From positions 36,394,001 through 36,458,000 of the forward strand of contig CM114271.1 in assembly GCA_050084515.1 (NCBI GenBank): 64,000 bases of DNA, in the 5' to 3' direction. The DNA comes from Blasia pusilla. Taxonomy: Eukaryota. A program made the translations under genes and the position numbers. Positions within the stretch are counted from its first letter, which is position 1, and each line of letters begins with the position of its first letter. This document shows positions 1 to 64,000 of this stretch, one piece after another. The notes beneath the pieces were generated by a model. That model was not told where the DNA came from, ran no database searches, and saw only the letters and a program-made list of their open reading frames with translations.

Positions 1-937
1 TTGTTCTCATTAAGGTAAGATCCTCTTTTGATTTGCGATAATGACTTGTCTTCCGAGACTCTGGTAGCATGTGTGTCTAAGACTTAGATATTTGCGATAT
101 CCATGATATTTACAAATGAAAATCATATCCCTCATAGAGTGCAAGAATTATGGCTACCATCATAAAAAAGAAGATCTTCAATAGAGAAATATGCAAAAAA
201 AATCATGAATAAAAGATCCTGGAATGGAACTTCTTATAAAAGTTTTTGTAGTCTTCCAAAAATTAATTACATTTTTGAATAATTTCTTATAATTTATTTT
301 ACACATGCTTGAGAATAAGCTTGTATACAGTAATCAAATTTCAGTAATTGAAGCCAATAATCAATAAGATATTCTTAAGGACCATGAAGAATACAAGAAA
401 TCAACAAAATAAAGGAAAAAAAGAAAAGAACGAAATACAATATGCACAAAAGGCAATTTTAGGATGTTAGTAGTTAACCTTTAGTATAAAAAAAACTCTT
501 GCTTTCATATTCTTACACATCTTCAATGTTTTCCTTGTTGGAATTTTAAGAAACCAGTATGCAACCCCTTTTTAGGATTTTGAGTTTTATAATGGAAAAA
601 CACAAATACATTAGAACTGTCGTATTCGGATTCGTACTAACACCGGAGTAGGGATAGAGAGGAACACATGTTTGGAAGGAGAACACAATCTGGAGATACC
701 GCTATTCTATTTTTTTCGTATTAATGAGATGAGAGAATTAATGCTTAGCACATATGCTAACATCTTATCGTTCACAATTTGCATCCTCGGGTCAAGAAAG
801 TGCAGAGTAACTTGCATTCAGCAAGCTTTGCAGGTAGAGTCGATTTCTTGTAGGGGTCGTAATTAAAGAAACACCCAATTTTTTGACTAAATTTAAAAAA
901 GCATTTTCGCACGTAAAAAATGAGCGTTAAAAGTGAA

Positions 938-1987
938 CTAGTCGATATGCTTGTGCACAGCAAGAGAGAAAGATGCAACCTTCTTTCTTTACTACAATAG
1001 AGAATCATAGTTATTTTATCATAATAAAGTTTAGGATGAAACTATCTTCTTTTAAAGTCCCCATTTCCACCTCTTCATTTATAGGAACCCATAACCCCGT
1101 CTTTCCCATGTTCGAAGAAAAGAATTCCAATTCCCTACCCCTAATCATCAAACTATTAAGCGCATTAGCTCATTGTGAAGACAAATGATTGAATGACACG
1201 TGTCCTATTTGTCGATGAAGCCAATTCATGACTTTTTTGTTTTAATTTTACCCTATACCAAGCAGAAAACAAGAATGGGTAAGATTTTAATAATTAGATT
1301 TTTTTTTTTATTTATAATTTTTAATAAATAAATAAATAATCTAATTAACTCAAATTCAAACATCTTCCCCATGAAATCTTAAAGAGTCTCTTTAATTTCT
1401 ATTCTCTTTTCTCATTTGGAAATTTAAAACTATTTTTTCAAGGTTCATGCCAATAAATTATGATAAAATAAAGTTTAGTTTTGAGGCAAAATTAATTTTC
1501 CTTTTGGGAAAAAATGAAAAGGATAATAGGAAAATAATGGGTATAATGGGACAAGAATATCAAAATAATGGAAGATATATATTTTTCTAAATTATTTTAA
1601 ATTTTCAAGTTAGATTGGGAGAAAATTTGAATCCCTCTTTTGGAATTTTTTTTTTCAAAATCAGTGATTTTCTTTTACTTATTGAAGGATGGGGATTGGC
1701 AAAGGGATAAATTCTTTTCTTCAAAACATCTGAATTTTTTTCTTAAGCCAAGTTAGATGTATTATAATTTTTTTTTCTTCATCCTTTTTAATATGAAACT
1801 TTATTCAACGCGTGTCCACTAATTTCATATTATCATCCTCCATACGTGAATCTGTTCATTCCCAATCATCTCACCTGGTGTAAAACTTACTAGTTCCTTG
1901 TAATTATGGATGTGTAAACTTATTAGAAGTCCTCAATGTTTATCTACTTGTCTTATAATTATGGTTCCCATCCCAATATAGAATAGA
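938..1987 (-). mobile_element. Putative non-autonomous Helitron
   Basis: Minus strand starts A|TCTATTCTATATTGGGATGG (1987). It ends with the imperfect hairpin CTTGCTGTGCACAAG followed by CTAG|T (941-938). Interior is AT-rich and non-coding. Confidence 0.5.
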
Positions 1988-3068
1988 TTCATATTTAAAA
2001 AGTGTCAACCTCAAACCTCAAAACCAATGAGAAAACTTATTTAGAATGCTTTATGGCTTCCTTCTCTTCATTTTAAATGTAGTCCCTCAATTTTTTGTTT
2101 GCCACTTGGAAAACCTCATTCCCAACTCTTTGTTTTAAAAGAAGAATTCCCCTCATTTAAAAAAAAGTAGTATCTCATTCATCTTCCTTGTTTTTTGAAA
2201 AAAATTCTACCTTCCCTTAACCCCCTTATTAATTGCTAACGTGTAAAATAATTGTGTATATATTAGATATATATTATATATTTCATTTTATTACAATATC
2301 AAATCTCAAAAGAGGACAAATAAAAATAATAACATTTCAAAAGAGTAAAGAATGCACAATGAGATGCAAAAGGAGAATGACAACTAAAATTCTTACGAAT
2401 CCTCATCATTTCCACTTCGAAAATTCCAAACTAAAATAAATGATAACAGTTGAGTCCTTTAAAAAAAAGAAATGCGTGACAGAAGGCGTCAGTTTAACAG
2501 TGAACGCGTCAATTGCCGGCGACTTTGAGTACCGATGCTTCCGTCCTGCGAATCTGCTGCTCCGCTTTCGAAGAAACAGATCGAGACGTTCAGGTCAACT
2601 CTCATGACGCGTTCGATTCTCGTCTGGTTGTTTGTTGATCGAGCCGCTGCGAGTCCTACTCCTCCTTCTAGTCCTAATCCGAGTCCTACTCCTACCTACT
2701 CAGCTTCTCGTCGGATCAAACCCAAGTAAATGACGAAAGAAAAGTGAGATCGGGGAGAAAGAAATATTTCGAATCGCCAGCGGATTGGATTCGCGTTCGA
2801 GCGCCCGGTTGTGCGGGTTGGGGAGGCTTCGGCCAAGGTTCGGATGGGAGCTTTTCTTCCACCCAGAGCTCGGTTGCTGGGGCCGAAGCCAGGCACGGAA
2901 GCGAGCGAGGGCCGGGGAGCGAGAGCGGAGGTGGAGGGAGGATGCGGATCCGAGATTGGTATTCCTTCTTGGACAGTTTTGCAGGCCCGGCACTCTCTGC
3001 AGTGGAGACAGCAGGCGTCTTGAGAAGGTCACGAGTGCTCCTCATTTAGAACTGCCAAATGCTGCGCA

Positions 3069-3597
3069 GGATATGCTGAGTTTGTGTCCGGAAAATCTGT
3101 TGGTAATTCTGTGGATGTGATTTCTCTCGTGTGATCTTCGTCGTTTGCAGGGGCGGTCGCGACCGGTTTTAGCTGGTATTCTCCAGTTGTGCATTCCTGG
3201 AGCCTGGGAACCAGGAGGTGTCGCGAGAGCAGCGAATGACGAAATTCACTTCTAAAAGTGGCCTTCGCTTGCGGGTCGCTCGGCGCTTGCGTCAGCACGC
3301 GATACGGAAGTTGAGGTTGCCGTTTGGGCTGGAGTCGGGATTGCTCGCTTGCATCTCTGAGTGCGAGAGGTGGAAACTAACACTGTGCTTGCTGTCTTGG
3401 AGTGGGTGCTATCCGGCGTGGAAAAGGCTCTTGCGAATCGGCTCCCGGAAGCGTGTGCTTTTCGAAAGTCACATTCCTTAGCGGGTCTGTACACTCGAAG
3501 AAATATGCTCGGGCTATCACGTTTCGTCGAGGAAGCCTCGCCTGCGCTGTTTAAGGGGCATATGCGGACATGAAGCTCGTATGCTTGGCGAATATCC
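3069..3597. promoter_or_regulatory. Cluster of P1BS (PHR1-binding, GNATATNC) motifs upstream of the PAP gene
   Basis: GGATATGC 3069-3076, GCATATGC 3558-3565 and GAATATCC 3590-3597; PAPs are canonical phosphate-starvation targets. Confidence 0.45.
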
Positions 3598-4730
3598 CAT
3601 GAGGCATGTACGGACTCACAAGCTCGGGGAAGGGTGCGCCATGGACCGCCTAATCCCTTTATAAGCTCATCGGGGATGGAACGTTAGATGTCCATGGTTC
3701 GTGTAACATTCATTAGTCTGGGCGGCGGACCGTGCAGGCCTCTTGGATTCACCACGGGTACTTCTTCTTCTCTTTGATTAAGCGAGCGCCTTTCGATTAG
3801 GTGAAACGCACCGAGACCTCAGCTCATTGCGTGGAGCGCATGTGTTTGGATCTGACGAAGCAATTGAGCCTACAGAGCTCGAGTAATTGTATCATGTAAG
3901 TTTCCTTCGTCCACAAAGTCTTGCTGGGGTTCACGGTTCTCCAGCCATGACGATTGCTATGGCTGTGCTGTAGCAATTGCTCCAACTTTGGGGATGCTTT
4001 GGAGTCGAATGAAGAGAATGGCATATCGAAGCGTTCTCATCCGTAGGGGGATGGTTCTGGAGGGACAGAATTGGAGAGTGTTACTGTTTCATCGCAACTG
4101 TTCGTGGGATCTTGTTGAAGTCGTGGCTTCCTCTGCACTGTTTAGTTTCATCTACAATTTTCATTTTACGTCATCAGTCCCAATCGTAATCTCCTCATGA
4201 TTGCAGCTCCAAGAACCGCTCCCCCATCTCGTCACCTCTTTCCATCGTAATTTACGTGTCTCGCTTATACTTTCGTTCAGAGTTTAGTCTTCAAGAGTGG
4301 TTTCCCGGAGCTTCATGTCAGTGGATTGCGGCGTTTGGCTGTCATGTTCCATTTCCTATCCATATGCCATACTTTCCCTCGCTCTCCGACTGATTCGGAA
4401 GCTACTCCGCACTGACACGGCACTAATGTCATCGGAGTCCCTCTTCAAGACTGTCATAGTGCAAACAGCGCGCGAGGGATACAGTAACAGCAGGCGTTCC
4501 TCAATGAGAATCTCATGCTTTAATTCGTATGTCTAGCATCGAAGCGATTTCTCTACTCCGCTCAGCTGGTTTCGACAAAGCCCGGATTCAAAGCTCGAAG
4601 CCGCGGTACTGATCCGCAATTATCTTTGGGGTCATACATCAGATACGGTCGATCATGGTGTCGTTAAGAGGCTTCTGCGCTCCGACGACGCCTGGACCTC
4701 AGCAGATAATGTCATCGAGTTTGGTCAGTC

Positions 4731-4738
4731 TATAAAAG
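4731..4738 (+). promoter_or_regulatory. Candidate TATA box (TATAAAAG) followed by a CT-rich tract
   Basis: TATAAAAGAG followed by ctccctcctttctcctcc; possible promoter for a long PAP leader. Confidence 0.35.
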
Positions 4739-6682
4739 AGGGTCTCCCTCCTTTCTCCTCCTGACCGATCAGTGCTCCAAAGATCAGTCGGCGGAATCTC
4801 TGGAATTGCGAGCTTCCGACAGGCACGTACGCGCACTGATTCACATTCTCTCTCCACTCATTGGAGTTTCCTGCACCATCCGACTAAGGCGCGGGTTCTA
4901 TGGTGGCAAGATTACGACCTCCATAATGCGCACAGCCTTTCTCTCCCTCGCCCAAGAAAAAAGCGCAGGATGGGAGCTCAAAATAAGTGCCGTTCCTCGA
5001 ATGATGACGGGATGAAATCTCCGGTCGCTCGCGCGAAATTTACAGAAAGAGCGACGATGCACGCTCAAATTACTGAGCTGCAATCAGCGGATCTGTTCAT
5101 CGCGTTGGGCTGGCTAGATTGAAATCTGCTGCACTGGTACGTAACATCCAGTGCGGATTCTTAAGGTAGATGTTGTCGCCGAGAGTCCGTTGTTTGAATC
5201 CCGAGCGCTCCGCACCAACACAGTAAGCACTCACATACGAGCCTCGCTCCTCCCTCCCATTCATTCCTGTCTCTGGTACCGTTCACCCCAGGTGCGGGAT
5301 CCATGGCCGCAGTGCTGCGACAGGCGCCGCGTAATCTGTCCCACCTCTACCCGACAGCGTAGCCAGACCGTGTTTCTCATCTGCGAGGCTCGGAATTGTT
5401 GGCGAAATCGAAGGCAGTCTTCGGCCTACAGGGAGGATTTTCGATGTTCCAACTTTTAATTCTCCTCTTACCATGTCGGGAATGGGTGGTGAAAGACAGT
5501 CCCAACCATCACAGAATTCTCCATCTCCAGCATCCCTAGATTTCGAAGAAAATGAATTTCTAATCATCATCGGTTGCACGCGCTGTTTACTGACTTCCCA
5601 CTTGGCAAACGATCATGGAGTGATCACATAGGAATGCGGTTGGAGGCTGGTGGTTCCCGCAAATTCTGGGAACGCAGCGTACCTCTCGCTTGAGGGCCTT
5701 GACGTCTTGTTTTCCTTTCGAGGATGTTTGGTGGTTGACTCTTGGCGTTTGACTCTTCTGGCCACTTAGCGTCTTGGTTAAAGGCCATGATTTCATTCGG
5801 ATTCTCGGCTGAAATCGCGCACTGGAATACCGGACATGTGCTCCAGTACTTCGTCTGGTCTTAGGAACCGGGAGCCGGGAAACACGGATTGTGTACTCCT
5901 ATTCTTGGTTCACGCATATGGCAGGAGTTAGTATGTCGGAAAGACTCTGGGATTTCTGTGACAAAGAACTTCCGAGTAGGTGCCTGCGGATCTAGCGTTG
6001 GACTCAATTACCACAGTGCCTGTTCCCGGTGTCCTGATCTGAGCGAGGCGTTTACGATCAGGACTCATCCGCGCAATGTGGGCAACCTCAAAGCTCCGTA
6101 ACGCAGATTTCTTCGGTTCATTTGTGGCGTTAGTCGTTTAATCGGCTTAGACGTTGTTGCGGAAGTGAAAAAGTACACAGCGTCCTTGCAGACATCGATG
6201 CATTGAACGTGTTTGTGGCCTGGATCCGCCCTCCAGGCGCGAAAGAGGTGAGTGCAGCTTTTTCGAAGCCTAGAAACTTGGTCGAGGCAGGTTAGCCACT
6301 GGGAAACTTCCGCGTCCGTGTGAAATTTCCAAATTCAACCGAGAGACGGGAAATTGGCGTGAGGGGATGGTTTCTGTAGGTCTCACAGTCGTCTTTCTAT
6401 GGTTAGCTCAGCGATAGCGTTCCTCTCGGCTCGACATTTCCGCGAGCTCGCACAGAATCCATGGGATGTTTAGATCAACGCGGAGACTCGCCCACTATTC
6501 GCGCACATTGGAGCAAGCGCTCGCGGATCGATCCCCGGGACATCCGAATGCTACAGCGAGAGACGAGAGTGTCTAGGGTTGGGCCCATTGCATTCATGGC
6601 CGAGTGTTTGCCTCCGATTTCTCGTATTTTCCAGTTTCAGTGTTCATTCTCACCCACCGGCTCTCTTTGCAGGCTGGCGACG

Positions 6683-9600
6683 ATGGAGTTTCGGTTCGCA
6701 TTGGTTGCGCGGCTGTTCATCGTGTTGATGGTCGCTTGCGCGAGCTGGACCCACGCTGGGGAAACCAGTCCCTTCGTGCGTAAGCTTCAAGCAGGCATGG
6801 ACATTCCTGAAGACAGCCCTTACTTCAAAATTCCCCCCGGGAAAAATGCACCTCAGCAGGTAAGCAGAGAATCCAGAAAGTCGCTCTCGAAGACGGAGTC
6901 GGTTGTTTTTCCAGGGAAGTAGCATGATTCGATTCGCTGCTCTCGCTTTCGAACACTTGATTGCTTTCCATGAGGAAGTATCAAGCGTTGCGAGATCGCT
7001 ATAGAATGACTGCATTCCGCAGAGCTTGATCCACTCACTTCCCTCGAGGTTCTCCCGCAAGTTTACTCAGCTTTCATGCGGACATTGTTCCTTTTCTCGC
7101 GCTTATGGACGACGCTCGCAGGTTCATATCACCCAAGGGGATTACGAGGGCAAGGCCGTGATCGTGTCATGGGTCACGAGCGACGAACCTGGCAAAAGCA
7201 TCGTCTCGTATGGCACGCAGCCGGGAGTCTACAAGCACTCCGTTGAAGGTTTCGCCACCTCCTACAAATTCTACAATTACACTTCAGGCTTTATCCACCA
7301 CGCCAAGATTATCGATCTCGAGGTATGTACGAGACGCGAGTGAACGTGAGACCTTTCTCAGTCCACTCATCAGCCCTGATAGCTCAGCAGGATCTTCAGA
7401 TAGCGGCAAGAATTGTGGCTATGCCGGGATTATGTAGGCGTGAATCGCAGACACCAGTCGTGATCTAGCTAGCAGTGAGACGGCTTTGCAACTATGTTCG
7501 AACTGAGATGCGGAGTAATCGTGCAAAATGCTGGGCCTTGCAGTTCAATACCAAGTACTACTATTCGGTCGGGACGGGCAAGAGCGCTCGCGAGTTCTGG
7601 TTCTTCACTCCTCCAGCGAGTGATCCCGACACTCCCTACACCTTCGGTGTCATCGGTAAGCATGTGCAACTCTTTCCCACGGTTTGTCCGGTGCTGGTGG
7701 AAGTTCAGCACAATGATTGGCTTGCGAATTTCCCCAGGACTGTCGACTCTCTATCCGGCAGTGGAAGCGCCAGGAGAGGGGAAAGAAAGGAGAGTTTTTC
7801 TTGTTTCATGATGGCTCTGCATCTGAAAGAATGGCGGTCATGGAATCAGGGGATCTCGGACAGACTTACGACTCGGCCTCGACATTGGAGCACTACATGA
7901 AAAGCAGCGGTCAATCGCTTTTGTTTGTGGGGGATTTGTCATACGCTGATCACTACCCGTTCGACAACAACGTGCGCTGGGACACATGGGGGCGTTTGAT
8001 TGAACCGAGTGCGGCCTATCAGCCATGGATTTGGACTGCAGGAAATCATGAGCTCGAATTCTTACCTAGCGTCGTGAGTATATTCGCCATATGTCCCTAC
8101 TAAAGTCGCGGTCACTGACTTTCATGCTTCGTAGCGTAGTGGAGTGAACTCGCGGAGGTCGATTTGTTTCATTTCACGAGCGGGTGGTTCACCAAATCTC
8201 TCGTTCGCTGCGCAGGGTGAGAACGTCCCATTCAAGTCCTACCTTCACCGCTTCCGCACTCCATTCAAGAGTTCGGGAAGCACATCACCACTTTGGTACT
8301 CGATTAAGCGAGGGCCAGCCACAATCATCGTTCTATCGTCCTACTCTGCATATGGTAAGTTAGCATCGCCGCTCGAGTGCTTGCTCAGCTTCTCGAATTT
8401 TGTAGGGATGAAGAAGGGATTTTTTCTTTTCTAGATATCAACATCGGGTGGAAGAATAGTTCTACTCTCTTTTTGTGCACATGGTACGAACTGCAATGTC
8501 ACTCCAAAAGCCTCCTTTTTCGCGAAGAAAACTAAACTTCCTGACCATATTCTCCAACTCGGGTCGTCAACTCCGTAACTGATTCCGTTGTGTTGGAGAA
8601 GTTTGGCAGTTTTCTAATTTGGTCTTCCAACAGTTCTTACCGCCTTCAATTTTCCACTGCGTCCTTGTTTCTGGAGAAGAATTCAATGACTTTCCCAGAG
8701 GGTAGCGATCCCAGGTCTTACTCTTGTCCACTCAGCCATTTCCTCCAATCCAGGCACAACAAAAAACATCTTGAGCTGCCGCCCCAAATTCGTGCTCCCC
8801 GTGTCCGCAGGCGATGAACACGGTTCAGGAAGACCGCACGCCTACTTTCAGAAAACATGATCCTGGACTCCAGATTTCACAAATAGCTACGAATAGGTTC
8901 ACTGCGGTGGCCGATTGACTAGGAATACCAAGAGCTCCTAAATTTCTCTATTTCTGGGAAGCACTCTCTCGCATAGCGACTGGATGCACGCGATGAGGTG
9001 CGCCCTTGTCCGAGACATGGGGCTCTGAACACATCGACGAGTTTTGAAACCCCTCTGCACTGGATAATCGGGCTCTTCCACACTCAAGCTTTACTGCACC
9101 GGACATGGAACACAAACAGGATCACTTGACGAGGCGTAACAGCAGGAGCCCCAGATAGCAATCTGAATCTGAATTGCGATATTTGCAAAACCTCAAATGA
9201 CGATTCTGCTAGGAGAATTCAGCCTCTGGCTGAAGTGGCAATGGAACCTTTGCAGCAATTTTCTCTCTGTTGACCCATCTAACAACGTTTCGGCTTTGCA
9301 TCGAAGTGAGTACGACAATTGGCGTTGAAAGACATGGCGCGACCACAAGGCGAACGAAACGAAAAATTGATTGCTTCCATCCGTGGGAGCTTTGCAGGAA
9401 AATATACCCCACAATATGTGTGGCTGCTGGAAGAGCTGGCAAAGGTGGACAGGACTGTCACTCCTTGGTTGATTGTGCTTCTGCATTCCCCGTGGTACAA
9501 CAGCAACTCATACCACTATCTCGAAGGCGAAACCATGCGTGTCATATTGGAGCCATTCATTGTGCAGTACAAGGTCGATGTTGTTTTCGCTGGCCACGTT

Positions 9601-10689
9601 CACTCCTATGAACGAACTGTGAGTTCCTACGTCTCTATCCCTTGTCTGTTCAATGCCCTGCCTTGTATGCGATCCCAGCAGAAGTGCGTACAAGGTAGCT
9701 GCAGACATGAATCACCGTTCTCTGGCCTCCTCGGAGGGCAGAGAAGGCGTTTCTTCATTGTGTCGCAGATGCACGAAGTCATTGCTCATAGACCATCGTT
9801 TCTTCGTCTGTTGTTGTATGGAAGGAAACCATTCCTTGGATCTGTAACTTACGCAAGCATCTTCAGAGGTCAGAGGTCGCGTTTGTTGATTTGTATTCTA
9901 GCAGCGCAAAATTATTGCTCGTCGGCCATTATTTCTTCATCTCCTGTCTGAGAGGAAACCATTCCCTGAAATTATTCCTCACCGGCCATCATTTCTTAGT
10001 TCCTCTTATTCCTTTGATCTGTAACTTACTCAATCACCGTTTGTCTTCGACCATGATTGTGTAAGTTTCAGATCGAAGCAGAGGTTTACTTTCAGACACG
10101 AACTTCGACTGAGCAAACAATTGTTCCGAAAAGCCATGGATGAAATTCCCCAGTGCTGGTGATTTGGATCGTGTTTAAACATCGGATGGCTCTAACCATC
10201 GGATGAAATCGTTGGCCGTTTTTCAGTACCCAGTTTCAAACATCGAGTACCGAATTGTGAACGGGCTATGCACGCCTCAAATCAACCAGTCTGCCCCCGT
10301 CTACGTCGTCATCGGTGACGGTGGAAACGTCGAGGGTTTGGCAAACCAGTAAGTTCTTCGGAAGCTTCTGCTCCTACCTCTTGGAATCTGTTTCTTGTAC
10401 CCGCATGCTGCTCTCTAGGATCTGGCGGACATCGATAGTCAGTCAGTCGGGCACCAGTGCCTTTCCTATCAATCATCTCGAGCGAGTAACGTGAAGGTTT
10501 CCTTCGCTGCCTTGCAGATTCACTGAGCCACAACCCGCGTACTCGGCATTCAGAGAAGCTAGTTTTGGTCATGGAATCCTGGAGATTATGAATCGCACGA
10601 CGGCGTTCTTTTCATGGCACCGCAATCAAGACGGAGAGAAAGTTACAGCAGACTCTGCAGTTCTCATGAACAAGTACTGGTCCAACTAG
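6683..10689 (+). CDS. PAP: Purple acid phosphatase (high-MW Fe-Zn/Mn type, AtPAP10/12/26-like), ~455 aa, 8 coding exons: 6683-6859, 7122-7322, 7544-7655, 7850-8073, 8216-8354, 9398-9618, 10227-10348, 10518-10689
   Basis: Signal peptide [34 protein letters not shown]. All metal-ligand motifs present (GDLG, GDLSYAD, GNHE, VLLH, GHVH), plus GDGGN and [12 protein letters not shown] introns join in frame to 1368 nt. Confidence 0.95.
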
Positions 10690-12421
10690 TGCCTGTCGAG
10701 GTGATAATCCAGGTCTCGTGTTTGTGGAAGTGGCGAACCACCCATTGTGTGAATAAAACATGCGTCTTGAAGTCACGAGCTTGAAGTCTGTAAGTCTCCG
10801 AGTTGTAGTGGTGGAGACAATCCGAGTTAATAAATCAATTGTTTATATCGTCAAAGCCTCCAGCAATCGGTGATGGTGAAACACGACAATTGTCGTTGTA
10901 GGCTGGTGTTAGTGTCCACACCCATGAAACATATGAGAAGCTTTGTGGGACATTGATGACAGCTTTGAGCAGATTAGGACAATCAAATCTGAGCAAGAGG
11001 ACGTTTTGAACAAGAACTGTCATCTGAAACTTGAACAAGCGGTTCGTCCTGAAGCCTCCTCATTCAACACACTCCATCATGTACGAGTGGAAATAATTGC
11101 TCCACTATGTAGATATCTCCAAAGCTTTCTCTAACACTCGTGGAACTTGTGTGCGCACGAAGCGTACACTAGTTCATCGCCACTATCCACTTTGGATTTC
11201 TCCAAAGCTCTCACAGCTTCACCACTGAGCGCAACAAATGAAACGCTCTAATGAAACGACTTCGTTACTCGGGCCCTAGGTATGGCAGATCTACCTTACG
11301 CCAGGGACAATCCATTTAGGTATGATTTTGAGAGTCTTTGAAACAAGTCTTTCAGGGATTCCAGAAGAAGATTTCCAGTCAGAAGAAGGGGAAGATTTTC
11401 AGTCAGATTTCAGTTTTGCTTCAAAAGCACTCGCTTGCTGATACGCGACGCTTCTGACTTCAACGTTTTCGAAGCACTGAGACCAGTGTAGCACTGTCAT
11501 CATGAGACATACATGCGCTCCGTTTAGTTTAATCGCGGAGGAGATGAGGAAAGTTGAAGTGAAGGAGATTTACATCCCCTCATCGCCGACAGACCACTAA
11601 TGAACTAACCGAAAATGTGAATCATAACTGGAGCAGCAACGGCATGTGCAGATTCTAATTCATTCCTATGTATAACTTGTGATAGATTGGTACATGTCCG
11701 GCGACTCTCGCCACTCTGCCAGCGTGCTTATGCGTCATGAATTACAATCACCTTCAGCCGTGGTTCTCAAGCTCATACCCGGAGGCGACATCCACAACGC
11801 CTCATCCGCAGACGGTCATATCGGTGTTTTAGGCCAACAGGAAAATAAGGAGCAATTTCGTATGATTGCACCATATTACAGTCAATCTCATCCTCCTCAT
11901 AAAAACCTAGCATACTTCTGTTTTACGATCATCTCTAAATGAATTCTCTTGCGCCAAGCACTGTTAAGAGAAATCATTGAGGACGAGGTAGTCCCACAAC
12001 GCACGCATCGCAATCTGCCGCGAGTGAGACTACCATTACCATTCCAGTGGGAAGGAATAGCCACAGTTCTCGACAGACCGAGACTCATCTTCCTGGTCCG
12101 GGTGAAGACGAGTTCTCTCCGAGAGTAGGATCAAGCATTGCAAGCCCAGCCAATTCCACCTCGATTGCTAGAGACTGAGAGCCTCATCTTCCACCCCATT
12201 TCGACATTCCTCGTTGACAGACGGTTTGTCCGGACGCGCTATGGTGTGCAGATCCAGCAGAGCAGAGGAGCTCAAAGTGGCAAGATTCCGATTAGAGGCC
12301 GTGGCTATTAGTTAGACGACGCCAGTGACATTTCTTCTAGAGGTCGTGCTTGCTTCCTCAGAAGTCGGAGGTCCTCATCATTCGTACATCCAAGAGTTTC
12401 TCCGATTGGCTTGACCTGCCA

Positions 12422-14027
12422 TCACCAGTGCCCCTGTGCAGGCAATGATTTCGCGGTGATGGGAGCTGAATTCAAATTTTGGTAGGTGTTTCGGGAGTGC
12501 TGCAGTAGGAGGATTAAGGAGGAGAGAAGCACTAACACTGATACTGCTGATAGTGCACTGGCGGTACTTGAGGATGACGGCGGCAGTGCAGGACCGCTTG
12601 CTGGACTTACATGAATGTAGGAATCCATGGCTTCGGACGCTGCAATCCCGCATCACAACGGCGTCAAACACATGCAGAAAATCGGATCATCGAATCGATC
12701 GCGTGAGGGATACGCTCTCGAGCGACTCCCATCTCGATGAGGGGGTTTAGTGCAGCCACAAGAGAACGCATCATGCTTCCAATCGCAACAAAATCATGCG
12801 TTCCCCCAGCAACGCATGAAGCGGACTCCGCAGTGCAGGAAGTAGAATCCATCCAAGGATCATCAACACAATGCCATGAGAGAAAGAAACAGAGACCGCA
12901 ATCGTACCTGCCGCCGAGTCCTCCCAATTGCTGTCTTGAGTGATGGCCCAGAAGAAGTAGCCCCTCAATCGCTTACTCGCGGCGTAGTTCACCTTGGCAG
13001 TGATGATGATCGGATCCTCGTACGTGATCCAAACATCGTCAGCATAGCAGTAAGCGGACACGGTCTCCTTGTCGTGCACAACAGTGGCGTTCTTCTCCGC
13101 GATGAAAGAAGTGACCTCCGAATAGAAAAACACCCCCTCGCTCTGGCTCAACGGCTGGGGAGGTCCTGCGGCAACTGCTGGCGCGTCGAGCCCTGCTGCC
13201 AGCGTCTGGTTCTTCAGCACCCACGACCGCCCATACAATGTCAGCCCGAGCACAGCCTTCTCCGGAGGCAGGCCGGCATCCAGCCAAGAAGTGATGCCGA
13301 AGTCGGCACTGAGGGTGCTGTGCGGGTCGTACAGATTCGCGTTGGCTCCTGTGGCAGTCACATTCCAGGAGCCGTGGAAGTCATAGCACATGATGTTGAC
13401 GAAATCCAGATTGTTGGCTATGGATTCTATAGGATATGCACCCTTGCCCACCCACTTGAGCGTGCGAGCGTAGTAAACCGCTGCGGTGAGAAGCAGAGGA
13501 GGGCGCGCGGATGTAGCCGCCTCGGCGCTCACGGCGTTCCGCCATAGCGAAAGGAAGGAAGAGAAGCTGTTCATGTCTTCGTCGGACTGGGGAAACTCGT
13601 AGTCCAGGTCCAGCCCGTCGAATTGAAGGGATCGCGCGAGAGTGATGCTGGAGTTTATGAATGCCTCGCGAGAGGCATCCGAAGCCATGACGGCCGCGAA
13701 TTCCTCTCCGCTTGCGCTGATGGAAATGAGAGTCTTCAAGTCAGGGTTCGAGCTTTTCACCGTAGCTGAGAATGCTGCCATGCTTTCGCTGTCCCCCGCG
13801 CTGGGCTTCACCAGAGAGCTGCCGTTCTCGATTTCTGCGAACGCGTAGAACATGTGCGTGAACAGCGCTGAGTTCACTCGGGACGCCGGGGACATTCCTG
13901 ACGGCCAGTAGCCACCCTTCACCTTCTCCTTCGCATCCCACTGCGGCCCTGCCGCCGCAACCACCACCACCAGCACTAGCATGGAAATCCCCCACACTAT
14001 GTGCTGCTGCTGCCGCACAGCCCCCAT
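12422..14027 (-). CDS. GH18 / class V chitinase with signal peptide and Ser/Pro linker plus hydrophobic C-terminal segment; exons 14027-12908 and 12639-12422 (~445 aa)
   Basis: KGGYW, FTHMFYAFA, catalytic FDGLDLDYE (DxDxE), NIMCYDFHGSW, LRGYFFW. Donor GCAG|GTACG at 12907 and acceptor TTGCAG| at 12640 give in-frame ...SAAASEAMD... Confidence 0.88.
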
Positions 14028-16948
14028 TGCGCCGTCTCGCTTCTCCTCTCGAATTCCTCGCGCGCGAGACGACACCGACACTTGCCACTCCACTCCTACG
14101 GTCGCAGTGCTTTCCTCCGCAGCGCAGCGCAGCGCGGAGTGAATCTCCCTGTGCAGCACTCCTACTCCTTATTAAAGGGCTGTCTCGCCAGCCCGCTGAT
14201 TTTCGGCTTCCGCAGTAAAGGGCACAACCTCCCACCCTCTCTTCGACCCAGCGCACGAAAAGGCGTCGAAAGGATGAAGATCGGAGACGCGTGTTGCCCA
14301 AAGTCCCGAGTCCACAGTCCCCATGAGCTGGGAATATCCTACCCGCGCCTGCAGCAGCAGAGCGTCAGGCGATCGTTGAAACAGCTATCTATGGATGGCT
14401 ATATGGGAAAGCTTTTCGAAGAAAGAGAGGCCTCAATAAAAAGCGGGTGATGGCTAAAGGGTCCGACAGAAACTCACCGACACGGCTAGCTTGTGGCGTG
14501 GACTATTGGGATCGGACTATTGATCGACGGCCGAAACAGTGTGTAATAAATCCCTTCACCCTCATTCATTCTCTCCCATTAAATCACTGACAGGTTGGTT
14601 CGGAGGTTGCAAACTGCGGGTGAGATGGATCAAAAGAGAACACTTCTCCCACCTCGCACAAACAGCTGCTCGGCACCGAAAATGGCGGAGAACTTCCGGA
14701 TATTGTCATCGACGGTGTGCGCGCTTTCCCGCGGAGCTCGCTTTGGCACGAAGTACGGGGGCTCCAATCGTCATAGTGCTTCTCATCTTCGCCTTCGGCA
14801 CCACACAGCTCATAAAGAGGAAAAAAAAAAGCACCGAACCTCGCCATCCTTGCCGCTTCCTGACTGATCGAAACTTGCGTCCACACGCCTTATTAAAATG
14901 CAGTATGCAACATGCTGAGCTCCATGGATTGCTCCGGGATTCTTTGTAGTTCAAATCTTCTCTGCACTTCCTCCTTCGACTGTTGCCAGCCTCCCTGCGT
15001 GCCTGCCAGACCCCCGGGGGACGCGAACTTCCGGGGGAGAAAGGTGGTTTCCGGTTTGGCGTTATCTGGCGTTTGAACTTTCTTTTTTACCTCCGATGGG
15101 ATCCGCATCACCTTTTTATGCAGGACTTGTTTTTCGCGTTTCCCTTCTCCGATTTGCGGCGTCAATGAGGTTTCTTCTTCACGATCTGAAGACCCACCAA
15201 TTGCACGAAACACTTCAAGGAAATTCATTCTCTCGATCGGAACAGTTGGAAATGCAAGCGGCTGATTAGCGAACCGCGAAGGCGAGTGATGGCAGCACCC
15301 ATCTCGACTTCGTGAACCCTCGGCCTGCGGCGTCGGGCGATGGGAAGAGTACCGCACATGCTGTTCATTCGTCCAAGACCATTCGCAAATTGTGTTGCAA
15401 AGGCTTGAAGCCCTAACCGTCCAGACGGCAGGCAGGATCAGTTTTTAGGAGCACACACTACTTATACAGTGCAGCCGCAAGCAAGTTTCCGTTCACATAT
15501 TTCTCCTTCCTCTTACGAAATCGTAGGTCTTGGATCGAGTCTTCTCTGTTCTCAATCCCATAGAAGTAAACAGTGTCTGAAAAATAGGGTTTGTGCGCGA
15601 GACTTCTGGGATTCGGCTATGCCCTGGACAATCCACAGCATGCTCTTGGGTGAGTGCGAGACGCCCTAATGTATGAAATTCCGAAATCCGAAGCTTTCTT
15701 TGAGCGATCTTCATCAGGTGACTGACTGGGCATTCCGATTGAGCACAAACCTGCGGAATTCCGCGTTGAACCTGATGACGACGAGAATCAATTATCTCCA
15801 GAGAACAGGCATCGGCAGAATGCAGAAGCGAAGTCCTCCCTCTCTCTCTCTCGTCCTCTGTGGCCGCGAAAAAGAACAGCGCTGTGATCTCGCACGCAAG
15901 CAAGCGGAATAAATTAATGGCGGTCGAGCGGCAGCTACGCAGCTATTATGCGAATTGGGACGGGCGATGAAGAACTCGCTGACTATTTGCCGGCCAGAGA
16001 CGCGGAATCTAGCGGCGTGATGCACCAGGATTGTCCTCCGTATCCGCAGAAGAGACAGATACTGACAGGTTCCAATCGTCATCGTAGTCCCTTCGTCAAC
16101 TCCACCCGAAGTCGAGCCAAGCGCTTGTGGAACCTGTCTCTCAGGTGGACTTCTTTCGTTCGTCGAGAAGGTCTTCTCCCGCGATGGCGTGAGACTCCTG
16201 TCTATGTTCGCTCGAATCACAGCGGCAGATCTGGCACTTTTCAAAACTCGAATCCCGACGACAGTGAGTCGTGTAGTGCTGGTCGTAGTGAGGATGGAGG
16301 AAAACGCCGAAATAGTTCTTGGAAGTGCTGGAAACTATCCGAACTCTCCGGCGGTCGAGAAGCAGACGACGAAGTTTCACCTCTTTCCGATTGGCGCATT
16401 CGTTACGGCCCCTACCTACATGTAGGGCTCGTTGATGCTGCTCCCCATCCCATTTTTATCTGCGCCTCACTGCATGTGTTCCGGTAGCTGACGTGGAAGT
16501 CCTAGCACCATCCGATTTTCATCTTCAGTGGTACTGTTGGCGGCATCGTGGAAACCTTAAACATTCTCTTGTAAACCTTAATGCGTGCCTCGTACGAGAG
16601 TTCTGATTCTCGTGTAAACCTTCATTGATATCCGTATGATAGCTGCGGCGGCCGTCGATATTCAAACGATCGTGTATAGTGGCGGAATGGAAGGAAGGTC
16701 TGGTATCAGGCTTCTGGCAGCTCGTCGCATTCGCGCACTTCGTGCATACTGGCACCAATGACAAGAATGACAGAAAACTGCCCTCTCACGGCGTTTTCTT
16801 CCAGTCAAAACGATCCTGTCAGATCCCTTTTCCGCCTCCGATTCACTACCGACGCTTCGAATTTCGTGAGTACTCGGTTCTGCAGTTCTGTTCTCGGATG
16901 CTGTACTGTGCTGCTGTATACGAGTTGCCTCGTCTCCCGCTCACCGCT

Positions 16949-17150
16949 CTTGTTTCATCGTTGTTGTGGATCTCAAGTGCTTGCTACTGTTTTGTTTCTC
17001 ATCGGCCTGCAGTGCATCTACCGCACCCGTTTGCGTTTGTTTTGTTCTGGTCAGCATTGTTTCATCGTTGTTTTGGATCTCGAGTGTTTGCTACTGTTTT
17101 GTTTCTCATCGGCCCGTAGTGCATCTACCGCACCCGTTCGCGTTTCTTTT
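16949..17150. repeat. Tandem duplication, ~108-bp unit x2
   Basis: ttgtttcatcgttgtt..ggatctc.agtg.ttgctactgttttgtttctcatcggcc..agtgcatctaccgcacccgtt repeated at ~16949 and ~17057. Confidence 0.85.
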
Positions 17151-19899
17151 GTTCCGTTCATCATTGTGCCTTTAGACTCGTAGCTGTAAGGTACTCCACT
17201 ACCCCAGTTCCGGCTCAGTATGAGCGTGTGATTTCATCTCGTCACTACGCTCCTTCGAGTGTCATAGTCAACATTGTCCGCGAAGAAACTTTGAGCTCAG
17301 CTGTTTAGAGTGTCCTAGACACCCTCAGATTACACTCATTTTCCTTCAAGACCTCGTCCTAGGGTCGTCTGCTGTGAAGCGGCGAAGCACTATCGTCGTC
17401 GGGTTCGAGGGCACGGTGCGGAGCAAGGTGCATAGTTCTCAGCATTCTGTACCGGTAAGGAAATTTCCATTAATTGTTGTCTTTCCCTTTCCCATCCGTC
17501 CCTTCCATCTGTTACACCACATGATTTAGGCTTCGATTTTTCAGTCGATCGTTGTCTCCATGTCATAAGTGCCGTGTTTCGACCTTGATCCTGTGATTTC
17601 CATTTCCGTGTCTGTTCCCTTGCCTTCTTGCCTTCCTTTGGTTTTGGTAGATGCTTTCTAATGTCAGAGTAGACGGACAATGGTTGGGTGGCAGAGGGCT
17701 CTGTCCAAGAACTGTGGTGCACGTCAACAGCAACAGCCCAATCAGGAGCCCCATGATAGACACCATCAAGTTTTGAACGCTTGATGTCGATCCCATTTCC
17801 TGTGACATAGATTTGATTCGTTAGCGTGTGTTGTCAAACAGGGAACCGATTTCGTCGTCGCCGAAGACCTCGACTCCTTCGTATCCACGTGAGCGTTTAC
17901 CCTCATTTGAAGGAGTACCGCACTTCGTTAAGGTGTCGAAACCTCCACCTCCAATTCCAATTTTACAAGGACAGAGACGTCTTAACGCCATTTCAACAAG
18001 ATTGGCCTCTAGTTCAAGAGCTCTGAGCCAACCGAATCCAAACCCACCTCCAAGAAGTCCTGGAAGGCCACTCCCCTGATCTAGAATGCTGAACATGGCT
18101 CAAAATGCCATATTCGTCCGCAATACTGATAATTGACTGCCGCAACTTTAGCTCCTCAAGGAATTTATCCGCTATTGCCTACACACCCGCGTCAGATTAA
18201 TCGGCTCTCGTCCAAGTTTCGCTTCCGCTCTCAGAGAAATAGCTCTCTCTCTCTCAACAGGAAGAGGTACAATTCTCTCCTCTGAAACGCAGAGCGCTCG
18301 AAATGTGTTATCAAACGTTAGACATCGGATAACCTTTCAATCAAAGTCTAATTTGTCGTGTGAAGCATTAAGGTTCATGAGTTCATACTATCGATTTGAA
18401 GGGACAGGTAGAGATTATAAGCTTCGCTGACAGTGTACAACAGGAGGACACTTTCATTGCAAGGCTGATTCGCATTTGGTTCAAAAATTTATCCAATGCC
18501 CTCAATCCCTTCCATTTCCGTGCCTATTCCCCACACTCCTTACTTTCCTTTGGAATGCCGAATCCATTGACAGTCCAAAGATGAGCTTATGTCGCCCGGT
18601 TGAGATGGCTTGAATATTATTGACGCAGAGCTGGGTTGGGAGAGAACTAATTTCCGGTTGGTTGTATGCGTGCATCTAGCTGTCTTCTTGAAGTTTTTCT
18701 TCTTCTCGTGGGTTCTTGCGTCCTCGTTTATCCAAGATTTTTTTTTCTTTCAGCCCTAATTTGAGTCCCCGATGGATTTTCTGAGGTGCCTTCAAAAGAA
18801 TCCAAGCGGTCTACCGTAGTTACTATGTAGGTTTTAAGCTTCAGAGAAAGATGCGTTTGAAGCACTCTTTCAGAAAACTCGTTGTTTTCCCTCTTTCAAC
18901 TGGAGTGCAAGTTGCCTCAAAGTAGGCTATGAGTTCGTAGAAGGACTTCATGTTAGACTGATCGGGATTCTTCAAGTAGTAGATGGTTGAATTTCGACAT
19001 TTGAGCATCGGCTATATGTTACAGTTCTAAGTATACTACTATATGAGATTTATTTGATAAAGACGTAAGGTTCTAGGACCTTGAGTGTGAAGATGGTTAT
19101 TAACTTGGAGACGTGCTATACGAGGATTAGTTTAGCAAACCATTCTGCCACTCTTGCTCTTGAGAAAACTGACAGTAGGATAAGAAAAACCGAATTTTGT
19201 TGCAATAAATCCTTGCATTGTTGCGGCGAATTCATCATGCCTTTCGGTGTCCATCATAGTATTCTCTAAACAGTGAGTATTCGTCTTGGAGTCCTTGTAA
19301 AGCTTCTTTCCCCTGACTGAATGGTTTGTAATCTCTTGCAGCTCTTCAACTCCAGTGAAGTCTCCCTAAAGACTAAACCCAAGGTTTGATTTCCCACTGC
19401 TACTTCAACCTCATTCTTTAAAGCATTTCTGCACTAGCTTTTCATTTACATTAATAACCATCTCATGCTTGAATTTTGTCCTCATTACTCACTCATACCA
19501 TGGTTCAAAGTACAATTAGAAACCTTTTGTATAAGACTAGTCTTCAACGTCCTGTATTTAGTTTCGTCACTCTGACTGTGCACTAGAGTGCGCAATAGAT
19601 ATCATGCTAATGTTCAATGTCATCCCCGAGTAGCTCACTTGGACCTCAAATAAGGACAGGAATAACTCTGTCCAACGAATCCTAAATATCGTGCAGACAA
19701 ATAATCTTGTGACAATTACAACATACTCCCAACTATACACACCATCTCGGTCCTCTCTTTTGTGAAACATCCAGAGTACAAAATGCCTTGGCCACCCAGA
19801 TCTAGGGTTACCAAAAGATCTAATACGGAGGATACGCAACATTTTGGCACCCAATCCTCTTCACTTATAACTTCTTTCTATTGTGTCCCCTCTAATTTC

Positions 19900-22580
19900 G
19901 TGGAATTTCGAGTGAGTTTCGAAGGGCAAAATTGAGTCTATAATAGCAAGCATAAGGCAAGTCTTACTTACCAACCTAGATGTCAATGACCTTTACAAAG
20001 ACTACAAGTGCCTCCTTGAGTTACCTAATCCAACTGCTCCATTGTAAGTTCTTCCTCGTTCAATAGTAACATCTTTACTCAAAACCTCAAGGGCCAAATA
20101 ACACATAACATGTCGTTTAACCCATACTAGTCAGAATTGAACATTCTTCAAGACATTACATATTGTTTATCTACTAGAAATAGAAAATCATCAGACATTT
20201 TTTAGAATGGATCTATTTTATTCAAGAAGGAAGCAAATACTAGAGAACACTTCTTTACAAATGCCATAGGTGCATTTAATAATTCAAGTCTTACTCTAGA
20301 AATTGTATCTTCCCATATTTCAAAGATTACTTTATTGGTTGTGACTCTTTCCCATATTACATGCGACACAGATCTAAACAAACCTTCAATATATTTTCCT
20401 TTTACAAAGCCTACATTCTATTCATGTATCACCTACATTCTAGTCATGTATCACCCACGTCAATCAATATGATTATTGTAAACTCAATAAAGACCTACAT
20501 AAACTGAGAAAGGAAAAATCACATTTTCGTGAAGAAGATGTATACCACCATTTGTCTAAACACTCATTTGTCCACAAATACTTTGCAGCTTAGGCTAGCA
20601 CGAGAGGCATTTGAAGGATCTAAGGGCCATGATACAAAAGTGGGGCATGCCCCATTTTTTTTTAACTCTCTCCACCGATGAGGTTTTAGACATGCGATGA
20701 AAACTACATACATTTGTTTGCTACCTATATATTCTTAGGGCCCCAAATATTAGGTCGTATTCTTGACTATGTTATTAGGCATGAGCTTCAAGGAAGGGGC
20801 AACTTGATTTGTCACATAATTTTATGGGTGCACAATGATGACATCAATAGAGTTATCTCAGAAATATGTGCCTACATACCATGAGCAGACCATCATTAGT
20901 GAGATAACACATTGAACTCATGTGACTCTCTTCTCCATACCCTTGTTACTACCAAACAACCACACAGATGCAAAGAAGGAGTATGTATTGTTAGGAAAAA
21001 GCAAGGACAAAGTCCTTATTGTCGTCTAGGGTTACCTGCAAAAGTGAACAAAAATACTGTTCCCAGCATTGATCCAAAGTCCATGATGTGGACTTAGTTA
21101 AGACCCTCACATTCATATCGTCCCTTAATTCTGTTACTATGGGGAGTCCACATAAACATCCAACGCATCACCAACATTGACTAGTCCTTCCACCTTATCA
21201 AATATGCATTAAAATCAGAATTGACAAGCTCCTTGGATATTGATATTGAATCTGCTCGTTGCTTGGGCCTTGACAACTTAGATGAAGTCAGGCTAAAATT
21301 TGTTTCGGGAGTTATACTGAATCGTTGCGCCTGTTCCACTGAAGCTTCATTATCCTCCAAGCAAATACCTATTATTTTCAGGTCTCAATCTGTAAAGTAC
21401 ATTGACTCTAGCCCACCATCTCGTCGTACATCACTGTACAAACTTGCATCTATTCCTTATATGCACCCAATAGAATTATACTGTGCCAGGCCATCATCTC
21501 TTGATCAATCCACGTCCACAGATTATTGGTCAAACCACCAAATTTATAAATCTTCACCAAAACGTTCACTTCACTTACTTGTAGGACTAGACTCATTAGG
21601 TAACACATTATGTAGATCAGATCGCCTAGTGAGGTTTACTCAATTCCACGAGTGTTCCATGTTAACTCCACGTTTATTACAACTTTTATGTATGAGAATG
21701 AACCAAACATCACAATCCTACTCCCATAGTCCATTTGCAAACAAGCTACTTTTATTAGTGGGTGACATGGCACAACTACCTCATGTTTGTAAGCATACCG
21801 CACAAAATAATTGTAAATCATGCCACCTATTGTCTTCATCATTACTTGATAGTGCCACCAGACTTAAACTTACAACACCAATGCGTCATGCGGATGACCA
21901 AGACTTTTGGACTTTCCTAAACTTAATTAGGCAGAGGTTGCCTATTCCACTTGAGATATATACTTGCTTAGATAGATGTTTTGTTACGGAGGACAATGCC
22001 GTAGATTTCATAACTAATAATATCACTATATTTGCACTCATCGTTCTCATGTTGAGCTATTCAACATTTTTGTTTAAGGCATTTTTTTTGCGATGCGTCA
22101 ATCATCCTTGACAATATTACAACAAATGCCCCCTCATTACCAGAATTTAAAGAATGGATTGAAGACAAAACTTTCCACCAACTCAAATTTTTTGATGTTG
22201 GTTGTGTCGTAATGTTGACTTGTAATATAGATATTAAATCTCAGGTTGCAAATGGTGCACATGTTGTTGTTACTAACTTGAACTATGATGCCAATGAAAA
22301 CTCACTTATCTCTAACACAGTCAAAATCAATACATCAGGTAAGCTTTTGAATGTGACAAGGAAAACCTTCTCCACTCTCAGATACAGTTATGGACAGAAG
22401 TACTACAAGAAAACTTTCCCTCTCACTCTTGGGTCATAAGAGCCAAGGAATGACAGTCCATACTTAGTGTTTGTTAGTTATTAAGGAATATATTTGCCCT
22501 CAGATTACTGTATGTGATGCTTTCTCGCGCAAAGTCATGCCATCAATTACAGATAATAGGCAACTTACAATCGTCTGACT
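19900..22580 (+). pseudogene. Decayed RepHel (Helitron/Helentron-like Rep + PIF1 helicase) remnant
   Basis: Fragments GHAPFFLTLSTDE, HELQGRG..CHIILW, HLIKYALKSE (Rep motifs) and LLVGDMAQLP, MRHADD, VMLTCNID..VANG, FPL...HKSQG, LLYVMLSRA (PIF1 motifs). Many stops and frameshifts; boundaries approximate. Confidence 0.75.
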
Positions 22581-24463
22581 TCATCACATTCGGATAGATT
22601 GCTTAGAATAACCTTTTCAAGTTATGTTTCCATTTTCAATTTTACAGGATGGCATCTACAAACTCCAGCTCTAGATCAAGGGGACACTAGGCCTCCAGTA
22701 GCCAATACGGTCAATCCAAGAAAACATCTCTACACCTTCATCTTGTTGACACCCTCAAAAGTCACCCTCGGACTACCACATCACATAATGTTCCCCTGGA
22801 GTTCAACATGCCATCTCAGAATGCAGGCATTAAATCATCAAGAAGCCACGTTAGCATATTCAACCTCTTCACTTTCATTCCTATATTCTTTCATCTACTG
22901 TATCTTACTAAACAACAGGTATCCTCAAGCTATATGGACTTTGCATGATTCAATGATACTCAATGACATAGAGAGTACATATGCATATGCACCAAAGTTT
23001 GTCCAACCCACCGAAAACCAGATGCGCTTTTGTGACAACTTAAGGCTAGTTCTTGCCCTTTGGGAGAAAGGTGTAACAAGTCGGCAAATCCAAGCTATTA
23101 TCACACAAGGTAAAGACTAGGACCAGAAGTTCCGCTTCCACAACAAGGACTCGCCTGCAACAGGTAACTTCAACATTGTCACAACATCACCGCATATATG
23201 CTTTTAATACATACCTTAATTGTGTTTACAACACTATATAATCCACTATCCTTACATTTGTTGTCCATTCTACAATGTACCAGGTATACATAAGGAGTCA
23301 TTGCAATACAAACAGGTTGATTTCAAGGAAATAACCTTCACATGCTCCTAGGCTAGTAGACTATTTAGCATTGCATCTGGAGGCATAAGGCTAGACCAGC
23401 TTCGTACTCTCCGTCATGAATTCCATTTCCCCATTCATATGGTCATAGAGCTGACCTACATAAAAGCCAGTCACCTGATATCCACATTTAAGCTTCTTCA
23501 CACGAATGGCGAGTTACCGAATTTCATGCCTCCATCTACTGATGAACCCCATATTGTCCCAATCCTCCATGATTTTGATTCTGTGAAATCAGAAGTGTAC
23601 TCTGCAGACACTATTATTGACTTGGATACTTTCCAGCCGGGAGCTCTTGCGAGCTCACCGAGACAACGAAAGTGCTCATGATTTTTGGCTCAAATATAGC
23701 ACATTTTTCTACCCACATTTCTAAGCTTTCAGATTAGCCTGAATGAATCTCTTGTGTAAGTGTAGGACTTTCTTCTAATTTTGTCTTGATCTTGCTCTTA
23801 TTTGCAGACTCCATGAGCTTTGCATCTGACTCGTATTTACATACTTCTTACATCAACACATGTCAGAAGATTTTGAGCAAAACTTTTGAACTTTTTTCAG
23901 CCATAGTTCTCAGATTCAACCAAATCGTCAAACCATAAACTTATGCCGTGGATTAAATTCTCAATTTGGCACCGCGTACTTACATTCTATGTCTTCTTAA
24001 ATTTTGGATATTGTTTCATTTGAAGATTGCATCTTGTCACTGTGGTAAATACTTTTTTCTATCCAATATTATTATTCCTTGAATTTTTTATGTGTATATG
24101 TGCTTTAATGAGGTAGATATCGTTCTTTGAATGAAGGAAAATAGTAAAGTAAGGAAATTTTTTTTTATCATAGTAAAGAAACCACATCTTGTTTTGAATC
24201 CAATAGTCAAACAAAATAGTTCAAAAAGTAAGATTTCCATAAGTTAAAGGTATACAATATACATGCAAGAGGAAAGTGCCAAAAAAAATACAAGGGACAT
24301 ATACTATCTTAAAATTCAATATGTGTTTACCAATCCAATCGGATGCATTTAGAGATAACAACTAAAGGTACTTTACACCTTGAAAGTCAATATACATGTA
24401 CCAATCTAATTGGATGAATTTAGAAGATAAGAACTAGTTTGACCATCTTGGAACATTTATATA

Positions 24464-25058
24464 TCTATATTATTATTGGAGAGTGCCCTTTTATTTTGCA
24501 AACTCCTCTCCTCTTGACACTTGGCATTTTCAACCCATGGGATCATTTGTCTTCTAAACCAATATGACAACTAGAAATCAATTTAAAATGGCACTTGAGA
24601 ATTATGAGAGTTACTTATGAGAGGTAATATAAACCTTGTGCATTATACGGGCTTAGAATAATTTCAATAACTCTGATTGTATGAAGGGCAAACGTTGGCG
24701 ACGACTGCGAATTTGAATAAAACCTTTTAGATAGTAGAGTGTCGTAATAGGAGGCCATATGTTTTGATTTGCAATGTGTTTCACTTGACAGGTTTTGTCT
24801 CGGATAATAACTACTGTGGGCCCCATTATCCAAAAGTAGTGCAAGAAAAATTAAAAAACATCCATGATATTATTAAGAGAGGATAGGGATCATAGGGTTT
24901 GAGAAACCCTCCTCTGATGTTGACACTTGTCCTTTCAAACCTCGTTTGTTGTTGGTATGTATCACATTTAAGGGGTAGTTACATTAAGAGGACCAAAGAC
25001 TTAAGGGATGTTTAAAAAAACTTCGCCTCACCCATGCATAGTACAAGCATGATACTAG
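24464..25058 (+). mobile_element. Short non-autonomous Helitron (~595 bp)
   Basis: 5' end A|TCTATATTATTATTGGAGAG; 3' end is a degenerate hairpin CCCATGCATAGTACAAGCATG then ATACTAG|T. Confidence 0.55.
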
Positions 25059-25546
25059 TAGTTTCAAATTTGAAACTCACGAGTGATTTTGTATAGACAT
25101 AAATAACTATGATAACTAATTTTAATAGCATAGAATGATACAAGGAAAAAAACTTTTGTTAGCATTAGCTTTAGTGTACTAATGAATAAGCAATCTTAGA
25201 AGTCTACTTGCAAAATTTATATTAAAATAGATGTCAACATCGGCCAAATGCTATGTCATACTAACATGATTGATGACTAGGATTATATCTGGTTGTATAT
25301 TTTCTAGGTCAACATAAAAACGTTTTACCGTATAATGTTGCCCGTATGCCATTTTGCCACTAAGAATCCTTTATGACAAGTCCTTTGATATTAGGATTAT
25401 AAATTTTATAATCTAGTGTTATCAATCCTTAAAAACTAGATTTACTATTAAATTTTAGTGGATATGGCCTTAATTTCTTCTAGTGTATAAGAAGAGTTTT
25501 AGGAATCGATACTATTATTTGTGTTAGTTGTCACTTCGACGTAGGT

Positions 25547-28500
25547 TGTCACATTTGAGTAGCTGATAGGTCAAGATCTATCGTGGATAGGGAGTAGGAT
25601 CCAGCGGACTATCTTGAGTGTAACTTTGTCCCACGGTTTCGGATGAGGTTGAGGATAGGTCCATTGTGTCAGGAACGTCGTTTCTGAGAACTTTCCTATT
25701 GAGGTCTTTCACAGCCGGGTGACTTGTTAATCAGGTCACCCGCCACTAGTAACTTGTGCGTGCAGGTTACCAAGGGGATGGCTATTTTTGGGAGAAGAGC
25801 CTTTTGGCTCTTCCCACCACTATATAAGAGAGGAAGATGGCTTTCCTAAGCCATCTTTCTCATGTTGGGCTGTTGGAGCACCTCTCTTGTATGTGTGTGA
25901 GATAGGACTAGGATGCTAGCGTCCGAATTCCTTGATAGCACAGGGTGGATAAGGCTCGATATGTCGATGTAGATTGAAGAGTGGAGTTTTAGGCTAGGTG
26001 TGTCGTTTTTACTACTCTTTATTTTTATATGAGAAAGATACGGGTGCGGGCCATTTTGGATCCCCCCATATGATGTGGTTGGGAGCGCCATGGTTGGCAA
26101 CGTCCCAACGTGGTACACACCGGATGTGGTAGGTATGGACGTGGTTAGTCAGACGGACATAGTGAGGCAAGGTCGACTTGGTAGAGGCGCGGGTAATGTC
26201 GTAGATGGGCTGACATGGTTGAGTTCAGACGGAGTTGAGTAAGATTACGGGATGCGTGTGGGGATGGGCGGAGAGGTTTGCGTGACATGATATTTTTTGG
26301 GCTTGAGTGGGATTTGCGAGTAGGGTTTCACGCTGATCTTGTGGGAGGTTTGACATGTGTGCAAGGAGGTGGTTGTGCTATGGAGGTTGTCATGCCACAC
26401 GTATGGAGTGAGTGTTGAGAGTACGTAGGTTGGAGGGCGTAATCAGGTTACCCATTCGAGTCCCTTTTCCCGCACTTGTCGTGTGTGATTGAGAGTGTTG
26501 GGTATCAGGTAGTAGGTGATGCTAGATGGATGCACTGATGGTGACGAGTGTAGACACTTTTCATGTGTAGCATGTTGGTGGATCTACGGCGGTTGCCGAG
26601 TAGGGGTCGCGTGTATGACTTGAGAGGGTGTCGCTAGGTTAGGTGAGTTAGTTGGGATGCTCATGGTGAGCCCGAGTGTTGAGTGTACGTGAGGTCGGGT
26701 GTGTCATCACGGGATTGACGTTAGCATAGATAAGCTAGTGAGGATTGTGAGAGACTCTCGGTGAGTCTAAGTTCTTGAGCGGGTGAGACAAGGTTGTCAT
26801 CACGGCGTTCTTCCAGGGTTCGAAAGAACAGGGTTGTGCGAGCAGTAGTAGTGGTGTGACACAGAGTGGACTGAGATATCGAAGGGTTACGAGTGAGGAG
26901 CTACCTCGACATCCATCCGTGGCTGAATCATCATAACTAGAGACCGTGTTTGGTGACGAGATCGTAGACGGAGGCAGTATCACTTGGCAGGAGATGGACA
27001 ACATGGGCCATCGAGGATTACGTAGTTTCTCAGGTGCAGTGGGCATCATCGACTTAGATGATTTTATCCAGGAGTTTGACACGTGGTGCAACTTCCAGGA
27101 GATACGAACCCCGACACACTTCAGCCCTTTCATGGCATGGAAGGGGTTGTTCCAGCACTTGGAGGGTCCTCCGATGGATGATTATATGGAGTTTTGATCA
27201 CTTTATTCAGTAGAGATTGATGCCTGGAGGATATATTGGGCTCTACGGTATGTGTCCACTAGTGGTCGCGAGGTATATGATGGGATCATGAGAGGAGAGA
27301 GACCCACCCCATGAGCCCGGAGACTAGATGGAGAGGAGGGCGTGAGGCGATGTGGCGAGAGACCTCTGGTGGTAGAGGGTGGCACAGTGGAGTTCTTCCG
27401 AGCTTGGGGAAGAGCTACAGTATGCACTGTGACAAGTGAAGAGTCTACAAGATTTTTAGCAATGATCGGGTGAGAGTGAGAGAGGCATTCACGCCCATGA
27501 GGAGGTGATCATTTCTATGTATGGAGGAGTGAGGCGTAAGTTAGTCCAAGATTGGATGCGGGGTTCTAGACCGAGAACACAGAGGAGAGTCCAAGATACG
27601 GTGGTCGATTCACAAATGGGCCCACATTGAAGGTGGTCTTTGAGTTGTTAGCGTATTGAGCTCAACATGAGTGTAGGTAGTGACCGCTAGATTTTCTGAG
27701 AGTCGAGACGGGTTGACCCCATAGGTGCCACAACGAGCACCAATACCACGGAGTGGGCCAGTGTGCCTAGAGAGAAGGCGGGTACCGTGAGCCTATGAGG
27801 CAACGGACATATGTTGTGTGGAGGGGTAGGCAGAGAGAGCGCCCACAACATGGGAGAGGACCATGAGCGCCTCGATTGCGAGTGCGGGTGTCTATTGCCA
27901 TAGATATGGTCACACTAGGGATAGATGTTTTGACCTTTGCCAAGAGGCACGCCCAGAGGTAGGCCGAGGGGGGGCGGTCATCTAGAGGAGGTCGGGAGTT
28001 CTTCTTAGGCGTGGTGGTTGTGGGAGATGGAGCAGAGCACCACAACCGACACTTCTCTCACATCGATCGGTTGGTGGGGAGGATTTTGCCATGAAGATGA
28101 TGTCGGGAAAGGCGGAGCCAGCGGCTAGTGTGGCTCTAGCTTCTGGACCGGGTGAGGATCTTGCATTAAACTCGAGGTTGAGGTGGTCGGTGATGACTTG
28201 GGGTGTTGAGAGGCAACCGAGCCCGAGAGGTGGAGTTGAGATCCTACGTTAGGTCATTCACATTGAGCTAGAGTATTTCGCTTGGTTAGTCCGATGGAGA
28301 CAAGATCGGTCGCCCTACTTGATTTGGGGGTGATATTAGGGAAGGCGGCGTGTCTAGCGTTGGGGTTACGGAAGGCCGACATTGAGCCTTGTCCCTTCCA
28401 GATACACACCTCTATTGGGGGTGTATCACCCACGTAGTATATGACTTGAGAGGAGATAGTTGTCAGAGTCCATCCAGAGCGTGCGACCGATAGTGCTATG

Positions 28501-29361
28501 GTACGCACACGTGCGATTACGACACCAGTTGAGTCGTACGATGTGTTGGTGGGGAGTGCATTGTTATATCCCCTAGGATTCATCCTTGACTTATGGGAGG
28601 AGATCGTTTCTTATCGGTCAGGGTGGCGATCAGGTGACGGGCGGATGAGTAAGTTATCCATGCAGTTCGCAAGACGAGGTGGTCGAGCACGAAATGGGTC
28701 TATGACCACGTTGGCAGCTTTCACTTGTAGTGTTAGCTGGCCATGAGAGTTGTTGGAGGGGAACGCACATGCGGAGGATGTTGTAGTAGCGGATAGTCCC
28801 ACGGAGAGACACGCCAAGGCGGGTGTCTCTTCCCATGTTGGCGAGACCTCTTCATCATTGTGGGATACAACTCGAGAGCTACAGAGGAGTGTCGAAGACC
28901 TCGTGAGGCAGGCATGGAGTCATGCCTTTATCCTAGAGCAGCGAGAGTCAAGTGGCAATCGGGCTCCTGGAGTGAAGACGTTGACCCCATTGGATACCAC
29001 ACCCGTTGTGTGGCAGTGTCCAGAGGAGGGTGTTAGGGTGTTAGATCTCATAGGAGGGATTAGCACCGGATTGGCTTAATATAGCAGGCACGCATACGGA
29101 TGCATCAGTACCTTTATATGGAGAGAGATGAGACCACACAATGAGTGTCACTACGTCACGTAGCGAGATTGGTCCAGAGGTATCATGAGTTGTTGTCGGT
29201 ATCTGCAGTATGGGGATATTAGCACACACTACCCGCCAACATCTCTTTGGTGGGGACGTAGTGTCTGGATAGAGTTGGCACCATTCATTTGGTGATTGTT
29301 GGATGGCCATGTCAGGGTCATTCATCAACTGGCCGAGGATTTAGATTGCAGGATCCGAGGT

Positions 29362-29364
<3 letters not shown>
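25547..29364 (+). mobile_element. Degenerate Ty3/Gypsy element, family 2, 5' part: LTR 'B' segment (~25547-26027), gag, protease and start of a DNMT3-like domain
   Basis: LTR segment homologous to 32917-33377. Gag DLDDFIQEFDTWC..LFQHLEGPPMDDY; protease-region YDVLVG; VLDLIGGISTGLA and IVGWPCQGH..LQDPRS. Homologous at protein level to the element at 43365-52643. Confidence 0.85.

Positions 29365-29441
<77 letters not shown>
29365..29441. repeat. (AG)n microsatellite, ~38 units
   Basis: Directly visible. Confidence 0.98.
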
Positions 29442-29444
<3 letters not shown>

Positions 29445-30439
29445 GGCATGTTTGAGATTTTTTGTAAGTAGCCTAAAGTTGGAGAAATCTCCAACGCAAC
29501 CTCCGCACCCTAAATGCGATCAAAGAGTTGTAAACGAAAGACAAGCAAGCTTTCTCCAGAAAAGAGGCACGAATTCGGGCAGGAAGGGAGATGCACATTC
29601 AATGAGGCAGAACTCTTCAATGCCCTACCGTCTCAAGGAGCAAAAGCAACGCAAGGAGGAGGTCGTCTAAGGCATGAGGACTCCAGTTCCCGTGCATTTG
29701 GACACTTAGCACTCAGAGGACTCTAGTTCCATCAAGGGAAGGGAAAAGGGGGTCAGGGAGGGAAGAAGATAAATGAAATTAAATAAAAATATACCTCACA
29801 AGGATAAAGGTTCAAACGGGAAAGGAAGGGGAGGAGGGAGGGGAAGCTTCAAAGAGGAAAGGTTATGAAGACTTATCCTACACAAAAGAATAATGGAGGA
29901 AAGAGAAAGAAAGGAGAGGGAAGGGCATTCTTTCACCAAGGGAATGTTATGTTCATTGCGTATTTTTAAATCTGTCCTCGAACCTCGAACTCCTTGGGAA
30001 AAAATTATCTTGGCTCGCGGCACAAAGGTCCATCTTCTAAAAAAGTTTCATGATGTATGGATCACTAACGGTAAAGTTCCTCCAACATGTAGCATCGAGT
30101 GCTCACTTATAAACATTTCCAACCGTTAAAATCACTTCAACAGTTTCGATCTGAAGCTCGAAATCCTTGGGGAAAAAATGATCCTAACTCTCAACAATGT
30201 GTTGTATCATCTCAAAGAAATTGTATATTTATGGATAACCAGGGAAGAAGTTTTTCCAAAATGAAGCATTCAGACAAAGAACCATGGTCTTCCAACTTTT
30301 TTTCTTGTTGGTGGTGTTAATATTTCCTTTGGTTCTCACTTACAAATTTTTCCAATCGCTGGATGAAGCTGAAACTTTGCAAGAATGGGTATATCACATC
30401 TTCAAATCACTTCAACGGTTCCGGTCTTGTTTCCCCAGA

Positions 30440-31205
30440 TTCAATTTTAATTAGATTTTTTTTTCTACTAGCATCAGCTTCCATTTTTCACTCCCTCCTT
30501 GAAGCTGCATTCACCCTGAATAAATTCACCAAGCCTAGAACCCTAATTTCACATGCCTAGGAGAAGTTTCAGGCTTCATTAGTCCTTAGGACTCCACTTG
30601 TGGCCTCTTATGATGTTGAGTTACTGTTCTTACCGACATCTCCATTGAGTTGTATCTTCCCACCATTGGATGGCCCTCAGACTTTTAGGGTTATGGGAAA
30701 CATGCTTTTGAAGTGTATGGACGATGGTCCTAAATGCCTCCTCCCACCGTTGGATGGAGCTCAACATCTGCTAGGATATGTTTAACACCCTTTTAAACCA
30801 CTTGAACGGTTCCGCTCAGGATTTTCCATTTTCCAATTTGGATTTAAAAATACCAATCATCGGAACCATCTTCTATTTTTTACTCCCTTCTTGGAGCTGC
30901 ATTCACCTTGAAAAAATCCACCAGGCCTCCGGCCCTAATTTTACATTTCCTCGAAAAGTTTCAAGATTTTTGAGTCACAAGGACTCCACTTGTGGCCTCT
31001 TATGATGCCGAGTTACTGTTCTTGGCGACATCTCCAATGGATTGTATCTTCCTACCATTGGATGCTTTGATTTTTCTTTTCCATTTACATTTTGGATTTA
31101 AAATTACCGATCACGAGAATCATCTTCCATTTTTTACTGTGTCCTTGGAGGTGCATTCACCTTGAGAAATTTCATCAAGCCTAAAACCCTAATTTCACAT
31201 GCCAT
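30440..31205. repeat. Imperfect direct repeats (2-3 copies of a ~200-bp block)
   Basis: ggactccacttgtggcctcttatgatg..gagttactgttctt at ~30589 and ~30981; gctgcattcacc.tga..aaatt..cca.gcct...ccctaattt.aca at ~30504, ~30896 and ~31150. Confidence 0.75.
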
Positions 31206-31779
31206 GGGAAAAAAATAATCTAGGGTCTCGGCACTGAGTCCCATCTTTGTGAAAATTTACATAATTTATGGATGTTTGGATATTAGCTTTAATATCTATT
31301 TATGACTAGATTAAACACTACTTATATTGTTAATATTATGTGTTGAAATTATTCCATATTTTTGATGCCCTATTAAGTGATAGAAAATTTACAATATTTA
31401 GTGGATTCCTTTATTAATTATCCAAGGAATTTTTTAATTAATCAATTAATTTTTCATATTTTAATGACATATTTTCATTGTACCTCCTAAGGCTGGTTTT
31501 GTGGGCATATCGATATTTTTTTATTTAATATTTTCCAAATTATATTTTCTAGCATACATGTGTGAGAAAATGACTCAGATCAGTGAATGAGTCACGAGAT
31601 ATGAGTAGAACATGACTAAGTCATTTCTAATACTATTTGAGTTGTTATATTATGAGTGATTTGGTTTTCCAGGTCATAAAAAATGACTGAACCAATAGAG
31701 TTACACTTTGAGTCATTTTGTGCATAAGTCATTCTAAGTCAAGTCATAAAACCATAGTTTTCTTCTAGTGCCTCGGAGC

Positions 31780-33513
31780 AAGTACTCGGGACGTTCCCCA
31801 TTGAGTCATGGCATGCGACGGCGGCAAAGTTGGTAGATTTTCCAGCTCGACGGGCTATAGAGAGAGCCATGATCACACTAATTGTGGTATTGTTGGCTAA
31901 TCGAGTAGGAGTGTTTCGCTTGGTTAGTCCCATAGGTACGGTGTACCACCCGCAACGCGTCCTACTTGATTTGGGAGTGCAACCCTTGATGTTAAGGAAA
32001 GTGGCGTGTTTGGCGTTGGGTTTACAAAAGGGTGACATTGAGCGTTGTCCCTTTCATATACAGACCTCTATTGGGGGCGTATAACCCACGCAGTACATGA
32101 CTCAATAGAAGTTGGTGGTTAGACTTCAGCCAGAGTATGAGTCGGATAGTGCGATGGTGCACACTTGGGAGACTACAACATCGACAGAGTCGTATGATGT
32201 GTTGGTAGGGAGTATAGTGTTATATCCCCTTGGTTTCATTCTGGATTTTTGGGAGAAGATGCTTTCTTATCCGCCAGGGTAGCGATCAGGTGATGGACGG
32301 GTGAGCCATTTACCGGTGCTGTTTGCAGGAGTTAGTGGTGGTTGACCGCATGAGGATACGGTGACCACGTTGGCAGCATTCATAGGTGGTGTTCGCTGAT
32401 CATGAGGGTTTGGGGAGAGGAACACACATGCGGAAGACATTCCCATAGCGAATAGTCCCACGGAGAGACATGCTAGGGTGGATGTCTCTTCCCATGGTGA
32501 AGAGCTTCTTTATTATTTTTGGGGACGAGCGTTGAGATGCGTTGAGTGCAGATGAGCTCGTGAGGCAGGCGTGGAGCCGTGCCAATGTCTAGAGCAGGGT
32601 ACAAGAGTGTAAGATCTCTCCGGAGGGATCAACATGACGGGTTGCTGCAGTGTGGTAGTGTTGGGGGGATGACGGCACCGATGGTGCTAGATGTGTATAG
32701 GATAGTAGATCTTGTCGGGTACATATGTATGTGCTATCTGGAGCTAGGAGGACCCAACTGCCAGATAGAGGGGCGGTTTTGAGACTCGGTGTATATACGT
32801 GAGTATATTTGGTTTATGTGTGGATCTACTCGTATGTTGGGGAAGATCGGTGTTGTGTGTTGTGTAGATGTGACAAGCGATGTGGGTTGTGTAGCAATGT
32901 GTATGCGCACAATAGCTGTCACATCTTATTTCGACATAGATAGAGTTCTATTGCGTCGACGACATAGAGAGTCAGCGGGCTGTTCGGGTGTAACTTTGCC
33001 TCGAGATGTCGGATGAGGTTGGCGACAGGTCTGTTGTGTCGGGAAAATTGTTTATGGAGATTTCCCTATTTTGGTTTTATTCCGTTAGGTGATCTGTTGA
33101 CACATAGGTTGCCGTTGGTAGGGCTATTTTTGGGAGAAGAGCCTTTTGGCTCTTCCCAAGGGTATAAGAGTGAGGAAGATGGCTTTTCCGAGCCATCTTT
33201 CTCATGTTTAGCCTTAGGAGCACCTCTCTTGCATAGATGTGTGTGGGTGTGTAGGAGTTAGGGTGCTAGCATCCGGATTCCCTCATAGCAGTGGGTGGAT
33301 GTGGTTTGATATGCCAATGTAGATTCATGAGTGGAGTTTTAGGTCGGATGAGCCATTTTTACTACTCTTCATTTTAAGTTGTAGGACTCGGTGTATATGC
33401 CTGAGTATATTTGGTTTATGTGTGGATCTATCCCTATGTCGGGGAAAATCAGTGTATTGTGGTGTGTAGATGTGACCAGCGATGTGGGTTGTGTAGCGAT
33501 GTGTATGCGCACA
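31780..33513 (+). mobile_element. Degenerate internally deleted Ty3/Gypsy element, family 2, 3' part: protease region, PHD remnant, PPT, then A-B-A terminal repeats
   Basis: VFRLVSP..RVLLDLGVQPLML (protease region); possible PHD remnant LLQCGS..RHRWC..YICMC at ~32608-32735. PPT GATAGAGGGGCGGT 32764-32777; A 32778-32911, B 32917-33377, A 33380-33513. Confidence 0.8.
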
Positions 33514-34399
33514 ATATAGCTCTTTGCATGTAAAATTCCATAAGTATTAGATGTGGGCATAGGTTCTCTTAGATGAATGTGGAACCCACATGATGATGTA
33601 TGAATATTATTATGTGGATTCCACATTTCAAAATGTGGAACCCACATAATAATAGTTCATGGTGGAAAGCAACGCAAGGGTGGGCAAAACAATAAGGGGG
33701 AAGGGAGTGGAGGTAGGAGGAGGAAGAAACAAGAAAGTGTGGATCATGAAGGGAAGTGAGGAGGATGGGAAAGAAGGGGGAGATGGGGCCCACATGGACA
33801 AGTTCTTCTATAGGACGAACATAAGTCCACGTACATGGACATGTAAGCGTACACGTATGTAGACAGGAATTTTGTCTATATGCAATCTTGTAAATAGATG
33901 TTAGAAGAAATTTTTTTTAATGAATTTCTGAAATTTTTAAAGCTGAACACTTGTAAGTTATAATTTTAGAAAATTGATCCAATTCATTATATCGGCAACA
34001 ATTTCTCTATCATAGAATTTTATGAACATTTTTTGTTCATCATATAAATATGAATTTACACATTCCATAGAATCCCATATAAAAGTTCTTTTATGCTTAT
34101 ATGTATCTTTTGATAGAAAATAGATCATACCATTGATCTTGAAGTGCTAATATGTTTAAAATAATCTTTTTAAATGTATAAGAAAATTGATCATATCATT
34201 ATTATCATCGCTGAGTGCCTCTTTGATTTTCAATCTCCTCTCTGGTTTCACACATAACATTTTTAGAAAATCAAGTCTTGATACATATCCTTGGATAATT
34301 CAGAGTCAGTAATGGGGGCACTCAAGTTAGGGATCAAGGTTGATTTGGGGTAACTCACACCATAGAGACGCCCTTCTCAAAGTGGTCTAGGGCACTTAA

Positions 34400-34725
34400 T
34401 AAAAATGAAGTAAGTTTTTTGCAAGACTCTCAATGTATCGGATGCTTGAAAAGCGCATTGATTGAACTTAATATGTTTGCCATAGAGTCTTGGTACAGTC
34501 AAGCTTTTGCAATAGGGTTTGGGGTTTGGAATTATCCACCATGAACCCCACGTGCATCGCCTGGTAAAGACCGAGCAAGTTTTAGGCAAGAGTATCGATG
34601 TATAGGATGCTTGAAAAGCGCATTGATTACACATAATATGTTTTCCATAGAGCCTTGGTACGATCAAGCTTTTGCAATAGGGTTTGGGGTTTGGAATTAT
34701 CCATCATTAGCCCCATGTGCATCGC
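34400..34725. repeat. Tandem duplication, ~165-bp unit x2
   Basis: ggatgcttgaaaagcgcattgatt...tcaagcttttgcaatagggtttggggtttggaattatcca at 34440 and 34605. Confidence 0.85.
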
Positions 34726-35209
34726 ACGCAAACCGTCCACTATGTATATATATCCTTATATATATATAAGGAAAAACTATTTTTTATACGTTTTCCAATA
34801 GAAAAAAAATTCAGTCCTAGTCCTACCTAGTTTAGCTCGTTCGTACAAATAGTAAGTTGTATTTAAAACCATGAATCTTCATAAAAAAAATTTGCTGCCA
34901 TCCATATGAAAAAAGAGGCATGTGGAAAACACTACAAGTTTCGAGATCTAAAAAAATGAATCATAATGTGGATCAAGTGCTATGAGTAAAGTCATGAGGG
35001 ATGCATAAGATTGCCCGAATGTGGGAGCTTTTAAACTTTCATACAAATTTTCTTGTTTTCTATATAATGAAAATCTATATACTAATTGGAGGATGCAATT
35101 TTCTATAGCTACTCCTCTACATTACACGTGTCATTAGACTTCTTTCAAAAATGCCCTAAACCCTAAATTCTTGACATATATGACAAACACACAAGACATA
35201 CTTTTTTTT

Positions 35210-35213
<4 letters not shown>

Positions 35214-35255
<42 letters not shown>
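35214..35255. repeat. (TC)n microsatellite preceded by poly-T
   Basis: Directly visible. Confidence 0.95.
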
Positions 35256-35259
<4 letters not shown>

Positions 35260-36353
35260 ATGGACCATCCATGCCCTAGTGTTGAGACCCGCCCCCAATT
35301 GTCCAAGGGGAGAGTTGAGTTGGGGATCTCTTTGAGAGGACCTTATGTCAATTCAACCAACCTCTTGGACAAGAGAGATAAGTATCCTCCCATCTCCATT
35401 CTTGGCATATGCAAAGGGATATTGACAATAGGGAAGGGTCTAACATGAGAGATCGAGAGGATGCCCCATCCTCTCCATTCCTCAAAGATCCATAAAGGTG
35501 GAAGGGACATGAAAGGGAAGGAAGGTAGAAGGAGGAACCCTCCATTCTCTCGGGGGATGAGAGACAAAAAGATTGTCCCTCTCTAAAAGAACTATGGAGT
35601 TTCCGAAGGACTGCACATTTATTGTCATCTTCGGAGGGCTTGAGAAGTTGGGAGGAACCATGTAGCCTAGTGCACTCCATAATCAGAAAAGTAGTAGCAA
35701 TATAGATAGACCATGCTTCTTCTCTATATAATTCTCCATTTTATTACGTTACCAAACCCTACTAACAAATAAAAAAAAGAAATGCAAGACGATTACCTAA
35801 ACAAACCTCCTAAGAAAAGTCAAGAAGAACTCCAAAAGGGATAAGAGGTTACAACCACAAATTGTTCTCCGGATAGAAATCGAAAGGGAAACATGAAAAC
35901 TAAAATTTACACAAAAACCAGGTTAGTAATCACTTGAAACATTCATCTATACTATTATGGGAGATTCCTTTCTCGCTGTGCAAACACCTCTCCAACTGCC
36001 ACGTGGCACTGCAAGCGAACCAGGGTGTTCCATGCTTACGTCTGACGTAGTCTATTTTAGGGTTTTGTTCATAGCCGCCCTAGCCTCCTGTAACAGTTTT
36101 CCTAACAAACGTGGAATTTGGGCGCGTCTGAAGCGTACCTAGCACGTGCAACTAACTTAGGGTTTCATTTTTGGCCGCAACTTTTGTGTCAATTTTCTAT
36201 CCTTTCCGGTTTCGATCCTTCAAACCAGCGTCGTCTGATGAGATTGGCTTCTTATTTCTTGAGTAGTGAGTGCGAGGGTTTTGATTCAAACTTGACCCTA
36301 TTTATTCCCTCTTACAAATTACAGTCCCCATTTTTCTCACGAACAGTTGTTGA

Positions 36354-36825
36354 GGTAAAGTGAACTCATTCATTCACTGTCATTCATTCTCGCTGAACTT
36401 CATTTATTGCTAGATAGAGTAAGACATGTCTCTGCTTTATGAGTCTACATTGCTTTGAGCTCTATGAACTAAAATACTGAGCTCTATGTAGTTACGGATG
36501 AACATAGGAGGCTCAGTTTTCCCTGAATAAGCGGCCCTTGATGAGATCTCAAGATCAGCTTGCGCGTTCTTGACGTCCCCTACCCTGGTAAAGTGAACTC
36601 AGTCATTCACCGAGCTCTACTGTCATTCATACACGCTGAACTTCATTTATTGCTAGATAGAGTGAGACATGTCTCTGCTTTACAATTCTACATTGCTTTG
36701 AGCTCTATGAACTAAAATACTGAGCTCGGTGTAGTTGCGGATGAACATAGCACGCTCGGTTTGCCCCGATCAAGCGGCCCTTGATGTGATCTCAAGATCA
36801 GCTCCCGCGTTCTTGACGTCCCCTA
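36354..36825. repeat. Tandem duplication, ~233-bp unit x2
   Basis: ggtaaagtgaactca.tcattcac...ttcttgacgtcccctac at 36354 and 36587. Confidence 0.9.
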
Positions 36826-38454
36826 CAGCAGCAACTTTAACGAATTTTCGAGAGCTCCTACACATTCAACGTTCGCTCCATCACCTCCAGAGCTCCTCAC
36901 ATTTCGGGCAGCTTCCGACATCTACAACATCCGAAACAGCAAAGGAGTAGAACGAAAACTACCTAGAGATGGCAACAAGAATCACAGCGAAAAAGTCAAC
37001 ACAAGGGAGAGGAAAGAGTGTGTCCAAGGTAACAAGCTCGAAAAAACATTACGGTGTAAAGTCACCAGATCTCGGAGCATTGGAGAGTACAAAATGGTCT
37101 CCAATAAGTCATGGGGACTGTATGCGCTTGAGCAAATGGAACAAGTTGCACTGTGATGGTCCCACTTGGGGAGAGCCGATCACCCCCGTGCATGCACCGG
37201 GATTTGAGTATGCAATAAAGGACTCCATGCCCGCTGCAGTCCTCCCTACCGATTCCGACAAAGGGTACGATCCGAAGCCAGTTGGAGGAGAGGGAATAGA
37301 TGTTGTAGAGGAGGAAGGGACTCCTCCCTATCACATAAGGAGACCCGGCATAGAAAGGGAACATACCGAGGAGGGAGCCTCTGCTAAGAAGCGGAGAATG
37401 ACCCCCCACACTAACCGAAATCAGCAAAGCTCACCATCCAAGGGAAGGTCCGCGGTAACTCCGTAGTGCACAAAGAAATCCCCACGTAAAGGGCAGAAGG
37501 GGAAAGAAGTTGTAGTGAATATTCAGATCCATATCTGAATTTGGGATCTAGGAGAGGGTGAGCATGCCGATCAGGAGTAGAGTAAATCATTAGTCATGTA
37601 TTGCTTACTTTGAAATGAAAGCGACATAAAAGTTTTTTGAATGTCTCTGCCAACCCCTCTTTCAGTATTCAACTTGAGTACTAACTCCACCCATTTTGCC
37701 CCTACGTGTCCCAGGTGTATATGTGTAATAGGAGAGAAATAGCTTCGGAGACCAATAGCCTGGCTATCAAAAGAGAAACTGTAGCGAAGTGCTAGGGATC
37801 GGTAGCCCGTTGGGCTACCGATCCCTAGCACCCTATCGATCGGGTTGCGCTATGCCGAAAGAATGTACTATCAAACGAGCCCGACCATCAAAAGCACAGT
37901 AGCCAAACTAAATCCCCGAGACCCGATGTGCAATGTTGTGAGAGCCCGACCATGAAGAAATCCCCGAGACCCGATCTGCAAGGTTGTGAGAGCCCGACTG
38001 TCAATAGCACCCGAGTCACACAACTAGCAAGAGAGCCCGACCGTCAAAAATACCCAGAGTCGAACAAGTAGCAAGAGAGCCTAGCAAGATAACCTGAGAG
38101 TTGGAGAGTTAGGGAAAGAAGTCAATCAAGAACACCGAAGAGCAGAACCGGAAAGGGGATGAGCTTGACTGTCACAAAACCAAAACTGACCTTCAATGTG
38201 CAGATCGAGTTTGAAAGGCGATTCTCAGGGGAGATGTTCAACCACCGAGGTGTACAAGCCCGGCACGGACTGGGAGAGGGGGACTGGGACTCGGAAGCGA
38301 ATTGCAAAGCAATTTTGAGTCTGGATAGCTTGCATTCAGATCTCCAAGAGCTGCGGCAGGTTCGCTGCATTCGAAGATATTCCTGAGCGTTCGCCGAAAG
38401 GTACCCGAGTCAAAGCTAGCAAGACAGCCTAGCTCAAAGCCGAAAATGAACATT

Positions 38455-39010
38455 GCAGATCGAGTGCGCTTGAGTGTGCACGAGCCGGGAGGAGGGTGCG
38501 CTGGAGTGCTCGAGCGCGCTTGAGTGCTCGTGTCCGGACGGAGGGGCGCGCTCAAGCGCCCCTGTATAACGCACTGAGAGAGCGGGCGCCTGAGGGATCA
38601 GAGAGGAGGGCGGAGAGAGCTAGCAAGAGAGTAAATCAGCTACCTAGGGAAAGACAGACAAATTCCATCATATGAAAGGTAAGGTGCATAGTACCCAACG
38701 AAAACCCTAAACGAAAATGAGCTGAAAATGAGCCAAAAATGAGCGCACTCGAGCTCGTGCGCTCGAGTGCGCACGAGCCGGGAGGAGTTGGAGTTCTGGA
38801 GCGCACAATCCGGGAGGAGTCGGAGTTCTAGAGTGCTCGAGCCTAGCCGAAAATGAGCCGAAAATGAGCGCACTCGAGCTCGTGCGCTCGAGTGCGCACG
38901 AGCCGGGAGGAGTCGGAGTTCTGGAGTGCTCGAGCGCGCTTGAGTGCTCAAGCGTGCACGAGCCGGACGGAGGGGCTCGCTCAAGCCAGAGAGCAGACGC
39001 ACTCAGAGAG
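38455..39010. repeat. CpG-rich palindromic repeat array (CTCGAGTGCGCACGAGCCGGGAGG-like units)
   Basis: Multiple copies of ctcgagtgcgcacgagccgg(g)agg and aaaatgagc; internal palindromes such as gcgcactcgag...ctcgagtgcgc. Confidence 0.85.
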
Positions 39011-39435
39011 CGGGCGATCCGAGAGGAGGCGGACGGACGAGATTGCAAGGGCGAGCGACTGAGAGTGGGGGTGGGAGTGAAGGGCTTGGACGATTGGGTA
39101 GGGGGGAGGGTGGAGGGGGAAGGGTGTAGGGTGACGGCTCACGGCTCATGCCGTGAGCCGTCAGATGCACCATCTAACGGCCTCTTTTTCCTGGCCGTTA
39201 GATGGGAGAGTGATCAGCCAACGACCCTAGGATTCGAAGGCAGCGCATGCATGGGGGCGGGGCTCGGTTCAGGGCTAGGGTTGGGAATGTTAGGTTAGGG
39301 CCAGGCTCGGCCTATCGAACCTGGGTTTTTTTTAATGAATTTCCTTACAATTTTTTTTAAAATGTAAATTTCTCCTTTTTTACCTTTTTTCCCAATTTTT
39401 TCCCAATTTTTTACAATTTCTAATTTTTGAGAAAA

Positions 39436-39655
39436 TTAAAATAAATCTTCCCCCTTACTCTTCTTCCCTAAATTCTTTTCTTTCCCTAAATTTCATTTTA
39501 TAAATTTCATTTTCTCTTGGTTTTTCTTTCAATTTATAATTTTTATTAAAATAAATCTCCCCCCTTTCTCTTCTTCCCTAAATTCTTTTCTTTCCCTAAA
39601 TTTTATTTTATAAATTTCATATTCTTTTTTTTTCATTCAATTTATAATTTTTAAA
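39436..39655. repeat. AT-rich tandem duplication, ~110-bp unit x2
   Basis: ttaaaataaatct.ccccctt.ctcttcttccctaaattcttttctttccctaaattt repeated. Confidence 0.85.
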
Positions 39656-39799
39656 GAAAATCAAATTGGAAATGAAAAATTGCCCTTACTAATTTTCTTT
39701 CTCTTCTCTCCTCTTTTCTTTTCTTCTCTTTTCTTTTTATTCTTTCTTCTTTTGGTCATTTTATTTCAATTCTCAATACTTCCGTTGTGTGTCATGTAG

Positions 39800-42700
39800 A
39801 TGATGAGTGTTGGTGGATCGTCACTAAACAGGGAGAGACGGCCACTTGGTATTATTACAAATATGCCAATTTCGCAACAAAGTTCGGGAAGACATATTGA
39901 AGTATCGAAAAATACCTCCCCGATGTAAGAACCTTTGCTTAGGGTAGGGACTTAAGCACCTTATTTCCATTTCAACGATGATGCCTTACATACCATTTTC
40001 TCCACAATATATTTTTCTCATGCATTAAACCCAATTTTTGCATAGACTTCCTCTTCCATCAAATCCTACGGATTTGCGTGACTTCCGAAAATTGATACGT
40101 GCGAATGCACAACACAAAAGGCGTGTCCGTCGCAAGGAAATCTTAGCTCAACAAACACGTCTCGAAGATGAACTCCGACCTGAAACATCTCCAACGTAAG
40201 TTTACTACATCGACGTTCATTTAGCCTGTCCAATTTCCCACAAAATATTGACTTTTCATTTAATTTTGTAAGCTTTTAACATTCATGTGTTGTTCCAGAC
40301 TTCCAATCCCATTGAATCCTGTCAATATACGTGACTTTCGGAAGGTTCTACGTGGCGAAGCCCAAAAAAGAAAGCGTGCTATTCGGGCTGATAGAATGGA
40401 AGCTCTCAAAGAAAGAAAGAGGAATTACCATCGAGAGTATAGAAAAAGAAGGAAAGGGCTTAATGGTCAAGTTCAGCCAGAGAGTTTTCGTCGACCGCTC
40501 TTCCTATTCAAGTTCAAGATGAAGTTGTCGACAATTCGTCGACCACTCTTCCTATTCCTGTTCCAGATGAAGTTTTCAACAATTCGTTGACTTTTGCCCA
40601 ACTTGGGGATGAATCAAGGTCAAGAGTAGATGCCATATCTCCTAATGGAGTTTTGTTATCTCCACAACGTGCCACTGTACCAAACACTTCTATAATTTGT
40701 GCATCGTCTACCCTTGATAGAGTTGTAAGATTAAATACAACTCTCAATCTTGCAAGGAGGCCAAATTTTCAAGAAAGTGATATTCGAAAGTTGCGATTAC
40801 AAAGGAGTTTGAATCGCATCATGGTAAATCATACATTAGGTTCTATGATAGAGATATGTCCCTCATGCCGTGCTTTGCATTGGAAATATGAAGTGGTCAA
40901 AGGTACTAAGTTTGGTGACTCACCATATGGCATGTGTTGTGGCCATGGAAGAATATACTACCTCTCTTGAGATCATCTCCTCCATTTCTGGAATCCTTGA
41001 TTTCGGGTGTTGGTCCTAGAAGCGTTCATTTTCTTACACATGCTCGAGCTTATAATTTGGCACTTCAACTTGCATCTACCCGGGTACATGTAAACGAACA
41101 AATTGGTGGCACTGGACACTTTAGGGTCCAAGGCGGGATCTATCATTCCATTGGACCTTTATATCCTGATATTGGGGGACATCCTCAATTTGCTCAACTA
41201 TACATCCATGATACTGCAAATGAATTGGAAAATCGTGCTAGAGTTATGTCTACATCTTCTATTCTTAATATGGATAGTTTGAAAGGTCTCCAAGACATGT
41301 TATATGAATGCAATCCATATGTGAAGATCTTTCGTCATATGGCATATGAAGCAAGTGATCTTAATGTGCGGATTATCCTCAAGGCAAGTAAGAGAGGACT
41401 TGACTTGACTTGCAAGGCGTTATAACTTACCAATTGCATCTGAAGTTGCTGCTATTTTGCCGGGTGATGGAAGTGAACATGTTGAGCATCGTGATATAAT
41501 TGTACGACTACATGGAGGAGGAGTCAAACGTATATTCGACCTCAATGAAGCATATATTCCCTTACACTTTGTTTTGTTATTTATCTATGGTGAAGCAGGT
41601 TGGCATCCTGGAATACCCTTTGGGCGAATTGAAGGTTGTAGGGAATCTCGACAATTGGGCCACATTATTCATGGAGAGGAGGGACATCCTGAACGTGCAG
41701 ATGATTGCATGGATGAGGACATAGTTTATGGTGATATTGTTGAGGAAAGAAGAACAAAATGTGTTACGGCCTTGCAATTTGCATGTTTTCGACTTCAAAC
41801 TCGCGTTGGAGGAGAAGATGACAATCGCTTATTGCGGCTTCGTCGACTTACTCAAGAATATATGGTTGACCTCTATGCCACTGTGGAAATGCAACGATTA
41901 TCATGGGTGCGCTTAAATCAGAAGGAGTTGAGGGCTGAATTATATCAAGGTGTAAAGGATGCCATGCATCGACAAGATGCGGATAGCCGAAGGCTTGGGA
42001 AACAAATTATATTACCTTCTTCTTTTATTGGAGGGCCACGTCATATGCATCAATTGTATCAGAATGCAATGGCAATTGTACAACATTTTGGGAAGCCTGA
42101 CTACTTCTTAACCATGACATGCAATCCAAAGTGGGAGGAGATTACTTCAGCCCTATTACCGGGCCAATCAGCTGCAGACCGACCAGATTTGGTTGTGCGG
42201 GTTTTTGAGAAGAAAAAGAAGGAGTTGTTACGACTTATCATCAAGAAGCAGATATTAGGCCGAGTTGTAGGATGCATCCATGTGGTGGAATTCCAAAAAA
42301 GAGGATTACCGCATGTGCATGTCCTTATTATTTTAGGTCGTGAGGATAAACCACGTACCACAAGTGATTATGATCGTATTATTCCAGCTGAAATCCCTTA
42401 TCAATCTACCCATCCAAGGTTGTATTCTACCGTTGCTAATTGCATGGTTCACGGTCCATGTGGACCATTAAATCCAAATGCTCTGTGTATGGATAAGGAA
42501 ACAAGAAAATGTACAAAAGGCTATCCTAAAGCTTTTGCGGCCAACACTACCGAAACAGAAGATGGTTATCCGATATATCGTAGGTAAGGACCCTTTTATT
42601 TTTTAGGCATATTTATTCATGATTCCTTCTAATACATTCATTCATGATTCATTACGATTGTTATTGTATTTTTGTAGATTGGAGAATGGAAGGGCGATAA

Positions 42701-43364
42701 TTAAGAGCGAACATTCATTGGATAATTGTTGGGTTGTACCTTACAATCCGATGTTATGCACCCTATTTGATTGTCACATTAATTTGGAGATTACAAGTAG
42801 TGTTTCTGCTGTCAAGTACTTATACAAATATGTTTATAAAGGATCTGATGTCGTGTCATTTAAGTTGTTAAAGCATATGGATACATCCAATGTAATCAAA
42901 GTTATTGACGAGACAACGTCATATCTTGATGCGAGGTATGATTTTATGGATTGACTTCTCTGATGCATTATATTTTATTTCTCAACTTCATGTAATTATG
43001 GAAGAGTCCTTCTCATGTAATTTCTCACTCAAATACTTGGAATTCTCATTATTCCAGATATATATCTTCTTCGGAAGCATGTTGGCGTCTCTTTAAGTTT
43101 AGTCTACATGTTGAACTTCCAAGTATCGTACGACTAGCAATCCATCTTCCAGAACAACAATTAGTCTACTTCAATGATGTTGACGCTCCTAGAGATATTT
43201 TGCAACTGAAAAGAGAGACAACATTGACCCAATGGTTTGCGACCAATCTATCTGACTCTAGTGCTCGAAAATATCTATACATAGATTTTCCTTTTTATTA
43301 TCGTTGGAGTAACAAGAGATGGATTCGTAGGGTACAAAAACAAAATGGTTGTGGCCATCCCATT
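39800..43364 (+). pseudogene. Helitron RepHel gene, 5' half (Zn-finger, Helitron-like N, HUH Rep domain), intron-containing, frameshifted
   Basis: CPSCRALHW..CCGHG; PQFAQLYIHD; ILPSSFIGGPRHM; FLTMTCNPKW; VEFQKRGLPHVHVL (HUH); YLYKYVYKG (Y2). Cut at ...CGHPI by the Gypsy insertion. Confidence 0.93.
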
Positions 43365-43942
43365 TGTCGTGCGAATCCCCATCGTCATACAACATACATC
43401 GCTGACATACCATACTCACATACATACATAACATAGACGAGAGTATCCACAAACGCAAGTGTACCACAATTGAAACCGTGAAAGACCATGTCATAAAACA
43501 CGTTTACAATCACATACAATCGAGCCAAACCCACTCCACGATGGGAGAATCTAGGTCTAAGCTTATGGAAACACCATAGCCAAGAGCTCTACTCACTACC
43601 AAGGCTAACTCCCAACGCAATGAGGCTCAACTCAAAGAAGTGATCGTTCTTTGAGGGCAAGCCACCTTATATCCTCCAACCTAAGAGCGGGCCCCACTGG
43701 GAAAGTCACCCCAAGTGAGTAACCCACAACCCTATGTATGGAACCGCATCTCTACCAAGCCACTACGGTCCTACATAAGTAATGGCCTCTACCAAAGACT
43801 ATATACTCTACGACATAATCCGTATGGTCATGACAAATTTGTCGGCGAATCCCCATCGTCATACAACATACATCACGACATACCATACTCACATACATAC
43901 ATAACATAGACGCAGAGTATCCACAAACGCAAGTGTACCACA
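43365..43942 (-). repeat. 3' terminal repeat block: A (43942-43840), AATT, B (43835-43471), AT, A (43468-43365)
   Basis: The two A copies (~103 bp) are near-identical; B (~365 bp) matches 52278-52643. PPT AGAAGGGGGCGAGT (43956-43943) abuts the first A. Confidence 0.92.
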
Positions 43943-44120
43943 ACTCGCCCCCTTCTGGCGGTTAGGTCCTCTAACTCCCAAGTAGCCCTATACATCTACT
44001 ACATGCTATACACCTTCTTGGGTGCCCGAATCAGAAGGCCGGGTGCTAGGTTGCCCCATCGTTAGTCGCACATCCGTAATCCATATCATGCAAAGATCAA
44101 GTCATCTACCTCTCCTAAGT

Positions 44121-44257
44121 ACATCGAGGACAAACCCACCTTCCAAAAGAGGAACAACATCCAAACGTGAGTCAAACACATCATGTGCCAACCCCTAGAA
44201 CACCGATCACACACCAACATACGGGTGCGTTACAAGAGACCCACACAACATGCACCT
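44121..44257 (-). pseudogene. PHD finger at the C-terminus of pol (frameshifted)
   Basis: Reconstructed RCMLCG...MLVCDRCSRGWHMMCLT..LDVVP..GRWVCPRC (C4HC3 spacing). Confidence 0.8.
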
Positions 44258-44449
44258 CAAGCTAGCACATATCATGGCTAAGCTTGGGTCAATGAACCAT
44301 CCACATTTGGAAGATGACATGGCGCACAATTACGCACATGGTCCTTCCAAACAACTCCATCACGACCCTCCAACATGAGAACTCCGAAGCTAACACCTCA
44401 CGCACTCGTAAAATAGTGCGGCCTGCCGTCACATCCAACGTTGTCGGGC

Positions 44450-45420
44450 ACCGCTGCAAATAGACATAGTCCCCACATGGAACCTACGAATCGATGGTCG
44501 ATAACCTCCACTTCGAATGGTTGCATACCGCAACCTATCCCTCGTGTTGAGCAATGGCAAGATTCTCAAAGGTCGTTGGTATAACTCTCCGAAAGAGCTC
44601 CGCCCGCGAGAACACACTCTCATCCATATCTCTCGGGTCATCAAGGTCCACCACCTCACTAGACTCGACTAATTGCTCTTTGGCAAGTCCGGATCTCGGC
44701 CGATAACAGTAAAATAAGGTGAGAAGGAAGCCAAGGATGCTTGGCGATCGAACCTATACCCCATGGCTAACCATGGCAACCGAATATCCGGTCTCCAAGA
44801 TGCCCTTCAGAGGCCATACTTGCGCAATGCCCTCTTCACCGCCTGAACCACACGCTCAACCAAACCATCCGCCTCTGGATGATCTCGAGACGTGGTCCGA
44901 TGATCAATCAACGCCTTGTCACACAAGACCTGAAACTCACCCAAACTCAGACTCGGTCGGTCAAGACTTCAATTTGGTGCACCAAAATGACTAAGCACTC
45001 TATCCAGAACGCATACGCCGTTCCTCACTTGCATTGTCCGTAATGCCACCAACTCAATCCACTTGGAGAAGTGCTCCACCATCACCAACACATATCGATG
45101 ATGTCGCATAGTCAATGGTAACGGTCCCCAAAGTCCACACTCCAACGGTAACCCAACCCCATAATAGGCAAGGGGTGTAATTGTGGTATAGGGGCATTAA
45201 ATGATGCCTCACCAGTCACAAACCATACAACGTGACACCAATCGCTGCACCGAGTATGCATGCCACGCCACCAATATCGCCAAGGAGTAAGCTATACGCA
45301 CGCTTTACCCCAAAATGTCCCAACTCCTCATGGGCTTGTCGCACAATGCGCTCTCTCGAGCCAAATGTGGCACTACTCGTACTCTACCATCCTCCCACAT
45401 ACGGAGAATATGTGTTCCCT
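44450..45420 (-). pseudogene. Retroviral-type integrase (frameshifted)
   Basis: Fragments HEELGHFGVKR.YSL, WSVDF.GPLPL..HRYVLVMVEHFSKWIELVAL, DH.TTSRDHPEADG, AQHEDRLRYA. Confidence 0.85.
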
Positions 45421-45699
45421 CCAATCGATACCTCTTAGCACGTTGAAGAACACGGTCTCGCTCCTTGGCACTCACTATGCCTGGCACCCTACTGGTCCGT
45501 AGGAACTCCAACACCAACGCATCATCATGAATATCACGCTGATCCGCACCACCATCTCCAACCTTAGATCAAGGGTCGACCATCTACCCTCGACTAGAGT
45601 AAGATATCATGTGGTCCTCCATACTAGAGTCCACCTAACCAACATAAAAGGCGGATGCATGCCAACCTGGCACCATCTCCTCATCAACCTCGCCATGCC

Positions 45700-46960
45700 A
45701 TCTAGCCCCAGCTTGTATCCTCTTGGCTAGTACATGGGTTCCTACTCAACCCATCAAGATCAAGGTTGGCAACCAGGTCTATGTACCACTTGGAAGTCAT
45801 ACTCTTGTAAGATAAGAGCCCACCGTGCAAGCTTCCCCTGTAAGCTTGTCCGACTCCATCAACCACTTGAGCGGTGGTGATCAAGAATAAGGGTAAATCG
45901 TGTGCCAAACAAGTAACACCTAAAGTGTGCTCTGACCCACACTCTCGCCAAGCACTCTCCCTCATATGAACTATAGCGCGACTCCGTTGCATTATTCGAA
46001 CGACTTGCATAGGCCACCACAAACTCCATGTGCTCATCATCATGTTGTGTCAACACCGCTCCAAGTCCCAACCTACTCCAATCAATGTGTAACTGAAATG
46101 GGCGCCCTCTGATAGGTCTCCTCAAGATAGGCGCCGCCACCAATTGGGCCTTAAGCTCCCCAAAAGCTCTCTCCTGATCATCTCCCCAATGCCACTCTTG
46201 ATCTGATTTCAGCAATTGGTTCAAAGGCTTTGCCATAGCACTAAATCCCTTCACATACCTCCGATAGTAGTTCGCCAATCCCATGAATGCTCGAACTCTA
46301 CTCACATCTACCGGACGCGGAATAAGTGCAATAGCGTCCACCTTTGCTTGCTGAACTCCCAAACCACCTGGATAGATCACATGACCCAAGTACTCAACAT
46401 CCTCATGGAAGAACTTACACTTTCCTGGATGCAAACGTAGACCATGAGCTTTCAACCGCTCAAACACCATCTGCAAATGTATCCGATGCTCCTCCACCGT
46501 GTTATCGAACACCAAGATATCATCAATGTAACACCGAACAAAATCCAACCTTGCTAGGATCCCGCCCATCACTCTTTGAAACTCGGCAGGTGCATTCTTC
46601 AACCCAAAGGGTAAGAATTCCCATTGGTACAAACAATCCTTGCCATGAGAGTTGACACCCCAAAATGTTGTCTTGGCCTTGTCACTCTCCCGAATTGGCA
46701 ATTGATGGTATCCTGCCCGAAGATCCAAAATCTGAAAATCTTTGCCTGTCCCACCACATCAAAGATCTCTCAGTGTAGGCATGGCATACCTATCGGCCTT
46801 AGTTTGCCGATTGATAGGACGGTAATCTCCACACATCCGCCTATCCGTAGTTGCCATGCATATCCTTTTTAGCAGCATGACAAAGGGCGATGCATACTCT
46901 CCATGCGACAACTCCACTAATCCGGCCTCCAAAAGGTCCAACGCCCTACTCAATCAGGTC
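45700..46960 (-). pseudogene. Reverse transcriptase + RNase H (Ty3/Gypsy type)
   Basis: RRMCGDYRPIN, DLRAGYHQL, LPFGLKNAPAEFQR, CYIDDIL, YLGHVI, FQLHIDWS..GLGAVL, YASR..ESRYSSYEGE. Confidence 0.95.
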
Positions 46961-47449
46961 CCTCTCCATATCACTATATTGGTAGGGACGACGGAAGTTT
47001 GGCGTATCACTAGCCAAATCAATCCGTGATATCTGTGGTCCAACCAAAGAACCCAACTCCTTCATGCTAAAGGCAAAACAACTCCTATAAGCACGTAGGA
47101 ACGTGTCAGCGCCGTTTCTCACCTCCCGTAAGCTTGGGCCCAAGTAATGGCTCCCAAGTCTCCTCCACTTTGGCATACTAGAGGGAGAGGACGATGCCAT
47201 TGGCTACACGCAACCCCTCACAAGATGATACACCCTTAGCTACACCATCATCCGAGCAAATAACTCCTCCACCAAAGATGAGCAACCAACTCCACATGCC
47301 CAACCATTACATCCCATTTACTCCAAGGATGCAAAATACTACTCTCTCGCCCCACCGATGCCTCTATCGCCCCGGTAGCCATCGAGCTCATTACAAGGGG
47401 TGGAAGACCTGACATAGTCCGAAGTCGACGTATTTGCTCGGCCATACCA

Positions 47450-48410
47450 AGACTCAAAATCCAAGTCAAACAATTCAGGTCCATGGCCTGACCCAACACA
47501 TGACGTCGTGAAGACTCAGAAATAGAAGCAACCGTTGTCACGCCAGTAGTAAATCCCATCGCACGCTCTCTCTCATCATCAGCGTTAGGCTCCACCAACG
47601 CCGCACATGAGAATCCCATACAAGCCCGGACCACCTTCCCGTAGGCATGACGCGGGAAAACTCACAAATGTGGGTAGTGCCATCCTAGGCTGGCCCACAC
47701 GGTTCACCACTGCCATGGGTGACCGATCAATAACCCTCACCACTTGAGAAAGTCGCCCAGTATCCAAGATACTATCCACTGTAAGGCGAGGATCCCGTTA
47801 ATCGCATCATATGCTCGACGAGAACCTCCCTAGGCAACAAGTTTGTCCACCACAAGCGTGGGCGATGTGCACGCTGAGCCAACTTCGCTGCAGATCCAAC
47901 AACACCTGGTCCAATCCAAGACCGCACCTCATGAACACTCGCCATCATCCGGGTCCGAGTCTCACCTAACAATGGAACATTCTCGAATGTAAGCTAGAGC
48001 ACGTGCTTGATGAGCTCAAGATGTCGTAACACCCGTAACATCTCCCAAAACAATCGAGACCTAGGGTCATGTAATCCCTCACCATGACCAAAGACGTGTA
48101 TGACCGACATGGCCATCCAAAGCAATCACCAAATCCACAGGACCAACCCTCTCAAGGTCCTGCGCTCAACAATGCAATGTGTGATGGTAAAGCACGCTGG
48201 TACCCACAAATAGCCGATGGCGGCAACAACTCAGATATCTCCGCATCAATCGACCAATATGTCGGGATGAGACTCTCGGGCCGTCTCATCTTGCTCCACA
48301 TACACGTATCTCCAAGACAGAATACCGCCCGCACATCTTGCCGCCAAACCGGTGCTAATCCCACCAAAGAGATCTAACACACAAATGCCCTCCGGCGGAT
48401 AACGCCATAC
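47450..48410 (-). pseudogene. DNMT3-like C5 cytosine methyltransferase domain inside pol (frameshifted)
   Basis: Motif I VLDLFGGI; IV DLVIA.GWPC (48107-48118); GL.DPRSRLFWEMLRVL; VI ENV (47976-47984); VIII AHRPRLWWTNLLP; IX/X ERERAMGFTTGVT...RRHVLGQAMDL. Confidence 0.88.
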
Positions 48411-48849
48411 AATGGGTGTAGTATCCAAAGGGGATAACCTAATCGGGCTGTAGTAGGAGTCCGTGGGGCCTCCTCTTCCTTGTGAGGTATAAGACCTCAC
48501 ACCAAGCCTCTGCACTAGGCGATCAGCCTCCTACCGTAGTGTACCGCTTTGAACTCCAAAGTGGCACATCCAACGATGAGGATGCCACCGCTGCAAAAAT
48601 AGGGACCTCTCTCTACCTCCTCATGCAGGAGAATCCAGCGTAAACATTACCTTCCAAAAAGTCTCCGGCCAAGTGACTACTCCACTAAAACCAACCACAG
48701 ATGCTAACACCTTTGTTGGGGAAGACCCTCCGGTCGAGCCCCGAAATAAATCTCACAGAACTTGGCTCATACGTCCATCCTCGGATCGCCAACCTGGTCT
48801 ATAAGACGTTGTCTCACCCAAGAATCCATCTGAAAACCCATCGGGTACA

Positions 48850-51300
48850 CATCGCTCCTCCAACTAGTACATCATACGACTCGGCCGATGTGACTATCGA
48901 GATACTCCCAACCGGAGCTATCGATCGCATGATCTGGTCTCAAATGCATAAAAAACTCTCTCGTGTCATGAATTGAGACCTATCATTGGCTCCTCCAAGT
49001 GATGTTTGAATCTGGAATGGGCAAGGCTCAAGCTCGACCTCCGAATACCCAAACCAATACATGCCGCTTTCCCAACATCAAAGGTCGGGCACTGAGTCTA
49101 ACAAGACTCTATCTGGTCTATACACTGTCTGTAGGACTCACCAATCGGAAGATCCCACTCCGGTTGTCCAACATACATACACCAGGTGTAAGCCTCTCAC
49201 GATCAATGGCTGGCCGGGTGGTAATGCATCCATCTTCGCCGCGCCGCCGCCAAGTAGCACCGGTACTCAATGCTACTCCCGACATAGAAGGTCGCTCCAC
49301 CGCAACATCCTCATCCACCTCAACACGTGCAAGAAACACCCCACGTTCACACAATGTGGTCGCTAGCTGAAATACAGAGCTAAGTCAACTCCTAGAGCCA
49401 TCGCCCGTGGGTTAAAACAATGGGGATCCCAACACCGGTTGCCATCCGCACATCGCACTTTCGATCTTCGCATCCATGTCTACTACACGCGATGTAGATG
49501 CCTCAGTCCCCACTGTCGGCTCAATAGGCTGCGTAGGAACCATGGATGGAGTCCTAAGCACCTCAGACAACAAGAATGACTGGGGAAGCCTAGCCTGCCT
49601 CCCAGCCTCACCCCTCTGTGGGTCCAACTCCACAAGAGCACCACGTGGCTCGACGCTTTCGAGTGGCTCCTCTCGAATCGCAGGTGATGCCTCAATGTGT
49701 GTGCCGACTCGCCATATAAGAGAGATCATCCCTCCATAAGAGGTGGAAGCCCTCGCTCCCAAACCGATCGATCTATGCCGCATACCACCCATAGTAGCCA
49801 ACTCTCGCTCCAATCTGCTCAATCCTGGCAGCCATAGCTGACTCTGTCGTAGTGGTAGGGGTAGCCACCGTAGGCTCTCCAACCACTGGTCCACCTCTAC
49901 CACCCCTACCACCTCTACCACCTCGGCCTCTCGGAGCTACTCCACCACGGCCACGGCCTGATCTCAACTCTGGATGAAGATCAAAGCAACGCTCTCAAGG
50001 ATGACCTAGTCTCCCGCAATGATCACACTGAGTTGGGGCCGACTGAGGCCCATCCTCCAAAGTCCGTCTCCCATCCTCTTGGGGACAAAACTTCCTAACA
50101 TGATCACCTCCACATGTCCAACATGATCGCCCTTTGCTGGGGCAGCAAATGAAGGCAATGGTCTCTGCACAAATGTCCCTCTAGGACTTGACTGAGGTCG
50201 CGTGTACCCCCCACGACTCCCACTACTACTACCACCACCACTACTACAAGACTGTGAGGTGGGCGGCTGAACACGAGAAGTAGTAGTTGTATCCCTACTG
50301 AATGCGGATGTCACCACTCTCTCCTTCACCATGTTAAGCTCAATCTTCTCAGATAGAGCAAACACATGGGTCAATGTGGGTGAATCATCACTCATAAGAG
50401 TAGCATCACGTACCCTACGGCGCAAATCTCTGTCCAAGATCCCATACCAAAACTGGATTGCCTGATCCTCAATCACACCCTGGGTAATTGAAATCAAGCA
50501 TCGCATATGCGTGTATGCCTCACGAAGACTCTCACCAGTCTTTCGCTCAAAGTCCTGAAGATTCCTCAACTTCTCCGTCTTCACTCCTTGATAGTTCTTC
50601 TTCAACCTCTTGAAGAACTCTGCAACCGGGCTAAACGATGGTGGGGCACTAGTACCTCCACTAGTACCCCACTAGTACCTCCACTGGTACCCCCACTCCG
50701 ACTCGCACTGCACCACTCGGCGTCGGGCCGGGCCGGGCATAGTAGGAGCACTACTACCAATACCACCATGGGTGATAGACACATAGCCGGAGACCAATAT
50801 TGTCTCCATGCCTCAATCTCAGCAACATGGTCCTTCCTAAACTCATGGTAATCATCCATGGGTGGTCCTTCCAAGTTTGAAACAACCCCTTCCAAGCCAA
50901 GAAGGGTGTAAACAACGCATGCTCCGCAACATCCGCATATCACACCACGTATCAAACTCCTGCATGAAGTCCTCCAACTCAATGGTACCCACTTTGCACC
51001 GAGTATCGTCGTGGGCCCTTCATGGCCCCATATCCACCGTCCATGTCCCAAATCAATGGAGCGCAACACTCGATAACAACGTAGAAGACTCGGTGTTTGG
51101 AACACCTCGCCCTCCTCCTCTTCATCAACCGTCGGAAGTGGAAAAAGTAGCCGATACCTAAATCCACTCTGTGTGAAACCACCATCGTCCGCACCACGGT
51201 CCCCAACCAGACCACCCGACAAACTCGTGATGACCAACGCCGATGCCGCATCACCACCAAATTACCCAAGTGACGTCGATGTCGCTCTACTATTGTAGCT
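48850..51300 (-). pseudogene. gag (with zinc-knuckle remnants) and aspartic protease
   Basis: LEGPPMDDYHEF, ERKTGESLREAY, RG-rich tract, RVLLDS.ARPLMLGK (protease active site, ~49070-49110), YDVLVG. Confidence 0.8.
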
Positions 51301-52277
51301 CTACTAGCTATGGGTGTAGGCAACCTAACCTCTCATCACCACAAGAAGACTCCCACGGTCTACTGGTCATCACTCCAGCCTCACTATCAGTAGCACACAG
51401 GAGTAACACTACTATGGAAATCAACGTCAACCCTAACAATGGGCGCGCAAGCAAGAAGCACAATGGAGGGGATCCAAACACAGGAAATCCAACGACAACC
51501 CTCCAATCGCAAATGGAAATCAAGGTTACACAATCCACCAAACGTGGTGCCCTCTGAATCCACAAAACCCACCACACAATTCTAACGCAATAGCTACTCC
51601 GCCGCGGGTCGATGACGTGCTAGTCAAACTCGCACCATCTGAAAATATCACCTGCATGGAGAGGCTACACCGTACTATGCGCTAGAGGTACATCAACCAA
51701 AAACCTGAGATGCATAAAGTGCCTAACACCTCTCCGAACAGCACCAAATGAGCTACAATAGTCTGTACACTGGCATAGTTAAGAACTCAGCAGTTAAGCG
51801 TCCTCCAAACAGAATAGCCCAAAGATGGGTGACCAGTTATGCAAAACTCAAATCGTGCAAAAATTGCCTCACGCCCAAGCAAGCAAGCTTGCTTGCTTGC
51901 TCCTTGCTCCTTGCTCCTTACTCCGCCTCTCACGCCCACTCGCCCCGAGCTACCACGAGTTGCCTCGAAGCCTCGAAGCCTCGAAGCCTCAAAACCTCAA
52001 AACACCGAGACATGCCCCTATCGCCCCGTTCGCCACGCTTCGCCATGCTTCGCTATGGAGAGAGGTCCAACCAGGGCGCCCCCAACGGGATAGGCGTCTC
52101 CAACAATGAACAGGTCACCAACCAACCAGCCCCTCCGATCCGCTGTCCACCATAGCCAAACCTTGAGCTAGTCCGCGAAACTGGTGCGAACATCCACAGC
52201 TGAGTACACAATCAGCCCTAACCAGATCCTACTGATCTACAATCGAAGCTACCATCGATCTACTCCAGTTCTTTGAG

Positions 52278-52643
52278 TGAAATCCGTGAAAGACCTATTG
52301 TCATAAAACACGTTTACAATCACATACAATCGAGCCAAACCCACTCCACGATGGGAGAATCTAGGTCGAAGCTTGCGGGAAACACCATAGCCAAGAGCTC
52401 TACTCACTACCAAGGCTAACTCCCAACGCAACAGGCTCAACTCAAAGAACTGACTGTTCTTTGAGGGCAAGCCACCTTATATCCTCCAACCTAAGAGCGG
52501 GCCCTACTGGGAAAGTCACCCCCAAGTGAGTAACCCCCAACCCTATGTATGGAACCGCATCTCTACCAAACCACTACGGTCCTACATAAGGAATGGCCTC
52601 TACCAGCACTATACTCTACAACATAATCCGTATGGTCATGACA
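52278..52643 (-). repeat. 5' terminal repeat: B segment only, containing the TATA box (52481-52476)
   Basis: Near-identical to 43471-43835; lacks the A segment. Confidence 0.92.
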
Positions 52644-55003
52644 CATTGGTCGCTTATACCTTACTCATCCAGGTAAATGCTCACAACTTCTTTGTACATA
52701 ATTCCTTTTATATTCCACCTCTAAAGTAGTGTATCTATATGTTGGGATAAACTCATTTAGTTTAATTCCTCATAGGTGAAGGAGAACGTCATTGGTTGAG
52801 ATTACTTCTCCATCATGTTCGAGGAGCAACTATCTATGAATGTTTGAGAACTGTTAATGGGATATTATGTCCAACATTCAAGGAGGCTTCTATCCAATTG
52901 GGACTTCTTGAGGATGATAGGGAAGTGTTCTCTTGCTTTGAAGAAGCTTCTACAATTCGTACAGGTTCTTCACTTCGTCGCCTATTTGCAATTATTCTAG
53001 CGTACAACACACCTGCTCAACCTGCAACACTTTGGAGTCAACTCTTGGCTCCAATGGTAGAAGATCTCTTATATGAACGGCGTCTGGTAAGAATTCATTA
53101 ATACCCTTGCATATTTTTTTTATTCTTAATAGTATCTTCTATTGAGCATTCAACAGTCTAACAAATTTTGGGTTATCATCTTATTTTGTAGAAAATTGGA
53201 ATTCCTAATCTTCTCGTTGAAGATGCTATGGTTAATACTGCATTGTTGGAAGTCCATTATTATTTACAAGATCAAGGAAAAAGACTGTCAGACTTTCCAG
53301 ACATGCCCCAACCTGGCTTCCAACGACTTCAATTAAATTTATATTTGGAGGAACAAGAGCTTTTGTATGATACGGAAGAACTATTTGAGCAAGTGCAATT
53401 AGGAGAAGCATTTTTAAATGAAGGACAACGGATTATTTGGGATGCTATAGATGATGAGTTTGATAAAATATGCTTGGATGCTCCACCATCTCCAAAAGTC
53501 TTTTTCATTGATAGCCCAGGTGGAACGGGAAAAACATTTTTATATAATCTTCTTCTTGCAAGTGTAAGGAGTGCAAGAGGTATAGCTTTGGCTGTGGCGT
53601 CATCTGGAATAGCTGCTCTATTGTTAGACGGAGGACGTACTGCACATTCGCGATTCAAAATCCCCATAAATCTTCATGAGAGCTCTACTTGCAAACAAGT
53701 GCCAATTCTGGTGATGCAAAATTTTTAATTTCCTCCAATTCTGGTGGCACAAGTTCTAATTTACTCCCCTTTTCTTACTATAGTTTGTCGGTTAATAGTG
53801 ATGGAGCGCGCTTAATCCGTGATGCAATGCTTATTATATGGGATGAAGCTCCTATGGCTCATCGTCACCCATTTGAGGCTGTAAATCGGACTTTACAAGA
53901 TATTATGGGAGTTATTTTTTATGAACACCGACAATTACCATTTGGTGGAAAACTTATGGTATTTGGTGGTGATTTTCGTCAAGTGTTGCATGTTGTTCGT
54001 CATGGGGATCGGCCGCAAATCATCCAAGCCACCATAAAGAGGTCATCTCTTTGGTCTAATGTAAAGGTCATGAAGTTGACTACAAACATGCGAGTTCAGA
54101 CGTTGGAAGGTCACTTGCGTAGTGAACAACAAGCTTTTGCTGATTGGTTATTAGAAGTGGGAGAGGGTCGCGTACCTTTGCATCCACATTTGGGAGAAAA
54201 TTTTATACAATTACCATCTGAAATTGTTACTAGAAGTAATAAGATATGTGATCTTATTGATTTGATATATCGAAATTTTCCATCCGAAGTCAATGACATT
54301 GATTTCTTGAGAGATACGGCAATTTTGACTCTAAGAAATCAAGATGTAGATGACATAAATGCAAGCATAATGTCACGGTTTCCAAGAGAGATAATCCTTT
54401 TAACTTTTATAAAAGAGTTATTCAATTATAAGTTTAGATATTAATATTACCGTTTCTTACAAACTCATTATATTTTGTGTACAGGAGCAAGTTTACCTCA
54501 GCGTCGACTCTATTCCAAACGAGGGGATGACTCATAGATATCCAACTGAATTTTTGAACACATGCTTGCCTTCAGGACTTCCTCCGCACCGATTGTGTTT
54601 GAAGATTGGGGGACCAATCATGCTGTTACGAAATATGAATGGAGCACATGGACAAGCAAACGGGACAAGATTGGTGATTCATGGATTTATGCAACATTGC
54701 ATAGATGCTGAAATTGTCACAGGGAAAAATATTGGAGATCGAATTTTTGTTCCACGTATCCCATTGATTGCATCACATTCAGATTTGCCATTTGATTTAC
54801 GTAGGTTTCAATTCCCTATTTGACCGGCTTTTGCTATGACTATCAATAAGTCCCAAGGTCAAACTTTGCAAAAGGTGGGCATTTACTTGCCTACTCCAAT
54901 ATTTTCTCATGGCCAATTGTATGTACCATTATCTAGAGTAGGGAAGAGAAGTTCTATCCAGATTATAATTGGAAGCGAAGATTACTATATAAAAAATTCT
55001 TAA
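52644..55003 (+). pseudogene. Helitron RepHel gene, 3' half (PIF1 helicase), intron-containing, premature stop at 54821-54823
   Basis: SPGGTGKT (Walker A), ASSGIAA, GGRTAHSRFKIP, IIWDEAPM, FGGDFRQ, NGTRL, FPI*PAFAMTINKSQGQT, FSHGQLYV.LSRV. Confidence 0.93.
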
Positions 55004-55022
55004 TAAAATAAACATTTAAAAA

Positions 55023-58000
55023 TTAGATCAAATTTTTTTTTCCTTTCGACGGGTCCGGGCGACTCGGCCGGTTATCAGAAAGAAACGACTGTTTGGCCGT
55101 CTTCTCCGCGTCCTTGGCCGGTTCGGAGATGTAAGAAATCCACGAGTGATGGTTCTGGTTGGGAATAACTTTCTCCACTACCATCGTCGACAGTCGCTTT
55201 GACGATTCGAGATCGATCAGAAGGTCGGCTGCGTAGGTGGGCCTCAGTCCGATCACATTAAGGTATTTTAGGTTTGGGAGTCGGGAAAGTTTAGGTCTTT
55301 CGCCATTCTCTTCTGTCAGTTGTGTGCACCAACTCATCGACAGGCGCCTGAGCGATTTCAAATTCTCGATCTCTTTCGGCAGACTCTGTAGTTGGAAACA
55401 GTGATTCATGTCCAAATTCTGCAGGTTTTTCAGTCTCCCGATCCCTCTGGGCAGATTTCGAAGTTTCCAGCAAGCCAAGAGGTTGAGTTTTTGGAGAGTC
55501 TCTAGCTCGCAAATCTCGGTTGGTAGACACTCCAAGGAGGTGCACCATTGAAGGTCCAGGTGCTTCAACTTGTGGAAGATCTGCATTTGTGACGGGAGCC
55601 TTTCGAGATTGCTACAGAAGTCCAGACTGATGAGGCTGACGTTACTGAAAGCGACTATGCTCGATGGCAGACATGTCATACTGTGGCAGTCGTTGATGAT
55701 AAGCTCCTTCAAAGCTAGACACTCCGCAGTATCCTTAGCTCTGGGATCGGTGAAGCGGCCATGGGGCTCTTCAAGCACCTGGCCTACCAACTTCGGGCAG
55801 GACAACAGCTCCAGTGTTGTCAAATTCTCGAGCTTGTAAACGAATTCGGGTATGTATTCCAGATCTGCGCTAAGTTGGATGGATAGTTTCGAAAGGGTTG
55901 CATTCGGTCGTTGAATTGGTAAGTCGTATAGATTATCGCAAGCTTGCAGATGCAGAGAAGTTATGGATTCCGATCGAAAGATGGATGGAGCAGCTTGCCT
56001 GAGGTTTGTGCATCCAATCAAAGAAAGGCTCGCTAAATGACGAGGCACCTGCGTCACAAGCGTTCGAGTTAGTGTTAACAGAGGAGTCCTTACAGCTATA
56101 AATTGTTCATCGCATTCACATCTATAATGTGAATGCGATAAACATTCACATCGATAATGTGAATGCGATAAACATTCACATCCATAATGTGGATCTTATC
56201 CGGATCCCGGATGTATAGCGAAGTGTAGATACACTTAGTCTAAGGGTAGAGATGGGCAGTCCGTAATTCCATGAGCATCCAAACCCTCATTAACCCTCAA
56301 CATTTCCTCCGCTTGAAGAATTGGACTCTGCTGTCGAATTCAGCCCACCTACTACATGTGTGATGAACAAATTCACAAAGAACGAGTGCTTTTGTATAGT
56401 AGAAAACTGACCTAGATTGACGAGTGCACACCTTCCTATTTCGACTGTTCAAACACGTTACCATTTGTAGCCCTGTTGTCAATTCCTGAATGTATGCTTA
56501 CGTAATCTGCAATGTGTTCGTCGATAAAAAATAGACCTCGTCTTTAGCGGTATGAGACGGATATTTCGTACCTGAAAAGCTGCAACTCCGAAGCTAAGGC
56601 CTGACAGGACCAAAACACTGAGATTTTCAAGATGCTCTGATCGGAACGGCAAGGACTGCGGTCGTGACTCTGAAGCTGGATTGCCGGTGCCAAAGTGGAG
56701 GAAACGGAGATCAGCCAGAGATCTGAAACTAGACCCGACCACCTCTGTTTTCTCGATAACGACGTAGCGCAACCCTTCAAGGTTTTCCATCCATTTCATT
56801 TCAAAAGGATTCTCGCAGTCTATTAGGCACAAGCTTCGGCAACTTCGCTTGACCTGAAATTCAAGAGATATCCGATCGGTCTCGAGTTAGTGTTTATTGT
56901 GTAGAGCTTGCAACGCGCACCTTCTTGTAAAATTAACGCTGCCAGCCCAGAAATGCTTTCACATGCACACTCAACGGTTGCAATCTTCAAAACGTATCCC
57001 AGTGCTTCCTCATGGGCAGAGTAGACGAGAAATGAGGGAGTCGAGGACCAGCACTGTAAATAGATGGATTCCACGGCAGTACTGTTCGCGATCTCGAGGA
57101 GGAATGGCCATCCGATTGATCTCCACCGTAGAATTGGGTGCAGGACTAAAATATATCTCGGTAACTGTTGCAAATTATGCGTGAGAATAGTGACAGACTG
57201 CGTTTGCAGATGACGTTTTCCAGTCTCTCAGTCCAGCACTCCAGAGTAATTGAATGTACGTACCCGGTTTCTAAGCTCCGTAAGCTGTTGAGGCATCGGG
57301 GACTCGACCGCATGTATATGGTGATCCCGATGGAGCTTACGACCGCTCTCAAGCATCTCGGGAGCAGCGAGCAGCACCTTCATCTTCCAAGGACCTGATC
57401 CGTAATTTCTAGTGATCTCAGCAAGGCGTGTCAAGGTTTGGGTTCCAATAATCTCCTTAGAGAGTATCACACGCTTATCTTTGAGTTCTTTGAGTACATG
57501 TCTCCCGAGTATGTTTTCGACTGTCCCCCAACTCCAGCCATTAAACACGTTTGCGATGTCTCCCATGGCTTCTTGGAGAAGTGATGATTCCAGTTTCCTA
57601 TTGAAGAGCAGTCCCATTTTCTCCACCAATCGGATATAAGCAACCTCCTGGGCTCGAGCGACCTCTTCCTTCACTCGATCCTCTACTTGTGTGAGAGTTG
57701 GTCCCCAGTCACGTTTAGCAATATCCTCGTCCACCGCAGCCAACTCTTCGCAAATGCGCTGCCAGACTGCCACCGGACGATCAATTTCGAAGTACTTCCC
57801 GAAGAAAAGGAGTAGCACAGGAAGACCCTCACACCTTGAGACCAGATCCTGCCAAGTGGTGCTCCGTGTGGATTCATCCGTGTGCCCTGGACCTTTGGTG
57901 TACTTCGAGATTAGCTCCTTGGCCTCGTAAAACTGCAGGCGGTCGACATGTAGGGGTTTGTAGACGCACGGGGAATCGGGAAGGTCTCGAAAGATGGCTT

Positions 58001-59841
58001 TAATATTTCGAAAGGCGGGACTAATTTTGAGGTCTTCATGTTCAAAATCACCCTCTACAGAGATCAACACACAACTTCCTTTCGGCAGATACTTCGAGAA
58101 ACTGTCAGGCAGCATCTGACTCAATAATCTTCCTTCTGCGATATTATCTAGGGCTAGAAGAACTTTCTGATCATCCCGTTTCCAAAATTGCGCATAGTCA
58201 ATGAGTTTCTGCTTGCCGACGTTGACGCTTGCAAGCCCCTCCGTGCTTACAGCATCCACCATCTGCTCAATAAGCTTTTTCTGCCACCATTGCACTAAGG
58301 GTTCTGAAGGATCATCCGTGCCTGAACGGCTGCAGTCGATTAAATAAGTCTTCGGGAAGTTCGAGAGCCGGACGAAAATTTCATTCAGCACTCGGCTTTT
58401 CCCGACTCCTCTGGCACCGTATAGGTACACAATCTGAATCTTACCATACTTTGACCCTGATTCCACAGCGCTCACAACTTTAGAAACGCCGTATCGTGTC
58501 TCCAGGCCCACTGTATCACCCTCAATGTGTGGCCGCACGTTACTGCGCGGCCGGGCTCGATCAGTTAATAATAAATTCAGACGAAACTTCTGCATCCTTC
58601 CCACGCAATCATCGATGTCCGCATCGTTGTCAGTCGCTGAAGCGTAATTGTGGAACAATCGTCTACTCCCCTGAATCCAATTGACACTGTGAGACCGTGA
58701 CGGAACTAGACACTCAACAAAATAGGGTCAGTGAGTCAAGTTCGAAGAAACCTTTGTGAGCGAGGATTCAATGTGTACTCAGGTAACCCTGGCTGGGGAC
58801 CATCTACTGTATATCTCATCCACAAGCTGAAGGGTAGTCAATGGTTTGAATTGCTTCAGCGACTACTATACTACTAAGCTCGATGACTGTTAAGTGCTCA
58901 TAGCGGACAGCTACTTTACTAGCCATTAAAAGTGCAAGACGACGTTTATACATTGCGACAAAAAACATGAAATTTCAAATGGTTTTGCGCGTGACCTGAT
59001 GCTTCGCTTCTCTTCCGCGTCCGACCTTACAACAACTGCGAAACAATGTGAGAAAAGTTCCACAGCTTCCTGATCTATGATTTGGCCATAGTCTGAATTA
59101 GAGATGAACCTAATTGCCATGTTTTTCTCGTAGTACTCAACAAGCTGCTCTGCTTCTTTCCTCAATCTAATCGCTTTCTCGCTCACAGCTTTCATAATTT
59201 TCATCCGGTCGTTTATCAAGAGGTAGATTTTGAATATAAGCCCGTACACGCCTAAATTGTCGGTTACAACAGTCAGCAACTCGTCTGCCACTGACTTCAG
59301 AGCAGAAGCGGTACTGCCCCGTGATTTGCCCTTCAAATCCAACAAGTACGGTCAATTTCACAGTCTACTTTCCAGCTTACATGCGACGGTCACCATAGAT
59401 GACAATCGGAGAAAATCCTAACCAGTGGCATTACACACAAATCGTACTGAACAATTACAGCATGTATACCATGACCACGCCACAATTCGGCGGATGTCCA
59501 GTCCTAGCTAGTATTTGATCACTCGTTAACCATCGGTATGCAGAGATCTCAGAAAGGAGCAAGTTTCAAATGCCATCAGATCACGAGGTTCAGACTGCAC
59601 ATGGAAACTAGTTTAACTGTAAGCACCGAGCAGCAGCATGGTACATGTATACCATAAATACCGCAGTACGTACCTCTCCATACTTTTCCATCGCCTTCAA
59701 TAATTTTTTCTCCTCATCTTCTGTTCCTCTGTGCTTTTCAATTTCGGGGGATACAGTATATGTTGAGGTGCTGTGAGTAGGATTTGGTCGTCCGCCATAG
59801 CCACGAAGCGAGTTTCCCTCGGATCTGCTAGTTGACGTCAT
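55023..59841 (-). CDS. NLR (NB-ARC-LRR) immune receptor with a non-TIR helical N-terminal domain. Exons approx. 59841-59674, 59417-59381, 59290-58996, (possible small exon ~58815-58752), ~58670-57264, 56853-56572, 56048-55023
   Basis: P-loop GARGVGKS, kinase-2 LLALDNI, CEGLPV, and plant LRRs (LxxLxLxxCxxLxxLP). The last three exons splice in phase 0; 5' exon joins are uncertain. Confidence 0.85.
56109..56192. repeat. Palindromic 30-bp minisatellite in an NLR intron
   Basis: cattcacatc(t/g/c)ataatgtgaatgcgataaa x~2.7; each unit is self-complementary. Confidence 0.9.
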
Positions 59842-61113
59842 CGGGGAGATCGATGTGATGATGGCCTTCACGCTAAGACAGGGAAACGCAGCGCATAAGA
59901 TTTAGTTTGAGATCTTTCCGAGTGCTGTAAGAGTGCAACAGAAGGTTCTTGACCTTGGATCGGTTAGGTTGCTGAAATAGAAACTAAAATAAGTAGTTGT
60001 CTTTCCACAAAATATAACTCGAATTATGAAACCATCTATTATGAGAACTCCGATAGGTTCCGAACGAAATCTGATCCATATACCCTAAGCCACGAGACCT
60101 AAGAGTGCTGAAACATGATATCGTCCCGTAAAACTCTGGAGTACTGGCGGACAGTAATTTAGAGCACTAATAGGTCGGAAACTCTCTTCTGGGGATTCAA
60201 CGGTCCAGAAAGGTACTGACATAACCTTTAGTGGCGAATACAAATACATGAGCCCGAAATCACGCTCCACCCCCCGGTGTAACTAGCAGGACCTATCGAC
60301 GTAACACCTAGGTCGGATCCATGTCAACAGCGGTAAACGCTGGAACAAGCTTCGCGTTTTCCAGGAAGAAGTCCATGAGCCTTACCTTAAAGGTTGTCTG
60401 GCTGCAAGGCGTTGACGCAACGAGATTGCTCAATCGATCTGTCAGCAGGTGCTGAAATTATACGCCATGTACTCGATGAGACCTCTGTCGGCATAGAGAT
60501 ATGCCAGTTACCTTGTTCAATCATCGACATAGATGTGTGGGAGTTCTGTTCCCTGCCACAGTTGGTGTTATGAAGCTACAGCAATGGCCAGTCGACCGGG
60601 AAGCACCGAACATTCAAGACATTATGTAATTCAGGCCTTACGTCAAAGTCTTATTTTCAGGCATCTATTAGTCACGCCGTACTCCCGGATGAGACCTCGG
60701 GCGATCTGATTCAGTGCTCGGACAGTATTTTTGAGTTTTTTACCCGGTCTCCATAAAATATTTAGGTTTTCTGAAATAATTCCCGGCTGACCCCCTAAGA
60801 TTTTTTGCCTAACATTTTTTTTTGGTTATTTCTTGCATGTAACTTGAGCCACCAGTTTTTTAATGGGCTTGGAATTGGCTTGCCACTTTTTTCTGTCACA
60901 TTTTCTACCTTTCAATTTAGTTCTGGTTATAAACAAAGTCCCTCTCGCTTGAGTTGAACCAGAATTCCCCCTACCACGCGGGGGCCATAGGTGCTAAGAA
61001 CCCTTCCTACAAGGAGTATTCATAAAATGAACTTTCTTTGTAGGAGGGGTTTGACTACAGAAAATAAATGATTACTAAAAGCATTTGCAAAATGAAATGA
61101 AGTCGCAGAGAAA

Positions 61114-63240
61114 CTAGAATGAAGGGTCAGGGTTAAGCTCACCTTCCTCAGCAGCTTCAAGTACAACGGGAGGAACAATGTACAACTCTAGATTAGCATA
61201 TACAAATATATATTCCTTTGAGTGTTTCCATGTGTCCATAGTAGAAATGAGGACCTTATCCACATCAAAATTCTCATTTGGACCGTCCATATCAACCCTC
61301 AACAAAGCTTTCAAGTGATAAGAGGTTAAGCTATTTCTTAACCTATTCTTAATGACATTTTGAATGCTAAAAGCTCTCTCACATGATGATGTTGATACAC
61401 ATTAGACTCTGGCTATATCACCTAAAATACACAGATTAGCATACTTAGTCTTCAGGCTCGGACTACCACTTACCATACACCATAAGTCCTTGAAGGACTT
61501 CTCCTTCCATTCTGTCATGGCCTGAATCTTGAAGGCCAAGAATTCATTCTTGAGGGCTGCACCATCTAGAAGAGACTTTTTCACCCTGCCATGCAAGGTT
61601 TTTTCCTGTCCATAGAAAGAGCTCAACATTTTCAAGTTTCTTACACCCCAATCTCTTAAACTAGATATGGTAGAAGGCATTTGGGATGGATTGAGGATCT
61701 TAAAACCTCCAATGATGTTATTGTCTTCAAACCTTTCTTGCAAAGCTACACATATGGCCTCAGCAAAATTTCTTTGGAAAAAACCAGCTTCTTCTAAATC
61801 CTTTCATGTCACATCCCTATCCATTTGGATTGAATGAAAGAAAGAACCCCTTACTTTTGATTGCAAGTGCTGCAGATATCCATCACTAGGACCATAATTC
61901 GGAAAGAGATGAAAACCGCTAGACTGAGAAATGAGATAGGCATTCATATCTACACTTTCATGTACATAATTCATTCTAACATGTGCTATCTCAGTCTGAA
62001 CAATAGAAGCAACGCTAGATATATCAACAAACTTCATCTGGAATAACTTGCTCAACATTGCCATAGAATGAAGTATGTCACCCAGAAAATATAAAATGTA
62101 AATCATTTTGAAGGACTTTAACCTCTTTAGAAGATGTGAAGCTACCCCATCATCTTCCTTGGGGTTCACAATAGAGAAGTAGACCATGATCGATTCTAAA
62201 CTATCACATAAAGAAGTAACGGCTTACCACCTGCTAAGCTATCTGACCTTCTGATAACGTTTCATGACTTTCCTAGAATCATTTAGCTCTTCTTGTAGAG
62301 AAGAAAGACCACACTTCCTCTTAGAACTCTTCTTGAAATAAGATGCAACACAATTCAAAATGTTATCCACCTCATCACTAAGTTCCTTGCACCCTAGACT
62401 CTTTGTTGCTGCAAGAGCAGCTAAGTTTGTCCGGTGTGCCACACAATGGACGATTGTCATGTAAGGATTAACATTCCTCTTCAAACGGGCACTTAATCCA
62501 TTCCTAGTACCTACCATAGTGTTGGCCCCATCAGACCCAAAACCAACCATCTTCTCAAAATCCAATTCCCATTCCTAAGTAAGGATACTAAACAATCTGA
62601 AATGGACTCGGCATCCTTGTTCTCAACCTTGATCAATCCTAAGAAGGTGCACACTTGACCTTCATCAAGGTAAGTGACAAAGGCAACGAGGTGTCTTGTT
62701 ACCGATATGTCAGTGGATTCATCTACCATTATTCCGTAAAAGGGACTAAGTCTAACCCTAGCTAGAAGCAATCTTTGAATTATCAAACTAATACATATTA
62801 TCATATATGCACATGTCTTGTCATCTTGATACATCGACTTTGTGAGCATCATAGATCCAGATTTGAGTAATGCACAGAGACCAGGGAATGAGGAAAATGC
62901 AACATTATACTTAGCCATGAAGTATGCTCCTCGAAATAGATTAAGCACCGCTAAATCGTAGTTTCTATTGGTGCTTGCAATAGCTTTCTGAAGAGTTTTT
63001 CTACCACTATACTGAGCCCAAGCCAGCTTTTTATGTTCCTTGGATTTACCATGGTCTATGAAGGCAGAAATCTTCACATTGATGGCTCCAGATGTGGCAA
63101 ATACAGATTTCCCTCCTGAGTCCTTGCACACTTTACAAAATACCCTCCCCGTGTGAGGCTCAAATTCAATCCATTCAAAAGCTTGATTCCTCTTGTTCTC
63201 TTCAATCTTTGAAGTGGTCAGATCAGAAGGAGAATCTATC
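61114..63240 (-). pseudogene. hAT transposase (ZNF862-like) with stops and frameshifts
   Basis: YGIMVDESTDIS, FGSDGANTMVG, VHCVAHRTNLA, and C-terminal dimerisation motif CVSTSSCERAFS. Confidence 0.9.
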
Positions 63241-63261
63241 TCCTCACATGAGTTGGTAGAG

Positions 63262-63740
63262 GGAAAAACTGCTCACCCTAACATATAACCCTAAAACCAG
63301 ATTGCAATGTTGCCAACAAACTAGTAAAGCCCACTTCAAGGAATCCAAGCTTCCAATGAGAGGCTCAGAAAACTTCGAACAAAGAGCAATGAGCACTGAG
63401 AGCAGCGAGGAGTAAACAGTAAACACAATGACAAGCCTGAAACGAGGCGCCGAGGACGAGCGAGCAACGAGGCGCCGAGGACGGCACACGAGCATGTGAG
63501 GAGATAGATAGAGTTTTTCCCTCTACCAAAGGAAAAACTGCTCACCCTAACAATACGAAAGGAAAAACCAGATTGCAATGCTGCCAACAAACTAGTAAAG
63601 CCCACTTCAAGGAATCCAAGCTACCAATGAGAGGCTCAAAAAACTTTTAACAAAGAGCAATGAGCACTGAGAGCAGCGAGGAGTAAACAGTAAACACAAT
63701 GACGAGCCTGAAACGAGGCGCCGAGGACGGCACACGAGCA
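63262..63740. repeat. Direct duplication (~210-230 bp x2) in the hAT 5' region
   Basis: ggaaaaactgctcaccctaaca...cctgaaacgaggcgccgaggacg at 63262 and 63531. Confidence 0.9.
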
Positions 63741-64000
63741 GCGAGGACGGTGAGGAGCAGTACGATAAGCAGCAAGGAGGCTTAGGACTGAGGAGTCTCC
63801 GAGAGTCCGACGAGCATTCATGAAGGATTCGAAGGAGAGAGGAGCAAATGGGAGTCGAGTTGCAAATGCCTCGACCCCTACTCCCCTGGGCCCTTGGACC
63901 CTGACTCCCTCTCTCCCGAAATGTGAACTGCCGCGAGTGCTGTGAGATCATCCGCACCCTAGAAGGGATGGCTGGATGAACGCTGCCCCCTTATCCACTC

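Follow-up and report, generated by a model that had tools for sequence, protein, structure and literature searches.

The question raised by this locus is why an element should carry one type of terminal repeat at its 5' side and a composite of two types at its 3' side. In the 64,000-nucleotide stretch of Blasia pusilla DNA that was analysed (the window), a polypurine tract (PPT) is followed by a short repeat (S), a long repeat (L) and a second S, and L alone stands at the 5' side; the preliminary description had named the repeats A and B, and had read the short spacer between B and the second A as a 2-LTR circle junction. As far as identity and architecture are concerned, we are very confident that this combination of S-L-S and L only represents the standard ends of the streptophyte Gypsy-DNMT3 lineage. 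The explanation set out below is, as a whole, the best one available and likely to be right, with lower confidence in the individual steps by which the ends would be formed.

Self-BLAST of the window and local alignment bore out the repeats, the PPT and the GT dinucleotide of the element described first (family 2, Table 1). Its two S copies are 88–90% alike, with 90.2% over 132 nt between 32783–32914 and 33385–33516 by self-BLAST (E 3.8e-43) and 88% between 32776–32914 and 33378–33516, and the L at 32917–33377 matches 25780–26025 with 81.3% over 257 nt (E 2.2e-50), a match that extends more weakly upstream to ~25602. No S precedes the 5' L: searched against the window, the S sequence matches only the two 3' places, and in the local alignment of 25300–26200 with 32700–33600 L alone aligns. 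GT is present at 32776–32777 and again at 33378–33379, and the simplest reading is that the repeat is 1–2 nt longer and extends into the PPT end.

The 5' B and the 3' A-B-A had been regarded as the two ends of one insertion, and this view was not borne out. Homology and collinearity of the 5' part (copy X) with the related family 1 stop at ~29366, the 3' part (copy Y) resumes inside the protease at ~31776, and an unrelated 2.4-kb stretch separates the two. The protease/pre-methyltransferase segment is present twice (28331–28941 and 31987–32597, 75.5% alike by self-BLAST of the window), L/L identity is 81% as compared with 90% for S/S, and no convincing TSD joins the 5' and 3' ends (AGGT versus ATAT or TAGC), the best candidate being a 3/4 match that uses an alternative 5' start at 25529. 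Probably, the 5' L and the 3' S-L-S of family 2 thus come from two different copies. As copy Y reaches the PPT almost directly (32598–32762), its methyltransferase, RT, RNase H and integrase are deleted.

A second element with the same layout, family 1, occupies 43365–52643 on the minus strand. It interrupts a Helitron ORF, and removal of the element together with one CATT restores the reading ...HPIGRLYLTHPG, which matches ...AIGRMYYAHPTSGE in a related Helitron at locus L003. The preliminary description had taken the LTR sequences of the two families as unrelated and the layout as independently repeated. We found, however, that the last ~40 nt of their short repeats align (AGCGATGT...TGT...GCAC), and that their termini (TGTCA...), PPT blocks and proteins are homologous. 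The two families are diverged relatives, and therefore they share the layout by descent.

Table 1. Features of the two elements in the window, in order along each element
Feature	Position	Strand	Remarks
Family 2, possible 18-nt terminal duplication at L1	starts 25529	+	
Family 2, L1 (5' copy, copy X)	25547–26025	+	TATA 25821; primer-like 11-mer ATCTTTCTCAT at 25853–25863
Family 2, predicted self-priming PBS ATGAGAAAGAT	26029–26039	+	3 nt past L1
Family 2, copy X coding remnant	26994–29366	+	gag, protease, N-terminal DNMT3-like part; motif I VLDLIGGISTGLA at ~29040
Family 2, copy Y, second protease/pre-methyltransferase segment	31776–32525	+	75% alike to the copy X segment
Family 2, PPT AGATAGAGGGGCGG	32763–32776	+	directly ahead of S1; preceded by conserved block GGACCCAACTGCCA
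Family 2, S1 (first A)	32777–32914	+	
Family 2, spacer x (GC)	32915–32916	+	between S-end and L-start
Family 2, L2 (B)	32917–33375	+	begins TGTCAC
Family 2, joint j (AAG)	33376–33378	+	G equals the final base of the PPT, the next T the opening base of S
Family 2, S2 (second A)	33379–33516	+	followed by flank
Family 1, L1	52278–52643	-	starts TGTCATGACC at 52643; TATA 52481; primer-like AGTTCTTTGAG at 52451–52441
Family 1, predicted self-priming PBS CTCAAAGAACT	52267–52277	-	adjoins L1; 11/11, 0/200 shuffles
Family 1, gag remnant	49659–51044	-	CCHC knuckle
Family 1, DNMT3-like C5 methyltransferase remnant	47278–48845	-	motifs by eye: DLFGGISTG, GWPCRSY, FENV, QRAHRPR
Family 1, RT and RNase H	45401–47160	-	RVT_1 and RT_RNaseH Pfam matches
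Family 1, integrase (H2C2, rve) and C-terminal PHD finger	44112–45383	-	fragmentary; integrase below Pfam cut-offs here
Family 1, PPT AGAAGGGGGCGAG	43944–43956	-	
Family 1, S1	43840–43943	-	
Family 1, spacer x (AATT)	43836–43839	-	with neighbours a 12-nt palindrome, GACAAATTTGTC
Family 1, L2	43471–43835	-	
Family 1, joint j and S2	43365–43470	-	j = A (43470); S2 43469–43365, ends CACGACA
Family 1, TSD	43361–43364		AATG on the element strand; other copy 52644–52647

The class of the element had been missed in the earlier reading. By their encoded domains, both window elements are Ty3/Gypsy-type, with gag, protease, a DNMT3-like C5 methyltransferase, RT/RNase H, a DDE integrase and a PHD finger, the latter in the place of a C-terminal integrase chromodomain. 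The Gypsy pol order PR-RT-RNase H-integrase (rve) is found in family 1, where integrase fragments lie downstream of the RVT_1 and RT_RNaseH matches, and in the relatives L025, L019 and L003 the combinations rve with PHD, Integrase_H2C2 with rve, and DNA_methylase with RVT_1 are above the Pfam cut-offs. Single ORF fragments of the window methyltransferase region gave no Pfam match, and the domain was recognised via relatives, in which PF00145 exceeds the cut-off and to which family 1 is homologous over 48845–47278. Single Marchantia proteins join PF00145 with RT and RNase H, and the best solved relatives of the methyltransferase profile are DNMT3A/B/C. A DIRS- or PAT-like tyrosine-recombinase identity was our first guess, which was dropped on the basis of the integrase motifs and rve matches; no Phage_integrase match was obtained with 77 ORF fragments of family 1 or with 14 ORFs from relatives. 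Relatives were found in Marchantia, Calypogeia, Sphagnum and Closterium, the best protein relatives being those of Marchantia, Calypogeia and Sphagnum; among the 119 protein matches, none came from Klebsormidium, and Closterium was the sole charophyte. All copies examined are decayed, with a longest ORF of 493 aa. None of the sequencing runs listed as carrying these sequences is registered as RNA; contigs from three runs that may be RNA cover parts of family 1 with 90–97% likeness, and one of them spans an S-2 nt-L joint; as these contigs are assembled and break at repeat branch points, they are uninformative on transcript start, transcript end and expression.

The terminal architecture was assessed by counting unique ends at 80 related loci. 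The layout recurs in family 1, in six related copies at other loci with a 3' S-L(-S) (complete in L019, L025 and L033, and as 3' ends only in L003, L048 and L074), and in a third family (L037:18075–18733, whose S–L joint reads CATGACA-GT-TGTCATG), and the joints are base-exact in eight copies from three families, which supports the earlier proposal that a mechanism and not decay produced it. An integrated copy of the replication type reads TSD, L1, PBS, gag-PR-DNMT-RT-RH-IN-PHD, PPT, S1, x, L2, j, S2, TSD, where x is the spacer at the S–L joint and j the sequence at the L–S joint. Ordinary paired LTRs with TSDs at the PPT-defined ends, which had been named as the observation that would speak against such a mechanism, were not encountered in the census: L alone occupies 24 of 24 unique 5' ends, S stands ahead of L in none of them, all six L copies that are preceded by S are 3' copies, and the two complete LTRs of a typical Gypsy element are replaced by a whole S-x-L that occurs once, at the 3' side. 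Of the 10 testable copies, seven have perfect 4-bp TSDs immediately outside L-start and S-end (family 1, AATG; L019, TCTC; L025, CATA; L017, TGTT; L026, TGTG; L042, ATTA; L076, ACTA), L020 and L029 have 3/4 matches, the 5' end of L033 is damaged, and TSDs are absent from the PPT/PBS-defined ends of the testable copies. The integrated ends, TGTCATG... at L-start and ...CACGACA at S-end, are mutual inverted repeats. Most 3' ends consist of S only, followed by flank (10 unique cases among 16 PPT-preceded S copies), and repeat-less L-internal-S copies with perfect TSDs occur beside the full form. A further candidate at L012 (13420–14595), in which 200-nt repeats flank a 779-nt unit and resemble S-L-S, has a tRNA-Met-type PBS (TGGTATCAGAGC) and was set aside as an unrelated element.

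The positions of the priming sites do not coincide with these integrated ends. The conserved block GGACCYAACYRCCA with a purine run lies directly ahead of S1 in 8 of 8 motif matches. A tRNA-type PBS was not recognised by eye after L1, where no TGG... adjoins, and we therefore adopted a self-priming reading. The predicted PBS is complementary in 11 of 11 positions to a site 31–32 nt past the TATA box in families 1 and 2 and in L017 and L055; in family 2, where the site (25853–25863) lies at 32 nt, this was reached by 1 of 200 shuffles. The same primer-like site is the best PBS match in 16 of 19 copies, and the two sequences co-vary (CTCAAAGAACT in family 1 versus ATGAGAAAGAT in family 2). Since the PPT abuts S1 and the Tf1-like PBS abuts L1, the LTR in the sense of reverse transcription (U3-R-U5) would be S-x-L, of which there is a single complete unit, on the 3' side. 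As the TSDs lie outside L-start and S-end and not at the PPT/PBS ends, the integrated copy is circularly permuted relative to the reverse transcript that the PPT and the predicted PBS lead one to expect.

The two joints suggest how such a permutation may arise. At the S–L joint, the presumed integrase ends form a near-palindrome; x is GC in five of eight copies and AT, AC or AATT elsewhere, and the palindrome is mostly kept. The L–S joint has the appearance of a circle junction: j includes 1–4 PPT-terminal bases (G, CGAG, GT), in L019 it consists of a 17-nt filler plus the CGAG of the PPT end, and more j variants are found in other genomic copies. Of the 2-LTR circle junction proposed earlier, the LTR-to-LTR-like appearance of the joint between B and the second A thus stands, and the circle itself is what we infer from the appearance of j. 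Reverse transcription would yield an ordinary S-x-L...S-x-L cDNA, whose ends would be joined from L-end to S-start, as in a 2-LTR circle or by an end-to-end template switch, to give j. The integrase would then open the molecule at the palindromic S-x-L within the PBS-side LTR and insert it in the permuted form L...S-x-L-j-S. If L-start of the left LTR were paired with S-end of the right LTR, in linear cDNA or in a 1-LTR circle, L-internal-S copies would result, which could alternatively derive from later S1/S2 recombination. In a master copy, the 3' S-x-L would provide U3 and R to a transcript starting in L1. We consider end joining followed by cutting at x a serious candidate for the route to the layout that falls just short of being probable, and we hold more tentatively its strict version, according to which the DDE integrase ignores the PPT/PBS ends and opens end-joined cDNA at the internal att-like S-x-L in the manner of IS elements, so that replication-competent insertions are all permuted.

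A 2-LTR circle contains two identical S-x-L sites, and random use of these sites therefore predicts equal numbers of L-j-S-x-L-internal-S copies. This form was seen at none of the 24 5' ends, as compared with six copies of the observed form (eight with the two in the window); the one-sided permutation would need a directional step or a quicker collapse of the other form. The single permutation would be accounted for by templated restoration without end joining, in which a linear L...S cDNA is integrated by the DDE integrase. The RNA would begin in L1, cover S1-x-L2-j and end within S2, and the outer parts that it lacks (5' part of L1, 3' part of S2) would be regrown by template switches onto S1-x-L2, as has been suggested for DIRS, PAT and Ngaro elements with their internal complementary region and split direct repeats. 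The repeat order is identical to that of tyrosine-recombinase elements with split direct repeats (PMC7192593, introduction and Fig. 1 legend; PMC5890265), three copies share the same j (G), which could simply be inherited, and an integrase would naturally act on linear DNA that carries TG...CA as inverted ends. However, the PBS adjoining L1 and the PPT adjoining S1 predict S-x-L...S-x-L, and S2 would never be copied, no evident primer site follows S2, where host flank begins, and the 17-nt filler plus CGAG of L019 and the varied j appear newly made. We regard this templated route as rather unlikely, if clearly the strongest of the alternatives.

The frequency of the short form could also suggest that L-internal-S is the basic unit, and that L2-j-S2 is a deleted mini-copy (L-j-S) inserted or co-integrated beside the S end. 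L-internal-S with perfect TSDs is indeed the majority among 3' ends (10 unique versus 6), and units with a near-complete internal deletion exist (L031/L054, L-PBS(10 nt)-GCTAG-S). We nevertheless consider this very improbable, as x has 2 nt (GC in 5/8) and does not match the outer 4-bp TSD, as it should after a second insertion, as x and the bases past S2 consistently fail to make up a 4-bp duplication, and as L-internal-S, which lacks a 3' R or 5' part of L, could not on its own rebuild the promoter part, judging from the positions of PBS, PPT and TATA. The least credible explanation is that ordinary LTR elements were rearranged after insertion (by unequal recombination, tandem solo LTRs or loss of the 5' A) and that each family thereby came to its layout by chance, because, although the two copies in the window are of old age and decayed and family 2 is clearly rearranged, the joints are base-exact in eight copies from three families, TSDs directly flank L-start and S-end, the Helitron empty site agrees with these ends, and the ordinary form is found at 0 of 24 5' ends.

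Returning to joined ends that are cut at x, several known systems share individual features with the Blasia elements. PAT-like and Ngaro elements of the DIRS order have split direct repeats, A1-internal-B1-A2-B2, whose internal junction contains both outer ends and is thought to restore them, according to the section of PMC7192593 that treats them. This is the repeat order met here, but those elements use a tyrosine recombinase, whereas in the Blasia elements a DDE integrase takes its place, 4-bp TSDs flank the insertions and the methyltransferase domain is of the C5 DNMT3-like type. PAT-like and Ngaro elements are not known to make target duplications. Their methyltransferase is described as Dam-like, acting on N6-adenine, in the text of PMC5890265. 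For Tf1/Sushi, PMC6317226 describes self-priming, and it predicts the same for the plant Tcn1. The Blasia elements resemble these in the lack of a tRNA-type PBS and in a TSD of 4–5 bp, and may do so in self-priming, the 11-nt predicted PBS by the 5' repeat being complementary to the predicted transcript start; they differ in having split repeats and a PHD finger after the integrase instead of ordinary paired LTRs and a chromodomain. The junctions of retroviral 2-LTR circles and IS circles are similar in the palindrome of abutted inverted ends (CA-spacer-TG), in the PPT-derived extra bases and in the filler, but here the S-x-L palindrome lies inside the LTR, and the junction-type L-j-S is kept in the integrated copy. 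Retroviral 2-LTR circles are regarded as dead ends, and we know of integrase cleavage at a palindromic circle junction only from in-vitro work.

The closest match is KnitGypsy-Dnmt3 of Klebsormidium nitens, with the repeat order A-coding-B-A-B, 'the same as that of a DIRS retrotransposon' (de Mendoza et al., 2018, Nat Commun 9:1341, PMC5890265), and the layout itself is already in print in the legend of its Fig. 4c. Features in common, as judged from this description, are the Gypsy domain set, a DNMT3-type methyltransferase inside pol, the DIRS-like repeats and a streptophyte host, which is Klebsormidium there and a bryophyte here. The section of that paper on these elements and the legend of its Fig. 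4 make no mention of TSDs, the type of PBS, a palindromic S–L joint or L-internal-S copies for KnitGypsy-Dnmt3, and they offer no mechanism for such ends. In the literature searched, Gypsy elements with DIRS-like ends appear only in this legend and in the accompanying section, both on Klebsormidium. A search of the main texts of freely accessible journals for bryophyte Gypsy-DNMT3 elements found no description beyond PMC5890265 and one phrase, 'streptophytes (Gypsy-DNMT3)', in the accessible text of a 2026 preprint.

Our analysis adds constraints that a mechanism has to satisfy: the integrase ends, marked by 4-bp TSDs, fall within the LTR where S meets L, the LTR delimited by the PPT and the predicted self-priming PBS is a different one of ordinary type, the L–S joint resembles a circle junction, and L-internal-S copies coexist with the full form. 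The question of whether a DDE integrase can productively integrate joined-end cDNA thereby becomes testable. If opening at an internal att-like site were true, it would represent a convergent, integrase-based route to the split repeats of DIRS, PAT and Ngaro elements, and 'dead-end' LTR circles would be productive. On the practical side, this lineage will be missed or mis-annotated in the genomes of bryophytes and charophytes by LTR finders built to look for paired LTRs.

The repeat arrangement noticed in the preliminary description, with a long repeat (L) alone at the 5' end and a short repeat (S), L and S again following a purine run (PPT) at the 3' end, is real and non-random, as the repeats were confirmed in the window, which is eukaryotic DNA, and recur in related loci. 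In the plus-strand family 2, S1 and S2 are 88–90% identical (E 3.8e-43), L2 matches 25547-26025 with 81% identity (E 2.2e-50) across the 3' 257 nt and a weaker likeness toward the 5' side, and no S sequence lies ahead of the 5' L in the window. The minus-strand element of family 1 has the same layout (L/L 93–94%, S/S 96%), with a spacer x between S1 and L2 and a joint j between L2 and S2. Family 2 is, however, not one clean element: its 5' and 3' ends had been read as those of a single insertion, but they probably belong to two separate copies, X and Y, for which no linking target duplication (TSD) was found, and each end, taken singly, matches the family layout. The copy Y protease is 75% identical to that of copy X, methyltransferase through integrase are missing from copy Y, and the sequence between the copies contains dispersed direct repeats (30431-30672, 30823-31064 and 31077-31211; 67–83% alike). 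The layout had also been taken for an independent repeat in a family with unrelated LTR sequence; the family 2 S aligns with that of family 1 across the last ~40 nt, and the layout was therefore inherited in common.

Coordinates of the split-repeat elements and other repeats in the window
Feature	Position	Strand	Basis
Family 2 copy X: L1, gag, protease, N-terminal methyltransferase part, then ends	25547-29366	+	
Unrelated stretch, AT-richer, with dispersed repeats	29367-31775		
Family 2 copy Y: restarts in protease, ends PPT-S-x-L-j-S	31776-33516	+	
Family 2 PPT, AGATAGAGGGGCGG	32763-32776	+	sequence
Family 2 S1	32777-32914	+	repeat comparison
Family 2 L2	32917-33375	+	repeat comparison
Family 2 S2	33379-33516	+	repeat comparison
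Family 1 L1	52643-52278	-	
Family 1 S1	43943-43840	-	
Family 1 x	43839-43836	-	
Family 1 L2	43835-43471	-	
Family 1 j	43470	-	
Family 1 S2	43469-43365	-	
Tandem duplications	16950-17167, 34409-34725, 36376-36826, 38720-38926, 39435-39653, 63262-63750		

Family 1 encodes, in this order, gag with a CCHC knuckle, protease, a C5 methyltransferase-like region (by-eye motifs DLFGGISTG, GWPCRSY, FENV and QRAHRPR), RT, RNase H, integrase fragments and a PHD finger. RT and RNase H have Pfam matches (E 1e-26 to 1e-28), and the integrase matches of this decayed copy fall under the cut-offs (Integrase_H2C2 E 2e-4, rve E 4e-3); related copies exceed them for rve and PHD (L025), Integrase_H2C2 and rve (L019), and DNA_methylase and RVT_1 (L003). 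The methyltransferase ORF matches 49 longer proteins, many with PF00145, with named relatives in Marchantia polymorpha, Calypogeia fissa and Sphagnum; a profile search added Closterium and single Marchantia proteins that unite PF00145 with RT and RNase H. The best solved relatives of the profile are DNMT3A, 3B and 3C, and none of 77 family 1 ORF fragments matched a tyrosine recombinase. The lineage is thus of Ty3/Gypsy type, and its DNMT3-like domain is placed after protease and before RT. Its sense strand is G+T-rich in every copy (GC skew +0.23 to +0.30, AT skew −0.06 to −0.16) and CpG is depleted (observed/expected 0.53–0.77), a family-wide bias computed on window 43365-52643, 25547-29330 and 31750-33513 and on the L017, L019, L025 and L033 elements.

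Eighty related loci (L numbers) came from a metagenome contig scan with a methyltransferase alignment; most contain copies of a family near family 1, with L and S 75–83% identical to its repeats. L1-internal-PPT-S1-x-L2-j-S2 is complete in L019, L025 and L033, the whole 3' part is present in L048 and L074, and L003 shows it as far as the contig end. This 3' layout recurs in a third family, whose repeats are unrelated (L037:18075-18733: G-run PPT, S, GT, L, S), its S|L joint CATGACA-GT-TGTCATG having perfect 7-nt inverted ends. After removal of three rows as duplicate loci, 24 unique L copies with their 5' boundary inside the contig have no S in front, and all are 5' copies; the only L copies preceded by S are the six 3' copies just named. 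Neither an ordinary S-L LTR nor L-S-L occurs among these 24 unique 5' ends, and so the set gave no member with ordinary paired LTRs, the TSDs lying at L-start and S-end. PPT-preceded S is followed by x and L in six cases and directly by flank in 11 rows, L038 and L039 being one locus; these 10 unique repeat-less L-internal-S copies (L009, L014, L017, L020, L026, L037, L038/L039, L042, L052, L076) outnumber the six full 3' ends. Four more unique S copies are preceded by an internal deletion and followed by flank. At L031:5531-5819, equal to L054:14227-14515, a partial L, 10 nt of PBS and GCTAG from the PPT block precede S, which represents either an almost complete internal deletion or a junction in which parts of PBS and PPT were retained; this unit is adjoined by a fragment of L in inverted orientation.

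Full and repeat-less copies alike have 4-base duplications that adjoin L-start (TGTCATGACC...) and S-end (...CACGACA) on the outer side, including the repeat-less copies with both ends inside the contig. They are perfect in family 1 (AATG), L019 (TCTC), L025 (CATA), L017 (TGTT), L026 (TGTG), L042 (ATTA) and L076 (ACTA) and 3/4 in L020 and L029; the 5' end of L033 is damaged. Family 1 is inserted in a Helitron-like ORF, and removal of the element and one CATT restores a frame reading ...KRWIRRVQKQNGCGHPIGRLYLTHPG, which matches ...KRWIMRKRGFAIGRMYYAHPTSGE of the related Helitron on L003. The helicase ORF is split into 42996-43364 and 52644-53101 (+; compare L003:6038-6535), and past the site an intron-like stretch of ~100 nt with GT...AG ends (about 52672-52765) is missing from the L003 Helitron. 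The termini form an inverted repeat, and their abutment at S1|x|L2 gives a near-palindrome inside the element: GACA-GC-TGTC in 5/8 copies, including family 2, otherwise GACA-AT-TGTC (L019), AC (L033) or GACA-AATT-TGTC (family 1). The flank after S2 resembles x in family 1 (AATG, AATT), and in family 2 ATATAGCT (33514-33521) resembles ATAGCT after S1 (32912-32918; x plus the first L base), a resemblance that may reflect chance, a preferred target or the remnant of an opening step.

The replication signals define a different LTR. The conserved block GGACCYAACYRCCA and a purine run directly precede S1 in 8/8 motif hits, and an 11-mer 0–3 nt after L1 is complementary to a site in L, 31–32 nt downstream of the TATA box. 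Complementarity is 11/11 in family 1 (CTCAAAGAACT / AGTTCTTTGAG), family 2 (ATGAGAAAGAT / ATCTTTCTCAT), L017 and L055, and the same site is the best 11-mer match in 16/19 copies, the other three being decayed. As the 11-mer differs between the families while still pairing, PBS and L site co-vary, the pattern of Tf1-type self-priming; PMC6317226 describes self-priming for Tf1/Sushi and predicts it for plant Tcn1 elements. With the PBS after L1 and the PPT before S1, U5 ends at the L-end and U3 begins at the S-start, and hence S-x-L is the LTR in the replication sense, from which ordinary reverse transcription would yield S-x-L-PBS-internal-PPT-S-x-L. In family 1, a copy of the PBS sequence lies just upstream of the primer-like 11-mer in L (CTCAAAGAAC-AGTC-AGTTCTTTGAG, 52465-52441, −), so that L holds a hairpin whose first arm is the PBS, and a comparable but imperfect hairpin occurs in family 2 (25830-25863, +); such a hairpin may act as promoter, as RNA structure or, in the 3' L, as another site of priming. 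The S repeats are rich in TGTA/TGTAT (4 TGTA per 105 nt in family 1, 43365-43469), and, purely as speculation, these motifs could suit a polyadenylation-enhancer role of the S copy behind L2.

With S lacking on the left and placed behind j on the right, the master copy as integrated is most likely a circular permutation of this ordinary reverse-transcription product, and j most likely behaves like an LTR–LTR junction. It is G, identical to the last PPT base, in L025, L033 and L048, A in family 1 and L074, AAG (then T) in family 2, where GT had been read, and in L019 a 17-nt filler built from nearby sequence, together with the CGAG of the PPT end; further variants occur in assembled sequencing-run contigs of other genomic copies, whose RNA status is a guess. 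The L-end would first be joined to the S-start, and the PBS-side LTR would then be opened at its S|x|L palindrome, followed by the staggered-cut insertion that the TSDs show. The earlier comparison of j with a 2-LTR circle junction is plausible and partly supported: the PPT-end bases and the L019 filler agree with it, whereas only one permutation is seen and the circle is a deduced intermediate. Although such a circle has two equal S|x|L sites, the alternative permutation was found 0 times against 6–8 for the observed form, which calls for either a directional step or a faster collapse of the other form via the longer L repeats. DIRS-style templated restoration of the ends would account for the single permutation, but it is at odds with the PBS and PPT positions and with the L019 joint. 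Within the permutation model, repeat-less copies could arise by later S1/S2 recombination or if integrase, acting on linear cDNA or a 1-LTR circle, paired the L-start of the left LTR with the S-end of its right counterpart; they should be unable to regenerate themselves, as they have no 3' copy of R or of the 5' part of L.

Gypsy-DNMT3 elements are known to have a DIRS-like repeat structure, and this is the architecture seen here in a genome of bryophyte type. It equals the A-coding region-B-A-B arrangement that De Mendoza et al. 2018 (PMC5890265) give for their DIRS elements, with the same repeat structure reported for KnitGypsy-Dnmt3 of Klebsormidium nitens, and it equals what PMC7192593 calls "split direct repeats" in PAT-like and Ngaro elements. 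A 2026 preprint mentions "streptophytes (Gypsy-DNMT3)" in a single sentence, and no description of bryophyte members or of a mechanism was found in the literature searched. In the literature consulted, no mention was found of the repeat-less copies, the 4-bp TSDs that flank the permuted ends, the palindrome at the internal joint or the putative self-priming PBS, and together these features make the mechanism testable. Elsewhere in the window, short tandem duplications (82–225 nt units, 88–96% alike) are unrelated to the split-repeat elements.

Follow-up and report, generated by a model that had tools for sequence, protein, structure and literature searches.

The window, by which we mean the whole 64,000-nucleotide stretch of DNA analysed here, contains a degenerate Gypsy-type element of 9,279 bp on the minus strand (43365–52643; Table 1). 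This dead copy is nested in a Helitron gene, whose Helitron_like_N (41409–42587) and PIF1 (53192–54823) regions lie on either side; once the element and one CATT are removed, the Helitron reading frame is continuous across the site when inspected by eye. In sense orientation the copy is arranged as B-PBS-internal-PPT-A-AATT-B-A-A, where the second-to-last A is a single base (j) and the remaining A and B segments are repeats. The two A copies are 96% identical over 105–109 nt and the two B copies 93% identical over 370–379 nt (BLAST), and the B1-to-A1 joint reads TTTCA-AT-TGTGG in sense. The integrated ends, TGTCATG... and ...CACGACA, are flanked on both sides by the 4-bp TSD CATT and have the same sequences as the two halves of the palindrome at the internal A2/B1 joint. 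An initial annotation of this DNA had proposed this layout, with the true ends at the internal palindrome; direct reading and alignment confirm that both are real and that its coordinates were correct to within one base.

Table 1. Features of the element and its insertion site, numbered along the window
Feature	Position	Strand	Basis or remark
Left 4-bp TSD copy, CATT on the plus strand, AATG in sense	43361–43364		Sequence read directly
A1, terminal A copy; 3' end of integrated element, sense end ...CACGACA	43365–43469	-	Read and aligned
j, single base between B end (TTTCA) and A start (TTGTGG), A in sense; joint of PBS-side and PPT-side LTR ends	43470	-	G in most relatives
B1, 3' B copy: TATA box, inverted repeat at predicted transcription start, R-U5	43471–43835	-	
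Palindrome GACA-AATT-TGTC at A2/B1 joint	43832–43843		Putative integrase att site
Spacer AATT within palindrome	43836–43839		
A2, internal A copy, directly downstream (sense) of PPT; start of reverse-transcription-defined LTR	43840–43943	-	
Polypurine tract (PPT), sense AGAAGGGGGCGAG, adjoining A2	43944–43956	-	Kept in 14/14 aligned rows, with minor changes
PHD finger remnant at integrase C-terminus	44089–44229	-	Pfam weak, 19.6 bits; PHD of relatives 34 bits
Degenerate DDE integrase, H2C2 zinc domain and rve core, with frameshifts and stops	44216–45496	-	tblastn with ORFs of relatives
Reverse transcriptase and RNase H, Ty3/gypsy type	45862–46758	-	RVT_1 1.4e-26, RT_RNaseH_2 1.1e-28
Degenerate Dnmt3-like cytosine methyltransferase region	47437–48815	-	tblastn with L072 ORF, E 2.5e-53
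gag-like region	48812–50671	-	CCHC-like motifs by eye; zf-CCHC in related intact polyproteins
PBS, sense CTCAAAGAACT, directly after B2	52267–52277	-	Complementary to 11-mer at predicted transcript start inside B
B2, 5' end of integrated element, sense start TGTCATG	52278–52643	-	
TATAAGG in B2	52475–52481	-	AGTTCTTTGAG follows 30 nt downstream (52441–52451)
Right 4-bp TSD copy, CATT	52644–52647		Sequence read directly

The coding content was assigned by searching stop-free pieces of the window's translations against Pfam and by comparison with relatives. The integrase lies downstream of reverse transcriptase (RT) and RNase H, and this pol order with an rve integrase, the presence of a PPT and a PBS, and a 4-bp TSD within the 4–6 bp range are features that the family shares with Ty3/gypsy elements. 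The window integrase itself gives weak Pfam matches, and its assignment rests on similarity to the integrase ORFs of relatives (50–51% identity, E 9e-81 and 4e-84 in tblastn), which score above the Pfam cut-offs (Integrase_H2C2, 1.2e-13; rve, 1.4e-12). The relative's ORF used to locate the methylase has DNMT3A/3B as its best PDB matches (4e-8), and its match to Pfam PF00145, a domain carried by homologues, reaches 18 bits, below the 22-bit cut-off. Long ORFs are absent from 11 of 11 full copies, all copies seen being old and degenerate. Intact related polyproteins carry rve and H2C2. The source names of the homologues are Marchantia, Sphagnum, Calypogeia and Riccia. The coding content of this lineage comprises gag, protease, a Dnmt3-like methylase, RT-RNase H, an H2C2 plus rve DDE integrase and a PHD finger. 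The integrase is thus of the DDE type, as had been claimed at the outset; a tyrosine recombinase (Phage_integrase) was found neither in the scanned ORFs of the window and its relatives nor among the domains listed for the intact related polyproteins.

The signals of reverse transcription define the LTR as A+B, in agreement with the first reading of the locus: the PPT adjoins the start of A, and an 11-nt PBS adjoins the end of B. The PPT/A boundary (GGGGGGCGAG followed by TTGTGG) is conserved among relatives, and the PBS is exact in 12 of 20 5' ends. The complement of the PBS lies ~30 nt downstream of the TATA box in B and matches at 11 of 11 positions in the window copy and in two relatives, L007 and L047. 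One subfamily carries two compensatory changes, so that in L015 the PBS TTCGAAGAACT is paired with AGTTCTTCGAA. The PBS is therefore predicted to be of the self-priming, Tf1 type; transcription start, poly(A) site and self-priming are all predicted from sequence.

Relatives were sought among metagenome loci. A set of 80 related loci was kept, of which 48, together with the window, matched terminal probes, and loci sharing flanks were merged before independent ends were counted. All 20 independent 5' ends start at B, and none has A or B-j-A upstream. At the other side, 10 independent 3' ends (window included) read PPT-A-s-B-j-A, where s is the spacer of the internal palindrome; two further ends retain B(part)-j-A, and 15 read PPT-A only, which is the B-internal-A form. 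TSDs flank the TGTC.../...GACA ends at 12 independent two-ended sites, exact over 4 bp at 10 and matching at 3 of 4 positions at two, compared with 1 match in 455 comparisons when the offsets were shifted as a control. The permuted layout recurs with different flanks and different TSDs in independently assembled relatives, and is therefore more than chance. No element with two complete LTRs and a TSD at the LTR ends was found, the 5' end being B alone at all 20 independent sites. Likewise, TSDs at TGTGG/TTTCA ends, which would have spoken against the proposed termini, were not found in other copies (A precedes B at none of the 20 5' ends). The more distant RT relatives (L053, L071, L078 and others) yielded no usable terminal repeats.

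The two variants predicted by the initial annotation fared differently, B-internal-A being represented by the 15 short ends and B-A-B-internal-A by none of the 20 5' ends. The idea of an exceptional event confined to a single copy gives way to a regular family architecture, given the 10 independent A-B-A 3' ends. We conclude that the permuted split-LTR form is the normal terminal architecture of a moss and liverwort (streptophyte) Ty3/gypsy lineage, with B-PBS-internal-PPT-A-s-B-j-A as the full form. At least one B-internal-A copy is a deletion derivative: L048, which ends in A only, and L058, an A-B-A locus, have a common 3' flank (97% identity), which indicates that the short form can arise by deletion. 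Comparing identity within and between elements is uninformative for the old metagenome copies: in four of six elements B matches its partner in the same element best, and A is too short for this comparison.

The internal A-s-B joint is a palindrome made of both integrated ends placed back to back, and reads GACA-GC-TGTC in most copies. The terminal 13–14 nt at both palindrome halves are identical between the window copy and the metagenome family, whereas a BLAST alignment of the window B with the metagenome B covers positions 158–344 only. The spacer is GC at four sites, AC at two and AT at three, a transition series, as inheritance of s through U3 would predict. Loss of the spacer at the integrated ends, as first suggested for the window copy, holds across the family, but AATT is the spacer in that copy only; the usual spacer is 2 bp long (GC and its transition products), and AATT does not fit a simple transition series from GC. 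An origin of the window AATT by microhomology or from the TSD was considered and set aside, and the target–end resemblance behind it, unseen elsewhere, is treated as chance.

The joint j is G at six sites (the last base of the PPT), A at four and an insertion at two. These insertions hold PPT-end or PBS sequence: ...CCGAG in L004, and CTCAAAGAA.T plus GCTAG in L021/L080. In its sequence, j behaves as would be expected where cDNA ends have been joined. In read runs X5, X7 and X15, one contig each connects 52643 to 43365 through GC, as a B-GC-A joint, and other copies in those runs therefore have GC as their spacer. Run X1 also contains several B-to-A joint variants at low depth; their sides are shorter than 30 nt and they are not used as evidence.

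The family architecture, combined with a route in which integrase cuts a tandem-LTR (2-LTR circle-like) cDNA at its internal palindrome and inserts the product, is in our judgement the best explanation of these termini and probably the right one. Reverse transcription would produce an ordinary A+B...A+B cDNA, whose two ends would then be joined, creating j and giving a 2-LTR circle or an equivalent tandem-LTR molecule. Integrase would take the palindrome within the PBS-side LTR as its att end pair, cleave after each CA, and use a 4-bp stagger to insert the linear molecule in its permuted form. From the left-over B...B pair, the next RNA would obtain its promoter, R and terminal redundancy, so that B-internal-A-B-A would be the only form able to propagate. 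The B-internal-A copies would have arisen by deletion through A x A recombination, or would be dead ends produced from molecules with a single LTR. As for the 2-LTR circle invoked in the initial annotation, the palindrome-end layout stands, and we infer the circle or tandem-LTR step itself, no circular or tandem-LTR cDNA having been observed.

Cleavage of this kind has precedent, since retroviral integrases are reported to cleave palindromic LTR–LTR junctions (PFV, PMC1180852; HIV-1, PMC1905944, PMC4372172). In those reports, as in the route proposed here, a DDE integrase acts on a CA-spacer-TG palindrome on a circle. In retroviruses the palindrome forms where the LTR ends meet, and its use is a side path, whereas in the window family it lies 105–113 bp inside the LTR and is apparently the sole site used. 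It may even be, as a tentative proposal that we would not yet call probable, that a streptophyte DDE-integrase LTR lineage is obliged to integrate via joined-end (2-LTR circle or tandem-LTR) cDNA with a palindromic att site inside the LTR, its split direct repeats being a circular permutation of LTRs that is independent of tyrosine recombinase.

A symmetric 2-LTR circle would contain two equivalent palindromes, and B-A-B-internal-A would be expected as often as B-internal-A-B-A. The observed counts (0 of 20 5' ends versus 10 A-B-A 3' ends) argue against such a circle. The imbalance would call either for an asymmetric route or for a much faster collapse of the 340-bp B repeats than of the 105–113-bp A repeats. 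The main competing explanation, which we regard as unlikely but as the only one deserving serious weight, keeps the same family architecture and replaces the closed circle with an asymmetric route. In one version, the plus strand at the B end of a linear cDNA would jump onto the A end, generating a tandem LTR at the right-hand side, and the outermost palindromes would be used. In the other, an intasome on the left-LTR palindrome of a linear cDNA would insert both cut ends, and host end-joining of the free ends would create j. Such a route explains why B-j-A is found at none of the 20 5' ends while A-s-B-j-A is found at 10 3' ends, and the extra base j (G in six, A in four) is what either retention of a PPT base or untemplated addition ahead of a template jump would leave. 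Each version, however, has to assume that one end or one LTR is preferred, for a reason that it does not explain, its intermediates have not been observed, and the sequences do not separate it from the circle.

The remaining explanations are each very improbable. Taken alone, the window copy is compatible with an ordinary LTR retrotransposon family in which a 2-LTR circle integrated aberrantly once, but the permuted layout occurs with its own TSD at nine further independent A-B-A sites and a canonical 5' LTR at none of the 20 independent 5' ends, leaving hardly any room for such an accident. Equally hard to sustain is a canonical element whose true LTR is B-j-A, with TGTCATG/CACGACA inverted repeats, a 5' LTR that has lost A, and A2 as an internal duplicate. 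This unit does have TG...CA ends, a 6/7 terminal inverted repeat and flanking TSDs; however, the PPT adjoins A2 and not B1, the PBS adjoins B2 and not A, these junctions are conserved in all loci, and an identical loss of A would be needed at all 20 independent 5' ends.

A misassembly, a nested solo LTR beside a truncated element, or a microhomology-mediated rearrangement would gain some credit from the window copy, in which the target GCGACCAATG is similar to the A end CCGACAAATT, as is AATT to the TSD AATG. In addition, reads from four runs gave short contigs only, none of which spans the window copy, a result that gives no verdict on its assembly. The layout is nevertheless repeated in independent assemblies from several metagenome data sets. 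There it occupies different sites, the TSDs are unrelated and the target does not resemble the element end, which makes an artefact or secondary event highly unlikely. Least probable of all is a DIRS/Ngaro/PAT-type cycle in which a closed circle is integrated by a tyrosine recombinase through site-specific recombination: the split-direct-repeat topology described for these elements (A1-internal-B1-A2-B2; PMC8969392) is present, but two defining features contradict such a cycle. DIRS elements are reported to lack TSDs (PMC8969392), whereas all 12 sites have one of 4 bp (10 exact, two at 3 of 4 positions), and an rve integrase is present, a tyrosine recombinase being found neither in the scanned ORFs nor among the domains listed for intact relatives.

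The likeness to Ngaro/PAT split direct repeats pointed out in the initial annotation is one of topology, which is the same, including an internal joint made of both element ends back to back. The rest differs: Ngaro/PAT elements use a tyrosine recombinase and have no TSD (PMC8969392), whereas the window family has 4-bp TSDs and an rve integrase, together with a PPT and a PBS that is predicted to be self-priming. Self-priming is itself described for Tf1/sushi elements and Tcn1-clade chromoviruses, with Tcn1 occurring in mosses and club-mosses (PMC6317226). As is predicted for the window family, these elements have a PBS that pairs with their own transcript start rather than a tRNA; their TSDs of 4 or 5 bp and hosts that include bryophytes are further points of likeness. 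They are described with ordinary LTRs and a chromodomain, in contrast to the permuted LTRs, PHD finger and methylase found here.

The combination of Gypsy domains with DIRS-like repeats is already in print for KnitGypsy-Dnmt3 of Klebsormidium nitens (de Mendoza et al. 2018, PMC5890265, Figure 4c legend). This element shares with the window family a Gypsy-type pol, a Dnmt3-like methylase in the polyprotein, a streptophyte host and the DIRS-like repeat structure; its host is an alga, whereas those here are bryophytes. The main text of PMC5890265, in which 'TSD' appears once, for another element, gives no TSD, PPT/PBS, palindrome or mechanism for KnitGypsy-Dnmt3, and its supplements may hold more. 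That report was also the only mention of the combination found in the literature, with the same proviso for its supplements, and an account of mechanism for Gypsy elements with DIRS-like repeats was not found. Among the homologues, a K. nitens protein is 53% identical to the window RT, and the matches of the methylase searches include no K. nitens protein. Insertion sequences of the IS3 family, IS911 among them, integrate from a circle on which the two ends abut. These elements have in common with the window family a DDE enzyme, abutted inverted ends a few bases apart on a circle and short TSDs; they are bacterial DNA elements without reverse transcription, and the likeness is one of logic only. 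TOC1 of Chlamydomonas reportedly has an 'unusual arrangement of long terminal repeats', one end carrying part of the LTR and the opposite end a full LTR together with the remaining part, and in this arrangement it resembles the window family.

DIRS-like split repeats can accompany an ordinary DDE integrase. To our knowledge, the replication and integration of split-direct-repeat elements have been argued only for tyrosine-recombinase elements, and only from sequence. The family described here combines the split-repeat topology with textbook LTR-retrotransposon signals (PPT, predicted self-priming PBS, TATA box, R, DDE integrase and TSDs), so that each step is predictable and testable by standard assays. 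With it, the range of retrotransposon-borne Dnmt3 genes widens from a charophyte alga to include land plants, and an abundant bryophyte family of this kind would be systematically mis-annotated by LTR-finding software. If cDNA ends are indeed joined and the internal palindrome is used, one natural lineage would normally integrate from circles or tandem LTRs, which have long been dismissed as precursors in retroviruses. In mechanism, the family would then connect LTR elements with DIRS/Ngaro/PAT elements and with IS3-like circle-junction transposition.

The window element lies on the minus strand, from 52643 down to 43365 (9,279 bp), and contains two copies each of A and B, the two parts of its LTR, in the order B-PBS-internal-PPT-A-s-B-j-A, where PPT is the polypurine tract, s is the spacer of the A-to-B joint and j the base or bases of the B-to-A joint. 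The two A copies are 96% identical and the two B copies 93% identical by BLAST. Direct reading and alignment bear out the layout proposed in the initial annotation, whose coordinates and motifs are right to within one base. The insertion interrupts a Helitron Rep/helicase gene on the plus strand (Helitron_like_N, PIF1, Pif1_2B; 41409-43364 and 52648-54823), with Helitron_like_N (41409-42587) on one flank and PIF1 (53192-54823) on the other. Removal of the element and one CATT leaves the Helitron reading frame unbroken across the site, as judged by eye. The Helitron gene itself is split into several ORFs, with an apparent intron just past the insertion site. Short tandem and dispersed repeat families unrelated to the element lie upstream of the Helitron (30350-31210, 34400-34725, 36354-36826, 38427-38935 and 39435-39633).

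Features of the window element and of a second, more distant relative
Feature	Position	Strand	Remark
TSD AATG	both sides of the element (sense)		read directly
B2	52643-52278	-	starts with TGTCATG in sense
PBS CTCAAAGAACT	52277-52267	-	
Internal region	between PBS and polypurine tract	-	
Dnmt3-like methylase region	48815-47437	-	between gag and RT; matching ORF in L072
Polypurine tract AGAAGGGGGCGAG	43956-43944	-	
A2	43943-43840	-	
Spacer AATT	43839-43836	-	
B1	43835-43471	-	
Single base between B1 and A1	43470	-	
A1	43469-43365	-	terminates in CACGACA in sense
Second relative, gag-like and methylase-like pieces	28273-29360	+	
Second relative, duplicate gag-like piece	31809-32537	+	
Second relative, direct repeats	25764-26025 / 33106-33375 and 28271-28941 / 31909-32597		

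The reverse-transcription signals define A+B as the LTR. The polypurine tract adjoins the start of A (GGGGGCGAG followed directly by TTGTGG), and CTCAAAGAACT lies immediately 3' of the end of B (TTTCA). The reverse complement of this PBS, AGTTCTTTGAG, lies within B at the expected transcript start, 30 nt 3' of TATAAGG. In 12 of 20 independent 5' ends the PBS matches CTCAAAGAACT without change, and it is complementary to the site in B at 11 of 11 positions in the window copy and in the related metagenome loci L007 and L047; in one subfamily a PBS of TTCGAAGAACT is paired with AGTTCTTCGAA, amounting to two compensatory changes. Complementarity of this kind to a transcript start, here a predicted one, is diagnostic of Tf1-type self-priming, a mode that Neumann et al. 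predicted for the Tcn1 clade of mosses and club-mosses (PMC6317226). Because the polypurine tract adjoins the start of A and the putative self-priming PBS adjoins the end of B, the LTR of the cDNA is A+B. The PBS sequence recurs in each B, immediately 5' of the predicted transcript start (window regions 52441-52466 and 43655-43680), and does so in all relatives; there it forms an inverted repeat of 10 bp (CTCAAAGAAC, 3-5 nt, GTTCTTTGAG) over the U3/R border.

RT alignment identified 80 related loci in metagenome contigs (RT identity 56-82%). Terminal probes taken from one related locus matched 48 of these and the window; the remaining 32 are short or stop short of the termini. Loci with common flanks were merged before independent ends were counted. 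All 20 independent 5' ends begin at TGTCATGACC, preceded by unrelated DNA, and neither A nor B-j-A is present upstream of B at any of them. PPT-A-s-B-j-A is found at 10 independent 3' ends (the window, L004, L015/17, L028, L047, L058, L062, L067/68/70/72, L076 and L077), partial B-j-A is kept at two more (L021/80 and L041), and PPT-A is followed by flanking DNA at 15. This recurrence, with A at none of the 5' ends, contradicts the initial view of a singular event; misassembly, a nested solo LTR and local rearrangement are ruled out by the same layout in independent assemblies. Both ends are available at 12 independent sites, where the 4-bp flanking bases are identical at 10 and agree in three of four at two (L028 and L073). 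With shifted offsets, 1 of 455 comparisons matched.

The A-to-B joint is a palindrome composed of both integrated ends. It reads ...CGACA-GC-TGTCATG... at four independent sites, with spacers of AC at two, AT at three and AATT in the window; in L024/27 the joint has been lost through deletion. The GC spacer is also present in contigs of three public runs aligned to the window. GC, AC and AT differ by successive transitions, as would follow from inheritance of the spacer through U3 and its decay by deamination; the window spacer is odd in falling outside this series. The window and the metagenome family agree exactly in the 13-14 nt that adjoin the spacer on each side, although the rest of the first 157 nt of B is too diverged for BLAST alignment; this fits these flanks as candidate integrase binding sites. 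The window spacer (palindrome 43832-43843) is one base from the TSD AATG, and the target GCGACCAATG resembles the A end CCGACAAATT. No resemblance of target to element end was seen at other insertion sites of the family, and both likenesses are probably due to chance.

The B-to-A joint is TTTTCA-G-TTGTGG at six sites, has A in place of G at four and contains insertions at two. The G is the last polypurine tract base, and the insertions consist of PPT-end and PBS sequence (...CCGAG in L004; CTCAAAGAA.T plus GCTAG in L021/80). At retroviral 2-LTR circle junctions, where cDNA ends have been joined, insertions derived from the primers are typical, and for this reason we take j to be a joint of cDNA ends. 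The L021/L080 copy is rearranged: an 11-nt PBS sequence and then a polypurine tract piece lie in its B-to-A joint (L021:11626-11680 / L080:5670-5725), and an inverted B fragment lies beside RT. The copy is flanked by an exact TSD (CACA) and resembles what an aberrant reverse transcript would yield.

Integrated copies correspond to A+B-internal-A+B in circularly permuted form, with the opening at the palindrome in the PBS-side LTR; insertion creates a 4-bp duplication, and a DDE integrase is the only integration enzyme found. Topology and enzyme had both been correctly anticipated. We propose that the cDNA ends would be joined, either as a 2-LTR circle or as a tandem-LTR molecule equivalent to it, in which integrase may treat the internal palindrome as two ends lying back to back. 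Cutting after each CA would leave 2-nt 5' overhangs for concerted strand transfer. Abutted ends on a circle are used by IS3-family elements. In 2-LTR circles, the palindrome at which the LTRs meet is reportedly cleaved by retroviral integrases (PMC1180852, PMC1905944, PMC4372172). B2 provides promoter, R and PBS, and B1 a second R, so a permuted copy, unlike a B-internal-A copy, can yield RNA with terminal redundancy.

The 2-LTR circle is unproven as the precursor. Since the two palindromes of a symmetric circle are equivalent, the mirror form B-A-B-internal-A, predicted initially, is expected as often as B-internal-A-B-A, yet it is seen at none of the 20 5' ends. An asymmetric route is one possible explanation: only one strand may make an end-to-end template jump, or an intasome may form on the left LTR of linear cDNA only, followed by host end-joining. 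The other possible explanation is a much faster collapse of the 340-bp B repeats, about 115 bp apart in the mirror form, than of the 105-113-bp A repeats. Every copy seen is old, with long ORFs in 0 of 11 full copies and repeat pairs 86-96% identical.

The short form B-internal-A, also predicted, does exist, and includes copies with a 4-bp TSD (exact in L007, L026, L044 and L048; three of four in L073). L048 and L058 have a common 3' flank (97% identity) and represent one insertion site in two metagenome data sets and two states, PPT-A only (L048:13482) and PPT-A-B-A (L058:8171). The shared site shows directly either that the long form can give rise to the short one or that the site is polymorphic; in this case, at least, the short form reflects an A x A deletion or a polymorphism of one insertion. 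Other short copies may have entered the genome already in the short form, for instance from a one-LTR molecule cut at its single palindrome.

The window copy is dead, with numerous frameshifts and stops. Its RT and RNase H are clearly recognised and its integrase is weak in Pfam; integrase ORFs of relatives exceed the Pfam cut-offs (Integrase_H2C2 1.2e-13, rve 1.4e-12, PHD 2.7e-8) and match window 45496-44216 at 50-51% identity (E about 1e-80). Two intact related polyproteins contain zf-CCHC, an aspartic protease family, DNA_methylase, RVT_1, RNase H, H2C2 and rve, with PHD listed for one of them; a tyrosine recombinase family is absent from both lists. The PHD finger lies at the integrase end (window 44089-44229 and L072:11546-12667) instead of a chromodomain, the usual integrase end in moss chromoviruses, and could aim insertion at particular chromatin. 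The best solved relatives of the L072 methylase ORF (L072:7898-9298) are DNMT3A/3B (4e-8). Homologues carry the source names Marchantia, Sphagnum, Calypogeia and Riccia, and methylase homologues with PF00145 come, by source name, from Marchantia polymorpha, several Sphagnum species, Calypogeia fissa and Riccia. Dnmt3 carried by retrotransposons, known from a charophyte alga, seems to be widespread in bryophytes. The second relative is fragmented (25600-33520, plus strand), and no RT was found in its fragments.

The window family has the repeat topology of Ngaro/PAT-type DIRS elements, whose split direct repeats are arranged as A1-internal-B1-A2-B2. Those elements are described as lacking a TSD and using a tyrosine recombinase (PMC8969392), so that two of three defining DIRS features differ here: the family has a 4-bp TSD, and no tyrosine recombinase was found in the scanned ORFs or listed for the intact relatives. 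Domain order, PPT/PBS and TSD are those of Ty3/gypsy elements, but the integrated copy does not contain two complete LTRs. The closest element in print is KnitGypsy-Dnmt3 of Klebsormidium nitens, for which de Mendoza et al. (2018, Fig. 4c legend) note a DIRS-like repeat arrangement with Gypsy domains; TSD, priming sites and mechanism are not given in the main text (PMC5890265). It shares the Dnmt3-like domain, Gypsy domains and repeat layout with the window family. One K. nitens RT is 53% identical to the window RT. Our literature search returned no further description of such elements. This kind of element has been noted once in print, uncharacterised, and the window family is a bryophyte case. 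New here are the family-wide 4-bp TSDs at the internal palindrome, an LTR defined by PPT and PBS, the behaviour of both joints and the missing mirror form; together, these make the origin of split repeats directly testable.

Follow-up and report, generated by a model that had tools for sequence, protein, structure and literature searches.

A Ty3/Gypsy-type retrotransposon carrying a DNMT3-type methyltransferase domain in Blasia pusilla, and its bryophyte relatives

Layout and ends of the element

The window analysed here is a 64,000-nucleotide stretch of the Blasia pusilla assembly (GCA_050084515.1, contig CM114271.1, positions 36,394,001 to 36,458,000 of the forward strand). It contains a 9.3-kb Gypsy-type element at 43365-52643 on the minus strand, lying within a Helitron (Table 1). 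The order along the element is gag (CCHC), protease, methyltransferase, in-frame TAG, RT, RNase H and integrase. The Ty3/Gypsy domain order (CCHC Gag, protease, RT, RNase H, integrase) is thus present, and 43365-52643 represents a single copy from a family of Ty3/Gypsy-type retrotransposons.

Residues 1-1253 of the Marchantia protein P0011 align along 51044-47278, spanning gag, protease and methyltransferase. Between 49700 and 48400 the two share 198 of 314 positions, with 17 frame changes and one stop, and precomputed domain lists give PF13650 for related proteins. The methyltransferase had been placed between protease and RT from the letters alone, and it does lie between the protease (~49250-48800) and the RVT_1/RNase H matches (46758-45859). 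The integrase piece of the window matched the Pfam rve model at 17.9 bits, under the 32.6-bit cutoff; P0062, an intact relative, has the complete Gag-protease-RT-RNase H-integrase order. An older, truncated copy elsewhere in the window shares 188 of 378 positions with P0011, with one frame change and seven stops, and ends in a (GA)n run.

Table 1 Features of the retrotransposon and of a related copy in the window (+, forward strand; -, reverse strand).
Feature	Position	Strand	Evidence or remark
Second, older truncated related copy: protease and first half of methyltransferase, to GWPCQG	28273..29366	+	alignment to P0011
Target-site duplication, left, CATT on + strand	43361..43364	.	4 bases same at both ends
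Repeat Y2, 3' terminal repeat; element terminus ..CGCACGACA	43365..43469	-	96% identical to Y1
Repeat X2, coding-orientation start TGTCATGACC	43471..43835	-	93% identical to X1
Y1/X2 spacer, AATT in window	43836..43839	-	2 nt (GC) in related copies
Repeat Y1	43840..43943	-	96% identical to Y2
Integrase region, broken	44798..45570	-	aligns to P0062; 45208-44798 against P0004 residues 1103-1241, 68% identity
RT and RNase H, 299-codon open frame	45859..46758	-	RVT_1 1.4e-26, RT_RNaseH_2 1.1e-28
In-frame TAG closing the gag-protease-methyltransferase frame in the family	47204..47206	-	codon conserved across family loci
DNMT3-like C5 cytosine methyltransferase domain, 12-13 frame changes	47278..48436	-	motifs I-X at ~48370-47480
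Retropepsin-like protease region, broken (RVLLD/S..)	48800..49250	-	frameshift-aware alignment to P0011
Gag, two CCHC zinc knuckles (~50130-49995)	49960..51044	-	Marchantia P0011 residue 1 aligns at 51044
Repeat X1, 5' terminal repeat	52278..52643	-	93% identical to X2
Target-site duplication, right, CATT	52644..52647	.	matches left copy

The insertion interrupts a Helitron gene and duplicated 4 bp of its target; excising the element together with one CATT copy restores the Helitron reading frame (..CGHPI joined to GRLYLTHP). The element ends in TGTC...GACA (TG..CA), and the duplication reads AATG in coding orientation. The related locus L043 has the same ends with the duplication CATA, so that TG..CA termini and a 4-bp duplication occur in both of the two copies having both ends.

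Two full long terminal repeats are absent from the element; the repeats are instead split, with X standing alone at the 5' terminus and Y-X-Y at the 3' terminus. Self-comparison of each related locus revealed this layout in L043 as well and, as far as those loci extend, in L005 and L014. A G-rich purine tract (43944-43960) precedes Y1 and resembles a polypurine tract. Ngaro/PAT-like DIRS elements, which are tyrosine-recombinase retrotransposons, have split direct repeats in the arrangement A-internal-B-A-B. The repeats of the window element are similar (A, internal, B-A-B), the internal B-A joint corresponding to the joined ends of the element, whereas the DDE integrase, the TG..CA ends and the 4-bp duplications of its family are not expected of DIRS-type elements. 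Joints 52643/43365 and 43469/52279 in read contigs were considered as signs of circles or tandems and set aside, as ordinary Y-X and X-Y junctions in other copies suffice.

The methyltransferase domain and its place in the family

Frameshift-aware alignment of 48436-47278 to P0011 residues 864-1253 gave 268 identities in 377 positions (71%), with 12 frame changes and no stop. With tblastn, P0011 matched the window in linked segments at E = 4e-110, so the match is not due to chance. Motifs I (VLDLFGGISTGLAA), IV (GWPC), VI (ENV), VIII (RAHRPRLWWTN), IX (ERERAMGF) and X (LGQAMDLNC) lie in linear order within the domain. The sequence-only reading had reported motifs I, IV, VI, VIII and IX/X in this order, and they are recovered on the minus strand in the P0011 alignment; its range of 47450-48410 brackets motifs I-X, and homology extends somewhat past both sides.

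Singly, none of the six open pieces of the window domain matched PF00145 at E <= 1, and none of the three pieces tried matched PDB methyltransferases at E <= 10; motif reading alone would therefore fail an HMM test. The PF00145 search proposed with that reading thus succeeded for six of ten intact relatives (28.1-40.8 bits against a cutoff of 22) and failed for the pieces of the window copy. In the relatives the motif spacing is fixed (I-IV 86 residues, IV-VI 46, VI-VIII 42, VIII-X 122), and at least 90% of 75 sequences conserve each of the motif IV residues G137, W138, C140 and Q141, the motif VI residues E183 and N184, and the motif VIII residues R223 and R225.

Family profiles were searched against solved structures. 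A 14-sequence profile ranked DNMT3A (1.6e-18), 3C (2.8e-15) and 3B (4e-15) first, followed at lower ranks by DRM (1.9e-9), M.HaeIII (1e-5) and DNMT2 (4e-3). With 75 sequences the values were 6.2e-27 for DNMT3A, 5.9e-24 for 3C and 9e-24 for 3B, and 3e-13 for DRM, 8e-9 for M.HhaI and 2e-5 for DNMT2. No DNMT1 or chromomethylase (CMT) chain appeared at E <= 1 with either profile. By this ranking of solved chains, which is not a tree, the domain appears closer to DNMT3 than to DRM, DNMT1/CMT, DNMT2 or bacterial enzymes.

An AlphaFold2 model of the relative P0022, built on the 75-sequence alignment, reached a pLDDT of 94.3 and a pTM of 0.93. The matches listed by Foldseek for this model were all DNMT3A, 3B or 3C (best E = 5e-19), with target-normalised TM scores of 0.81-0.85 and an rmsd of 3.0-3.7 A against DNMT3A/B. 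It supersedes a model from a 10-sequence alignment (pLDDT 51.5), whose Foldseek matches were also DNMT3, at TM 0.35-0.45. A methyltransferase fold is thus predicted to be present, as judged from the model of P0022 and not from the window copy, and the absence of such a fold, which had been named as grounds for rejecting the domain, did not materialise. The domain that the sequence-only reading took for a complete DNMT3-like catalytic domain is confirmed as a complete C5 methyltransferase of DNMT3 type, the HMM and fold evidence coming from its relatives and not from the window copy.

DNMT3A, 3B and 3C (PDB 6f57, 6w89, 6u91, 8tci and others) are therefore the best matches by both profile (6e-27) and structure (TM 0.81-0.85). 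They have the same motif order I-X as the element, whose motifs VIII and IX are close in wording to those of DNMT3A. The animal DNMT3s are nevertheless only 20-23% identical to the element domain, whose motif IV reads GWPCQG and which, at 368 residues, exceeds the DNMT3A catalytic domain (about 283) by some 85. Gag and protease stand upstream of it in place of the PWWP/ADD readers of animal DNMT3, and Pfam searches of the relatives found no PWWP, ADD (animal) or land-plant DUF reader domain. Plant DRM (PDB 4onj, 7l4c) is the second-best solved group (3e-13 to 5e-10); its motif order is rearranged and it aligns to profile positions 96-226 only, whereas the element domain is unrearranged.

The window-type domain was matched at E <= 1e-30 by 325 representatives, the best 150 of which were all of retroelement type. 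Named relatives with 64-81% identity all came from Marchantia, Calypogeia, Riccia and Sphagnum. In a FastTree phylogeny of 91 of 211 rows (all named rows, the window row, eight locus rows and every third unnamed row), computed without an outgroup and with local support values only, the window row fell within a bryophyte clade of 27 rows that had a local support of 100%. Seven kb of the window element align at 76-78% to the loci L005, L043 and L017. Proteins from four bryophyte genera, and many metagenome contigs too, carry the methyltransferase at this same position, continuing the gag and protease frame.

At one and the same codon, ten loci of the Sphagnum clade read TAG or TAA and then CAA CCC; in a distant subfamily, three loci read TAG CAA TCA or TAG CAG TTA. 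The RT leader motif lies downstream of the stop in the same frame in 10 of 13 loci, and the TAG in the window directly precedes the leader PMASSS... In the bryophyte clade, then, the gag-protease frame has this domain as its last part, before a conserved in-frame stop, and the domain is not simply part of Pol.

Algal Gypsy elements, among which Haematococcus is named, carry a homologous methyltransferase (34-42% identity, profile E 1e-45 to 1e-69). Among such matches are the labels Chrzof1 and Mesvir1, which we take to be Chromochloris and Mesostigma. In the algal elements the domain lies between RNase H and integrase and is accompanied by a C-terminal PHD finger, whereas the window domain precedes RT. 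Across the retrieved proteins the domain follows RT in 61, precedes it, as in the window, in nine and is ambiguously placed in eight. Algal-type rows were far from the bryophyte clade in the same unrooted 91-row FastTree phylogeny.

Origin of the frameshifts

As assembled, the window copy cannot encode any of its proteins. The sequence-only reading had called it frameshifted, and the alignments agree: the domain shows 13 frame changes relative to P0022, and gag, protease and methyltransferase together show 42 relative to P0011. Of the two causes it offered, decay or assembly error, the data lean to the latter: most of the approximately 100 small indels are probably long-read assembly errors in a many-copy repeat rather than real decay, a view we hold with modest confidence. 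The 13 frame changes in the window domain are accompanied by no stop, whereas 31 copies of the domain from short-read metagenomes have 0-3 frame changes (none in 21 of the 31) and 0-8 stops. A contig from a run of the same organism covers 47711-48234 and differs from the window by 21 substitutions and 18 gap letters, where our alignment predicts 17. In run X8, 2814.7 of a total depth of 2832.2 lacks the two extra bases at 48119. The contigs compared may derive from other copies of the element.

The competing possibility, that the frameshifts are real, the copy having died long ago and decayed where it stands, chiefly by small deletions, is the less favoured one but deserves weight. The X and Y repeat pairs, 93% and 96% identical, imply that the insertion was not recent; X1 and X2 agree in 352 of 379 columns, and with 18 substitutions between them the copy is not young. 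They also differ from each other by nine gap letters. Deletions occur without a link to homopolymers, to which 19 of 53 indels were tied, compared with an expected 45%. No window-specific indel falls in an 857-base stretch of the RT (46731-45874); the probability of this is 6e-7 under a uniform error process, as calculated post hoc, which counts against uniform sequencing error. Natural decay in the family nevertheless looks different, since the 31 short-read copies and the copy at 28273..29366 have stops but few frame changes, and 73-88% of the private changes in the short-read copies are G>A or C>T. In the window, by contrast, indels and substitutions relative to the nearest contigs stand at approximately 1:1, with no stops in the domain. 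In run X1, single bases are omitted at many sites in 10-25% of the depth, a pattern that the other three runs do not share and that fits noisy long reads.

Selection and candidate roles of the enzyme

The dN/dS of the methyltransferase domain was 0.23-0.35 between the window and 31 loci (dS 0.62-0.82), and that of the RT had a median of 0.15 between the window and 19 loci. Among the metagenome copies themselves the median was 0.55, a value to be expected if much of the divergence is post-insertion decay and by itself no evidence of constraint. The dN/dS comparison put forward with the sequence-only reading thus gave a value for the window domain that is not neutral, and by these ratios the domain is shown to be conserved under purifying selection.

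KnitGypsy-Dnmt3 of Klebsormidium nitens is described in the available text of PMC5890265 (de Mendoza et al. 2018) as a Gypsy polyprotein with an unrearranged Dnmt3-type domain. Compared through that text, the charophyte retro-DNMT3 to which the sequence-only reading had pointed is indeed a parallel. Both elements have a Dnmt3-type domain inside a Gypsy polyprotein; the terminal repeats of KnitGypsy-Dnmt3 are "the same as that of a DIRS retrotransposon" while its domain set is that of Gypsy, as in the window; and purifying selection is indicated in both, by a Ka/Ks < 0.2 there (PMC5890265) and the dN/dS of 0.23-0.35 here. The host of KnitGypsy-Dnmt3 is a charophyte, whereas the clade of the window consists of bryophytes, and these shared features are marks of likeness, no proof of common descent. 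According to the same text, the domain was acquired "in the K. nitens lineage"; neither Marchantia nor Sphagnum is in its survey table. SymbioDIRS-Dnmt3 of Symbiodinium is also a retrotransposon-borne Dnmt3-type enzyme and the sole one for which de novo CG methylation has been demonstrated in yeast; it is, however, a DIRS element with another class of recombinase in another host kingdom, and its authors regard it as an independent acquisition (PMC5890265, available text).

No Klebsormidium-named protein was among the relatives returned by our protein searches. A search outside subscription journals for papers on bryophyte DNMT retrotransposons found only PMC5890265 and papers citing it. The window element is a further Gypsy-DNMT3 of the sort described from Klebsormidium in 2018, in a bryophyte clade found in no paper. 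Taken as a whole, the observations are very likely best explained by a Gypsy family with a Gag-protease-DNMT3-type methyltransferase frame, a TAG, and then RT, RNase H and DDE integrase.

In the bryophyte branch, the methyltransferase may be the C-terminal part of a Gag-protease product, upstream of a leaky-stop-like TAG-CAR-YYA; if so, it would be made in Gag-like, not Pol-like, amounts. The Gag-protease-methyltransferase product would then be more abundant than the read-through product and would travel with the particle. The integrated copy may also correspond in shape to a two-LTR circle that has been opened at its palindromic end-to-end joint, which suggests replication via circles that the enzyme could mark. 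It is conceivable, at somewhat short of an even chance in our estimation, that the enzyme methylates the element's own newly made DNA, and a methylated new copy might then resemble host-marked DNA or gain protection. Methylation of own DNA, which the sequence-only reading had proposed for nascent cDNA or circles as self-marking or mimicry, has already been put forward for the Klebsormidium and Symbiodinium elements in the Discussion of PMC5890265. The only published assay of the Klebsormidium domain, carried out in yeast, gave no methylation and was called inconclusive by its authors (PMC5890265, available text).

It is unlikely, though worth weighing, that the domain is kept for another role, such as host DNA methylation at or near insertion sites, RNA methylation, or non-catalytic DNA binding or tethering. 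The inactivity of the Klebsormidium domain in the yeast assay would fit such a role, RNA methylation and host-side effects are listed by the authors themselves (PMC5890265, available text), and the approximately 85 extra residues relative to the DNMT3A catalytic domain point the same way. Against it, the family (75 sequences) shows little or no variation in any of the catalytic motifs, as fits a working enzyme, and the closest relatives of solved structure act on DNA, unlike DNMT2, which acts on tRNA. That the stretch is a host DNMT3 fragment nested in or captured by this one element, outside its own polyprotein, has in its favour no more than the known uptake of host fragments by retrotransposons in general, and is for practical purposes refuted by the domain's presence at the same place and in one frame with gag-protease in the four bryophyte genera and many metagenome contigs, by the 7-kb alignments to L005, L043 and L017, and by the diverged second copy at 28273..29366, which carries the domain too.

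We advance tentatively, and jointly with the Gag-level dosage and the circle route, the broader reading that Gypsy-DNMT3 elements could be an old and diverse group spread over the green lineage (chlorophytes, early streptophyte algae, liverworts and peat mosses), still multi-copy in bryophytes, and not a Klebsormidium one-off.

Cytosine methylation is the host's main route of transposon silencing, so a transposon with its own de novo methyltransferase is a paradox. Transposon-borne methyltransferases have been documented so far only in dinoflagellates and one charophyte. The stop between methyltransferase and RT, and the integrase-type ends on DIRS-like repeats, bear on when and where the enzyme acts, and neither is stated in the available text of PMC5890265. 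The host range is widened here to land plants, with several liverwort genera and Sphagnum, where purifying selection acts on the enzyme. It becomes possible to test whether, as published, the acquisition was lineage-specific, and also to test the question posed by the paradox itself in Marchantia, a genetic model with methylome tools.

Identity of the methyltransferase domain

The sequence-only reading had described a retrotransposon-borne DNMT3-type methyltransferase with its motifs in order, and it had read the domain rightly. Frameshift-aware alignment of a Marchantia polyprotein (P0011) to window 48750-47150 (-) gave 268 identical residues over 377 aligned positions, with motifs I, IV, VI, VIII, IX and X all present in linear order, and tblastn of P0011 against the window gave E = 4e-110. 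Because of this alignment and E value, the domain is, as judged from its sequence, real and far above chance. The path contains no stops and requires 12 frame changes (at 48277, 48230, 48160, 48119, 48106, 48090, 48013, 47985, 47818, 47798, 47619 and 47599); stop-to-stop frames within 47248-48530 span only 61 to 137 codons and are spread over three frames. The 137-codon C-terminal piece, used as a query for longer proteins, picked out 44 of 236 candidates as relatives (E <= 0.001), the top one at 73% identity; several were annotated as C-5 methylases, and all named ones were from bryophytes. The PF00145 match proposed earlier as a check was obtained for six of ten relatives (above the curated cutoff), but for none of the six open pieces of the window, each searched alone, at E <= 1. 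A PDB sequence search with three single window pieces returned chance rows only.

Motif spacing was constant among relatives. Two family profiles, built from 14 and 75 sequences, were searched against solved chains, yielding a ranking of chains that was identical with both: DNMT3A first (1.6e-18 and 6.2e-27, respectively), then DNMT3C and DNMT3B, plant DRM (1.9e-9 and 3e-13), bacterial M.HhaI and M.HaeIII, and DNMT2. No DNMT1 or chromomethylase chain among the solved chains searched appeared at E <= 1 with either profile. AlphaFold2 produced a poor model from 10 sequences (pLDDT 51.5), and from 75 sequences a model of the relative P0022, not of the window copy, with pLDDT 94.3 and pTM 0.93. 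All listed Foldseek matches of the P0022 model were DNMT3A, 3B or 3C catalytic domains (best E = 5e-19, TM on target 0.81-0.85, rmsd 3.0-3.7 A, identity 20-23%). Given the profile ranking and the Foldseek matches, "DNMT3-like" is well supported as a likeness, with the fold being that predicted for a relative.

Structure and insertion of the element

The domain is encoded on the minus strand of a 9.3 kb Ty3/Gypsy-type element that breaks up a plus-strand Helitron. Residues 1-1253 of P0011 (Gag with zinc knuckles, protease and methyltransferase) aligned along window 51044-47278 with 799 of 1210 positions identical, 42 frame changes and two stops.

Features of the element and its surroundings in the window
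Feature	Position	Strand	Remark
GH18 chitinase-like protein	12771-14168	-	1.6e-68; apparently intact
Related-element fragment	26994-29366	+	gag, protease, half of methyltransferase; terminates in (GA)n run
Related-element fragment	31776-32447	+	protease only
Helitron-type gene (insertion host)	40464-43364 and 52648-54444	+	apparent intron from ~52678, starting gtaaat
Helitron_like_N	41409-42587	+	host Helitron, 1.5e-59
Split terminal repeats	43365-43943 and 52278-52643		
Integrase	45208-44798	-	after RNase H; piece alone falls under Pfam cutoff
RVT_1 and RNase H	46758-45859	-	downstream of methyltransferase
PIF1 helicase	53192-54444	+	host Helitron, 3e-39
Leucine-rich-repeat frame	55023-56195	-	apparently intact
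NB-ARC-like ATPase frame	57228-58727	-	apparently intact

The terminal repeats are unlike ordinary LTRs. Their order in coding orientation is X1, internal part, Y1, spacer, X2, Y2, with X of about 365 bp (X1 and X2 93% identical) and Y of about 105 bp (Y1 and Y2 96% identical); the metagenome locus L043 has the split repeat at 5991-6334 and 14637-15205. Although the 5' terminus carries a single X and the 3' terminus Y-X-Y, the ends are TG..CA with a 4-bp target duplication. The element starts with TGTCATGACC and ends with CGCACGACA, a 4-base direct repeat lies on both flanks, and excising the element and one repeat copy in silico restored the Helitron frame, which continued into the intron-like gtaaat. 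L043 shares these ends, and its 4-base duplication is CATA. The TG..CA ends and target duplications further mark the insertion as being of integrase type. The Y-NN-X joint has the spacer GC in loci L005 and L014, AT in L032 and TC in L043; with GC it is a perfect 10-base palindrome, GACAGCTGTC. The window, L043 and L005 all have a G-rich purine tract immediately before Y1. The split layout agrees with the figure legend for the KnitGypsy-Dnmt3 element in PMC5890265. The copy has the look of a two-LTR circle that was opened at one of its joints.

The two related-element fragments, separated by other, nested repeats, are 73.5% identical over 28271-28941 versus 31909-32597. Base composition was measured on window 44000-52000 and loci L005, L008, L010, L016, L017 and L043. 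In every copy the coding strand was rich in G (0.28-0.32) and poor in C (0.18-0.19), CpG observed/expected was 0.53-0.74 with TG and CA in excess, and the window showed a mirror-image skew at 26-34 kb, where element copies sit on the opposite strand. Unlike the element, the three host genes (GH18, leucine-rich-repeat and NB-ARC-like) stay open without a break over 390-499 codons.

Origin of the frameshifts

The window copy as assembled is unreadable. Against six related loci it had 125 private indel events over 7,450 aligned bases (43800-51250), chiefly deletions of 1-2 bases, 18 of the events being multiples of three as counted from the list. We lean towards assembly error for most of these indels, on the following observations. 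The window domain had 13 frame changes and no stops, versus 0-3 frame changes (none in 21) and 0-8 stops in 31 short-read copies. A contig piece from a public run of the same organism spanning 47711-48234 differed by 21 substitutions and 18 gap letters, where the alignment predicts 17. Run X8 lacked the two extra bases right before GWPC at almost its full depth, as did the sole covering contigs in runs X13 and X4. Single-base omissions at 10-25% of depth were frequent in sequencing run X1, the best match (0.61 of words), and absent from the other runs.

That the frameshifts are real and the copy decayed is possible but somewhat doubtful. The contigs compared may come from sister copies, the deletions are not homopolymer-linked, an 857-base RT stretch (46731-45874) has zero indels, and single-base deletions are flanked C_G in 12 of 53 cases versus a 4.5% background (p = 3e-6). 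However, the 31 short-read copies and an older truncated related element (28273-29366; one frame change, seven stops) decay differently, through stops with few frame changes. As a guess, this indel pattern might stem from long-read errors at methylated CHG sites or from uneven polishing.

Selection, relatives and the conserved stop

Neutral evolution across copies, which the sequence-only reading had set against its own proposal, was not what we found. By Nei-Gojobori on codon alignments in P0022 coordinates, dN/dS of the window domain versus 31 metagenome copies was 0.23-0.35 (dS 0.62-0.82), and RT, for which dS was usable in 19 of 22 loci, gave 0.12-0.18 (median 0.15). Pairs of metagenome copies gave higher median dN/dS, 0.55 over 458 methyltransferase pairs and 0.36 over 169 RT pairs, as expected within a clade where divergence comes largely from post-insertion decay. 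Private changes in these copies were 73-88% G>A or C>T, an excess that is the deamination mark of methylated cytosines.

Searching 1.84 billion representatives with a profile, we obtained 7171 proteins at E <= 0.001, of which 325 reached E <= 1e-30; polyproteins of 1000-3456 residues are common among them. In layout one the methyltransferase precedes RT, as in the window (P0062); in layout two it is placed after RNase H and before integrase, which a PHD finger follows. Fetched proteins with both the domain and an RT motif comprised nine of layout one, 61 of layout two and eight ambiguous. Named layout-one matches (64-81% identity) were from Marchantia polymorpha (14 models), M. paleacea, Calypogeia fissa, Riccia sorocarpa and three Sphagnum species. 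Remoter named matches (34-41%) were Haematococcus and Chrzof1-labelled records, both of layout two, and a Mesvir1-labelled record showing PF00145 alone. Layout-two Gypsy polyproteins include P0054, P0061, P0065, P0068, P0073, P0081, P0091, P0123 and P0133, the named members being green algae. P0296 (49% identity to P0022) bears the label of a bacterial metagenome bin, Candidatus Obscuribacterales, and is probably a mis-binned eukaryotic contig. FastTree (91 rows) joined the window to a Marchantia clade and a Sphagnum-plus-metagenome clade in a group of 24 rows (97%), nested in a 27-row bryophyte clade with 100% support. Judged by the element's relatives, the host is probably a bryophyte distinct from the species listed above.

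The stop codon between methyltransferase and RT was compared in L004 to L017 and L036 to L038. At 10 Sphagnum-clade loci the methyltransferase frame stops exactly 100 codons past LGQAMD, at TAG (or TAA) followed by CAA CCC; three loci of a subfamily just 48-49% identical have TAG CAA TCA or TAG CAG TTA at the equivalent position. The RT-leader motif lies downstream without a frame change at 10 of the 13 loci and was unmatched in the remaining three. Seven protein models of alignment A1 share one end column, and the window retains TAG at 47204-47206 (-), immediately ahead of the PMASSS.. leader. Plant viruses use UAG-CAR-YYA as a read-through signal; the element's stop context is similar (CAR YYA), and the conserved stop looks like a programmed read-through site. 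Since this stop ends the methyltransferase frame, the enzyme in this clade is part of the upstream Gag-protease product, and Pol would be reached by read-through. The enzyme may methylate the element's own new DNA.

Klebsormidium nitens has a Gypsy element with a Dnmt3 domain, which PMC5890265 presents as acquired "in the K. nitens lineage"; the survey table there includes Physcomitrella, Selaginella and Klebsormidium, Marchantia and Sphagnum being absent from it, and a yeast assay of the Klebsormidium domain, which gave no methylation, is called inconclusive by its authors. The accessible text of two later papers (PMC12344493 and 10.64898/2026.05.21.726589) cites "streptophytes (Gypsy-DNMT3)" with no new hosts. 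Full-text search, whose scope stops short of most subscription journals and the supplementary PDFs of PMC5890265, found no bryophyte elements of the Gypsy-DNMT3 kind named. The kind of element is already known, and the host group here, undescribed in the searchable literature, is the bryophytes.

Follow-up and report, generated by a model that had tools for sequence, protein, structure and literature searches.

The locus considered here raises two questions: how is a retroelement primed whose primer-binding site (PBS) forms the complement of its own predicted RNA start, and from which sequences do its integrated ends derive? The element lies on the minus strand of the window (the whole 64,000-nucleotide stretch of DNA analysed, from a 390 Mb genome), and the initial annotation described it as a Tf1-like, self-primed element whose PBS follows the CA end of a long terminal repeat (LTR). 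Two ordinary LTRs are absent from it; it has split repeats, A...B-A-B, instead.

Organization of the element and its copies

The element runs from 52643 to 43365 and is built A-PBS-internal-PPT-B-A-B (all its features are on the minus strand). Repeat A1 (365 bp, 52279..52643) opens with TGTCA, the 5' end of the element, upstream of which the flanks of different copies are unrelated, and comprises the promoter part, R and U5. It is followed by the 13-nt PBS (52266..52278), which begins where the identity between A1 and A2 stops. The internal part contains a gag-like region (50006..51261), recognized from its open reading frames (ORFs) and without a match in a Pfam search; a C5 cytosine methyltransferase-like region of Pol (47248..48530), assigned through a family-3 copy and relatives, the window pieces themselves having no Pfam match; reverse transcriptase (RT) and RNase H (45859..46758, identified by Pfam); a DDE integrase (approximate limits 44400..45330) with D, D and E visible; and a PHD finger at the integrase C-terminus (44086..44260), seen as a Cys/His piece. 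The gag, methyltransferase, integrase and PHD regions are broken here, and the coding region of this copy is interrupted in several frames. Downstream, the polypurine tract (PPT; 43946..43956) abuts repeat B1 (106 bp, 43840..43945), after which come a B/A spacer, AATT in this copy and the proposed integrase cut site (43836..43839), repeat A2 (43472..43835) and repeat B2 (43365..43471), whose final CGACA is the 3' end of the element. A1 and A2 are identical at 341 of 369 columns. The same four nucleotides, AATG, stand before A1 (52644..52647) and after B2 (43361..43364) as a target-site duplication (TSD). An LTR running from TGTCATGA to TTATGACA (52643-52299) was considered and rejected, since identity between copies extends 20 nt beyond it.

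The insertion is nested in a Helitron, with Helitron_like_N (41409-42587) and PIF1 helicase (53680-54444) on either side; the flanking Helitron regions span 41409-43436 and 52660-54444 on the plus strand, and a further PIF1 piece lies at 21185-22111. Elsewhere the window holds NB-ARC and LRR ORFs that are probably an immune receptor gene (55023-58727, minus), a glycosyl hydrolase 18 ORF (12771-14168, minus), a metallophosphoesterase piece (9310-9951, plus) and a zf-C17orf113 ORF (62511-63272, minus).

Clustering of RT sequences resolves families 1, 2 and 3 plus one distant copy, and a 17-nt gag motif has 2164 genome matches versus 4 for the control. The window element belongs to family 1. Family 2 is represented in the window by a comparator A1 on the plus strand (25547..26040; primer 25852-25865, PBS 26027-26040), the PBS of which is aged and has two mismatches in this copy, and a family-2-related 3' end, B1-A2-B2, occupies approximately 32769..33516 on the same strand. 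The split layout recurs throughout: of 40 family-1 3' ends scored, 39 have another B behind A, families 2 and 3 share the PPT-B-A-B structure, and in all three families B begins directly after a PPT ending in GGGGGCG. Around A1..B2 an exact 4-bp TSD is found in 17 pairs out of the 21 that could be evaluated (22 were tried, and one was scored from its second listed 5' flank), and a duplication of 3, 5 or 6 bp in none. A script sorted 70 A-only loci (20/40, 20/40 and 30/40 hits) into 38 flank-A-PBS, 20 B-A-B and 12 flank-A-B arrangements, three of the last being, by eye, B-A-B with an altered junction. The arrangement B-A-PBS occurs in none of these 70 loci and in none of 60 family-1 junctions, the two sets overlapping by 12. 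Six loci (L278, L250, L256, L257, L249 and L223) are solo A-B units with exact 4-bp duplications, which may stem from recombination between A1 and A2 or from small B-A circles that inserted directly. Three others (L014, L015 and L020) show family-1 5' ends arranged as a tandem of ~1036 bp, as well as copies that lie in the B-like sequence of other copies.

The B/A junction reads CGACA-NN-TGTCA. Its commonest spacer is GC (8 of 20), which also appears in 94-137 RNA reads per run (runs described below). We rejected the variable spacer as a repair footprint: GC, AC, AT and GT are all compatible with changes at a CAGCTG open to methylation, and GC is what the reads show. In one family-3 element (L243 and L244) the B1/A2 junction has the same 8 nt as the A1 host flank, a match that we attribute to conversion or assembly error. 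The integrated ends probably derive from the internal palindrome GACA-GC-TGTC at this junction.

As to kinship, the best solved relative of the window RT is that of Ty3 (4ol8, E 7.7e-52), and the gypsy order RT-RNase H-integrase is present. H2C2 and rve integrase domains are found in natural ORFs of other copies, in family 1 (L172) and family 3 (L198). A family-3 copy carries a C-terminal PHD finger (PF00628, E 1.1e-8), in an ORF from which a chromodomain is absent, and, upstream in Pol, a cytosine methyltransferase (PF00145, E 9.4e-9); PF00145 is also present in relatives, including the nearest, P0002, in the same domain order. At 72-81% identity, the nearest RT relatives belong to Calypogeia, Marchantia and Riccia (in the last, 41% of the query is covered), and the next to Klebsormidium and Closterium, which makes a liverwort the probable host. 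In a quick RT-RNase H tree of 116 rows, from which rows covering fewer than 270 query residues were left out, a 67-row clade (SH-aLRT 100) unites all four families, every DNMT- and PHD-bearing row and the Klebsormidium proteins; it excludes all chromodomain and Tf2-SH3 rows, the tree having no labelled Tf1 or Tcn1. The K. nitens proteins P0035 and P0067 fall inside the clade, which does not imply identity with the published copies of KnitGypsy-Dnmt3. The same clade holds the lone distant RT (L166, G000:C1:34116783-34118285), which shares 75% identity with a Calypogeia protein and 49% with family 1, and neither repeats nor a primer signature were found in 19 kb at that locus.

Priming of the minus strand

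A TATA-like box, TATAAG (52481-52476), stands 29 nt, start to start, ahead of CAGTTCTTTGAGT (52452-52440), which is predicted to form the first 12-13 nt of the RNA and to act as primer. Its perfect 13-nt complement, ACTCAAAGAACTG, occupies the PBS at 52278-52266, and a hairpin with a 10-bp stem (52465-52441; -14.2 kcal/mol as RNA) lies over the predicted +1. These features were all placed correctly in the initial annotation, and the family-2 hairpin that it mentions is likewise real, as is a family-2 complement.

Covariation, which had been suggested as a check, is found between families: three different primer/PBS pairs are each perfectly complementary. The sequence after A1 is ACTCAAAGAACTG in family 1, ACATGAGAAAGATG in family 2 and ACAAAGAGAGAATG(AG) in family 3, and each complements without mismatch a CA...GT stretch (pairing pattern CA...GT versus AC...TG). 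In families 1, 2 and 3, respectively, the duplex measures 13, 14 and 14-16 nt, the primer stretch begins 29, 29 and 30 nt after the start of the TATA-like box (a weak TATACC in family 3), and primer and PBS are spaced by 161, 161 and 160 nt. When the repeat was shuffled with dinucleotides preserved, an equally long complement anchored at the first PBS base arose in 0 of 5000 shuffles in each of the three families. At family-1 5' junctions the two 13-mers pair perfectly in 27 of 33, 10 of 12 and 6 of 15 cases, the first two samples having been picked for likeness to the window and the third by the gag motif.

The position of the duplex is equally informative. A1 and A2 diverge after ...GGATTTC, ...TTATTTTT and ...CTTACTTT in families 1, 2 and 3, and the duplex end coincides with the cDNA end in all three, exactly in family 2 and to within 1 nt in families 1 and 3. 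Since the right end of A lies away from the host junction, it would have to be set by minus-strand priming under the standard mechanism (excerpts of PMC7175516). The PBS does lie at the end of the repeat, as first described; what needs refining is the CA end of that repeat. The repeat stops at ...GGATTTC (52279), and when 5' and 3' repeat copies are compared, the A of this CA is PBS base 1, with a 1-nt ambiguity. In family 2 the PBS takes in all of ACA, and in family 3 it takes in the CA. The CA beside the PBS is no integrase attachment end.

Within family 1, variants at primer base 1 (52452) and PBS base 13 (52266) are compensatory, of similar frequency (~30-57% of reads) and unlinked. Such covariation (52452/52266; loci L025, L150 and L165) was not counted as support, because each of the two is a CAG/CTG site, at which the same change also occurs alone. 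About half of the reads belong to a subfamily that differs at 52452, 52466, 52470 and 52471.

Folding predictions give the primer:PBS duplex a pairing probability of 0.97, 0.90 and 0.43 in families 1, 2 and 3. In family 3 the fold favours a competing internal helix, and forcing the primer:PBS duplex costs 2.1 kcal/mol; this modelled preference for an internal partner would count against self-priming. The hairpins over the primer in families 2 and 3 differ in sequence (-22.4 and -19.1 kcal/mol). The idea that the hairpin blocks RNA started further upstream was discarded as a general rule, as it is true of family 2 only (predicted pairing 0.0); in families 1 and 3 pairing is 0.91 and 0.85 with 25 extra upstream nucleotides and 0.57 and 0.5 with 40.

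RNA data came from three Illumina runs of a related organism (X15-X17). In all three, sense reads span the whole of A and also run from B into A, and 3'-end transcripts dominate; over 52279-52647 the family is transcribed in sense, mostly from B-A 3' ends. Depth shows no step at the predicted start, 52452, and declines through R/U5. The absence of a step at this predicted transcription start site (TSS) is a point against self-priming that falls short of refuting it. In one run 29 read ends pile up at 52484; they were rejected as a TSS, being fragment ends beside a variant cluster.

With both sides weighed, we consider self-priming of this element likely, the start downstream of TATAAG being a predicted one. 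Self-priming in the manner of Tf1, as originally proposed, is well supported by the covariation between families, by the coincidence of duplex and cDNA ends and by PBS leftovers of at most 13 nt (see below); assignment to the Tf1 type of element is not.

Repeat seams and the route of integration

Most A/B seams are precise, which is also compatible with a templated seam. The exceptions are informative. When family 1 was searched for A/B seams starting with PBS-like sequence, 31 loci with 32 matches emerged, and these unusual seams comprise 21 single-base changes from CAG to CAC, two small variants, two other insertions and six PBS-like cases, five of them clean. The clean leftovers measure 12-13 nt twice, 11-12 nt once and 3-5 nt twice, and the sixth case is ambiguous. 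With 30 nt allowed, none of the leftover-PBS seams runs on into internal sequence, and the longest leftover, 12-13 nt, stops at the base pairing with the predicted +1. Flanks were fetched for 12 of the 31 loci: the two full-length leftovers are separate solo A-PBS-B insertions, each with its own 4-bp TSD, and two short leftovers are true A2/B2 seams. A deletion origin of the full-length leftovers would have to depend, two times over and at an identical position, on a single shared base. At three further loci, scored without an inverted-repeat control, the complement of U3 continues the PBS, as in a fold-back, one of them at an A/B seam with a TSD. Leftover PBS and fold-backs fit plus strands that copied an unremoved 12-13 nt primer and were then joined or folded back; the primer of Tf1 is not known to be removed. 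Two inverted insertions (L329 and L330) carry, after the PBS, antisense U3 as far as the element 5' end, and we read them as template switches at the 13-nt complement. The fold-back form also appears in one contig of run X2, single and at depth 5, and may there be a library artefact.

On balance we favour, with somewhat better than even confidence in the chain as a whole, a self-primed Ty3/gypsy-type retrotransposon that integrates from a circle. Transcription would start in A1, about 29 nt past the TATA-like box, and the first 12-14 nt of the RNA would pair with the PBS some 160 nt downstream. By analogy with Tf1, RNase H would cut after GU, and the released RNA would prime the minus strand at the boundary of A. 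Plus-strand synthesis from the PPT would then yield a linear B-A-internal-B-A, in which the true LTR is B+A. Joining of the two cDNA ends, to which the rare seams with leftover PBS point, would create the A/B seam, and the A2/B2 seam is accordingly proposed to be the end-to-end joint of the cDNA. The DDE integrase would make a staggered cut in both strands of GACA-GC-TGTC at the upstream B/A junction, leaving two CA-3' ends, with overhangs of 2 nt, that resemble processed retroviral ends; insertion with a 4-bp duplication would then give A-internal-B-A-B, which is the structure observed. In vitro, HIV-1 integrase is able to cleave a circle junction that is palindromic (excerpts of PMC1905944). 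The weak point of this model is that a two-LTR circle has two identical B/A sites, of which only the upstream one appears to be cut. A complex that remained at the cDNA ends and cut whichever site is closer (106-135 bp away from the seam versus 365-515 bp) is one guess at the reason.

The main rival, unlikely in our judgement, retains self-priming and has the A/B seam inherited: the transcript would read through B2, A2-B2 would template or splint the ends, much as proposed for DIRS/PAT-type elements, and the integrase would again cut at B/A. This would suit the precise seams of most copies as well as the read depth, which in the three runs is higher at the end of A (41, 27 and 39) than past the PBS (29, 13 and 24), and it might account for the use of a single B/A site. 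However, those seams that hold insertions or leftover PBS have the look of new products, and no A-to-B read-through was found among the loose read ends listed.

The self-priming component of the favoured model can itself be contested. A host small RNA, such as a tRNA half or fragment, might be the primer, with the R-PBS complement serving as a structural stem of the leader RNA; we regard this as quite improbable. Half-tRNA priming is on record in plant Ty1/copia lineages (excerpts of PMC6317226), and the tRNA sample (37 genes covering 16 anticodons, drawn from 40 of the 63 Rfam hits) is incomplete, being without Met and most isoacceptors; a motif search for tRNA-Met gave two loci, neither with a tRNA gene. 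Against it, the best anchored match among the 37 genes is 5 nt, which agrees with the early statement that no tRNA-like PBS is visible, and the PBS starts with TGG in none of the three families. These would need three unusual primers, each equal to the sequence at TATA+29, and the PBS leftovers end at 13 nt. Half-tRNA priming of this element is unlikely.

That the A-B-A-B layout arose through a tyrosine recombinase, or through later rearrangement of an ordinary LTR element, rather than from an integrase-cut circle, is very improbable. Split direct repeats do mark PAT, Toc, Ngaro and Viper (excerpts of PMC4157794), but here the layout is identical in three families and at most 3' ends, the 4-bp TSDs and TG...CA ends indicate a DDE integrase, and the ORFs scanned in one family-3 element (16 of 37 of at least 90 aa, the long ones included) contain no tyrosine recombinase domain. 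Chance or an assembly artefact as the source of the complement can practically be dismissed: the assembly does have many small changes at CAG/CTG sites, but the shuffles and the comparison of three families already refute chance, and Illumina RNA reads of the related organism span both motifs and the B-GC-A junction.

Comparison with known systems

The closest described element is KnitGypsy-Dnmt3 of Klebsormidium nitens (excerpts of PMC5890265), which shares the Gypsy domain set, a cytosine methyltransferase in Pol and A-coding-B-A-B repeats, the latter called 'the same as a DIRS retrotransposon' in a figure legend of 2018 (Fig. 4 of the same paper). PBS, primer, TSD, PHD finger and integration mechanism, described here, go without mention for KnitGypsy-Dnmt3 in those excerpts, and the present host, in contrast to Klebsormidium, is a land plant, with more than 2000 copies. 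In our literature search the name occurs in PMC5890265 only, and no priming or integration mechanism for this group was found within a coverage that excludes most subscription journals and Repbase Reports; the excerpts of PMC2864245 and PMC12344493 hold nothing on it. The end structure offers a testable mechanism for the 'DIRS repeats, Gypsy proteins' hybrid of 2018.

As in Tf1 of S. pombe, the PBS complements the predicted RNA 5' end, no tRNA primer is apparent and the primer is of similar size (excerpts of PMC7175516, PMC4600332 and PMC6317226); the Tf1 primer has 11 nt, RNase H cutting between base 11 and base 12 (excerpts of PMC7175516). Measured as Tf1 and Tcn1 are, by a complement of at least 10 nt in the 5' LTR to a PBS starting 0-5 nt after it, the three families have 13, 14 and 16 nt. 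Nevertheless, the element is no Tf1/sushi/Tcn1 chromovirus. Unlike those, it has a PHD finger in place of the chromodomain, a DNMT domain, a 12-14 nt duplex, a 4-bp TSD and an LTR layout of split repeats, and its primer-defined end differs from its integrated end. For Tcn1, a 5-bp TSD and a chromodomain are each reported in 100% (excerpts of PMC6317226). Phygy, in the same excerpts, resembles it as a non-chromovirus bryophyte gypsy of similar size with a 4-bp TSD, but is assigned tRNA-Trp (81%) and NCGN targets, whereas NCGN is found here in 0 of 17 TSDs. Troyka was considered and set aside, having ordinary LTRs, CG ends and a 3-bp TSD and being confined to animals (excerpts of PMC12440569). 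A plant survey names Tcn1 and TAR as the sole self-priming lineages (excerpts of PMC6317226). The present elements are likely a self-priming lineage outside that list, and a separate gypsy lineage of this kind would join the two.

The A1-B1-A2-B2 arrangement of split direct repeats is common to PAT/Toc/Kangaroo, Ngaro and Viper elements and, in the excerpts of PMC4157794, is described solely for tyrosine-recombinase elements. Unlike these, the present element combines it with a DDE integrase, a Ty3-like RT, a PPT, a PBS and a 4-bp TSD and shows no tyrosine recombinase in the ORFs scanned. Software searching for a pair of equal LTRs bounded by TSDs would probably annotate such ends wrongly, in elements that are abundant here and related to others of liverworts and streptophyte algae.

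The nearest parallel to the proposed cut is found at retroviral two-LTR circle junctions, where a palindrome is cut in a restriction-like manner by DDE integrase (excerpts of PMC1905944; compare PMC1180852 and PMC4372172). There the cut falls at the end-to-end seam and is a side reaction; here it would fall in a separate palindrome inside the LTR and be the normal route, a natural case, if the model holds, of an integrase normally acting on a circle. Whether these elements represent a widespread streptophyte LTR-type lineage, with reverse-transcription ends uncoupled from integration ends, self-priming independent of Tf1 and an obligatory two-LTR circle opened by a DDE integrase, in restriction-enzyme fashion, at an internal palindrome, we regard as evenly balanced. 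If so, a third integration route would stand beside those of the linear integrase substrate and the tyrosine recombinase, and what in retroviruses is almost a dead end, the two-LTR circle, would here be an obligatory intermediate.
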